A DNA stretch of 64,000 bases from Eledone cirrhosa (lineage: Eukaryota), in assembly GCA_964016885.1 (NCBI GenBank), contig OZ024740.1:181164001-181228000 (forward strand), read 5' to 3'. Below, piece after piece: positions 1 through 64,000 of the stretch. A model generated the notes under the pieces. That model was not told the origin of the DNA. It saw only the letters and a list, made by a program, of their open reading frames with translations, and ran no database searches. The translations under genes were made by a program, and so were the position numbers. The stretch's first letter is position 1, and each line of letters opens with the position of its first letter.

Positions 1-90
1 TTTCATCCCTACGGGGTCGATAAAATAAAGTACCAGTAATGCACTGGTGAATTGCTGGCCTTGTGCCAAAAGTATAAACAATTATTTCTT
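1..90 (+). mobile_element. 3' part of an abundant SINE-like repeat (octopus-type)
   Basis: TTTCATCCCTACGGGGTCGATAAAATAAAGTACCAGT...GCTGGCCTTGTGCCAAAAGT; the same sequence recurs at ~8815-9000 (-), ~23480-23680 (-) and ~61545-61675 (+). Confidence 0.7.
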
Positions 91-299
91 ATGTAATTAT
101 CTATCCACCGTTCAACGCATAGCATCTATGTACATACGAAGTTTCAACAATGCATTTAAACAGGGATTAGTTAAGCAAATTAAAATTCATTTAACTAAAG
201 CTAAATTAGCAGGGTTAAACTGTATACCCTCTTTTATCATAGACATTTTCCATATGATTTAAAATTACAAAATTACTCTTTTGTGTATCATACATTACA

Positions 300-355
<56 letters not shown>

Positions 356-508
356 TAAGATGTATGGTAGGACGTATGTGAATCGCGATGATCACGTCTG
401 ACTTACCAAATATGTGACGGTAGCTAGTTAAGCTCTATGCGTATACGCAGAGCAGAAATATTAGTGAAAAAGAACAAAGGAACTATTATGACATTATAAC
501 AAGTTTAT

Positions 509-555
509 TGCCGACAGCCGTTTCGTCCGACCCCATGGTGGGACTTATCAAGGCA
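509..555 (-). ncRNA. Type I hammerhead ribozyme, U3-A8 core variant
   Basis: Minus strand reads UGCC-UUGAUAA-GUCC(caccauggggug/uc loop)GGAC-GAAAC-GGCU-GUC-GGCA: stem I UGCC/GGCA, stem II GUCC/GGAC, GUC triplet. Confidence 0.75.
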
Positions 556-1454
556 TATAACATGTGATTGCAAGATCATTGTTTACATCAACGTATCACT
601 CAAGGCTAGCAGTTTGAAATTGTTGTATACATCAGCAACTCCGCTTTAAGGGGGGCTCTTTTATATTAGTTGTCGGGGTCAGGGATTGAAGTTTAAAAAT
701 TAGACAAAAATATATAATTCACGCATCAACATTAAACCAAGAGACTTGGGGTCCCGTAGAAGCACCTCAGAAAATCCCTCAATGAGTGCATAAAGCTTAC
801 AGGCTCCAATACACCTATTAGTCTAGAAGAAAATTAAGAGGCTAATAAAATAAGAAAATAAAAATATAAAGTTTCCCTAAAAAATATATAGAGTTCCTAT
901 GAAATTTCTTCTAGAGAAAAAAATTTTTTCACAAAGAAAAAAACCTTCTTCCCCCGAGATCACGTTTACAAAATTCAGAAAACTGAATTGAAAACTAGGT
1001 TGAAAGAAACTAATCAATTAGAGGTTAATTCAGAGAGCCTTCCATAAATCTCTCAGAAAAGGCCCCTTTACTATTTCCAATAGGAACTTCCTCCGAGAGA
1101 CCCTTCGAAGATTTAAATTTTAGAGAGCCTTTGAGGATAAATATAAAAACGAATTGAGGAAAATTATACATTAAAAGTTAAAAATTAAAAATTACGGTAT
1201 TTGGGATATCCGAGGAATTTTCAAAGGGCTGCTTCAGCAGATACAACTTAGGCATAATAGGTACAATAATCTAAGCAATTTAAGCAATTTAATTAGGGAG
1301 CAATTCAAGGAGTTTATCAAGTTGGGCAAGATTAAAGAAAGTGGTAACTAAGAAAATACATAAGCAAAAAGACAATAATCATAAAATGTATCCTTAAGAA
1401 GGTACAAGGTAGCTTCCGTGATCTAGCCCTGTATTATCACAAAAAAACATTCTA

Positions 1455-1612
1455 AAATTATTGATACAGGATTAAAAATTATTACAAAATCATTACAAAA
1501 TTACCACAGAATCATTACAAAATTATCAAATCATCACAAAATTACCACAAAATCATTACAAAACTATCAATTATCGCAAAATTATTACAAAATTATCATA
1601 AAATTATTGCAA
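1455..1612. repeat. Degenerate ~11-bp tandem repeat (AAAATTATTAC/AAAATCATTAC) in the PLE 3' region
   Basis: Repeated units visible directly; mirrored at ~6886-7043. Confidence 0.75.
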
Positions 1613-2926
1613 AAATATAACAGGATGAACATTACTGGTGACCGTGTGGGCGCGATATCCATTCTGCCTATGCAGTCCCCTGCACAGCTCCAGGCACGAT
1701 ATCCACTAGGCGTAAGCAGTCATCTGCATAGCTCCAGGCGCAGCTGGTCTTGTTTAAACGTTCATAGATCACCTGGGGTTCACTATTATCTGCGTGGACT
1801 CTCTGGGAGATGTACCTGTGGATCTAATAGCCAGTGGTTGCCGGGTGTGGTCGGTTCGATCCTTTAGTTTCAGGGGTTGAACGCTTTCGCGATAGACGAG
1901 CCTGCTGGTTCTAAGTCCAAGGTTTCGCCACGCATGATGTATTGGTCCACATGCTATATCGTTAAAAAACCAGTGTGGATTTGACTGGGGTGGTATATTA
2001 CGAACTCCAAGTCCACACGCGACTGGTCAAAATCGAAGGGCTGTCCTCTCTTTGTTTGCTGTATGGGTCGTTCTCAGCTTAGATGGTGGTCGTGCTATCC
2101 ATATTCCGTCAGCCCTGTATATTCAAGACAGATCAGGGTATGTATTTGCGGGTATGGTCCTGCGTCTACGTTATCCAGAGGGTCTCGCTTGTGGTATTTT
2201 CAAGTTCGCATGTCATCTCCCGGTTAAGACTGCGCATGCTTCAGTGAATCTCAAGCATGGAATCTTAGGGTATCATATTACACGGGGTGACCAGCAGAAA
2301 ATATACATTCTATGCTATCGCGCACGCGCTGGCCTGTGGCTACGACCGTGTCCAGTCTCGGGTAGTAGCAGACAGCAGGTAGACCAGCTATACACACCCC
2401 TGATCAAGGGGCACAACCCCTAACTTATCGAGTGGTCAGACTTCAAGGGAGTCAACTCTCCAAGCCCATTATGTCGACCGTGGTGAAATACAAAAAAAAA
2501 TTCCTATTAGTAAAGAACTAATCACTGACAATAAAGAACCAACTCAAAAGAATGTGGGGGGGGGGCATCTATTTGGGCGGGGGTTTACTAGAGGACGGGG
2601 TGGGGGTGAGTTGCTATAGGCAGGGAGCGGCCGCCATATTGGGTGTTTTGTTACTATTTCCCTAGGCAGTTCTCGAGTTTGTTGACATACATCTCCGACG
2701 GCACCCTCTCAGATTAGTCAACGTGGTTCCAGGCCCTCACAATGTCCTGCATCGCAGGCATTGTTGCCACCAATCCCAGGTTGGCAATTGGGACACAGGG
2801 TCGTCTGTTCCTCACCAGAGTCCCCATCGCCAATCGGGGAGCCGAGGCATCCAAGCGGCCGGGGTTACCACAGAGCACCCTGTACGCCAGCGGGGCCGCC
2901 ACGTGCAGGACTGGGTGGTGTCATGG

Positions 2927-4403
2927 CTATGTGTCCGGTCTGAAGAAAAAGAAAGAGCTAAGTATGGTATGGGGGCAGGACGAGAAGATTTCTGATCTCC
3001 TGTTGAGCAAGTTGAGCCCTGAGAATACTATGGCATGAGATTCAGATAGGCACAGGCTACAACACCTGCTCAACGAGCTTTATGGAGGAGCCTTAGTAAG
3101 GCATCTCCAGCTGAGTGTGTAGGGGGTTTTTGTTTGTTTTAAGCTATGTATATGCCCCGCTAACGACGTGGTATTTTTAAGCTTCTCATATCGGAAGCTA
3201 TGCTGGTGGGCGTTGAACCTCGTCTTGAACTCATTAAAGGTTGATCCTACGTACGTCTTAGTATACGTGCCTGTGGTTACGTTACAAGCATATACCACGT
3301 TCCTGATAAGGCAGTGTCCAGCTAGTGGGCATTTGTCCTTCTTTCTGCAATTACACTCTTTAGTAGGGACATGCCCCTCAATCAGGGGTGCATGTCCCTC
3401 CAAGCGGCCGCGGGGCTGCCTAGTGGGACCGGTTCTATTGCCTAATATCCCCCTGGCTCTTTCACTCAGTGGGTTGGTCCCGTGTTGTCGTGTGTGCTGG
3501 CGTGGTTCACTATTTCGGATGGCCTTAAGTCCCTCTTTGATCTTACTCTTATTGGTCTTAGCTAGGTGTGAGGCCAGATTAGGGGTTGTAGAGTACGATA
3601 GCTTGACAGTATTCTTATTGATGACACTACCGTACCTACTACCCGGGGGAAAGTTCTTATCTATTAAAGAGAAAAAAAGATTTGGGGAGGTCTGTAGTAA
3701 CATTAGAGTTGAAGGGCGGGTTAAAGAAGGTACTATCACGTATTCTATTCCTTCCACTGCATTTCCTATCCCCTATGCAGTTTGCCCTCCCTTCGTCTAT
3801 ATTATTACTGGTTCCACCAGGTGTGGTTGCTGTACACCCAGTGGTATGTGCGTTGGTCTCAAGTCTCCTAGGCCTCTGTCCCCCGTTTTCACTGTTGGAC
3901 TTGCTCGGGGCGGCATAGCGCTTACCAGGCGTGCAGGCCCTGTCCGTGTCTGCGTTGCGAGTGTTGCTGTTCTTATCTAACTTCCTATTGTCCCTATTCG
4001 TCTTTCTAGCTCTCCCTCCAACTCCCATGGACATATTGTGCGTGATTACAGTGCTGGGCTTGGGTGGCGAGGTGGTGCCGCCTGTCTCAACATAATGGAG
4101 TTTATCTTTGTGCCCTGATCCAGCTAGCGCCTTATTGTAATATTCCGCGTTCGCTTCAAATGCGGTCACGCTGCTAGATAGTCCGCTAATCCTACTAGAT
4201 ACTCCCTTAACTATTGATTTGAGGACCGAGCCTGGGTGGTTGGAGCTGGCATTGACGTATGTCAGCCTTTCGTTAGGTTTATGGTACGGTGCATATTCTA
4301 ACTTATCTAGGTCTAGTGTGGCGTCTAAAAAGTTGACTACCTTACTATTTCTATCCATATTTATTGATAGGTTAAAATTCTTGAAGAATTTATAAAGGTC
4401 CTA
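2927..4403 (-). pseudogene. PLE ORF 3' part (RT C-terminus, linker, Zn-finger, GIY-YIG endonuclease), frameshifted
   Basis: DLYKFFKNFNLSINMDRNSKVVNFLDATLDL...PYHKPNERLTYVNASSNHP; NPPFNSNVTTD; INKNTVKLSYS; CNCRKKDKCPLAGHCL; VVY...YVGST...FKTRFNAHQHSF. Frameshift near 3675 and premature stop at 3080. Confidence 0.88.
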
Positions 4404-5571
4404 TATGTTGAGACAGGCGGCACCATCCCGCCACCCCAGCCCAGCACTGTAATCACGCACAATATGTCCATGGGAGTTGGAGGGAGAGCTAGAAAGGCGA
4501 ATAGGGACAATAGGAAGTTAGATAAGAACAGCAACACTCGCAACGCAGACACGGACAGGGCCCGCACGCCTGGTAAGCGCTATGCCGCCCCGAGCAAGTC
4601 CAACAGTGAAAACGGGGGACAGAGGCCTAGGAGACTTGAGACCAACGCACATACCACTGGGTGTACAGCAACCACACCTGGTGGAACCAGTAATAATATA
4701 GACTAAGGGAGGGCAAACTGCATAGGGGATAGGAAATGCAGTGGAAGGAATAGAAGACGTGATAGTACCTTCTTTAACCCGCCCTTCAACTCTAATGTTA
4801 CTACAGACCTCCCCAAATCTTTTTTTCTCTTTAATAGATAAGAACTTTCCCCCGGGTAGTAGGTACGGTAGTGTCATCAATAAGAATACTGTCAAGCTAT
4901 CGTACTCTACAACCCCTAATCTGGCCTCACACCTAGCTAAGACCAATAAGAGTAAGATCAAAGAGGGACTTAAGGCCATCCGAAATAGTGAACCACGCCA
5001 GCACACACGACAACACGGGACCAACCCACTGAGTGAAAGAGCCAGGGGGATATTAGGCAATAGAACCGGTCCCACTAGGCAGCCCCGCGGCCGCTTGGAG
5101 GGACATGCACCCCTGATTGAGGGGCATGTCCCTACTAAAGAGTGTAATTGCAGAAAGAAGGACAAATGCCCACTAGCTGGACACTGCCTTATCAGGAACG
5201 TGGTATATGCTTGTAACGTAACCACAGGCACGTATACTAAGACGTACGTAAGATCAACCTTTAATGAGTTCAAGACGAGGTTCAACGCCCACCAGCATAG
5301 CTTCCGATATGAGAAGCTTAAAAATACCACGTCGTTAGCGGGGCATATACATAGCTTAAAACAAACAAAAACCCCCTACACACTCAGCTGGAGATGCCTT
5401 ACTAAGGCTCCTCCATATAGCTCGTTGAGCAGGTGTTGTAGCCTGTGCCTATCTGAATCTCATGCCATAGTATTCTCAGGGCTCAACTTGCTCAACAGGA
5501 GATCAGAAATCTTCTCGTCCTGCCCCCATACCATACTTAGCTCTTTCTTTTTCTTCAGACCGGACACATAG
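4404..5571 (+). pseudogene. Inverted PLE ORF fragment (linker and GIY-YIG endonuclease; ORF 4741-5571)
   Basis: Mirror of the left copy. The endonuclease C-terminus is intact (LSWRCLTKAPPYSSLSRCCSLCLSE...LNRRSEIFSSCPH). There is a stop at 4704-4706 and the same T-run frameshift at ~4820. Confidence 0.88.
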
Positions 5572-7942
5572 CCATGACACCACCCAGTCCTGCACGTGGC
5601 GGCCCCGCTGGCGTACATGGTGCTCTGTGGTAACCCCGGCCGCTTGGATGCCTCGGCTCCCCGATTGGCGATGGGGACTCTGGTGAGGAACAGACGACCC
5701 TGTGTCCCAATTGCCAACCTGGGATTGGTGGCAACAATGCCTGCGATGCAGGACATTGTGAGGGCCTGGAACCACGTTGACTAATCTGAGAGGGTGCCGT
5801 CGGAGATGTATGTCAACAAACTCGAGAACTGCCTAGGGAAATAGTAACAAAACACCCAATATGGCGGCCGCTCCCTGCCTATAGCAACTCACCCCCACCC
5901 CGTCCTCTAGTAAACCCCCGCCCAAATAGATGCCCCCCCCCCACATTCTTTTGAGTTGGTTCTTTATTGTCAGTGATTAGTTCTTTACTAATAGGAATTT
6001 TTTTTTGTATTTCACCACGGTCGACATAATGGGCTTGGAGAGTTGACTCCCTTGAAGTCTGACCACTCGATAAGTTAGGGGTTGTGCCCCTTGATCAGGG
6101 GTGTGTATAGCTGGTCTACCTGCTGTCTGCTACTACCCGAGACTGGACACGGTCGTAGCCACAGGCCAGCGCGTGCGCGATAGCATAGAATGTATATTTT
6201 CTGCTGGTCACCCCGTGTAATATGATACCCTAAGATTCCATGCTTGAGATTCACTGAAGCATGCGCAGTCTTAACCGGGAGATGACATGCGAACTTGAAA
6301 ATACCACAAGCGAGACCCTCTGGATAACGTAGACGCAGGACCATACCCGCAAATACATACCCTGATCTGTCTTGAATATACAGGGCTGACGGAATATGGA
6401 TAGCACGACCACCATCTAAGCTGAGAACGACCCATACAGCAAACAAAGAGAGGACAGCCCTTCGATTTTGACCAGTCGCGTGTGGACTTGGAGTTCGTAA
6501 TATACCACCCCAGTCAAATCCACACTGGTTTTTTAACGATATAGCATGTGGACCAATACATCATGCGTGGCGAAACCTTGGACTTAGAACCAGCAGGCTC
6601 GTCTATCGCGAAAGCGTTCAACCCCTGAAACTAAAGGATCGAACGGACCACATCCGGCAACCACTGGCTATTAGATCCACAGGTACATCTCCCAGAGAGT
6701 CCACGCAGATAATAGTGAACCCCAGGTGATCTATGAACGTTTAAACAAGACCAGCTGCGCCTGGAGCTATGCAGATGACTGCTTACGCCTAGTGGATATC
6801 GTGCCTGGAGCTGTGCAGGGGACTGCATAGGCAGAATGGATATCGCGCCCACACGGTCACCAGTAATGTTCATCCTGTTATATTTTTGCAATAATTTTAT
6901 GATAATTTTGTAATAATTTTGCGATAATTGATAGTTTTGTAATGATTTTGTGGTAATTTTGTGATGATTTGATAATTTTGTAATGATTCTGTGGTAATTT
7001 TGTAATGATTTTGTAATAATTTTTAATCCTGTATCAATAATTTTAGAATGTTTTTTTGTGATAATACAGGGCTAGATCACGGAAGCTACCTTGTACCTTC
7101 TTAAGGATACATTTTATGATTATTGTCTTTTTGCTTATGTATTTTCTTAGTTACCACTTTCTTTAATCTTGCCCAACTTGATAAACTCCTTGAATTGCTC
7201 CCTAATTAAATTGCTTAAATTGCTTAGATTATTGTACCTATTATGCCTAAGTTGTATCTGCTGAAGCAGCCCTTTGAAAATTCCTCGGATATCCCAAATA
7301 CCGTAATTTTTAATTTTTAACTTTTAATGTATAATTTTCCTCAATTCGTTTTTATATTTATCCTCAAAGGCTCTCTAAAATTTAAATCTTCGAAGGGTCT
7401 CTCGGAGGAAGTTCCTATTGGAAATAGTAAAGGGGCCTTTTCTGAGAGATTTATGGAAGGCTCTCTGAATTAACCTCTAATTGATTAGTTTCTTTCAATC
7501 TAGTTTTCAATTCAGTTTTCTGAATTTTGTAAACGTGATCTCGGAGGAAGAAGGTTTTTTTCTTTGTGAAAAAATTTTTTTCTCTAGAAGAAATTTCATA
7601 GGAACTCTATATATTTTTTAGGGAAACTTTATATTTTTATTTTCTTATTTTATTAGCCTCTTAATTTTCTTCTAGACTAATAGGTGTATTGGAGCCTGTA
7701 AGCTTTATGCACTCATTGAGGGATTTTCTGAGGTGCTTCTACGGGACCCCAAGTCTCTTGGTTTAATGTTGATGCGTGAATTATATATTTTTGTCTAATT
7801 TTTAAACTTCAATCCCTGACCCCGACAACTAATATAAAAGAGCCCCCCTTAAAGCGGAGTTGCTGATGTATACAACAATTTCAAACTGCTAGCCTTGAGT
7901 GATACGTTGATGTAAACAATGATCTTGCAATCACATGTTATA

Positions 7943-7989
7943 TGCCTTGATAAGTCCCACCATGGGGTCGGAAGAAACGGCTGTCGGCA
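7943..7989 (+). ncRNA. Hammerhead ribozyme, mirror copy with one stem II substitution
   Basis: TGCC TTGATAA GTCC...GGAA GAAAC GGCT GTC GGCA; GGAC has become GGAA relative to the left copy. Confidence 0.6.
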
Positions 7990-8044
7990 ATAAACTTGTT
8001 ATAATGTCATAATAGTTCCTTTGTTCTTTTTCACTTATATATAT

Positions 8045-8600
8045 ACGTAGGTCCCGGGTTGAGTCGGGGATACCACAGTAAGTAAGGTACTCAATACATG
8101 GCAGAGTAAATTTTTTTTATTTCGTAGAAGGAGCTTCTACAGCACTAGTACTGTTTCATTCAGATGAAATCTTCAGGAAGCAGGGTGTAATATTAAGTTC
8201 TGGTATTTATACATTTAGGTAGTGGTAAGGGAGGCGTGGTGGATTGGGGTGGTTTGGGTGGGGGCGTGGGGGATGGTATTTAGATACATAGGACCACTTC
8301 ATGGCACAGGCCGTTTTTTTCTTTGGGGAGTGGTCAATTAGCCAGAGTGCTTTTTGAAATAAATAAATAAGTAAATAAATAAATAAATGAATAAATAAAT
8401 AGATAAATGAATAAATAAATAAATAAAATAAATAAAAAATAAATAAATAAAGAAAAGTAATTCAACAGATATAAAGTAGGGAAATTTTTTAGGTGGGTTG
8501 GTAATAGAAATTAAACATTTAACAATACGGAATCATGGCACAGACTGGGGTGAGTGGTCAAGTTAACATACAAGCCACAGGTGGCCAGAGTGTTTTTGTA
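8045..8600 (-). mobile_element. PLE pLTR/3'-end fragment, same family as 9111-9315
   Basis: CGTAGGTCCCGGGTTGAGTCGGGGATA...GAAATCTTCAGGAAGC is nearly identical to 9111-9247 and starts in (TA)n. The right boundary is approximate. Confidence 0.65.
8133..8181 (-). ncRNA. Type I hammerhead ribozyme
   Basis: GCUUC-CUGAAGA-U-UUCA-uc-UGAA-U-GAAAC-AG(uacuagug)CU-GUA-GAAGC. Confidence 0.75.
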
Positions 8601-8756
8601 GAATGGAAAGAATAAAATATATTTACATACTCACAACCACATACAAAAACACTTACACACACATACATACCCATATATATATATATATATATATACATAT
8701 ATATGCACGTGTGTGTGTGTGTGCACACCTACACATTCACACACACATACACACAC

Positions 8757-8799
<43 letters not shown>

Positions 8800-8814
8800 T
8801 GTGTGCGTATACAC

Positions 8815-9000
8815 ATAATTGTTTCTACTTTAGGCACAAGGCCAGCAAATTACCCAGTGCATTACTGGTACTTTATTTTATCGACCCCGTAAGGATGAAA
8901 GGCAAAGTCAACCTCGGCGGGATTTGAACTCAGATCATAAAGGGACGTAACTATGCTGGAAAGCATGGCGTCCGACCCTCTACCGATACTGCCAATCCAC
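8815..9000 (-). mobile_element. SINE copy (tRNA-like B-box GAGTTCAAATCC)
   Basis: Reverse complement of the 1-90 and 61545-61675 repeat; the minus strand has CTGAGTTCAAATCCCGCCGAGG. Confidence 0.7.
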
Positions 9001-9198
9001 ACATAATGTATATATATATACACAAGCTTATATGTATGACTGTGTGTATACAATCTGTGGGTGAGTTTACACACACACACAAACATATTTATATATATAT
9101 ATATATATATACGTAGGTCCCGGGTTGAGTCGGGGATAACCACAGTAAGTAAGGTACTCAATACATGGCAGAGTAACATTTTTTATTTTATAGAAGGA

Positions 9199-9247
9199 GC
9201 TTCTACAGGACTAGTACTGTTTCATTCAGATGAAATCTTCAGGAAGC
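9199..9247 (-). ncRNA. Type I hammerhead ribozyme
   Basis: GCUUC-CUGAAGA-UUUCAUCUGAAU-GAAAC-AG(uacuaguc)CU-GUA-GAAGC. Confidence 0.75.
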
Positions 9248-9296
9248 GCTTCCTGAAGATTTCATCTGAATGAAACAGTAGTAGTCCTGTAGAAGC
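9248..9296 (+). ncRNA. Type I hammerhead ribozyme, inverted partner
   Basis: GCTTC CTGAAGA TTTCATCTGAAT GAAAC AG tagtagtc CT GTA GAAGC. Confidence 0.75.
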
Positions 9297-9423
9297 ACCT
9301 TCTATAAAATAAAATAAAAAAAAAAATATATATATATATATATATATTGGTTCCCGCCTTTTTTACATTAAAAGGTTTTAACAACGGCGGTAATTTATGT
9401 TACAACCCAATATACATATCTCT

Positions 9424-9469
<46 letters not shown>

Positions 9470-9840
9470 CAAAAAGTTATCGCTCTACATGGCCGAATAC
9501 AATAAATGTATTCTGAGTTTTTCGAATATCAATAATACTATTCGATTCGTTCGCAATTATGCTAGCATCCTCTTTTAAGTCATGTCAGAAGAATGAGCCT
9601 CTCATTGTTGCTCTTGTGTTGGCATGGAAACAAAATCGCAGGCATGATATTTCTGGGTGATTACCCTTCAACAGTGCAGTTTACTGTTAAATGCCATCTG
9701 TCAGAGCTAGTGAATAATGTGATATTTTCTAAAATATACAGTGATTGATAGGCCTGTCTTGCACAATTGCAATCGAATCGTGTATTATTATTAATATTCG
9801 TAAAGCTGAGAGTACATATATATACATATATATATATATT

Positions 9841-10207
9841 TAGAGGGAGTGTAATTTGGAATTACTGTAGGTTGACCCGAGTGAGCACTCGAACTTTAGG
9901 CTCACTTCAGTGTCGAGGTGAAGAGCTAGAAAAAGTGTATTATAGTGAACAGATAACAAGGACGGTCGGTTACCCCTTCATTACATTTATTGGTCGGTGA
10001 TGCACGTTGCGCCAATGAACAGCTCAAGGTTCGATCTGCATCGATCTTAACCTACTCTGTAATACTAGCATTACAAGGGGGTCCGCCGAGCTGCAGATTG
10101 CAGAGTCGGGTAAGATCGATACAAATGGAACCTTGAGCTGATCATTGGCGAAACGCGCGTCACCAACCAATAAATGCAATGAAGGAGTAATCAATCGTCC
10201 TTGTTAT
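9841..10207. mobile_element. Older PLE-end foldback
   Basis: Arms 9953-10059 and 10101-10207 with mixed substitutions; tail 9841-9952. Homologous to 53751-54000. Carries the HHR 3' half GCGAAACGCGCGTC. Confidence 0.75.
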
Positions 10208-10209
10208 AT

Positions 10210-10375
<166 letters not shown>

Positions 10376-10522
10376 TATATTATTATTAGAAAGTGAGGTT
10401 TATTTACAAAATGAAAAATAACCGAGGTGTCCTACACCAGTGAAAGTATAAAGAAAAAAAAGATGAAATCAAAATGCAACTCGAGTCTTATCTTTAAAAA
10501 ATTATATTTATTTATTTGGTTC

Positions 10523-10557
10523 CTTTACCGATTTCGCAGTTCTTCTGCTTTTCAAGA
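10523..10557 (-). ncRNA. Minimal hammerhead-like motif, U3-A8 variant
   Basis: UUGAAAA-GCAG(aagaa)CUGC-GAAAU-CG-GUA-AAG; stem I is weak. It lies in a ~200-bp island between TA tracts. Confidence 0.55.
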
Positions 10558-11929
10558 GTAGAGTTCAGATGGATGGTCTGTGGTTTTTCTTATGTATATA
10601 TATATAACGAAGGAAATGTGGTAAGGAGCCAGATGGACCATAACGCACCAAAGTACTCAATACTTAGGGTAGTAGAGTGGGTATTGGGAACGAGTAGGAC
10701 GCCGACGGCTGAGCTCAAGCCCTTTCGACGGCTAATTATGGACTAAATGAAATTTTTTATCCTGGTACATTTATAGTCGAGCATCTCAGGGGGTAATTCC
10801 ATATATGGTAAAAATGATTGTCACAAGGATTGGTCAAACGTTTGTTGTTGAGACACATAATTCTATCATGGCATTTTGTCGAAGGAAGGGGTAGCTGAAC
10901 TTGCCAGTAGAAGAAAGAGGGAGAGGGAGTGGAGGAAACCCAGTCGTGCGTTGATAGTGCCAACTACAGCCGAATCCTAAGGATAAGAGGTCAAGAAGTA
11001 TACTAGGGAGGGGAATGGGGGAGGAAGTCGAAACATTAAGTAAATCAATATGGAGTAAATATATAGAAGAATAATAAGGATGTTAAAAATATTTAAAAAA
11101 AACAACACATTTCTGGTTACTATTCCCCTACCTACAAACATCAAGTCTCTCACTGGTACTGCTAAACTATAGAACAGTTTAATAGGTGGGACGGAATACT
11201 AAATACGATATTGTAGTGAAAGAATTTTATGAGTTAGTAGTAATCGTCCAAATCTATCTTACATTGACAGGTCAACAAGTAAGGGGCCAAAATACTAAAG
11301 AAACTACTACGAAATAATAATTCAGAGTCCCGAAAATGAATACTAATACGATATATACGAGTACCGCTACGATACATAAATTCTAATACAAACTACATAA
11401 ATGCTCGTACGATATATATGAAAAATGTAATACGAAAAATTAATTCAGAATGCCCCCCCCCCCCCCCTCCCCCCCCCGACACCCACCCCAAAAATACTGA
11501 TATACGAGAAACTAAAGCAGAGTTACCACTAAGAAATCTAGAAAACACGGAAATGGGGCAGCAATCGGATAAGTAAGCAAGTATCTGGGGTCTATCACAT
11601 CTGCTATAAAAAGCGGGGTCGGCCAATTCTATCATAGAATAGGCGATGGGGGTGGGGGTACTGAGGCTACAATGGAACGAAGGGCTGCTTCGGGGTGGGC
11701 GAGAAAGTGAAAAGGACGACAACAAAGAAGGTGAACTGGGGTGGAAGGACTAGGAAGGGATGGTGGGGAAGAAGGAAATATAGGGGAAACGATAAAAAAT
11801 ATATAAGAAAATCTTACGTCTACCTTTGCAAGCAGGGGTTACCCATTACAAAGTCGGCAAGTGGGGTGTTACCCCCCACCCCCACCCCGGGTCATTATGG
11901 GGTTCGAGGGCATGGTAAGTCCTACGCAA

Positions 11930-12918
11930 TCTGTGTTTGCATGCAGTTACCAGTTCGTCTTTCTTGTTTAGGAGTTGGTCCATCGAAAACAATATTTGTA
12001 ATGTTTCCTCCGAGCATCAATTACACGGACGGCGTCCTCCCGTGTAAGAGTTGGCTCTGGACAGTATGCTCCAAGTGAGATCATAGGTTATATTGTTATC
12101 TTTGAGGTCCCATATGTGGCCCGAAAGTATGGTGGCGTGACGCCGGGCCGGGTTATGGAAAGTATGTTTGTGTTGGTATAGCCGGGTCTTGAAGTCACAA
12201 GCGGTTAATCCTATATAAGCTTTGTTGGAGGTGTCCGTCCTCACGTTGCACTGTTAGATCACATTACGATATCTGCATCTGTTGTCGAGGGGGCAAATGG
12301 ATCCATCAGGACAGTTGCGCCTTCCTGTCGGCTCTCCACTGCTTTTTAGGTTATTTCTTCCATAGGCGTTGAGTTTTGTTGTTGTTAGAGGAGACTATGT
12401 TTTCTGCAAAGTTAGGTGTGGTGCTGTAGGAGAGTTTGATGGTATTTTTGTCGATTATGTTGTGGTAGCGGTGTTGTAGTGGGAAGTGATTTTCGATGAG
12501 CCTAAAGAAGAGTTTCCCGATAGGTGTTGTCACCTCGGCGTTGTGGGGAAGATTGAACCATGTTACGTTACGTGAGCGGCGGTGTCGCCTGCTGGTTCCG
12601 CTAATGGAAGCTGGACAGTAGGATATTTCCTCCCGGAAACCACTCCGCTTGATGGCCTGGTTGTAATAAGGCGCATGTTCCTCGAATATCTGCTATTAGC
12701 GGACAAACGAGATATGCGGAGGGAGATGTTTTTAACCAGGTTATTGGTGATGTTTCTAGGATTGTTTGACCGGCGGTGGATGTAGTGAAGGTTATCGTTG
12801 GGTTTCCCCTCTGGGTAATACAGGTCATTATCGAGGTCAAGGGTAAGGTCCAGGATGTATACCCGGGTTAGGGACGTTTGTAGTGTTATTTTAAATCCCC
12901 AGTCGCGGAAGAGGCAGG
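11930..12918 (-). pseudogene. Degenerate PLE RT C-terminus and GIY-YIG endonuclease
   Basis: ILDLTLDLDNDLYYPEGKPNDNLHYIHRRSNNP; IDKNTIKLSYSTTPN; AYIGLTACDFKTRLYQHKHTF...LSGHIWDLKDNNITYDLTWSIL, split across frames. Confidence 0.85.
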
Positions 12919-13602
12919 ATTCTGAATTAATTTTTCGTATTAAATTTTTCATATATATCGTACGAGTATTTATGTAGTTTGTATTAGAATTTATGTATCG
13001 TAGCGGTACTCTTATATATCGTATTAGTATTCATTTTCGGGATTCTGAATTATTATTTCGTATTAGTTTCGGGACTCTGAATTATTATTTCGTAGTAGTT
13101 TCTTTAGTATGTTGGCCCCCTACTTGTTGACCTGTCACTGTAAGATAGATTTGGACGATTACTACTAACTCATAAAATTCTTTCACTACAATATCGTATT
13201 TAGTATTCCGTCCCACCTATTAAACTGTTCTATAGTTTAGCAGTACCAGTGAGAGACTTGATGATTGTGGTAGGGGAATAGTAACCAGAAATGTGTTGTT
13301 TTTTTTTAAATATTTTTAATATCCTTATTATTTTTCTATATATTTACTCCATATTGATTTACTTATTGTTTCGACTACCCCTCCTCCTCCCTAGTATAAT
13401 TCTTGACCTCTTATCCTTAGGATTCGGCTGTAGTTGGAACTGTCAACGCACGACTGGGTTTCCTCCACTCCCTCTCCCTCTTTCTTCTACTGGCAAGTTC
13501 AGCTACCCCTTCCTTCGCCAAAATGCCATGATAGAATTATGTGTCTCAACAACAAACTTTTGACCAGTCCTTGTGACAATCACTTTTACCATATATGGAA
13601 TT

Positions 13603-13698
13603 ACCCCCTGAGAATCTCGGCTATTCATGTACCAGGATAACAATTTTCATTTAGTCCAGATATAGCCGTCGAAACGGCTTGAGCTCAGCCGTCGGGGT
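13603..13698 (+). ncRNA. Hammerhead-like motif with imperfect core (mirror at 10699-10794, minus)
   Basis: ACCCC-CTGAGAA-..CGGCTAT...ATAGCCG..-GAAAC-GGCT(tgagctc)AGCC-GTC-GGGGT. All three stems are present, but the core deviates from CUGANGA. Confidence 0.55.
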
Positions 13699-13708
13699 CC
13701 TACTCGTT

Positions 13709-13745
<37 letters not shown>

Positions 13746-13746
13746 T

Positions 13747-13845
<99 letters not shown>

Positions 13846-14416
13846 ATATATAAACTATCCTTTCATGCACAGTTCATTTAATTCTAATGAGTTCCTCTTT
13901 ATTAAACCTGCATATGTATTGCTATAATTTGAACATGCCAACATTGCAGACACATTTGAATAATTTATTTGGGAAAAACTGAAACAAATGCTTTTATACA
14001 TACACATACGTCAATGTTTGACTTCGAACAAACTGATTTGTAAATCACTCCTACAATTGTTACATAAATATAAAAACACACCCTCTAAATTGCTTCCTGT
14101 CATTTGTCTAGTGGATTTTGTCTTCTATATACACACCACACACACACGCGCGCGCGCGCGCGTACACACAGACACACACACACGCACACACGCACACATA
14201 CACACGCACACACACACACGCGCACACACAGACATATATATATATATGATAGTGAGTATCTATATAGACGAATTCCACTCTTTTCGATTACAATGTATTA
14301 CAAATATGAAGAAATAGACACATGGTGAATTTTACTTGTAAGTATATGTTCATAGATACTCAATTTTATATAGGTACATATGTATATATTTATATATTTA
14401 TGTTTATATTCATATA

Positions 14417-14517
<101 letters not shown>

Positions 14518-14799
14518 TCATTTGCATATCCCAATGTAATATATTCACAAAGCATCATTGTGTATTAGCTAAAATGTCTGTGATAGATAATAAAGACGAA
14601 AATTGATTTTATTTTTCCTACAGTTATTCTGTTTGTTCCTTCTGGGATACGAGTGATGAAAAAGAAATGGTTTCTTCTTCATTTCATCCATAATTATTCC
14701 AGAAGATATATATTATCCGGCATTCACTTTTGTTCTCTTGATATCTCTTTTGTACTCTATTACAACGCACACATTCACAGGCACACCTCCACATAATGA

Positions 14800-16125
<1,326 letters not shown>

Positions 16126-17178
16126 CTCGGTCATTGAACAAGTGATTGATTTTTCAGGGTAAACTTGTCAGAATTCTGTGAGAGTAAAGAAAACATTGTA
16201 TGATATCAAGAACATAAACAAATTCTATCTAAATAACATTGTTAAAATAGTAATGGAATATAAGGATGTATAAGTAAATGGAATCTATTGGAATGATCGT
16301 TGCGTTTTGGGGGATGCCATCAGCAATAGTATTTTTATCGTATGTAACTATTGTTTTAAAACTAATATATTTGTTAAACTGTCCAATTGATAGATATCAA
16401 CTGAGGTAGTGTCTCGTAGAATTTCCTATATTATGATAGAAATGACAGCTGTGAGAGGTTTACATTGCTGTTTTTCCCTGATTTTCCTGTAATTTTAGTT
16501 TTAATTCTTAGCGGATATCTTCTGCTTTCTTCTTTCTCATCCAATAATGTTGATATTATTTTGTTTGTTTTACTGTTTGTGTTATTGTTGTTTTATGAAG
16601 GTTAGAGTCAATAACTGTGGACTAAAGGGCCAGAAGCCAATACAATTTTATAAAGATAGTGTTTTAAGCGCAGTCACGAGATGTCTCTCGTTTGATTGAT
16701 CTATTTAGTGATGACAATGTGGAAGATGCGAAATTATGTTAAGTGTGGGAACGTCTAAAATTACTGATCACTGTTTCCATTGTCTTACTTTTACAACTTA
16801 TATTAACAATATTATCGATATCAACCGCGAAACAAATAGGATTCTGATTGATCAAACATACGGGTTGAGTGTGTGTGTGTGGGGCGGGGGGGGGGGGATC
16901 CACATGGTTATAATATAGACCGTTCATTAAAAAAAAAAACATGAATTGTAGAAATCAGATGAGGATATAGAAGGAATATCACACAACCTGCCTAAAATTA
17001 GATTATATGCATTCTATCACAACAAATGCAAGTTGTCCGATATAAACCACATATATTCCTTGAATGTTCCTATTTAACATGTTTAAAACAGTTTCTGTAA
17101 AGTAATAAGTTTTATGCCAGTGGTAAAAAAAAAACTTGCTAGGGTTGATGAGCGGTTAGGTCGTCTATTAAAATGGTC

Positions 17179-17275
<97 letters not shown>

Positions 17276-17961
17276 TATATATCTCTCTCTCCCCCACTCA
17301 CTTATCCTATTTCTCTACCACCACCTATCCTCGTTCTCACCCTCTCTCTGCTCTCTTACTACTTCCGTCTTCCATCGTCTCCCCCTCTTTACGCCTGTTC
17401 TCGTTAAGACAAACGTGTTTCTCTTAGGTCTCTCTCTCTAGCTATTAATAAGGTCTCAAGGCTTACACTCGTTCGCCTTTTAAACTTCTTCCTCTCTCCC
17501 CTTGGTTACTGCTACATACATGTACTACTGTCTGGTGTTCCCCCTCTCTATCGGCATGTTTTCTGTTTTTTTATTCTGTTTATTTCCCTTCGCTTTGATA
17601 TCGTCCCTTTCTATGTATTTCCCTTCCCTAATAACTACCTGAAGGTATTAACGCACTGTGGATAGATGTATTGCCTTTAATGCGTCGAAACATCAGAGTT
17701 CAACAGCAGATAACTGAAGACCGTACTTCCCTTATCTTTGTGTTTCCCTTACATTTCTAAACACTCTTTATTAGTAAATACACAGCAACTTTTCCCTTTT
17801 AATTCTTATATACTTATATACATACTAGACCACCCTGGACCCGTTGGGTCGGGTTCACTTAAAAAATGATTTTTAAATAATTGAAATATACACATAAACG
17901 TATATAATGTAAAATTGAATTGGAAGGCCCATATATGTGTGGGTCTGTGTGTGTGTGTGTG

Positions 17962-18010
<49 letters not shown>

Positions 18011-18030
18011 GTGTGTATGTGTGTGTGTGT

Positions 18031-18082
<52 letters not shown>

Positions 18083-18270
18083 TGCCTGTCACCTATATAC
18101 ACCGGTAAGACACACTCACATTATATATATATGTATATAAATATATGTAAGAGGTAAACAGAAATAACCAACATAATCGGTACAGTATATGGTACAGTAT
18201 ATGGAATCCCGTATTAAGCCGTAGTGTCCAGCAACCATCGTTGCTCGTTTGTTCAACACTGACAAAGGAA

Positions 18271-18311
18271 CGCTGTACTAGTTTCAAGCTTATTAGCTAT
18301 CTTCAGCAACG
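18271..18311 (-). ncRNA. Minimal type I hammerhead ribozyme, unit 1
   Basis: CGUUG-CUGAAGA-U-AGCU(aaua)AGCU-U-GAAAC-UA-GUA-CAGCG; palindromic stem III ACUAGU. Confidence 0.82.
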
Positions 18312-18692
18312 TATACCTTCCTGCCAGATCGTTGAACGTATATACTTACCGTATGCATATTAACGGCTGACTAGCCCAATTTGCATATCGAGTGGGTTAA
18401 TCAGCCGGGTGCACCGAACACGATAAACGGAAAAAATGAAACGAAATTTCATTTCCCACACTTAGTACGGCTGTTACATAAATATAAGTATGTACACGTA
18501 CATACATATGTGTATACAGACGTACAGTAGTATGTATATATATATATACATGCATTCACACATATATATATGTACGTATGGATTCACTGAACATTTATTA
18601 TAATGCTCGGTGTGTTTGTAAACAAACATCCCGTATTAAGCCGTAGTGTCCAGCAACCATCCTTGCTCGTTTGTTCAACACTGACAAAGGAA

Positions 18693-18733
18693 CGCTGTAT
18701 TAGTTTCAAGCGTATTAGCTATCGTCAGCAACG
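18693..18733 (-). ncRNA. Minimal hammerhead ribozyme, unit 2
   Basis: CGUUG-CUGACGA-UAGCU(aaua)CGCUU-GAAAC-UA-AUA-CAGCG; the stem III pair is mismatched. Confidence 0.65.
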
Positions 18734-19111
18734 TATACCTTCCTGCGAGATTGTTGACGTATATACTTACTGTATTCATATTAACGGCTGAGTAACCCAA
18801 GTTGCATATCGAGTGGGTTAATCGGCCGGGTGCACCGAAAACAATAAACGGAAAAAATGAAACGAAATTTCATTTCCCACTCTTAGTACGGCTGTTACTT
18901 CAATATATGTATGTACACGTACATACATATATGTATACAGACGTACAGTAGTAAGTATATATATATACATACATGCACACATATATATATGTACGTATAG
19001 ATTCACCGAAAATATATTATAATGCTCGGTGTGTTTGTAAACAAACATCCTGTATTAAGCCGTAGTGTCCAGCAACCATCGTTGCGCGTTTGTTCAACAC
19101 TGACAAAGGAA

Positions 19112-19151
19112 CGCTGTACTAGTTTCAAGCTTATTAGCTACCGTAGCAACG
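19112..19151 (-). ncRNA. Degenerate hammerhead, unit 3
   Basis: Core reads CUACGG instead of CUGACGA; the rest is conserved. Confidence 0.5.
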
Positions 19152-19324
19152 TATACCTTCCTGTCAGATTGTTGAACGTATATACTTACCTTATGCATAT
19201 TAACGGCTGAGTAGCCCAATTTGCATATCGACTGGGTTAATCGGCCGGGTGCACCGAAAACGATAAACTGAAAAAATGAAAGGAAATTTCATTTCCCATA
19301 TATGTATATATATATATATATATA

Positions 19325-19648
19325 TATAAACGTTTGTATTTGTAAAGCCAAAACAATGTAGTATGGACATAGAATATAAATGCAAATGTAAAAGATATAG
19401 TTGACAATTAGTCTATTAACTTAGATTTATTTAAATGTCCTTAATTTTCGAGATAATATATCTTCTTCGGAGGGAAGTAAAGCGGTTAAACAAACCTTCT
19501 AAATAGCTTGCCAAGGAAATGGTATAGAGTATCTGTTCTATCTCTAATGTCAAAGAGTGATGGTTAGGTGGATAAAGAATAGTCTCCCTTTAAAATGGGT
19601 TTTAGTACATGTTTGTTTAAGTGTGTGGGAGAATACGTGAAGGTGTAA

Positions 19649-19683
<35 letters not shown>

Positions 19684-20249
19684 TGTGAGGAGATATGTCT
19701 ATACGTAAATGTGGGGGATAGATGCTCTCTCGTGTTAGAATTGCTCTTTCTGTGTGTATGTGTGTGTGTGAGAGAGAGAATAACACACACACACACACGC
19801 TTACACATCCATTTATTCTCTTTCACGCACAAACACATACACACACAAAGACCAATTCTAACACGAGAGAGCATCTGTCCCCCACATTTACGTATAAACA
19901 TATCTTCTCACACTCACACCCACCCACCCACACACATACTTACACCTTCACGTATTCTCCCACACACTTAAACATACATGTAAAAAAACCCTTTTAAAGG
20001 GAGACTACTCTCTATCCACCTAACCTTCACTCTTTGACATTAGAGATAGAACATATACTCTATATCATTTCGTGTGAGCATAACTTGGCAAGATATTTAG
20101 AACACTGGTTTAACCGCTTTACTTCCCTCCGAAGAAGAGATATTATCATTTGCATTTATATTCTATGTCCATACCTGCATTGTTTTGGCTTTACAAATAC
20201 AAACGTTTATACCTCACTACACAATGCTTCAAGTGAACTATAACTTCCT

Positions 20250-20252
<3 letters not shown>
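19325..20252. mobile_element. Non-coding foldback with right-hand tail
   Basis: Arms ~19325-19770 and ~19828-20211 (the right arm lacks ~65 nt); tail 20212-20252. A degenerate HHR-like motif CCGAAGA...AUCUC-GAAA lies at 19438-19475 (-). Confidence 0.8.
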
Positions 20253-20322
<70 letters not shown>

Positions 20323-20326
<4 letters not shown>

Positions 20327-21921
20327 ATAACAATTTATCGTTTCCGTAAGAGGTTCTGAGTACTCGGTACTCTGGATTATTTTAATGTACGGCGTTGTTT
20401 GACTCAACAAGTGGTTTCCTTAGTTAGGTAGCGAGTTGCGAGAGTTCCCATGCAGGTCATTCTTGGAGTAATAGTAATGAGAGATTGAAGAATAACATGG
20501 TCGGCTGAAGAAAAAGATTTTATTTACAGTATTAACAATTGTTTCATTGATGCGGTGAATCGAAAGGCTGCGAATCACTCGAAATTGCATCACTTGACCT
20601 TAAATACAGTGTATGTCCCTGATCAAATCATCGCAATACTTGAGGGTGTAACTCATGACAATGGTATTTATAGATACATCGGAGAATCAAGTGAATGAAA
20701 ACAATAACATCAATAATAAAAGATAATAATAAAGAAGTAATAATGAAAATGATAAAGATGTAAAACATAAGTAAAAAATAAATACAAAATACGGTTGCTG
20801 ATAATAGTAGTAGTGGTGGTGGCAGTTGAAGTTATAATGGTGTGTACGTGGATGTGTAAAATAGTGATGACAGTAAAGATAACAATAACATGAAAAGAAA
20901 TACGAATTATATGATATGTTGTATATAGTGTTTATGAATTGATGAAATAAAAATGCAAGAGGTACAATAGAATATCAGAGGATTAAAATAAAAAAATTAA
21001 AATAAAAAAGGAAGAGAGAAAGAGATAAGGAAGAGGAGACAGAGAATAAGAATAAGGATTCGAGGATTAGACATATAGGGTAGGACTAAGGACGGGGAAG
21101 CAGTGGATAGATAGATAGAGAATAAAAAGTGAAATGGGCAGTGGTGATATATTGGTGATTAAGGTTGGTAGACTGATTGTTTTATCTTAATGGAGATGGT
21201 GCGGTTATAGAGAGAGAGAGAGTGAAAGAAAGGTTGGGAGATTCATGATGTTGATTTAATGTTCGGTTGGTCGGTTGACAGCTAATAATAGAGCAGTGGT
21301 GTGAAGCTAGTACATTAAAACCAGGGTGGTTTTGACTGAGTTCTGAGATTGCTGGATCAAATGATGCCGGCTGTGGTTTGAAGATAGAGAACTCGGAGGC
21401 TGCTTTGTGCCAAGAGAAAATGGTTTGCTCTATCTTGTTCATTTTATCATACTTTAAAATATGGACCAGCTCCATATTGCATAGTCGGCAGTGGGACATT
21501 CCATTTTTGTAGGCCCTTGCACTCGATAAATTCGATCAGCTAATCTCATATTCCTGGTTGATGTCCTTAAGCTGCCAGAACTTATTGGCCAGCGCCGTTA
21601 CATTCTCAAGGCTACGGTTTTTTTATAGAATGCCTATGCACATACCTTTCATGTTTACTTCTTTATTATTATCATTTATTATTGATGATGTTGTTTTCAT
21701 TCACTTGATCCCCCGATGTAACTATAATAAATACCAATGCCATGTGTTACACCCTCCAGTATTGCGATGATTTGATCAGAGACACACACTGTATTTAAGG
21801 TCGAGTGACGCAATTTCGAGTGATTAGTCGCCTTTAGACTCACCTGATCAATGAAACAATTGTTAATACTGTAAATAAACCCTGTTTGTATAGCCGACCA
21901 TGTTGTTCTTCACTCTTTCAC
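20323..21921 (-). mobile_element. 5'-truncated PLE (endonuclease C-terminus only) with inverted arms
   Basis: Arms 20478-20740 and 21655-21921. The minus strand at ~21400-21650 reads HRHSIKNRSLENVTALANKFWQLKDINQEYEIS*SNLSSARAYKNGMSHCRLCNME. Confidence 0.82.
21757..21871 (+). ncRNA. Hammerhead-like motif with long stem II and variant core (mirror at 20527-20640, minus)
   Basis: CAGTATT-GCGATGA-T-TTGATC...GATCAA-T-GAAAC-AATT-GTT-AATACTG: 7-bp stem I and palindromic stem III. Confidence 0.55.
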
Positions 21922-21940
21922 TATATATATATATATATAA

Positions 21941-22145
21941 AACGAAGGATGTGTGGTAAGGAACCAGATGGACCATAACGCACCAGAGTACTCAATACTT
22001 AGGTCAGTAGAGTGGGTAATAGGAAATTGTTCAAGACTCCGACGGCAGAGCTCAAGCCGTCTCGACGGCTATTTCTGGACGGCGTCCAGAAATAGCCGCC
22101 AAAACGGCTTGAGCTCTGCCGTCGGGGTCTTGAACAATTTCCTAT
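21941..22145. mobile_element. Mini foldback of the 10607-family terminus
   Basis: Tail AACGAAGG...GTGGTAAGGAACCAGATGGACCATAACGCACC; arms 22019-22081 and 22083-22145 with a 1-nt loop; contains only the HHR 3' half. Confidence 0.85.
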
Positions 22146-23479
22146 ATATATATGTATATACATTCATTACTACGTATATATGTATGTGTATGTGAGTCCA
22201 TACATATAAATGTGGTTTGGTATGTGGTTCTATACACTTGTTTTTGTGTATGCGTAACCAAAACATGAGTAGAGAATTCGAGCAGAAAGACTATGTTATT
22301 TATAGCAGGGTCAATTATATCCATCAGTCCACTTTCCGTTTAGTGATCGGTGAAATAAATAGCAGACAAAGTACTAAAGTCGTTATAATTGACACAAACC
22401 TCCGAAGATAAAACAATCACAACTAAAGAATAAAAGAATAAATGAATCTTTTTTTTTTTTATTAGTGAAAAGAAAATAGAAGACAAGGAAGGTTTAGCTA
22501 TTAGTACAAGACACGGATTTAGATAAAACGAAAATAAAATAAAGAAATCCACACTGATCCTGATATAACTGTACACATTCTCGTTGTCGTTCATTACTTT
22601 TTTTCTGTGGTGGGATTGAGTTTATTATGAACAATATCACTTTAGCTCGATGTCCCTGAAAAGGCCAGTCAATCTGTAATATCATCAATTAAGACATTTG
22701 CCGAGGGACCTACTCACTTTAAAATAGAAAACATACCATTTATATCGTGAATGTTTTCTGTATATATCTGTTTATACATATGTTGTTAGTTTATCAGCTC
22801 CATCTGTTCTACAATTATTCCTGCTGAGACTATTCAGTAACAGCAAAAACATCAATGGGACATTTGTGAGGTCGGGCCATTCTACTAGTAGCAACTAAAA
22901 CAACAATGATAAAGGAATAAAATACTTTCTCGTGACGAATGAATCTGTTAGAAAGGTTAAAGCCCAAACTAAATTGATGATTTTAACAATCATCAGTTGT
23001 ATAATTCGCTCTCTAAACCTATAACATCAGACATGAGGATTTGATAATATACATTACCACTATTGAAGTTCGATATCATAGCTGTTAAACACACCTTACA
23101 ACTCTTGTGAGAGGTGTCCGTCGAAATGTTATGTCACTGGTTGCAAGCATTGAAATTGGTTCTAATCATAGAAACAACAACAGCAGGCTGATATATACTT
23201 TGTTATTTGAATAATATCTGATATAATTAACATATTTTGTATTGATAAGAAAGAGTAAATTGGGTGGAGCTGTCAGCTTGAACATTATAGTGCGAATTTT
23301 AAAGGCAGGTGTATAGGTTCAAGGACACGATGCTGAATATAGAGGTTTCGTAGAATATATCAACCTCACAACTGATGCTTATATTATTTCATTGAGAAGA
23401 TAGATATCATGAACGTTTTACATATGTTTTCCTCACTGCCTTTATTCTGATAATCTACTTACCTCTTATAATGTTTTCT

Positions 23480-23680
23480 GATCTAGGTTCAAGGCTGACA
23501 GTATTTGCGCAGGGGATAGTCGATAAAATTGACCCCTGTGCGTTACTGTCATTTATTTATCCACCCCATAATTATGGAAGGCAAAGCTAATCTCTGGAGG
23601 ATTTGAAATCAGAACGCATATGGCCGTAACTCTATGCCAAAAAGTATGTTATTTGACGCTCTACCGATACTGCCAATTCC
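23480..23680 (-). mobile_element. Diverged SINE copy
   Basis: GTCGATAAAATTGACCCC...GGCAAAG...GGATTTGAAATCAGAACG...CTCTACCGATACTGCCAAT, similar to 8815-9000. Confidence 0.6.
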
Positions 23681-25424
23681 CTTACTTTTACCTCTTATAA
23701 TATCAATATATAGATGGGAAAAGACTTGCAATTCTCTAACTAGTGAACGTATTAATATATCTCTACATTGATTTTATATGTAATTAAATTGGAGCGAATA
23801 TGTTAATCTAATATAAAAAATATATTCTGCTATGCGCTTGTGAATAATAAACAACTGCATTCAAGCAACTTGATGATAAGAAACCAATAGGAAACTCTAG
23901 ATGCCGAGAAAAATGGTAAAGATAGCAGCCAACATCTTCCCTTATTAATACCAACAGCTGCACATAATGTTGGCTGCTATGTACACAAATATTGGGAGAG
24001 TAAAAGCTAGAACTGGGGCTGAACAACACAAAACACTTAATAGTAATATGCTGAGGCCTCATCAATCATTTATTTCATAATTAATCTAAAGAGAATCATT
24101 TGACTTGTATTTGCATTCTTGTAATGAAAACATTTTTTTCTTAAATTATACTGATATGCATCATAGGATCCGAGGAATTATGTGAGCAGTTCTATATCTT
24201 CATAATTATTCATCAACATTATGTACTATTTTGCTTTTATCATTATAGTGTTTCTGGGTGAAAACGCAATTCATATGTTTCTCTTTTTATTCTCAACAAA
24301 CCTGTAACACGCTTAACCAGATGAATAAGCATGATTTAAATGCAAGTTAACGGTGCATATGTATTTATAGAATGGATAACAGCTGGATTAGACAGACATG
24401 CAAGCACCAAATGTTTGCTTCAATAGACTATCTACACAAAGAATGAAAAGAATAAACAGCTGAGTTAGTGTTGATAGAAAACTTGTTAAATCAATCAAAA
24501 AGTTCTAAAGTGTAGCGGGGCCATATATAAAAGCAAAACAGCAAAACGTGGTTTTTGTACTGCGTAAAATGTTTACATTTACAAAAAATGTGAAATGTAT
24601 AATATTATCTAATATCTCTTTTCATCCACATGAAAATTATCGTTTTCTATTTATTTGGGTTAATTTGATAAATGTATTATTTTGATTTCAAAGTAACCTT
24701 TTCATTGAATTACGTTTTGTTTATGCTATTTTCTATAATTAAAGGCAATTTTATAAAATAAATACGTTTATCTGGAAACAATATGCCCATATTTGTGACA
24801 AATGTATTAATATTTTTATGGTGGAAAAAATATACATTAGCTGAACAATTCTGTAAAATGCTGCAGATTGAATACTCAATACAAATGCAAAAGCATCATT
24901 TAAGGAAAAAACTAAATAAAATGTTTCGGATAAACGAAAGAAACTGCCATATTTCATAGTTTATTTTAATGGAATCATGAATTATGAAACATTGACCGGA
25001 ATACTAATGGCATATTAAATGATAAAACGCCGAAAATATTATTTTTGTGTCATATTATTTTGATATATCACGAACAAATGATAAACACAGGCTGTAAACA
25101 GATGAGAGTACAACAATAACAATGCAGGTATTGGGGGAAATCCTTATATAAAAACGATGCAAAACATTACAAAATGTTTTCATATAGAGAAGAAATGAAT
25201 TAATCTGCAGAAGGCTATATAAAAGAACAAGAAATCACAAAGCTAATAATTGAAATGTATGAAAGATGTAGCTATACTACATTTATCTTCTGTAAGCTAC
25301 AATAAATAAGTAAACCAAACGATTCTCTATTGGTTAAGTCAGGAGTGGCAAATCGACGGTATTGGTGTATACAGACGTTTGTAAAGAGGGAGATCAGAAT
25401 GGGTTCTTAATAGAATTCTAGTTT

Positions 25425-25563
25425 GAAGAAGAAGAAGAAGAAGAAGAAGAAGAAGAAGAAGAAGAAGAAGAAGAAGAAGAAGAAGAAGAAGAAGAAGAAG
25501 AAAGAGGAGGAGGAGGAACAGGAGGAGGTGAAGAAGAAGAAGAAGGAGGAGGAGAATAATAAA

Positions 25564-25607
<44 letters not shown>

Positions 25608-25620
25608 TAATAATAATAAT
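25425..25620. repeat. Compound (GAA)n/(GAG)n/(AAT)n microsatellite
   Basis: Seen directly. Confidence 0.95.
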
Positions 25621-25859
25621 AAACCAAAAATCAAAATCAAAACAGCACAGCAACAACGAAAAACGTAAAGAAAAGAAAAATGAAAAGAAAAACAAACAGA
25701 CAGACAGAGAAGGAAAAGGGGAAAAAAAACAAAAAGAAAACACTAAGTAAGACATTCAAACATTACATTACAATGAAACTTATGCTTATTCTTTTTTTTT
25801 TTTTTTACCTATTTGTTTGTTTGTTTATTTATGTTCGTCTACAGCGTGATAGTGCCACA

Positions 25860-27870
25860 CTAAAATCACCGGGGGTGATGAAATCACCGGAGGTAATGAA
25901 ATCACCGGTGGTTATGTAACCATACATTCACCAATCCTCGATAAGAGTGTTTAAATGTCGAACCTAAACAGTTCGAATAACGGTGAAGTGGAGACTGGAA
26001 TGTCATGTGACAGACTCTCACCCAGCAGGTGCTCCCTGGCTCAGCAGCAGGGAGCTGGCTGTCAACCAAATACTGCTGGTGTCGGAGGAAGAAGAAGGAA
26101 AGGGACCAGAACCAACTGGACGAAAGAATTAAATAGAACTGTTATGCAATGTTACCTGAAGAGTAACCCCCATGAGAAAGGCTATAGGAAACGGAGGCAT
26201 AACATCTGGAACGAGATTGGTCTATTTAAATTAGATGAACAAAAATTGGCCGGGCAGGCTCGGGTAATAAGAACTAATGGGTGGATAAGCGAGCTGGAAC
26301 TGGAGGAACTGAGCAGAGAGATTAGGTTGGAAATGGAGAGTGGAGTATGCCAGGCAAACGACCCAGTGGGAAATGAAGGTGAAGAGGTTGAGAGAACGGA
26401 GGAACCATCCGAAGCAGAGAATGATCTGAATGCTGAAATAAATAATACCTGGAACAGAGATACGGCCATTGAGGAGATGAATGCTGACGGGCTAGGACAA
26501 GATTTGTTTGATATCCTTAACTTAGTGGTAGATGAATTGAACAATGATAGAGGGAAAACTATGAATCTAAGTTTTGTAGACAGGAAAAAGTTAAAAGAAA
26601 TGACAGCTAAGGTAAACAAAGTCATCCCATACCTTGAGGCGAGGAGCCTTCACCAGTGCAACAATATCCTTGTAGTGACCTACATTCCGCGTGCTCACAT
26701 ACATTCTCTGTGCGTAATTTGACTCAGCTCAGCCAATCAGCGCCAGTAGAAGAGGATGTATCACTACGCGTCCTGAGGGAGAAATAGCCCGCAAAGATTT
26801 GAGGACGCTATCACTTCCAGCTAGATGCTGTTTGGACAGCTTGAAGGGAAAGAAAGAGGCAACGACTTGATCCCTGAGGCGGAGCAAACTAAGACATTCT
26901 GGAGAGGAATATGGGAGCAGGATGTTAAACGTAATGACCAGGCAGTGTGGATTGAGACAGTACAAAAGGAGATTAGTGAACAGGCACACCAACAGACTGA
27001 TTTGAGTATCACAGTTGAAACTCTTAAGGGGCAGGCCAAAAAACTAACCAACTGGAAATCACCAGGCCCACATGGTGTGCAGGGGTATTGGATTAAAAAT
27101 ATAACATCCCTCCACCCGAAACTGACAACGATGTTCGATGACTGCTTGATGTCAGGTGAGGTACCAGAGTGGTTGACAAAAGGTACCACAGTTCTGGTAA
27201 TGAAAGACCGAATCAAGTGTAATGATGTTACCAACTATAGACCTATCATATGTCTGTCCGTAATGTGGAAACTGTTGACAAGCATTATGTCTGAGGAAAT
27301 CAACCATCACCTCCACACAAACAACTTGTTACCGGACGAACAGAGAGGTTGCCGAAAGAAGTCCCGTGGTACAAAGAGCAGTTACTTATTGATAAGATGG
27401 TAATGCGGAATTGCAAGAGGATACACACTGGTCTTGCCATGGGATGGATAGACTACAAAAAGGCATTTGACATGGTGCCTCATTCTTGGATCATCAAAAG
27501 CCTAGAGATCTTCAAGGTGGAAGATAACATCAGACCGTTGTTGGGCAAAAGTATGAAGTCCTGGAAAACAGAGTTAACATCAGCTGGAGAATCCTTGGGT
27601 GGCGTGACGATCAAGAGGGGGGTAAAAAGGATTTGGAACTGCCATGAGGTCAAAGTGGTCCCTATTGTCATAGGCGCACAAAAAGTTTCCAGGGATGGTT
27701 AAAAAAAATTGGCCCCGCCACGCTTTTTGGAACGCTTCAAAAGGCATGCTTGCTGGGAACAGCAAGAATCCTCCGATACGTCCTGAATACCTGAGGCCGC
27801 AGGTAGTGGCTTGATATTCATTTCAACAAACTTTCCAGTTAACTAACATCAATGACTGAGACTCAAAGAA
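25860..27870 (+). mobile_element. Internally deleted R4/Dong-like (RLE-type) non-LTR retrotransposon
   Basis: WTKELNRTVMQCY...GYRKR; NWKSPGPHGVQGYWIK; NYRPIICLSVMWKLLT; EQRGCRKKSRGT/KEQLLIDK; WIDYKKAFDMVPHSWI; then directly the C-terminal VKVVPIVIGA...LLGTARILRYVL; ends in (AAC/AAT)n. Clade assignment is from motif recall. Confidence 0.75.
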
Positions 27871-27877
27871 CAACAAC

Positions 27878-27930
<53 letters not shown>

Positions 27931-28189
27931 TTTTTTTATTAACCACAAGGGTTTACATAAAGTAGACATTAAGGACAGTGCAGGACAATGCAGGAGGGTA
28001 CAAATGGGCATTTCTGCGTGTAAAAAACAAAAACAGAGGATGTAACAAAAATAACAATGAAAATAACAATGAAAAATTCCCCAATAGGGGGGAGACTTCG
28101 GAGGGACATTTGTGGAGAAAGCCCAGTAAAAAGCCACAATGACCCTGACCACCAAGGCAAGTGCCCTCTCCCAGTTTTCCACCTTTAAT

Positions 28190-31100
28190 TTACAGATATA
28201 TACTCAGAGTAGGCCCATTCACTCGAGCCATTCTTGCTTCTCTCACCCATCTTTCAACAAAATGCTGGGAAGAGAGCACTTCCCTCTCTACTCTGATTTT
28301 CCTTTTCAAATGAAATTTGAAAAAGTCAATCAGAGCATCACCGAACAGGTATGTGCTCGTCTTCAGCCCTTTCAAACGTGTCCACCATACTATCTCTTTC
28401 GCCATGGCCACCAGACAGATAAAAACTGCCTGCCCTTCCCGGCTAAAGGAGGAGGGCGGGGCAATCCTCACGATAGACTCAGATGATAGCCGGATCCGTC
28501 CTAAACGCGACAGCAGGTGTTCGACATAAACCCACAAGTCAGCAATTTTCGGACACTGGACGAGTGCGTGCAGGACGGTTTCGTCGCCCTGCGCGCATCT
28601 CGGACATGCCCGGCTGACGGCACCTCCATGCCTGTAGAGTTTATCCCGAACTGGCAAGGCTCCTCGGTAGCACTGCCAGGCCAGAGATTTCTGGAAATTG
28701 TCCATAGGCCCTGGCCCGAAAATTCTTCCGAAGAGTTTGGATAGTTGATTTTCGTCAACGCCCAGAGTTTCCCCAAGTACGTCGTCGCTCTTCCCGTCCA
28801 TTAATCATCTATAGAACGCCGAGGTGGAGTTTCCACCGATCACATTGCCCGATTGGTCGAGGGCTGTGAGCGCCTGAAGACATTCCAGTCTCCAGGCGCT
28901 CCCTCTCGGTCTTCGCTTGACCCAGGACTGCAGCTCCGTCAAGGAAACGAGCTGGGTAAATACGTGTCTAGCAAACGGCGACCACACCTGATCACCGTCA
29001 AGGAAGAGGTGGAGATGTCGTAGCCTGAGCACGTGCCTGCGCATCATCAGCCACGGCATGCCCAGCCCTCCACGTAGGGGGTGTTGACAACAGATGGACC
29101 GCCTGACCATCGGAGCGCGTCCCTTCCACAAAAAGCGAAAGAGCAAACGCTCCAGCGCAGTCAGGCGAGGCTTAGGACAAGGTACAACGGTCAGGCGGTA
29201 GCAGATGACAGACGCGATGTACGCGTTAGCCACCTCCGCTCGACCTTTCAGGGATAGCTTCCTCTCCGCCCATTTCTGGGTGAGAGAAGCCAACCTGCTC
29301 GTCACCTCGTCCCAGGTTTTGTCCGTCTGGAGGTCCGGACCGAACCAGACCCTAGCAATTTAACCGGTCCGTCCATCCAGCGTCCGACGACGCTGTTGGA
29401 TGGCATGGACCTGCCTCTCCAGGTGCCGAGCTGCAGGCCCACTGACTTTTCCTGGTTGATCATTGCTCCTGTCACCGCTTCGTATTCTCTTAGTGTAGTG
29501 CCGATCGCCTCGATGTGTTTGGCGTTCGACACCACTACGGTGATATCGCCCGCATATGCTGACACGGATCTTCCGCATCCTAGTTCGCGCGGGACGCCCC
29601 TCAACGACTCCAGTTTGTGCAGTAATGGCTCGAGAGTCAATACGTACAAGAGGGACGAGAGGGGACATCCTTGGCGGACTGAGCGCATGATGTTGAACTG
29701 TTCCGACAGGTGACCGTTCACTCTCACCATAGAGCAGATGTCGCTGTGTATGGCAGCGATCCAGCCTCTGAAGACGGGCCCAAAGCCAGCCGCCCTCAGG
29801 ACTGCCGCTAGGTAACGATGGTCGACCCTATCGAAAGCTTTCGACTGATCTAAATTGATCAAGGACCCACCCGTGCCAGGTTCCCTAGCTACCCTCTCTA
29901 CGATGTATCGCATGAGGTGGAGGTTGTCGTGGATGGATCTATCGGGAATGGCGCATGTCTGCGCCTCTCCCACCAGACCACCAACGACAAGCGCCAACCT
30001 CTTTGCTAGCACCTTGGCCAAAATCTTGAACTCTGTGTTTAGCAGAGTTATGGGCCGGAAATTATCTGTGTTATCCCCCTTGTTCAGATCCTTTCTCAGC
30101 AGTGCCACCGCTCCTCGGCTCACAGGACTGGGAATTCTCCCGTTCTGTTGCCAGTTGCAGTAGACGTCCGCCAAGAGGCCTCCGAACAAGTATGGCATCT
30201 GTACGTAAAGTTCATAGGGCAGACCATCCAAACCAGGCGATTTACCCCTTGTGCAGCCAGTCATTGCCTCCCTTACTTCTGCGGCTGTTATCGGCTTTTC
30301 GCAACACTTCGCCTCAGTGGCCGAGAGCCGCGGCAGTCCGTCGAGGTAGACACTAAAGTCCATCCCTCGACCCGGCCCACCACTGCCCCCGAACAGCTGA
30401 GCGAAGTGTCGCTGAAAAGCTTCACACATTTGCCCGGGATCGAGTAGCATGCGCCCGTCGTGGTCCACCAAAGACCGGATCGTGGCTTTGTTGCCACGAC
30501 GCGCCTCCGCCACTCGGGCCCATTGAAGGGCTTTCGTCCCCTCGTATCTGAGAGCACGCACCCTTGCTCTGACAATGCAGCCTTCGTGCTTTGCATTGAA
30601 GAATTGGTCAAGGGACAATTTCGCCGCAAGCACGTCGGTCGCAATGCCTTTGCTAAGCGCCTCGTCTAATTTTCTAACTAGTTCTCCCTCTGCTCTATTT
30701 TTCTCTATTGCTAAAGCCTTACTAAACCTAATGGATTCTATTCTAATCGCTCTTTTCAGAGCAAACCACCACTTGTTGTTGACGATGGCCCCCGTCAACG
30801 CCCGCTTAACTAGTTCGCTAATCCGGTCTCTGTAGGCCTTGCGCGCTGGTAAGGACGCGTTTAGCTTCCAGTAGCCGGATCGTCGTCTATGAAGCCTATC
30901 TAAGTCAAGCACACAGATCACGAATTTGTGGTCCGTGTAGCTGACTATCTTGAATTGTGGTCAGCCTATGCTTGACCCATCTATTTCCCTACAAAATACT
31001 CTATCTAGATATGATCTGGATGACTCTATGCGGTTTGTCCAAGTCCACATTGGCACATTTGGGAAATCCAATCGGTACCTGTCAGACAGTTCAAAACGCC

Positions 31101-31608
31101 TGAGCAGGTTGGTGAGGCTCTTGCACCCTCCACCCCTATCCGCTAATCCCACACAGTCCCAGCGTGCATCTAAGATCCCGTTCCAGTCGCCCACTAACAC
31201 TAAAGAGCGGGACGTTCCAAGAAAGGTCTCCAGACGCCGGAAGAAATCAGGTCGCCCTGCTCCTGTCGGCGCATAGACGGCCACTAGCCTGAAAGCTTGC
31301 CCGTCTCCGCTGGTCACGTCCAGCACCACCAGCTTACCCTCTGGGTCCAGGAAGATGGCCCGTATGGCGAGATCCAAACCTCTCCGAAAAAGCACAGCAA
31401 CTCCTCCACCGGATCCAGGACGGCTGGGAGATGCGTACACATCGTAGCCGCCCAAGATCGGTTCGAAGGCCCGTGCTTCGGAGATTCTGGTCTCGCTGAT
31501 GGCCACTACATCTATGTTTAGTGACCTGAGGTCGTTGAGCAGGTGACCCTGCTTCCATGACGACCCCAAGCCACGCGCATTTATGCTGCCTATTCTGAGT
31601 GAGGTCAT
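28190..31608 (-). pseudogene. LINE ORF2 (APE endonuclease, RT, C-terminal Cys motif), broken into four ORFs
   Basis: GSINARGL...ISET...VYAP...LVGDWN...YLDRVF; KSPGLDGLPYE, NFRPITLLNTEFKIL, DQSKAFDRV, RQGCPLS, YAGD (YADD mutated); CPRCAQGDETVLHALVQC. Confidence 0.9.
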
Positions 31609-31643
31609 GTTTAATATAGAGTGGAAAAGATGGGAAAGACCAC

Positions 31644-33731
31644 TTACCGTACTCTTGGTAGAGGAGGGATGGTTTTTACATCCCTTTTCACTTGATCGTC
31701 TGGTGAAGGGACCGTTGAATCGTCCCTTCGGCTGGTCGTCGGCTCTTCTAAGAGAATGTCTGAGTATACTCTTCGATTGATGGTTCCTCCTAGGTCCCTG
31801 AAATCACCAACTGCGTTGGGGAATTTCGTTTTAATGTTTGTGTATTGTTTCTGTGCTATTTTTAGCAGTCTTATGTTAGTTGGCGTTTTGATTGGTGCTG
31901 GTATTATGTAGTCCTGTTGTGAAATGTCTGTGTGTTCAATTATGTAAGTCATTAGTTTCTTGTGTGTATTTATTGCCGTGCATTTGTTTTTCTGGGGGTG
32001 GGGTGTGGTTCTGCTATTTTCTTGTCGTTGTAGCTGGGTGTGTGTGTTTTGTTGTTGTGTTTGCGATGTTGGTGCTTGTGGTGGTGGTGTTGAAGGTGTT
32101 GTTGGCGGTGGGGTTGTCGCCGGTGGTGATGGTGGTGCTAGTGTGGGTGGTGATGGTGTTGGTGTTGTTGCTGCTGTGGGTCTCTTTGCAGTAGACTTTA
32201 CCCTTTTCTCATTTCTTTCCTCCCTCTTCAAAGGCGACGATGCTCTGCTTCTGCGTTTGTGCCTTCTTACGACCTTTTGCCATCCCTCTCCCACCTCACA
32301 CTCCATGTCTGATTCTGTGAGGTCGGGGAGGGCTACCAGCTCCACTCTTTCACTTGTTGTTGTTGGTGATGTTTGCACTGGAGTCTCTGTTGCAGCTGCA
32401 TTTGGTATTGCTGTTGTTGTTAATATTTCCACTGCTGCTGCTGTTTTTGATTTCCGTGGAGTGGGTATGGGTGCCACGGGCCTATCGTTCCTGGTTGCCG
32501 CTTGTCCTGTTGCTGGTAGCCGTGGAGCCGGATTCGGAAGGAGGGGGGTTTTCTCCTTTCTCAGGGTCTTCTCGTTGCAGAAGGCCCTGAGGTGAGTCTT
32601 CGATCCACAGCGAAAGCATTTCGGGCGTTTGCCCTCAACACTTATGGGCAGTTGAGTGCCGTTATCGAAGTCTTTCACATCCGGGATAGCTTCGATGCAC
32701 TCCTGGTTTGTTTGGATTAGCATCTCAATGGAGGAGCCGACCCAATCTTCTCTTACTTTTTTCTGTACTTGCAGTACAGTTGTTTTGTCCTCGATTCCGA
32801 CGAGGACAGACGCGGCCAGCCAAGAAGGGGTCATTCCGGGGGGGACGTGGATCAGTTTGACCCTCACAATTTTTTGCCCGCAGTAGGAGGGCACCAACAC
32901 CATTTCCTCGCTCCTTAGGGTCACTACTGATTGGGCCTTTGCCTCCTGGGGTGTGGCAAAAAGTACGTCTACGGTGGAATATTTTTTGCCTCGGGTGATG
33001 TGCGTTTTCCGCTGCCACACAGACCCCAAGGCTTTTTGTATTTGGGCCTCTGTGTCTCTTTCCACCCTACGGGATTTTGTACTTACTGTACGGTACGTGA
33101 CCGTACAGTGCTCTTGGGTTTCGAAAAATTTTTCCGCTGCCTTGCAGATTGCTCGGTGTCCGTTCTTTGTCACCATCTTCTTCGCTTCCTCTAATTCCTC
33201 ATTTGTTATGAGGATTGTTTCCAAGTTTTTCGCAATACCTGCAAATGAGATTGGTTTTTCTCTGCTGTTGTTGTCGTCAGAGCTGCTGGTACTTTTGTTG
33301 TTGCTGCAGGTACTACGACTACTGCCTCCGCCGCTGTTGCTGTGGTTGTTGTTGGTGTTGCTGCTGCTAATGCTGTTGTTGTTTATGCTGCTGGTGATGC
33401 TGTTGCGGCTGCTACTGTTGTTTTCATTGTCACCGTTGCTGTTGTTATTACGGCTGCTACTGCTATTATTCCTGACGTCAGATGAATGAACTGGGTTTTC
33501 GTATTTCCTGCACACCTGTTTCGTCGCTGTCGTCGTCGTCGTGGAGAAACCTTGCACGCTTTGCACGAGACTTTTCTTTTCTTTCGTCACTTGCGAAAGA
33601 GAAGGGAGGGAGAGAGACACATTTAAAGAAGGGAGGGAGAGAGACAATCTTCTCTCTGCTGTAGTGATGATTGAGGAAGAAGAAGACGGAATGAGTGGGA
33701 GTGACGTATGAAATTTCTTTTTCGTAGCCAT
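31644..33731 (-). CDS. LINE ORF1 (gag-like, CCHC zinc knuckle), 695 aa
   Basis: Open frame directly upstream of ORF2, containing CFRCGSKTHLRAFC and low-complexity S/N and P/T tracts. Confidence 0.85.
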   Translation of the reverse strand: MATKKKFHTSLPLIPSSSSSIITTAERRLSLSLPSLNVSLSLPSLSQVTKEKKSLVQSVQGFSTTTTTATKQVCRKYENPVHSSDVRNNSSSSRNNNSNGDNENNSSSRNSITSSINNNSISSSNTNNNHSNSGGGSSRSTCSNNKSTSSSDDNNSREKPISFAGIAKNLETILITNEELEEAKKMVTKNGHRAICKAAEKFFETQEHCTVTYRTVSTKSRRVERDTEAQIQKALGSVWQRKTHITRGKKYSTVDVLFATPQEAKAQSVVTLRSEEMVLVPSYCGQKIVRVKLIHVPPGMTPSWLAASVLVGIEDKTTVLQVQKKVREDWVGSSIEMLIQTNQECIEAIPDVKDFDNGTQLPISVEGKRPKCFRCGSKTHLRAFCNEKTLRKEKTPLLPNPAPRLPATGQAATRNDRPVAPIPTPRKSKTAAAVEILTTTAIPNAAATETPVQTSPTTTSERVELVALPDLTESDMECEVGEGWQKVVRRHKRRSRASSPLKREERNEKRVKSTAKRPTAATTPTPSPPTLAPPSPPATTPPPTTPSTPPPQAPTSQTQQQNTHTQLQRQENSRTTPHPQKNKCTAINTHKKLMTYIIEHTDISQQDYIIPAPIKTPTNIRLLKIAQKQYTNIKTKFPNAVGDFRDLGGTINRRVYSDILLEEPTTSRRDDSTVPSPDDQVKRDVKTIPPLPRVR

Positions 33732-33944
33732 GTTGTTTTTTCTTTAAATGAATATTGGGTACAAAACCCCAATAACTGGTCATTTAACCCCGAAGGGCCA
33801 AATAACGGGCAGAAAGACCCCTCTCACGAGGAGGAGGGTGTTTTTGTCTACAAGTTCGTTAAAGTTTTAAACAATTTACAATTGTTATAGTGTTCAAAAT
33901 TTACAATACCTTACAGAGCCGAGCCTCCGTCAACCATAGCATTC

Positions 33945-33997
<53 letters not shown>

Positions 33998-34436
33998 GAA
34001 GAAGAAGAAGAAGAAGAAGGGAATGGAATGACCATGATTTTTGTCACTAATTAAATATTCAATTGATTATATTATTTACATGGATATAGGATATATATTT
34101 ACAGACACTTGCGAAACCGTTTTATGAGGTCCGAATTTCGGAATAGTTATATATACTGTTAAAGGGAAGTCGTTGATCTCAAGCCTTTAAATTCGGATCG
34201 GGTTCATGGATAGACTTTATATCATTTTTCCTATCATGTATTGATTGATAAGACATAGTTATCCTGATTTAACATTAACAATCGCCATTGCCCGCTTTAA
34301 TTATTCTGTTTAATTTAATTGCATTTCTTATCTATCTTCTCATCAATTACAAACTAAGTTATCTATCATTTTCGGTTATCTTTATGTTCATCTATATAAG
34401 TATTGTTGTAATATTATTGTTCTATTATCATTGCAG

Positions 34437-34731
34437 AAATCCAGTAAAATGCCATATAGAGAACTGCAGTACAGATGCCCTATCAGAAACACCGTATATG
34501 TGTGCAGCTAATACTACTGATATAAATTTCTGGTACCCAAAAATACCAGCGACCAGTTTTGTAGACTATTGGTACAACCATAGCCCCACGTTTGATGGAT
34601 TTCACTATCGTGGGAGCACAACACTACTCGAAGTTATATGGAGCGTAAAGCAGGATAGTACGCAGCACTCATTTCCGTCGTCGACGCTTCGAACTGCAAT
34701 ATTTTTATCACGTGAAGTCAAAAATATCTAG
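34437..34731 (+). other. Possible host exon of unknown product
   Basis: Pyrimidine-rich TTCTATTATCATTGCAG acceptor followed by an open non-repetitive frame (NPVKCHIENCSTDALSETPYMCAANTTDINFWYPKIPATSFVDYWYNHSPTFDGFHYRG...). No homology recognised. Confidence 0.3.
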
Positions 34732-36259
34732 AATATTCTTAAAACCTTTTTGATTAGACCCACACTCATAACCTCATCAACGAGAAACGACCTACATATT
34801 ATATTCCTTCGAAACCCCCCATGTAAGTTAATGTGTAAGTGTACTATTTAATCTATCCAACGGAGTGTTGCGCTCCCGGAATTCCCCCCAGACATTGTGA
34901 AAGTACTTTGCTTCTAGAGCTTTTTGTAATCTATTGGCTTTCAGGTTTGGCTGGAACTCGTCGAATTGGACCAAGGAAATAATGTTTCCATTGGTCTTTC
35001 CAATCTACCTGTCATTGTCGAAAGACCAACCTGAAATAAAGTATCTTATTCAAGGACATAATGCATCGTATATTTCGGCATACTCACGATTGTGAATCCA
35101 ATTCTCTATTAGCTATAGTTGATACATATTATCTTTTCACTTAGATTATACAGTGAATAACGATTCCCTTAGAATATAATGTTCTATCTGCGTCTACCAA
35201 TGTTGTGAATACTTTCTTTCTTTTCTTTATTCATCTAACCTCTGTGTGCGGGACCGTATGCGGGACGAAAATATATGTGCAACCATTCGTGAGGGCTGTG
35301 TGTCGATCGTCACGAGTACTTTCATATATGTGAACATGCAGCTGCTCTCTGGCCATGTACACTTATGCGCGTGTACAATAAAATGTGTTTTATTCTAGTA
35401 ATAGGCGTAGGAATTCGGTGATAACATCTGCTTTGAAACGTCTATTTATTATGTCATGGCTTCTAACACTAATGGGTGTGATATATGACAGTTAAGTCGA
35501 GTTATATCTAAGCTTGTTGAAATGTTGCTCTCTGGGACACTAGATTGAATATATTTGAGGAACTCCATATCATGATTCGGGTTATTTGGTCATAGATGTT
35601 TAAAAAGCAAATCTGCAAAGTAACTCAAACGATGTCAGAGATTGCTGCAATAATTCGTCCCAGTTTGAGATCAGCTGGTCTCAATGCTTTTATATATTGA
35701 ATAATGTGTTTAGTAATAGCTTCTTGTATTTTCGTGCTTTTATGAAAGTTTCTTACTACATAGAGGTAGATTTGCCTAAAAGTATCAGCAAAAGCATCTT
35801 AGTCATGTTCGATAGATAAATTTATAGCAAAATAACAGCTGGAGTTTCTTTTGTTCTGCTGTGCATGTGTGTGTGTTTTTATGTGAATGTATGTGTGTCT
35901 GTGTGAATGAATGTCTGAGTGTGTATTTTTGTAAGTGGGTTTGTGTGTGCACGTATATAGTTTTACACACATACATATAAATGTATGCATATGCACTTAC
36001 ATATACGCCCACACATATACACATAAGCGTCAGCGTGTTGAAAAAATCCTAGTTTTTTTTAATGTTTTTTTCCAGATGTCAAACTCATATACTCCTTTGT
36101 AATATTCAGCGTCGTAAATGCAATGGACCAACCGTAATATGAATTGAAAATAAAATAGAACAATATATACGTAATGGAATGCAAGAAAATAGATATAATT
36201 TCATAGATTAAACATGTTTGTGCCGTATGCGTTAATCACATAGGCATACACACACACAA

Positions 36260-36333
<74 letters not shown>

Positions 36334-38384
36334 ACAGACAGACACAGACGCACACACAAACACACATAAGGAAATAAACAAACACGCAAATACACATAAT
36401 TACATACACATGCTACTTAGAAGACCTCATTCACACACACTCGTACATGTGTGTGTGTATGTGTGTGTGTGTTTAGGTGTGTGTGTGTGTGGGTATGTAT
36501 GCACGTATGTATCATTTATGTATGCAACTATCAACTTATATGCAGCAACATAGTTACATAGTTATTTCAATCTGTCACATCTAAAATGATGAAACGGATT
36601 AACCGTTCTACAACAGCCGGTCATGGGCACATTAGCAAAAGGTTTGCTATTGGTTGAACTTAGTGCAACAGCAAAGTTTATTATTTCTGAAGATAATCTG
36701 CGTTTCCAAGTCACTTGCTTTATTTAAATGTGTCGAATTCTTTACTGGCCTTTAAGCCAATGCAGCAACGGTATCTATCCTACACATCTGTATTATAAAA
36801 GAGAAAATAGAAGGTTAAATAGCGAGATACACATCGTTATGTATAATAAAATAATGAAAATGAAAGAAACATAGACAAAATGACAGAAATAGACCTGAAA
36901 GGAAAAAGGAATTTTAAATTCTTCTTCTCTGCATCCTCACGTATATTAAATATTCTTAATTATGCGATGTATATCGTTTTTGCTGATGTCGATGTTGCTT
37001 TTGTTATTTTTGTTGCTGTTGGTGTTGGTGTTGTTAATGTCGGTAGAGGTGATGGCCGAGCAGGCGGTGTCCGGTATGTTTTTTGTTGACGGTTGTGTTT
37101 GTTAATACTGAAGCGAATAAAACATTAACATTTAAATCGAATTGCACTAGAGCTGTTTTTTTTCGTGTCAGATTTTGGTAACGAAAGTTCTTTCTATAGC
37201 CATTACTGGTGATAAACTAATAGTTTCCTAACTGAAGAATCAGGGATAGAGATCAAGAAATCTCACTCTCATTGGTTATGTTAATTCACGTAGGTATATG
37301 ATCGATAATTAGTTACTAATTATGTGGTGATTTACTGTTGTTTTCACCGCTGCAAATAGAGTCAACATTGTCAACTTAATGATAGTTTGATCAACATCTA
37401 ATGCTAAATCAGAGTTCAATTCTAATAACAGTGGATGGACACGAATTGGAATATATATATATGAAGAATGTGCGGAAGAGTGTGATATCAAGGCTAAATG
37501 ATATTAGCTGTATGGCTCAACTTCTTTCAGCAGACATAATTAGTTTCATCAGGGGCTAACCACCATAAAAATAATCGGACTAAGTTGTTGTTCTGTCATG
37601 AAATTCGGAAAGTAGTTTTATTTACACTTAGAAAGTCGTTCGCCTTCAGATGCCTGCGGCAGCCAAAATACTCCAGTAGGCAAGGTCAGTTGCCTCTATC
37701 AATGCATCGTTCCAACTTTTGTTGGCCGATTTCTGGTCTTTGTCGATTGTTATCGGCCAGTTCACCTGGAGACATTCTCTACGCGCCTCTTCCCATGGGG
37801 GTTGGGGGTTTCCGATACAGGACGTGATTGGTGTGTCGTTTCTTTTTCAAAGTACAACAAACCAAAAGTAGAATGTTTGCGAATGTTTACAATGTGACAT
37901 CTTTGATAAGTATCACATTTATTCTGACCAGGATTCGTAACATCTTTCAAATTAACAAGCGCATTTTGCCGAATTTTATGCAATCATATTCAGCATATTT
38001 CGCACAAATTTACAAATAGATGAAATCATTTTTATACTTTAAATGTATATCTAACGAAATTTGTAAGCATGTAGTGTTGAAAGTAGAGCTTATATATGTG
38101 AATAAAAGTGGCCTATGGGTTATGAAATTGTACTCATAAATTCTGGGTTTGCTTTAAGGAGAGAATTCACCATTATGTTCTGGAGCAAGACATTTTACTT
38201 TACGTTGAATTTCATGATAGAACAGGTACCCTATCAATATAACACCTGCGAAATCCCCTAAAAGTGTATGTATATATAGATATTTTCCTGCTATACCAAG
38301 CGTTAACCTAATATATCCCTTCCATATACTGTACCGACTGTGTTGTTATTTCTGATTACCTTTTACACACACACACACACCCAA

Positions 38385-40320
<1,936 letters not shown>

Positions 40321-40406
40321 TATATATATATAATATAAGATCAAAAGATGGTTAAAGAGTTCCAAGTATTTTATTATGCGCATTTCAAAAACAAATATCA
40401 TCATCA

Positions 40407-40970
<564 letters not shown>

Positions 40971-40991
40971 ATATATATATATATATATATT

Positions 40992-41058
<67 letters not shown>

Positions 41059-41964
41059 TTATTTATTAAAATAACAGACTATAGTTTATGCAAAGAATCG
41101 CTGCTTTCACCCTTAACGGGATCTGGTGAAGCTAAACAAAATCAACATATGAACGCAGAAGTAAATATTTCGCAAAATGTTGCAACCGAAGGAAAACAGG
41201 AAGACGATACTTTGGTTAGTGGACACGTTCCCTGGCAAAGAACGGAAAAAAAGCTAAGATAATACGTGATACTTTGGGGCGATAACACGCAAAGACATTT
41301 ATGGTATAAATGAATTCCTAGACTAATATTCTAATTAGGTGGTTCGTGGAGACGTCCCATGGTAATGAACGGGAAAAAAACAAAGATAATACGTTATTAT
41401 GTGGGTCGGAGAGAACTACTATATGCAAACACAAACCACATCTATGGTATAAACAAAGTCGCAGACTAAAACTCCATTTAGGAAACCTAATGATTCTCGA
41501 TTCCAGAGTTAAGAATATTGTAAATCAAATACAGAGGTTAATGAAATCAACGATAATTAAATATATACATGCACGTACATATACGTACAACACATGCATA
41601 CGCGAAAACACCCGCCATGCGTATGCATATAGAAGGACGTACACAAAAACACGCGCACACATGCAAAAAACCGCGCAACCCCTGTACCCGCATGCAACGA
41701 ATATATACACCAAATACACGTAAAAAATATATTTAAAAAATATGTATATATATATATATATATATATGTAGATAAATCTACCAAGAGTTTACGGTAGTGT
41801 CCAATCCGTATGAAGAACTCAATGTAATCCGGATATCATGGAAAGAAGAGATGCAATGAAAAATCACTTTCGGTGAAAGATAAACGGAATACAGAGTCAA
41901 GAAAAAATATAAAAAAAATAATGAATAAAACAATGAAACATTTCCTTATATTAAACAAAAAAAG

Positions 41965-42118
41965 TTCATTATTTAACGATCGTTTCTAGGACATATATGT
42001 GTTAGAATTGGCATGCATATTCAACAGATCTATGTACAAAATTATACAAAATTATACAAACTATCAAAATTAAATATACATACCAACACATATATATGCC
42101 GTCTTCAGAAATAATGAA
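41965..42118 (-). ncRNA. Type I hammerhead ribozyme with extended stem II
   Basis: Reverse complement of 46571-46724. Confidence 0.75.
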
Positions 42119-42732
42119 ATATATTTATTGATAATAACAACAATTCAAAATTACAGGTCTGTTTGGGAACAGAGTTCAAATTGACCAATGAAAACACAAA
42201 AAGTTTATACAGTTAGGTGTATGTATATATGTAAGTAACTTCGTTCACAGATATGCATACAAATATATATGTTCACATGCATGCGCATGCCGAAAAGATG
42301 TATGTAAATACAAAAATTCAGGGCTAATGTCTCTGTATGTTTATAATCTACAGATACAATACGTATACGCATATAAACATATAAATATAAAAATAAATAT
42401 ATACACATTCATATACTCACACATATACATACATTCACACACACACGCGCGTATACGCATAAACATACACACAACCACGAACATACATACACACACACAC
42501 CCCACACACATATATGTGTATATACTATTATCATAAGCATATGCACATTAATGCGCGCACATAAACACTGCCACACGTATTAAGATCTAGATACAGAAAG
42601 TAGGTGGGGGGGGGAAGAAGTCAGTATTTACTGGTGTCAGCAAACTGCCTATTTATAAATGTATCTATGAATTTAGAAATAAAAAGAAAAAGAAAAAAGA
42701 AAAATATTAAGAAAATATATATATATATATAT

Positions 42733-42798
<66 letters not shown>

Positions 42799-42822
42799 AA
42801 GTAAAATATAAAATATACATCG

Positions 42823-42854
<32 letters not shown>

Positions 42855-43064
42855 ATACATATACATACATATACATACACATATACATAAACACATACAT
42901 ACACATACATATACATACACACACCATATAAATACACATACACATACACACACGCATACATATAGAGACACATACATATACACATAAAAATACATAGACA
43001 TATACATATATACACACATGTATATATATATATACACACACATACATACATATATACATTCACA

Positions 43065-43135
<71 letters not shown>

Positions 43136-43201
43136 CATATACATATATCTATACACATATATAAACACACTCATGTATATACACACATACACATACAAAC
43201 C

Positions 43202-43248
<47 letters not shown>

Positions 43249-43312
43249 ATACACACATATACACATACACACATACAAAGATATATATATATACACACAC
43301 ACATATAATATA

Positions 43313-43383
<71 letters not shown>

Positions 43384-43784
43384 TACATACACATGTATAC
43401 ATATACATACTCATACATAGACATACATATATACACACACACACATACACACATACATATACGCATATATACACATACATACACATCCATGTATGCGTAT
43501 ACACATACAAACACAACCACACGCTCACACAACTCAGACATACATAAATAAAGGGATATACATACACATATATACATATATAAATAGAGATACATATACA
43601 CATATAAATATATACACACATACACACACACACACATATACATACACACATACATATATATACACACACATATACATACATATACATATATATATAAAAA
43701 TAAAGAAATAAAAGAAATAAATAAATAAATTAATTAATACACACAGTCAGACAAATATGCACACACATACATGTACACATATAT

Positions 43785-43865
<81 letters not shown>

Positions 43866-43935
43866 CATATACATACATATATATATACACATACACACAT
43901 CAACTACAAATATATATATATATATATATATATAT

Positions 43936-44315
43936 GGAAAGTTATATTTAAATTGTTGGGTTACAACTAGTAAATATTTATAACTGATATAAACGCACTC
44001 AACAAGTATTTGGAGTATATTTACGATACTAAATAAATGGAAACTACATCTACAAAACCATATCTATTTCATCATACATACCTCAGGGACATCACACTAA
44101 CAATATGCTATGCCTTCCTCAGACAAAATACTGCCAAATCAACTTTTCAAATACAAGTCGATGTTGAACGGTATGTCAAATCTATTTATTTATAAAACTG
44201 TCTATATTGTATTTTGTCTGAAGAAGGCACAACACATCGTCAATATGACATCCCTGAAACATATATAATGAAACAAACATGGCCCTACAAATACAGCCTC
44301 CATTCATTCAACATC

Positions 44316-44318
<3 letters not shown>
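43936..44318 (-). mobile_element. Nested foldback whose arms differ only by minus-strand G-U pairs
   Basis: Arms 44022-44131 and 44209-44318 (110 bp, 32 differences, no indels or transversions); loop 44132-44208; tail 43936-44021; HHR motif CTGAAGA-AGG...CCT-GAAAC-ATAT-ATA at 44213-44272 (+). Confidence 0.88.
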
Positions 44319-44367
<49 letters not shown>

Positions 44368-44477
44368 TCACATATACATGCGCACATACGTACATATATA
44401 CACATACACACATATACACATAGACGTGCATATGCGCATACATATACATACACACATATACCCACATAAATACATAG

Positions 44478-44520
<43 letters not shown>

Positions 44521-45226
44521 TATACATATATATACATATATATATATATACATACAATCATACACCCTTATTTACATGCGCACATATGTATTTTTATACT
44601 CACATACAAACACCCAAACATACATACCTACCTACATATACATACATACATCCACGCTTACAAATGGAAATAATAATAGGGGGGGGGGGGATTATAGTAA
44701 ATATAGGTTTCAAGAAACATAGAATATTAATCTGCATTTAGATCATAATATATGTTTACATAGTAGTTTCAGTATTAGGAAATGTAAGAAAGAAGGCAAA
44801 ATTATGCATTTTAATATAAGTAGACTATTAATTATAGGTTAACTAAATTAAAGATAGTTATTATATTGATTTCTAAGGTGTATACTACTTAGGTTTATAA
44901 TATTTGAAGCGGAATTTTGAAGTTAAATAGTAGTAGAGTATTAATTATAGTATAACTAAATTAAAATTATTAACATTATGGTATCAATATTAGGAAATGA
45001 ATTTAGTAATAGGGAAAAAAACAAAATAAAGTATTACATCGGTAGTAGAATATAAATTATAGGTTAACTAAATTAAAATGTGGGCGTGTGGTTGTGTTTG
45101 TATGTGTATACGCATACATGGATGTGTATGTATGTGTATATATGCGTATATGTATGTGTGTATGTGTGTGTGTGTATATATGTATGTCTATGTATGAGTA
45201 TGTATATGTATGTATGTGTATGTATA

Positions 45227-45267
<41 letters not shown>

Positions 45268-45338
45268 TATATTATATGTGTGTGTGTATATATATATATA
45301 TATATCTTTGTATGTGTGTATGTGTATATGTGTGTATG

Positions 45339-45384
<46 letters not shown>

Positions 45385-45438
45385 GGTTTGTATGTGTATG
45401 TGTGTATATACATGAGTGTGTTTATATATGTGTATAGA

Positions 45439-45513
<75 letters not shown>

Positions 45514-45657
45514 TGTGAATGTATATATGTATATGTCTATGTATTTTTATGTGTATATGTATGTGTCTCTATATGTATGCGTGTGTGTATGTGTATTTAT
45601 ATGGTGTGTGTATGTATATGTATGTGTATGTATGTGTTTATGTATATGTGTATGTAT

Positions 45658-45689
<32 letters not shown>

Positions 45690-45723
45690 GTATGTATATC
45701 GATGTATATTTTATATTTTATTT

Positions 45724-45771
<48 letters not shown>

Positions 45772-45807
45772 ATACTTTGGGAGGGTCATGTTGATTTAGA
45801 AGAACTA

Positions 45808-45858
<51 letters not shown>

Positions 45859-45898
45859 TGTTATACTTTGGGAGGGTCATGTTGATTTAGAAGAACTA

Positions 45899-45953
<55 letters not shown>

Positions 45954-46570
45954 ATATATATATATATATATATTTTTTTTATATTTTTCTTTTTTCTTTT
46001 TCTTTTTATTTCTAAATTTATAGATACATTTATAAATAGGCAGTTTGCTGACACCAGTAAATACTGACCTCTTCCCCCCCCCCCCCACCTACTTTCTGTA
46101 TCTGGATCTTAATATGTGTGGCAGTGTTTATGTGCGCGCATTAATGTCCATATGCTTATGATAATAGTATATACACATATATGTGTGTGGGGGGGGGTGT
46201 ATGTATGTTCGTTGTTGTGTGTATGTTTATGCGTATACGCGCGTGTGTGTGTGAATGTATGTATATGTGTGAGTATATGAATGTGTATATATTTATTTTT
46301 ATATTTATATGTTTATATGCGTACACGTATTTTATCTGTAGATTATAAACATACAGAGACATTAGCCCTGAATCTTTGTATTTACATACATCTTTTCGGC
46401 ATGCGCATGCATGTGAACATATATATTTTTATGTATATCTGTGAACGAAGTTACTTACATATATACATACACCTAACTGTATAAACTTTTTGTGTTTTCA
46501 TTGGTCAATTTGAACTCTGTTCCCAAACAGACCTGTAATTTTGAATTGTTGTTATTATCAATAAATATAT

Positions 46571-46724
46571 TTCATTATTTCTGAAGACGGCATATATATG
46601 TGTTGGTATGTATATTTAATTTTGATAGTTTGTATAATTTTGTATAATTTTGTACATAGATCTGTTGAATATGCATGCCAATTCTAACACATATATATCC
46701 TAGAAACGATCGTTAAATAATGAA
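46571..46724 (+). ncRNA. Type I hammerhead ribozyme with extended stem II
   Basis: TTCATTATTT-CTGAAGA-cGGcATATATATGTGTTGG...CTAACACATATATATCCta-GAAAC-GATC-GTT-AAATAATGAA: 10-bp stem I and palindromic stem III. Confidence 0.78.
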
Positions 46725-46782
46725 CTTTTTTTGTTTAATATAAGGAACTGTTTCATTGTTTTATTCATTATTTTTTTAATAC

Positions 46783-47532
<750 letters not shown>

Positions 47533-47580
47533 TATACAATATATTCATATATATGTATGTATATATATATATATATATAT

Positions 47581-47728
47581 TCGAAGACGTGGTAAGGAAC
47601 CAGATGGACTACAACGCACCAGAGTACTCAATACCTAGGTTAGTAGAGTGGGTGATAGGAAAATGTTTATCCCCAAGGGCAGATCTTAAGCCGTTTCGAC
47701 GGCTATTTCTGGAGTCAGTCCAGAAAAA
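47581..47728 (-). mobile_element. Solo terminus of the 10607/21941 family
   Basis: GTGGTAAGGAACCAGATGGACTACAACGCACCAGAGTACTCAATAC...AAGCCGTTTCGACGGCTATTTCTGGA. Confidence 0.75.
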
Positions 47729-47747
47729 CATATATATACTATAAAGT

Positions 47748-48722
47748 ATGTCCATAGAATCATTTGATAATATATATATACACGATTTCCTCTCCCAATT
47801 AGCATAATTAACCACACAAAAATCAATTAGACCAGGCTATAAGATTAAAAGGCACCTATGAATAAATAGTAGATAAATAAACGACAGCAATCTATTCGCA
47901 ACCAACGGCTATAGAACATTTACCCAACATTTCAATAGCACGTGTAAATCGATTAAATATACCGTCAACCATACAGAATTAGGTATGAAATTAAAGTTAG
48001 AAGAGAAAATGCATATACACATACTAGGATTACGTTTCTACCCTTAGGGTTACGTTCGCTTTTGGAAATATCCTATTAAGGATACAATCCCGAGCTTCGA
48101 ACTCACCAGGAAACAAACTGATTTGCACAAAGAATTTTCTTAAGTGATCCCCGCCAGAAACGAATTCAAAATGGCTAAGAATGTGACGTGGCAGTGGTCA
48201 AGTCAGAAAGAATGTAATTGGTTGCTTACGGCGAGTGGGCTGGTTGCTAGAAAGCGCAGCCCAATATTGCCTTAATTGCATCTTAACCTTATGGGAGATT
48301 ATTAAATATAAAGATTTACATATACACAAATTAGACAAAGTCACAGATATATATGTTTTGGCAACCATTCGCGATGTGGCTCGATGATTAATTAATAAAT
48401 TAAATAATCAGAGCAATATACTTTAAAACATGTCCATAGAATCATTTGATAATATATATACACCATTGCCTCTCCCAATTAGCATATTTAACCACTCAAA
48501 AAATCAATTTGACCAGGCTATAAGATTAAAAGGTACCTATGAAGAAATAGTAGACAAATAAACGACAGCAATCTATTCGCGACCAACCGCTATAGCATAG
48601 TTACCCAACATTTCAATAGCACGTGGAAATCGATTAAATATACCTCATTGAGCCACATCGTGAATGGTTGCCAAAACATATATATCTGTGACTTTGTCTA
48701 GTTTGTGTATATGTAAATCTTT
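47748..48722. repeat. ~215-bp direct repeat (47748-47963, 48430-48643) plus ~70-bp inverted repeat (48310-48385, 48650-48722)
   Basis: ATGTCCATAGAATCATTTGATAATATATATA...AATCGATTAAATATACC occurs twice; AGATTTACATATACACAAA...GGCAACCATTC is inverted. Probably rearranged PLE ends. Confidence 0.7.
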
Positions 48723-48871
48723 ATATATATATATATAGTGATATCAAATTTCGTAAGTACGATAATAATTTTCAAACTAAACTGTCTAACGATATTTCTA
48801 ATTTTAAAAATTCTACAAACACTTTTGTTCTTTCCGATAAAACTAAACATCTCTTTGAAGTTAATAGTATT

Positions 48872-49921
48872 TTGTATAACCAACTTTTAACTAATAGTAT
48901 CACCAACAAATATCAATTAACTAATAATAATACCTACAATACTATTAATAAAGAAGCTAGTTCTTTAAAAATAGACAACCGGATTGAAAGTCTAGCTAAA
49001 CGTAAAGCATTTATTGCCCTTAAAGACCATAAATTAGACTTTACTAATCGACCTAGTTGTAGACTGATTAACCCGGCTAAATCCGAAGTTGGCCTTGCAA
49101 GTAAAAACATCTTCAGAAAAATAATTCTCCAAATTAGAACTAAGAATGACCTATCACAATGGTTAAATACATCCGCTGTTATTTCTTGGTTTAATAATAT
49201 ACAAGGTAAAATTAAGTGTAGATCTACCCAATTTGATATTGTTGATTTTTACCCCTCTATTACTGTTTCCTTATTAACTAATGCCTTAGAGTTTGCAAGA
49301 CCCTTCATTAATATTTCTAAATTAGAAGACATTATCTTTCATGCTAGAAAAACTTTACTCTTTACTAATGAAAGTATTTGGGTTAAAAAGTCAAACCCTG
49401 AAAACTCTTTTGATGTTGCAATGGGTTCACATGACAGTGCGGATGTGTGTGGCTTAGTAGGATTATTCCTTCTCCAAACCCTCAAAGAGAAATTTCCTTC
49501 CCATAATATCGGTTTATACCGTGACGACGGATTGGCAGTTTCTCATACCACCAACGGCCATAACCTTGATAAATTCCGTAAAGATTTAATCAATACTTTT
49601 GCTAATCTTAACCTTACATTTACTATAGATACGAACCTTACCAATGCTAACTTTCTTGACATTAATCTTGATCTACTTACTGCCTCTTTTAAACCTTATC
49701 ATAAACCTAACGAAAATCTTAGATATATACACAAAGAGTCTTGCCATCTCCCTATAGTTTTTAAAAATCTTAATCCCAACATTAGCGGTAGGATTTCTAC
49801 CTTATCTTCGTCTCTAAACATTTTTAATAAAGCCCTTAGTAACAGCGGATTTACAGAACAAATTAATGATTTACCCCCCCCCCCCCCCAAACTAACCACA
49901 ATAATAGGAAAAGGAAAATGA
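48872..49921 (+). CDS. PLE reverse transcriptase (Naiad-like), 5'-truncated
   Basis: AFIALKDHKLDF...CRLINPAKSEVG; FDIVDFYPSI; FDVAMGSHDSADVCGLVG; GLYRDDGL; NFLDINLDL...PYHKPN. Confidence 0.9.
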   Translation: MYNQLLTNSITNKYQLTNNNTYNTINKEASSLKIDNRIESLAKRKAFIALKDHKLDFTNRPSCRLINPAKSEVGLASKNIFRKIILQIRTKNDLSQWLNTSAVISWFNNIQGKIKCRSTQFDIVDFYPSITVSLLTNALEFARPFINISKLEDIIFHARKTLLFTNESIWVKKSNPENSFDVAMGSHDSADVCGLVGLFLLQTLKEKFPSHNIGLYRDDGLAVSHTTNGHNLDKFRKDLINTFANLNLTFTIDTNLTNANFLDINLDLLTASFKPYHKPNENLRYIHKESCHLPIVFKNLNPNISGRISTLSSSLNIFNKALSNSGFTEQINDLPPPPPKLTTIIGKGK

Positions 49922-50560
49922 TTTGGTTTATACCCTCCTTCTCTCCAACTGTCAAAACGAATGTAGGAAGCAAATTCCTTGACCTCTTAGATAAACATTT
50001 TCCTCCTAATCATAGATATTATTAGATATTTAATAGAAATGTTGTTAAGATCAGTTACTCTTGTTGCCCATCAATGAAATCTAAGATCACTAATTCAAAT
50101 CGTACGAAAACAAATCCAGGATGCAGTTACAGGAAGCCGGCTGAATGCCCATTACAGGGCAAATGTAACACCAAATCCGTTGTATATGAGGCCAAAGTAA
50201 CACCTTTAATCAACAACCAGCCAGCCAGGATTGAACAATATGTTGGCATGACCCAGGACAGGTTTAAAACCAGGTTTTATTCACATGTCGCTTCTTTTAA
50301 GCACTCCGATAAAAGAACAGCAACGGCCCTCGCAAGTAAGGTGTGGGAATTCAAGGATAAAAACATCCCGTACTCTATTGATTGGTCTATTTTAGACCAT
50401 TCGAGGGAGTAGCAAAGGGGCACAAAGAATTGTTCTTTGTGTACCACGGAAAAATATAGGATTTTACAAAACTTGAAAGCCACTTATGCTTGTCTGAACT
50501 CAAAGACCGAGATCTTCAGATGTTGTCTTCACCTGAATTCACATCTGATCTGCAACTGAA
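49918..50560 (+). pseudogene. PLE linker and GIY-YIG endonuclease, frameshifted from the RT
   Basis: IWFIPSF...IFNRNVVKISYSC; CPLQGKCNTKSVVYEAKV...QYVGMTQDRFKTRFYSHVASF...IDWSIL; stop at 50410-50412; then CSLCTTEK...LNSKTEIFRCCLH. Confidence 0.85.
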
Positions 50561-50791
50561 TTGACACTTCTACGATAACTCAACCACCTTGAACTCCTTC
50601 TCGGCTCTCTACGCCTTACTTCCACTACAGTTTTTTTACCTTCTGAATTCACTTTCTGTACTCTCGTATTCTCTTTCTCCCTTATCTCCCCTTATATTTA
50701 AACCTTTTCCTAAGTCATTTATTTTCCTTATTTTCCCTCCTACTTTCTGCCTTACCCTTCACATACCCAATTTTTTATTTTTTTATTTTTA

Positions 50792-50913
50792 TTTTTAGAT
50801 ATTTATTTGTGTGTGTGTGCGTGTGTGTTGCGTATATGTGTGTATATATGTATATATATATATATATATATACGCAACACACACGCACACACACACAAAT
50901 AAATATCTAAAAA
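50792..50913. repeat. Short inverted repeat around a (TA)n core
   Basis: TTTTTAGATATTTATTTGTGTGTGTGTGCGTGTGTGTTGCGTATAT ... ATATACGCAACACACACGCACACACACACAAATAAATATCTAAAAA. Confidence 0.75.
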
Positions 50914-51061
50914 AAAAAATTAAAAAAAAAAAATTAAAAAAAAATAAAAAAAAATATATATGTGTATATATATATCTGTATGTATATGTATATGTATATA
51001 CATTTGTATTTTATATGCTTCTGTTGTATTTGTGCGTGTGTCTATATATATATATATATAT

Positions 51062-51326
51062 ATATTGTTATACTTGGGGAGGGTCATATTTGCGTAATAT
51101 TGCCAGAATTAATAACAGAACACACTCACTGTTTGGTTGGTTTTCGCTTCTCGCTGTCTTTTATATCTGTGATCTAACTTACTCGGTCCTCAATATTGCC
51201 ATTGACCAACCAACCAAACAGTGAGTGTGTTCTGTTATTAATCCTGGCAATATTACGCAAATATGACCCTCCCCAAGTATAACAATATCTGTTTCGACAC
51301 ACGATTTCATATAAAAAACCTCGCTA

Positions 51327-51330
<4 letters not shown>
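51062..51330. mobile_element. Mini foldback with right-hand tail, related to the 3' end of the 58995-61255 PLE
   Basis: Arms 51062-51142 and 51208-51288. The terminus ATATTGTTATACTT(T/G)GGGAGGGT also occurs at 45764, 45855 and 59046. Confidence 0.82.
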
Positions 51331-51374
<44 letters not shown>

Positions 51375-51813
51375 ATGTATGTGTGTATATATAGATTTAA
51401 TGTGTGCGTGTGGGCGTGTGTACATTTGTGCGTGTATATGTATTTTTATATAATGGTTTTGTGTGTATATATATAATAGCCTCAGAAACGGCTTGAGTTC
51501 TGCCGTGGTGTCAGACTTTTTCCTATGTGTGTATATATATAGGTATATGTATATATGTGTATGTATGTGTGTGTGTATTTCTGTGGTTGTGTTTGTGTGT
51601 GTGTGTGTGTATGCATAATTACATACATTGATTTAATGCTTATTTTCATTGATCATTTGCTCCAGGAACTTGTTGAGTGCACTAAATGAGCTATAATCAT
51701 TTATACCCTTTTCTAATTATTTTTTATTTATTATTTGTCGTATTCCCAACTTTTTATTTTTTATATATACCATATTTATGCTTTATTATATATATAATAT
51801 TTATGTTTTTTCT

Positions 51814-51852
<39 letters not shown>

Positions 51853-51892
51853 ATGTATGCATGCATATGTATGTGTATGTATGTGCGTGTGC

Positions 51893-51954
<62 letters not shown>

Positions 51955-52109
51955 ATATATATGCATATATATATATTTTAGAGTTAAACAAGGTTCATAT
52001 GAATACATCTAAGAATGAGTTTTACACACATACATATGTGTGTGTTTCTATTTGTATGTATGTGTTTGTGATATGTATGCATATGTATGTGTATGTATGT
52101 ATGGATATG

Positions 52110-52178
<69 letters not shown>

Positions 52179-52874
52179 GTATGTGTGTGTATATATTTAT
52201 ATGTGTGTGTGTGTATATGTGTATGCGTATGTATGTGTATATGTAATTGTATATGTATGTGTATGTATGTACGTGTGTATATATGTATGATTGTGTGTAT
52301 GTATGTATGTATGTATGTATGTATGTGTGTATATATATGTGTATGTATATGTATGTATATGTATATATATATATGTGTGTATATATATATGTATGTGCGT
52401 ATATGTATGTGTGTATATATATATGTTTTTATATATATATGTATATATCCATGTATATGTGTGTGTGTGTATGTGTATGCATGTTTATGTATTTGTATGT
52501 ATGTGTATGTATGGATATGTTGATAATTATATGTGTATGTATGTGTATATGTATGTGTATGTATATATATATACACACATATATGTGTGTGTGTGTGTAT
52601 ATATATGTGTGTGTATGTATGTGTGTATGTATATATATGTGTATGTATATAATTGTGTGTGTGTGTGTGCGTGTGCATGTATGTTTAATTTTCCTTTGCT
52701 TCTCACTTTTCCAGCCTCACTTTCATATAGATTATATTTTTGTTTTTTAAAATTCAATGCCGATAAATCGATAAATAAAACAGGATTTTTTAATTCTGCT
52801 TATTGAAAGCAAAATTTGTTTGCTTTTAAGAAACCACTGGTAAATGAAAGAATTGCCTTATGTTGTTTATTACA

Positions 52875-52962
<88 letters not shown>

Positions 52963-52963
<1 letters not shown>

Positions 52964-53324
52964 TTTGGAGATACGAAATATTTATACATATCGTATAAAC
53001 CTATGCTTGAAGCGAAATATAATTTCTTTTTTATTATAAGCTGAGCCAACTTGTACAGCTTCATATGCAAATGAGATTAATCACCTCATTTACACAGACG
53101 AGAAAAGTATATATTCTCAGCTGTCTTCTAGTCGAGCAGTCGCAAGCGGTGGGAGGGTCAGCCCTGACGAAGGCCAGTTAAACCTGAAATGCATAGACGG
53201 TTGTCCCCCTTGCTTCTGTTGGACATCACCAGAGGGCGTAAGCCCCCCCCCCCGCCCCGGTGATTGCATTGCTATGGCTGCCTAAACCTGTATTTCTTTG
53301 GAGATACGAAATATTTATACATAT
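52963..53324 (+). mobile_element. 333-nt unit with 29-nt terminal direct repeat and one HHR (retrozyme-like monomer)
   Basis: CTTTGGAGATACGAAATATTTATACATAT at 52963-52991 and 53296-53324; (TA)n flanks. Confidence 0.65.
53159..53203 (+). ncRNA. Minimal hammerhead motif
   Basis: CAGCC-CTGACGA-AGG(ccagttaaa)CCT-GAAAT-GC-ATA-gacGGTTG; stem I is imperfect. Confidence 0.6.
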
Positions 53325-53750
53325 ATATATATGCATATATATCATTGGATGGGGTTACATACGAATTATGCTTGATATCATAGAGACTTATCAGAAATGA
53401 TTCACATATGTATAGAATTGTGAATAATGATATGACTAACGCCGTCTTAAGAACTATACCAAGCTAACAGGGCGCATTATTTTCTATGACTGCAATGCAT
53501 CTACCTTCAGCCGTTCTATTTCCATATTGTTCTCACTTATATATTAAGTAGTAAAACAGGTTGAACAATCGGGACGAAGTGAGAAAATAATCAAAGCAAA
53601 GCGTCATATTTCATCAAAGATGCAATCATCAGAGATGAAACACAAAACCTTTTTCCAAAACTTTACAATCATCTAAAACACGAATGTCTTAACGTGTGAC
53701 TCTCTCTCTATATATAAGTATGTATATATATATGTATATATATATATATC

Positions 53751-54755
53751 CAGGGGTGTAACTTGGAGTTACTGCATGTTCACCCGGGAGAGCACTCGAT
53801 GTTTAGGTTCACTTCTGTGATGAGGTGTAGAGCTATACAGAGTGTAATATATTGAAAGTATAACAAGGACGATTGGTTATTCCTTCATTACATTTACTGG
53901 TAGGCGACGCGCGTTTCGCCACTGATCAGCTCAAATTTCGATCTGTATCGATCCTACCCGACTCAATGATCAGCAGCTGGACGGACCCTTTAAAACGCTA
54001 TAAGAAAATGAAATACATGCTATGTGGTAAAGACAGAAGTTCCGGAGTTTGACAATACGAATTGTTTTGATTGGTGGGAAGGATCAAAGGGATGTTCTGG
54101 CCTGTAGTGTATGTGGGGGTGGATGTGATGATAATATGTTGGTGACGGACTCTGGTTGTGATGGGCTGTGGTGTGATGATGGCTGATTGGCTTTGGCCTG
54201 TAGTGTATGTGGGGGTGGATGTGATGATAAGATGGTGGTGACGGTCGCTGACTGGGATGGGCTGTGGTGTGGGGGTAGTGGGTTGTCGGTACGGGTTGGC
54301 GTGTGTTGGGTGTGGTTGTGTTGTTGTTGTTTATGGTAGTGGTGATATGGTGGATGTATTGGTAGTGTCGAGTCCATGGGAAGATACATACCTAGACACT
54401 CTTAGTCTGACAAATACGTTGTGTATATATATATACATGCGCATATATACTGATATATATTCATATGTATACACTCATATACACACACATACACGCGCCC
54501 ACATAGATCCAGACTTACATATATCTATATGCATATATACACACATGTATGTGCATGCGGCGTGTGGATGTATATAGAGAGAGTGGGGGTGGCGTAGACC
54601 AAAGATAGAGGGAAATTGAGAGCCAATGGAGATGGTGTTGTACATATAGACATACACATACATACACACATACGGATATGCACATATGCACGTACACACA
54701 CGTATACATAAACATACACATACACACACATACATAAATACATATATACACACGC

Positions 54756-54846
<91 letters not shown>

Positions 54847-57350
54847 CATATACATATATGTATATGCACATATATATAAAAACATGCTTACACACAGACA
54901 GACACACTTGCGTTGGTTCGAGAGGGAAGGTATGTGTTGGCGGTGTTGATGAAGTTAATGGATGTTGAGGTATGGTGCTGGTGTTGGAGTTGTGAGCGAC
55001 AAAAATATACATGATCTAATAATACGATGGTTTACAGGTTAAAAGGAGGCATACGGAACGCGGGGGAAAAAAGTTTATGGACGTATAGCGATGTGTGCTG
55101 TGGTCATGTTGGTGCTGGTGCATGTTGGTGGTGCTGGGGTGATATGTTCAACAAAATGATTACATGATCAGATGTTACGGTGGGTTACAGTGTAAGGCAG
55201 ACGGAGGGCGGATATAACACAGTAGATCTGGGAGTGAGGGATGATATGTGTTGATGATTTTAATGATTGTTGAAGTATGGGGATGTATCTAGTGGTGGCG
55301 GTGGTGGTGTGTGCGACAGTACATTTACAGGGTCGAATTTAGCGTGGCGTTGTAGGTTAGGATACACAGAGGAAACATGGGGGTATAAGGTTGCGGGTGT
55401 GGAGGGTAGACATATGACGATGTGTGCTGTGGTGGCGATGGTTTGATATGATCGACATTATATTTACAGGATCAGATGTTACTATGGTTTGCAAGGTAAA
55501 ACCTGGCAGAGAGGACAGATAGAACACAATGTTGCAAGGATGAGGAGGGTATGGCGATGTGATTTTTGGTAGGGGTGTTGTGTGCGGCATGATATACAAA
55601 ATACGGGCTTACAAATGGTTACATGCAATACAATAAGATAAATTCATTGAGATGGGCGATGGTGAGACGGGGCAGAGGTGGTTATTATTATGCTGTGTGC
55701 GGCCCTCCCCCGAATGTTTGTGCGGAAAATGTGTTCAGCCTGGTGTGTCTGCACTTGACAATTATGTCCGACCTATAGTTTATGGTAGATGTTAATTTAA
55801 TTATTTCTGCTGCCTCAGCCAGGCATAACCTGCAGTGGTTTCTGTCACTGGAGAGTTGTGCCATGCGTCTTTTCACTGACCACGAGAACTGGGGTTCGAT
55901 GTTCCTGTCCTTGAGGTCACAGATCAAATCGGCCAGTCTGGTTTGGGATCGTTTCAGCCTATGTTTAAAGGAGCTTCTATGGTTATACCAGCGCTCCTTA
56001 AACGTAGTGGATGTCGCACCTATATATGAGTATTCTTTATTGCCGGCTGTGACATCACACCGGTAAACAATATTTTTAACGAGGCACTCCCCGTTTAATG
56101 GGCATTCGATCCGTTTTTTGCAGTTGCAGTTGGGTGTAACCGGTGTGGTGACACGTTGGCGGATGGTGGCATGCGGTGTGGATCTGGGATGTGGGTTGTT
56201 GTGTTGTGTTGTGTGTGTCGTTTCGTTGTGGATTGTGGTGGTGGTTTGTTGTGGGGCAACCATGTGTTTTCGTATTTTTGTCCTATTAGTGCTGTGGAGA
56301 AAGAGAATTTTACACTGTGTTGCAGTTGGGTGTAACCGGTGTGGTGACACGTTGGCGGATGGTGGCATGCGGTGTGGATCTGGTATGTGGGTTGTTGTGT
56401 TGTGATTTGTGTGTCGTTTCGTTCTGGATTGTGGTGGTGGTTTGTTGTGGGGCAACCATGTGTTTTCGTATTTTTGTCCTATTAGTGTGTGCTATTGTGT
56501 GGCATAGATTTGGTGCTGTGGAGAAAGAGAATTTTACACTGTGTCTATTGAAGAGCTTGTGGTATTTATGTGTGCGTGGAAAAGATTGTTCGAGAGCCCT
56601 GAAGAAGGTTCCCGGTATATTGGTGGCAACGTGTATAGAATACGGGGCGCTGTACCATGTGACATGTCTACTTCGGGTTCTGCGGTGTTTGTGAGGTTTT
56701 TGTGGCTGGGTGGTAGTTTGGGTGCGTTTTGGTCAGGCGTATGTGTCATAGGGGTTCCAAATAGTCTATTGGCGTTATATCTTTTGTCTCAATTGCTACG
56801 CAAACTTGTGCGATAGTCGGGGTCCTTATTGGGGTTTGAGAGTATGGCTTTATCTCCTTGACAGATGTGTGTGACGCTGGCTGTCCTGCCGGCTTCGGAG
56901 GGTCTTACGTTATTATTTGTCTTAGGTGTGGTGACTTCTTCTATGTTCGTTTCTAAGGGTCCGGTTATGTTTAGCGGCGTTACGATTCTATTTGGGTAGA
57001 TGTAAGAAATCTTCTCAGTGTAATCAGCGTTTACAAGTGCGGAGTTGTAGTATTCCGCGTGTTGGTTGAAGATATTTTTATTAGCCGACAGGGTGGACAC
57101 GCTATTGGAGACGCTTTTAACTATTGAGTTAATTATGCTCCTAGGGTGGTTGGAGTTTCTGTTGACGTATTTGAGATTTTCATTAGGTTTGTGGAATGGA
57201 CGGTAGAGGCCTGAGTCTAATTCTAGGGTGACATCTAAGAAGTTTACTGTCTTATTGTTAGGTTCAATTTCTACCGCTAATCCTTGGGTCTTAAAGATGT
57301 ACCTAAGTCGTTTGTGTAGTCTATCTAATTGGCTATTATTGAGTCCACGG
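53751..57350 (-). mobile_element. 5'-truncated PLE with long CA-rich 3' region
   Basis: Coding remnant at 55688-57350; terminus 53751-54000 is homologous to 9841-10100. Continuity across the 54420-54900 microsatellite is inferred. Confidence 0.7.
55688..57350 (-). pseudogene. PLE RT C-terminus and GIY-YIG endonuclease with ~200-bp internal tandem duplication
   Basis: [35 protein letters not shown]; CNCKKRIECPLNGECLVKNIVYRCDV...YIGATSTTFKERWYNHRSSF; CRLCLAE. Segment ~56120-56317 is duplicated at ~56319-56538. Confidence 0.88.
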
Positions 57351-57513
57351 GTATATATATATATATACATATATACACACACACACACACACACATACAC
57401 ACAAACATACACTCACACACACATATATATATATATATATATACATATATATATACATATATATATGGATATATATATATATATATATATATTAATATAT
57501 ATACATATACATA

Positions 57514-57595
<82 letters not shown>

Positions 57596-57637
57596 CAGGT
57601 ATATAAATATACATATATACGTGTCAATATATGTATG

Positions 57638-57727
<90 letters not shown>

Positions 57728-58981
57728 TAGGATATGTGTTCCTTCACGCACAAGGCGCTAAGGTACGCATGTATTGTCCAACCAAATGCCAGTGTGGTTC
57801 AATGGCGGGTTAATAAATTAACGAGCCAGAACAAATATAAACAAGGTTTAGCAAATAATGAAAAAGTTTCAAAATAAATTTTAAAAAATTGACTTTACCT
57901 ACTATAGTTACCTTTACCGATCGGTTTCGAATCCCAAAAATAAAACGGAGACCATACGGCCTTCGTTGCAAAGAAAGATTCTCGTCAGAAGGTTCTTTTT
58001 ATTCAAAGAATATAAAATTCCTGAATTTAAATTACAGACTAGCGCTATCAAAACTGTTCCTGGGATGAGAGTGGATGATGTAGAAACAGGTTTATCAAGG
58101 GCCGAAGCAAAGATAGAGGCAGAAGGAGGTAGGTCAAACCAGCCACAGCTATCACTAGCAGCAGTCGGGGCGACCAAATTTGTTCTCAACATTAGAGGAG
58201 ATAGTAGTAATAGGATATGTGTTCCTTCACGCACAAGGCGCTAAGGTACGCATGTATTGTCCAACCAAATGCCAGTGTGGTTCATTGAAGTTTGCTTAAA
58301 GCATTGTGGAATAATAGGTAAATATCTTTAAGTCGTTTGGAAGCCTCGACAATGCAAATGGCTAAATCTCCGGGTAACAAGATCCGGTGGTGGAGAGAGA
58401 GATGTAAGTGGGTGTACGTTGAGATGCGTGGCGTGTATAAGACGTGTAGAGGAATGAAGGAAAGAGTATAAAGGATAAAATAAAAATAACTAGACGAGAG
58501 AGAGTTACCTTGGGAGAGATTTAATTGTCCCTATATATTTCGGATTCACATCCATCAACTGGGGTTTTTTCCGGGATGGGGGAAAGGTTGTCTGTCGGAA
58601 AGGTGCGAAACGCGTCCTCCGCCGTTTGTTGTTTTGAATCAACAAACAATAAAACAACTTTCAAAACAACAAACAGCAGAGGACGCGTTTCGCACCTTTC
58701 CGACAGACAACCTTTCCCCCACCATGGAAAAACCCCCAGTTGATGGATGTGAATCCGAAATATATAGGGACAATTAAATCTCTCCCAAGGTAACTCTCTC
58801 TCGTGTTGTTATTTTAATGTTATCCTTTATACTCTTACCTTCATTCCTCTACACGTCTTATACACGCCACGCATCACAACGTACACCCACTTACATCTCT
58901 TTCTCCACCACCGGATCTTGTTACCCGGAGATTTACCCATTTGCATTGTCGAGTCTTCCAAACGACTTAAACGTATTTACC
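57728..58981. mobile_element. Composite PLE-end insertion: duplicated 74-nt tail, HHR unit and 322-bp-arm foldback
   Basis: TAGGATATGTGTTCCTTCACG...GTGTGGTTCA at 57728-57801 and 58211-58284; arms 58317-58638 and 58660-58981. Confidence 0.82.
57910..57993 (-). ncRNA. Type I hammerhead ribozyme, canonical core
   Basis: ACCUU-CUGACGA-GAAUC...GAUUC-GAAAC-CGAUCG-GUA-AAGGU. Confidence 0.85.
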
Positions 58982-58994
58982 CATATATATATAT

Positions 58995-61255
58995 CGTTAA
59001 TTTGTTTAGCAAAATTATTTATCTGAAAACGTGTGTTGAGACCGATATTGTTATACTTTGGGAGGGTTATGTTGCCAATAAGTAACACACGCACCATTTG
59101 CTTTCACTCCAATTTATTATAAATAAAATTGTTTTTTTTCTTTTTTAAAAAAAAATTATGAATTTCCGGTTGGTTCGTTGTTTCCACAACCGGAATGTTG
59201 TTCATATATTGTCAAAGTGCTTTCGTCAAACATTATGTGACCTCTTCAGTGACTGGGGATTATTTACTTTGCTTTGTGCCTCTCCTTTGTTCTGTCCTAC
59301 GCCATCTTGTTTTTGTGTGTGTTGTGTGCTTAGTTTGCGCATGTGTTACATCCGGGTGTCTGTGTGTGTTTTTATTTGTTTATTATTTGTCTATTTACCT
59401 GTTACTGGTTGGTTGTTTGTTCTGTGGGTGTGTATTTTCATTTTGTCCTTAATTGTAAGTTGTGATGTTGCTCTTCTGTTCATGTTTTCTATTTAATTTT
59501 GGTTGGAGTTCATTTATGTTTATTGCCTCTGTGATTTGTCTAAACATTGCTTTTTTTCTGTGTGTAGATTTTATTTTTATTTCTATGTTCTCTAATTTGC
59601 CCTTATGTTCTATTTTAGCATGTTGGTGGAGTATTGATGGTTATTTTCCATCTTGAAGCTCTCGCCAATGTTCATTTAACGGTTCTCCTATACTACGAGC
59701 TGTCTCACCTATGTACACTATATTCCTATATTTACAATGTTCTTTTGTACATTTTATGCTATATACTATATTTCTGGTTTTACAGTTAATATGGGGGCTT
59801 AGTTTACAGATTATGCATTTCTTATCTATACAGGGATTTTTGAAAATGCTATGTATTACTAATACGTGTTTTTATGGAGGTACCTGGTCTTTCTACTATC
59901 TTAATATTAAGTTTAAGTTCATATAGGACCCTTCTAAATATGTAAGCTAATTCACCTCTAGGGGTTGTATTGATGGACAATACACTCTGGTATTTATTGC
60001 TGTCTTACATTGAGTTTATTCTATTAACGTTATTCCTAGTTCTTTCAATTCTATTCCAAAATTTGCTCTTATACAAGGGCTAGGTCCCATTTGTATAATT
60101 ATTTACCATTTCTCACCCATTTGGGGTTCTTTGGGGTTGCACATGCGGGACACGTTTCTCATCACCCGTGCTAAATCCGCAATCAGTATGTTGATTTTGG
60201 TGTGATCCGAAACTGCTGAGTTTCGGTGTATCAGATATTTGGAAGTCATGGGTTTGGCATAATGGGAATGGAGGATTCTTTTTGTTATTAATGGTTTCTA
60301 ACCAGAGCTCTGTGTCTAGTACAGGTAATCGATAGTTGGGGGTGTTTGCTTGGGTAGTCTATAGTAACTCTAATACTCTGGTGGATGGAATTAGCTATTT
60401 GCTGGATGCTTTCCATTGTGTTTTTCTCTAATTCCTGACTGTTCTCTACTGGGGGCGTTTTTACTACGATGTTAATATCATCAACGTAGCGAGAGTACAT
60501 TATCAGTGTTAAGAGGTTGCTGTCTTCTAATTGTTATTTAAGTTTATTGTCCCACCATGCCATGAACAGGTTAGCTATGTCACCTGCAATGCTAACACCA
60601 ATGGTTGCACCCTCCTCTTGGGCATAAGTTTTTTCCATTAAATTTGAACATATGTTCCTTAAGGGTTAGTTTTATACTGGCCCCCATCGCATGTGCAATC
60701 GTTTTCTTTAGTTCATCGTGATTTTCGAGGGTCCGTATGGCTCTGGTCCACCCGTTCCACCTTTCTGTGTCGGTTTTCTTCGCCATTGAGCTAATGGTAG
60801 GTGGTCTGCCGCTTGATTGTCTTGTGTGGCAGAGGTTGCTAAGGTCATACGTATCTAGATAACCATTACTGTAAGTAAGTTTAAGTAGGAGTCCCAGCTC
60901 ACTTGTATCAATTCCACGGAATTCAACATTGCTCTCACTGATCATTTCTACGCATTTCTCCACAGCAAAATTCACGTCAATGGATGGATACAGGGACACA
61001 ACATCCATACTACCTATTATACAGTCTGTTAGGTCTCTAGATCGGTTATTTTCGCTGATTCTGCTGAGGAGGTCCTCCGTGTTGTCACATATATCCGTGG
61101 ACATTTCAATGATGGGCGTATGATCAGGGAGAGGAAGTAGGATAGTCTGTAGTTATTAGCAATGTTAGCTCCACAGACTGGCCGTGTTGGTGGTGCCCTT
61201 ACTAGGTCACTGTTCGTCTTATGGTCTTTTCGAAGCCCATACAACGCTGGCACGT
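58995..61255 (-). mobile_element. Degenerate PLE of a different (non-Naiad) lineage
   Basis: PALYGLRKDHK...PTRPVCGA; IIGSMDVVSLYPSID; YSRYVDDI; WHSHYAKPM; and at ~59640-59745 CKYRNIVYIGETARSIGEPLNEHW (GIY-YIG). Multiple frameshifts. Confidence 0.85.
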
Positions 61256-61544
61256 CATTGTTTCAGGCCTGGAAGTTGTTGGCAGTCCATGGACGACAAT
61301 CTATCTAACATCTTAGAGTAATGTGATCAATGAAACTCTAACTTATATGATAAATAATGTTGATGATTATATGTCAGCTATCTTGATTTTGCTCTAAACT
61401 AGCACACAGTATTGTCCTATACAGGTTGAAGTTTGAAACCATATGTAGTATGCGTTTGTGTTGAGATGTTATTCCTATAATATAAGAGTGGGCTTCTATA
61501 GAACATTACATATATTCCATTTTAATCTACATTATTTCACTCCG

Positions 61545-61675
61545 GCCCTTGCCATTCTGAGTTCAAATCCCGCCGAGGTTAGCTTTGCCTTTCATCCTTA
61601 CGGGTTCGATAAAATAAAGTACCAGTAATGTACTAGGTACTCGCTGGCCTTGTGCCAAAGGTAGAAACAATTATT
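61545..61675 (+). mobile_element. SINE copy
   Basis: CTGAGTTCAAATCCCGCCGAGG...TTTCATCCTTACGGGTTCGATAAAATAAAGTACCAGT...GGCCTTGTGCCAAAG. Confidence 0.7.
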
Positions 61676-61766
61676 TCACTCCATATGACGTCTTCTAGTT
61701 TAATTTTGTATATTGTGGTTGCTCTGATTTAATTCACTTATATTTTAACATTCATATAGTGAATAC

Positions 61767-61815
<49 letters not shown>

Positions 61816-61816
<1 letters not shown>

Positions 61817-64000
61817 TTTTCTTTATTAACCACAAGGGTTTACATAAAGTAGACATTAAGGACAGTACAGGACAATACAGGACGGTACAAATGGGCATTT
61901 CTGCGTGTAAAAAACAGAGGATGAAATAAAATAACAAAGAAAAATTCCCCAATAGGGGGGAGACTTCCGAGGGACATTTGTGGAGAAAGCCCATTAAAAG
62001 ACCACAGTGACCCTGACCACCAGGGCAAGTAACCTCTCCCAGTTTACCACCCTTAATTTACAGACACATACTCAGAGAAGGCCCATTCATTCGGGCCATA
62101 CTTGCTTCTCTCACCCATCTTTCAACAAAATGCTGGGAAGAGAGCACTTCCCTCTCTACCCTGATTTTCCTTTTCAAATGAAATTTGAAAAAGTTAATCA
62201 GGGCATCACTGAAGAGGTAAGTGCTCGTCTTCAGCCCTTTCAAACGTGTCCACCATACTATCTCTTTCGCCATGGCCACCAGACAGATAAAAACTGCCTG
62301 CCCTTCCCGGCTAAAGGAAGAGGGCGGGGCAATCCTCACGATGGACTCAGCTGTTAGCTGGATCCGTCCTACACGTGACAGCAGGTGTTCGACATAAACC
62401 CACAAGTCAGCAATGCTCGGACACTGGACGAGTGCGTGAAGGACGGTTTCGTCGCCCTGCGCGCATCTCGGACATGCCCGGCTGACGGCACCTCCATGCC
62501 TGTAGAGTTTATCCCGAACTGGCAAAGCTCCCCGGTAGCACTGCCAGGCCAGGGATTTCTGGAAGTTGTCCATAGGCCCCGGCCCGAAAGTCGTTCCGAA
62601 GAGATTGGCTAGTTGATTTTCGTCGACGCCTAGAGTTTCTCCAAGTACGTCGTCGCTCTTCCCCTCCACTAATCCCCTATAGAACGCCGAGGTGGAGTTT
62701 CCACTGATCACATTGCCCGATTGGTCGAGGGCTTTGAGCGCCTGAATACATTCCAGTCTCCAAGCGCTCCCTCTCCGTCTTCGCTTGACCCAGGACTGCA
62801 GCTCCGTCAAGGAAACGAGCTGGGGAAAAACGTGTCCAGCAAACGGCGACCACACCTGGTCACCGTCGAGGAAGAGGTGGAGATGCCATAACCTGAGCGC
62901 GTGCCTGCGCATCATCAGCCACGGCATGCCCAGCCCTCCACGTAGCGGGTGTTGACAGCAGATGGACCGCCTGAGCATCGGAGCGCGTCCTTTCCACAAG
63001 AAGCGAAAGAGCAAACGCTCCAGCGCAGTCAGGCGGGGCTTAGGACAAGGTACGACAGTCAGGCGGTAGTAGATGACGAACGCGATGTACGCATTCGCCA
63101 CCTCCGCTCGACCTTTCAGGGATAGCTTCCTCTCGGCCCATTTCTGGGTGAGAGAAGCCACCCTACTCGTCACCTCGTCCCAGTTATTGTCCGTCTGGAG
63201 ATTTGGACCGAACCAGACCCCTAGCAATTTAACCGGTCCGTCCGTCCAGCGCCCGACGACGCTGTTGGACGGCTTGGACCTGCCTCTCCAGGTGCCGAGC
63301 TGCAGGCCCACTGACTTTTCCTGGTTGATCATTGCTCCTGTCACGGCTTCGTATTCTCTTAGTGTTGTGCCGATCGGCTCGATATGTTTGGCGTTCGACA
63401 CCGCTACGGTGACATCGTCGGCATATGCTGACACGGATCTTCCGCATCCTAGTTCGCGCGGGACCCCATTCAACGTCTCCAGTTTGTGCAGTAATGGCTC
63501 GAGAGTCAATACGTACAATAGGGACGAGAGGGGACATCCTTGGCGGACCGAGCGCATGATGTTGAACGGTTCCGAAAGGTGTCCGTTCACTCTCACTACA
63601 GAGCAGATGTCGCTGTGCATGGCAGCGATCCAGCCTCTGAAGACGGGTCCAAAGCCAGCCGCCCTCAGGACTGCCGCTAGGTAACGATGGTCGACCCTAT
63701 CGAAGGCTTTCGACTGATCTAAATTGATCAAGGACCCACCCGTGCCAGGTTCCCTAGCTACCCTCTCTGCGATGTATCGCATGAGGTGGAGTTTGTCGTG
63801 GATGGATCTGTCGGGAATGGCGCATGTCTGTGCCTCTACCACCAGACCACCAACGACAAGCGCCAACCTCTTTGCTAGCACCTTGTCCAAAATCTTGAAC
63901 TCTGTATTTAGCAGAGTTATGGGCCTAAAATTATCTATGTTATCCCCCTTGTTCGGATCCGTTCTCACCAGCGCCACCGCTCCTCGGCTCACAGAGCTGG
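61816..64000 (-). mobile_element. Second copy of the L1/Tx1-type LINE (3' part, runs off the window)
   Basis: Highly similar to 27929-30130; its 3' end abuts (AAT)n at ~61768-61815. Confidence 0.9.
62058..63992 (-). CDS. LINE ORF2 RT and C-terminal region, uninterrupted within the window
   Basis: NFRPITLLNTEFK, DQSKAFDRV, RQGCPLS, YADD, CPRC...HALVQC in one 644-aa frame; the true start lies beyond the window. Confidence 0.9.
   Translation of the reverse strand: MSRGAVALVRTDPNKGDNIDNFRPITLLNTEFKILDKVLAKRLALVVGGLVVEAQTCAIPDRSIHDKLHLMRYIAERVAREPGTGGSLINLDQSKAFDRVDHRYLAAVLRAAGFGPVFRGWIAAMHSDICSVVRVNGHLSEPFNIMRSVRQGCPLSSLLYVLTLEPLLHKLETLNGVPRELGCGRSVSAYADDVTVAVSNAKHIEPIGTTLREYEAVTGAMINQEKSVGLQLGTWRGRSKPSNSVVGRWTDGPVKLLGVWFGPNLQTDNNWDEVTSRVASLTQKWAERKLSLKGRAEVANAYIAFVIYYRLTVVPCPKPRLTALERLLFRFLWKGRAPMLRRSICCQHPLRGGLGMPWLMMRRHALRLWHLHLFLDGDQVWSPFAGHVFPQLVSLTELQSWVKRRRRGSAWRLECIQALKALDQSGNVISGNSTSAFYRGLVEGKSDDVLGETLGVDENQLANLFGTTFGPGPMDNFQKSLAWQCYRGALPVRDKLYRHGGAVSRACPRCAQGDETVLHALVQCPSIADLWVYVEHLLSRVGRIQLTAESIVRIAPPSSFSREGQAVFICLVAMAKEIVWWTRLKGLKTSTYLFSDALINFFKFHLKRKIRVEREVLSSQHFVERWVREASMARMNGPSLSMCL

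Follow-up and report, generated by a model that had tools for sequence, protein, structure and literature searches.

Feedback of A-to-I editing into the inherited genome has usually been argued from indirect statistics, and the present locus raises the question of whether such feedback can be read directly from DNA. In a 64,000-nt stretch of the Eledone cirrhosa genome (contig OZ024740.1, positions 181,164,001 to 181,228,000; hereafter the window), a sequence-only reading had described positions 43936-44318 as the probable fossil of a hairpin RNA that was hyperedited by ADAR and written back into DNA. Re-alignment of the reverse complement of 44022-44131 with 44209-44318 reproduced the 110 gap-free columns and the 32 differences reported there (14 G/A and 18 T/C, no transversions), and a re-count of the minus-strand helix likewise gave 78 Watson-Crick and 32 G-U pairs. 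The minus-strand hairpin folds with -167.6 kcal/mol (z = -15.9 against shuffles) and the plus-strand hairpin with -75.8 kcal/mol. Read along the minus strand, the piece starts with the 5' arm of the hairpin (44209..44318), an antisense copy of the 3' region of a donor Penelope-like element (PLE; its 5'-inverted piece) with 18 A-to-G changes in the window copy, followed by a 77-nt loop of donor sequence in antisense (44132..44208), which has no A-to-G change in the window copy and is 100% identical to donor copies. The donor-sense 3' arm (44022..44131) comes next, with 14 A-to-G changes in the window copy, and then the single-stranded donor 3' tail of 86 nt (43936..44021), with none. The (TA)n target flank lies at 44319..44360 on the 5' side, with a matching run at 43911-43935, and forms one continuous microsatellite in host copies without the hairpin.

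With the context reconstructed, the 5' neighbours of the 32 changed sites in the window copy were 18 U, 13 A, 1 C and no G, and the GA dinucleotides were intact as had been claimed, all nine stem adenosines with a 5' G being unaltered. Compared with the 55 unchanged adenosines, the changed sites of this copy were depleted of 5' G (p = 0.023) and of 5' G+C (p = 0.001, Fisher). As the window copy stands, four changed sites do have a 5' G, each of these being itself a former A.

The polarity of the hairpin exceeded the background of other inverted repeats, and no other foldback was polar at p < 0.01 either in the window (0 of 17 other foldback rows) or in 400 kb of unselected genome (0 of 115 foldbacks, 49 of them with at least 8 transition mismatches). 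Over these 115 controls the mismatches totalled 472 G-T versus 473 A-C, and the foldback at 9953-10207, already described as mixed, had 6 G-T, 10 A-C and 12 other mismatches in its best register. No second independent polar hairpin was found in the unselected 400 kb, the window or the other examined loci (1.12 Mb, with much redundancy), and polar hairpins are rare in the sampled part of the genome. Foldback rows formed by trinucleotide microsatellite pairs (L143, L170, and L177) or by off-register tandem arrays (L172 and L180; 13 rows with p < 0.01, removed by a 20% transversion limit) were dropped. One 40-bp segment of locus L150 carried 7 A-C and 1 G-T mismatches.

Further mixed-mismatch foldbacks in the window, located at 58314-58984, 19452-20147, 20475-21923, and 10687-13710, served as controls. 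The window also contains a near-perfect inverted duplicate at 458-8040 with 3.6-kb arms and balanced mismatches, in which pieces of a PLE ORF (3080-4400 and 4726-5571) carry the same CxCX5C linker as the host element described below. A two-ORF LINE with endonuclease and RT, presumably Tx1-like, occupies 28190-33743 on the minus strand and is broken into several frames, while an ORF on the plus strand at 39589-40212 encodes repeated Ala/Arg/Ser/Thr-rich units, which we take to resemble the N-terminal repeats of some Helitron proteins.

An assembly error was ruled out, since at least 42 genomic copies show the pattern and a short-read contig matches it exactly. This 112-nt contig of a public short-read run (kind unspecified, possibly the assembly's own sample) is identical to 44200-44311 with 0 differences. 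The contigs used came from four public runs of unspecified kind and therefore provide no measure of RNA editing.

Two parts of the sequence-only reading did not hold, namely that the locus is a single fossil and that the 383-nt piece is itself the mobile unit. A search of the genome (3.0 Gb) with the 383 nt gave copies of 94-100% identity among the best 40 of 1578 candidates, and a junction pattern identified 39 exact edited copies, which together with three variants amount to at least 42 copies or about 34 insertion events after merging twins, with four on small unplaced contigs. The hairpin proved to sit within the 3' UTR of another PLE, the host, with which it is copied as a passenger. Edited copies have kilobases of flank in common, and host 3' sequence follows in all 40 of the 40 whose flanks were checked (37 of them by marker and 3 by eye). 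Their 5' breaks fall at many points while the 3' flank is common, indicating that the host is what mobilises the hairpin. Among 30 host loci with UTR sequence, the hairpin was present in 8 and absent from 22, most of the latter having an unbroken microsatellite at the site; since such empty-site hosts exist, the hairpin was a later arrival in a single host lineage. The common host flanks and the empty sites together rule out a free 383-nt mobile unit.

In the longer copies L093, L097, and L098 an ORF with RT and GIY-YIG lies upstream of the hairpin, which, together with variable 5' breaks and a shared 3' flank, identifies the minus strand of the window as the sense strand of the host. The translations of L097 and L093, read by eye, contain a C-terminal GIY-YIG, DKT, the CxCX5C linker, and CxxC and CxH around the catalytic E and N, but no CCHH, and a Pfam search of three PLE ORFs returned no family. 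Insertion into (TA)n, 5' truncation and inverted duplicates were all observed for the host, which by its ORF motifs and insertion features is a putative Hydra-type PLE. The copy in the window is 5'-truncated and comprises the host 3' UTR and 3' end with the hairpin (41771..45080, minus strand), including a hammerhead-like core of its own from 42108 (minus strand). It adjoins a 5'-inverted duplicate of the host 3' UTR that was made at the window insertion (45081..46775, plus strand, junction to within a few bases) and that differs from the direct copy by mixed mismatches (9 G-T, 7 A-C, and 27 others).

Several host insertions consist of twins, direct plus inverted or tandem, with equal sets of stem A>G changes (L020/L022, L017/L029, L026/L118, L119/L120, L018/L132, L002/L101, and L010/L104), while L018/L125 differ by a single site and in the surroundings of a deletion. 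Provided that each round of editing adds changes, the equal sets imply a single RNA molecule as the origin of both halves of a PLE insertion, and the comparison of twins is a handle on the PLE mechanism. In six of the 42 copies (L011, L013, L101, L104, L128, and L132), the 5' truncation or inversion falls at the hairpin or within it, as though reverse transcription were stalling at this structure. Three more independent donor-related insertions (L065, L075, and L078), two of them in sense orientation with intact hammerhead-like cores, are located in microsatellites of the same host UTR, which is a trap for other PLEs.

The origin of the hairpin was traced by a search with the loop only, blind to the stem, which led to a second PLE family that has a GIY-YIG ORF of its own. 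The 3' end of this donor is the source of the 383 nt, which represent a truncated, 5'-inverted copy of it, a form that is typical of PLE insertions (PMC8557442). In 25 donor arm copies, 445 of the 450 cells at the 18 sites of the 5' arm are A and none is G; of the 350 cells facing the 14 sites of the 3' arm, 346 are T, all four exceptions falling at one site. Hence, the sites were A-T pairs ancestrally and were altered by A-to-G change on the host sense strand. The polarity proposed from the window is thereby fixed by an outgroup, in which the sites are A/T and not G/C, and C-to-U change or CpG decay from G-C pairs is ruled out. The donor arms sampled had a mixed mismatch spectrum. More distant donor relatives (L065 and L078) carry G at two of the sites, including site 211. 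At L129:1325-1806 an unedited donor copy has inserted into an edited hairpin; compared with this donor, the older arm displays nothing but the A>G changes of its own (28 G-T, 0 A-C).

A foldback with the identical junction but outside any host was found at L099 (approximately G000:C3:284528270-284528660), and it has no A>G change in the stem. It differs from the edited family by loop variants and by one change present in both arms, indicating that it is an independent twin from another donor template and not the parent. The inversion junction that it shares with the edited family suggests a template-switch hot spot, and other donor foldbacks have their junctions no more than a few bases away.

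The substitution spectrum was established from 35 full-length copies, counting distinct sites; four pairs among them are twins of one insertion. Left out were L099 (unedited), L101, L104, and L128 (truncated), L125 (deletion), L129 (interrupted), and L130 and L132 (missed by the junction pattern). In the stem, A>G occurred at 54 of 87 adenosines, compared to T>C at 4/87, C>T at 1/23, G>A at 2/23, A>T at 5 sites and A>C at 1, whereas loop and tail together showed A>G at only 2 of 60 adenosines and thus lack the A-to-G excess, which is a point that the sequence-only reading had proposed to check. Nor does the bias reach the flanks: in 600 nt of host UTR from 27 copies, A>G (13/212) and T>C (11/257, one being an alignment-edge artefact) were balanced, which rules out strand-biased mutation of the whole element. 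None of the three outcomes that the sequence-only reading had named as speaking against it was observed. At 28 stem sites G is present in at least 33 of the 35 copies, and 26 more sites vary, with 27-38 stem changes per copy (22-34 in damaged copies). The host UTR is about 99% identical to that of empty-site hosts, while about 15% of the stem bases are altered. No unedited or half-edited hairpin was found inside a host, and a search with exact patterns requiring A at N7, one of the fixed sites, matched only L099; intermediates with G at N7 would be counted among the 39 exact edited copies.

The 5' neighbours of the 28 shared sites were U (16), A (11), and C (1) but never G, corresponding to a depletion of G+C with p = 0.005 and of G alone with p = 0.053; the depletion of 5' G was lost when all ever-changed sites were pooled (p = 0.15). 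Only four sites with a 5' G ever changed, and all have a 3' G produced by an earlier change. No adenosine at a distance of up to 9 bp from a helix end is fixed (0 of 14), compared to 28 of the 73 inside (p = 0.004), and ADAR is known to avoid duplex ends. With 0 of 32 window-copy sites having a 5' G and the shared sites depleted of G+C, the ADAR-like 5' context noticed earlier is supported, and a 5' G is disfavoured in the published ADAR preference (PMC8586724, PMC4365171). The published 3' G enrichment was not seen, either at the shared sites (1/28, with few available) or at the later sites (p = 1.0). Matches to PF02137, the ADAR/ADAT deaminase family, were obtained at four loci of the genome (G000 C6:13.64 Mb, C1:146.45 Mb, C25:17.35 Mb, and C1:320.73 Mb). 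The C6 locus has intact catalytic motifs and matches human ADAR2 with E = 4e-102, and it is predicted to be an ADAR2-like deaminase gene.

The changes also run through the remnant of a donor hammerhead-like motif (44073..44122, minus strand), in which A14 (44082), A15.1 (44081), the cleavage-site A17 (44073), and N7 (44118) are now G. Loss of the hammerhead core through A-to-G changes, as read from the window, is thereby supported for A14, A15.1, and A17, where we presume the standard core numbering and the invariance of these three positions. Judged from these positions, the edits should abolish cleavage; the duplex of the foldback sequesters the motif irrespective of edits. No Rfam match was obtained in the window at gathering score. 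The donor motif has both core halves and a palindromic stem III, with a spacer of 31 nt, which is outside the descriptor of 7-17 nt given in PMC8557442. The edits change the sense helix from -172 to -157 kcal/mol and the antisense fold from -167 to -65 kcal/mol, and shorten the longest Watson-Crick run from 110 to 13.

Changes in the stem did not end with the founder pattern. Of the 59 remaining stem adenosines, 26 are G in some copies, as compared to 15 of 272 adenosines outside the stem (p = 1.6e-12); 15 of these variable sites are common to at least two copies and 11 are singletons. On a tree built from everything but the A/G states of the stem (37 informative columns), the later sites needed 74 steps versus 105.6 when shuffled, and many of them follow sublineages. 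Nested gains accompany markers outside the stem, with sites 200 and 82 in one UTR-marked lineage and sites 39, 104, 105, and 250 in another. The shared later changes are all missing from copies L013 and L030, which resemble the founder state. At site 250, an adenosine with a disfavoured 5' G, the change to G occurs solely in copies in which the 3' neighbour 251 has already become G (5/18 vs 0/17, p = 0.045). In a four-gamete test, 41 of 120 pairs of later sites failed, and sites 41, 211, 251, and 290 had no significant tree signal, with which recurrent editing of hot sites and recombination are both compatible. We regard it as likely that the later A>G changes stem from continued editing.

The explanation that we find most convincing, and hold to be very probable from these sequence patterns, is that ADAR hyperediting was fixed in the genome by retrotransposition. 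A donor PLE would have inserted a short 5'-inverted copy of its own 3' end into the (TA)n of the host PLE 3' UTR, with the tail in the direction of the host RNA, which would then have contained a perfect 110-bp duplex. ADAR would have deaminated about one third of the duplex adenosines (28/87) in both arms, the PLE reverse transcriptase would have read inosine as G, and the edited molecule would have been integrated in the germline, the edited copy becoming a source element. Since G-U pairs keep the helix, daughter RNAs would still be ADAR substrates, albeit weaker ones, and further A-to-G changes would be fixed in sublineages. Donor, empty site, polarity, strand, restriction to the stem, copy number and inheritance of the later changes are demonstrated by the sequences themselves. 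From the DNA alone, we infer with high confidence that ADAR was the enzyme, that editing took place at the RNA stage, that the PLE RT read inosine as G and that integration was in the germline. The number of rounds is likewise something we infer, and write-back probably happened more than once. That the PLE machinery performed the write-back, as suggested earlier for the window copy, is supported.

Where the first 28 edits arose concerns only the order of events within the ADAR explanation, and we incline slightly to the host RNA. This route predicts an unedited hairpin-in-host copy unless such copies have been lost, and none was found, whereas the route of the sequence-only reading, in which the first edits occurred in a read-through transcript of a free donor foldback that was then inserted into the host UTR via its own tail by the donor machinery, with only later changes arising in host RNA, does not face this absence. 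The foldback-first order would also account for a single founder pattern in 35 of 35 copies with no sister patterns, a free foldback with the same junction does exist (L099), and both orders predict the same strand. However, L099 comes from another donor template, no edited foldback was found outside a host while all 40 flank-checked edited copies lie on host 3' sequence, and the sampled donor arms are mixed in spectrum; moreover, host RNA accumulates stem A>G later, so that one process suffices. We thus consider the foldback-first order a real possibility, though one to which we would give distinctly less than even chances. It appears unlikely, on the other hand, that there was one editing event only and that the variable sites represent early side-lineages mixed by template switching or by gene conversion with donor copies. 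The site pairs incompatible with one tree (41/120), the absence of new A>G between twin copies of one insertion and the singleton A>G sites, which are modestly above background, are all in line with a single event, and conversion could account for one later site, 211, at which distant donor relatives have G. Conversion by the donor would nevertheless give G-to-A, whereas the 15 shared variable sites need a source of G, and the nested gains tracking markers outside the stem as well as the dependence of site 250 on 251 argue against mixing of one set of edits.

Two further explanations dispense with ADAR altogether. Incorporation of dC opposite A by a reverse transcriptase on a structured template would, like deamination, be specific to the sense strand, require an RNA step and possibly cluster at the duplex, and six of the 42 copies do break at or inside the hairpin. 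Error-prone RTs specific for A, as in diversity-generating retroelements, convert A to any base, whereas here A>G was found at 54 sites, A>T at 5 and A>C at 1; furthermore, avoidance of 5' G/C and of helix ends is not predicted by such errors, and polarity is not seen in foldbacks that arise at insertion, making this explanation highly improbable. Even less credible is selection on a functional hairpin RNA, or DNA repair at the hairpin level, retaining only changes that preserve pairing as G-U. The barely destabilised sense helix (-172 to -157 kcal/mol) and the collapse of the antisense fold (-167 to -65 kcal/mol) would suit such selection, but C>T should then be equally allowed, and it was found at 1 of 23 stem sites compared to 9 of 74 in the UTR. 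In addition, point mutation cannot account for 28 fixations with no intermediates while the flank diverged by about 1%, processes at the DNA level would not be tied to the transcribed strand, L099 is untouched, and the donor outgroup largely refutes selection.

One genome holds the full series from unedited donor, empty target and unedited twin foldback to a founder bearing 28 edits and to sublineages in which further ones have been added. This would imply that ADAR reaches retrotransposition-competent RNA in gamete-producing cells, that a high inosine content does not prevent an RNA from being copied and integrated, and that a ribozyme core and a DNA palindrome can be destroyed by editing while the RNA helix is spared. 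Foldbacks of one polarity inside retroelements offer a simple screen that needs only a genome, and the 87 ranked adenosines provide a yardstick for an enzyme assay. More tentatively, we speculate that ADAR may act as a recurrent, structure-guided germline mutator, such that acquired hairpins are edited at each transposition cycle and ratchet toward G-U, and that the heavy first edit may have let the hairpin lineage escape dsRNA surveillance or stalling of reverse transcription, and spread. If so, animal genomes would hold, in their G-U-polar hairpins, a general fossil record from which the activity of ADAR in the germline and its site preference could be read and dated.

Among known systems, APOBEC 'DNA editing' of endogenous retroelements, reportedly described by Carmi et al. 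in 2011, similarly involves a host deaminase and leaves clustered transitions of one type in retrotransposon copies entering the genome. Such editing, however, produces G-to-A through C deamination of single-stranded cDNA and is independent of RNA structure (PMC2873906), whereas the changes found here are sense-strand A-to-G limited to an RNA duplex. APOBEC-type editing is ruled out by the rarity of G>A in the stem (2/23, next to C>T at 1/23) and by the ancestral A-T pairs in the donor. A-to-I hyperediting of inverted repeats (PMC4365171) resembles the present case in its duplex substrate and 5' G depletion, but is confined to RNA. In the case of genomic A-to-G variants located at edited positions, a DNA G likewise mirrors the edited state; the G alleles are there ascribed to selection on ordinary mutations (PMC7186786), whereas we read the DNA change here as the direct copy of an edited molecule. 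Editing was not found in ectopic L1 RNA, which does not exclude it for endogenous elements, according to PMC5224506, and write-back of edits is not described in the accessible parts of PMC7186786, PMC8096273, and PMC5974252.

The host itself agrees with the Hydra clade of PLEs (Craig et al., 2021, PMC8557442; available text) in its ORF motifs, in inserting into (TA)n with 5' truncation and inverted duplicates, and in having a tail at one end. It differs in its microsatellite-rich 3' UTR, which exceeds 3 kb and traps other PLEs, in having RWR in place of RWK, and in the long stem II of the hammerhead-like motifs; the same text does not mention editing of PLE RNA. Our literature search, which covered papers without subscription and without their supplements, found no report of ADAR edits fixed in an endogenous, multi-copy and multi-round retrotransposon, although a prior report is possible. 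As summarised in PMC12925331 and PMC8586724, fixation of ADAR hypermutation in proviral DNA has a precedent in an inverted repeat of avian leukosis virus (Hajjar and Linial, 1995) and in the U3 of RAV-1 (Felder et al., 1994), with nearly half of the adenosines changed in the avian retroviral case, and an endogenous record over several rounds was not encountered in the literature searched. As in these viruses, the A-to-G cluster is limited to an inverted repeat in retroelement RNA that becomes DNA through reverse transcription. The avian cases, as far as described there, are single variants of exogenous viruses, whereas the element studied here is an endogenous non-LTR retrotransposon with at least 42 copies in an assembled genome, and, unlike in the viral case, the donor, the empty site and the unedited twin are preserved and later rounds are recorded.
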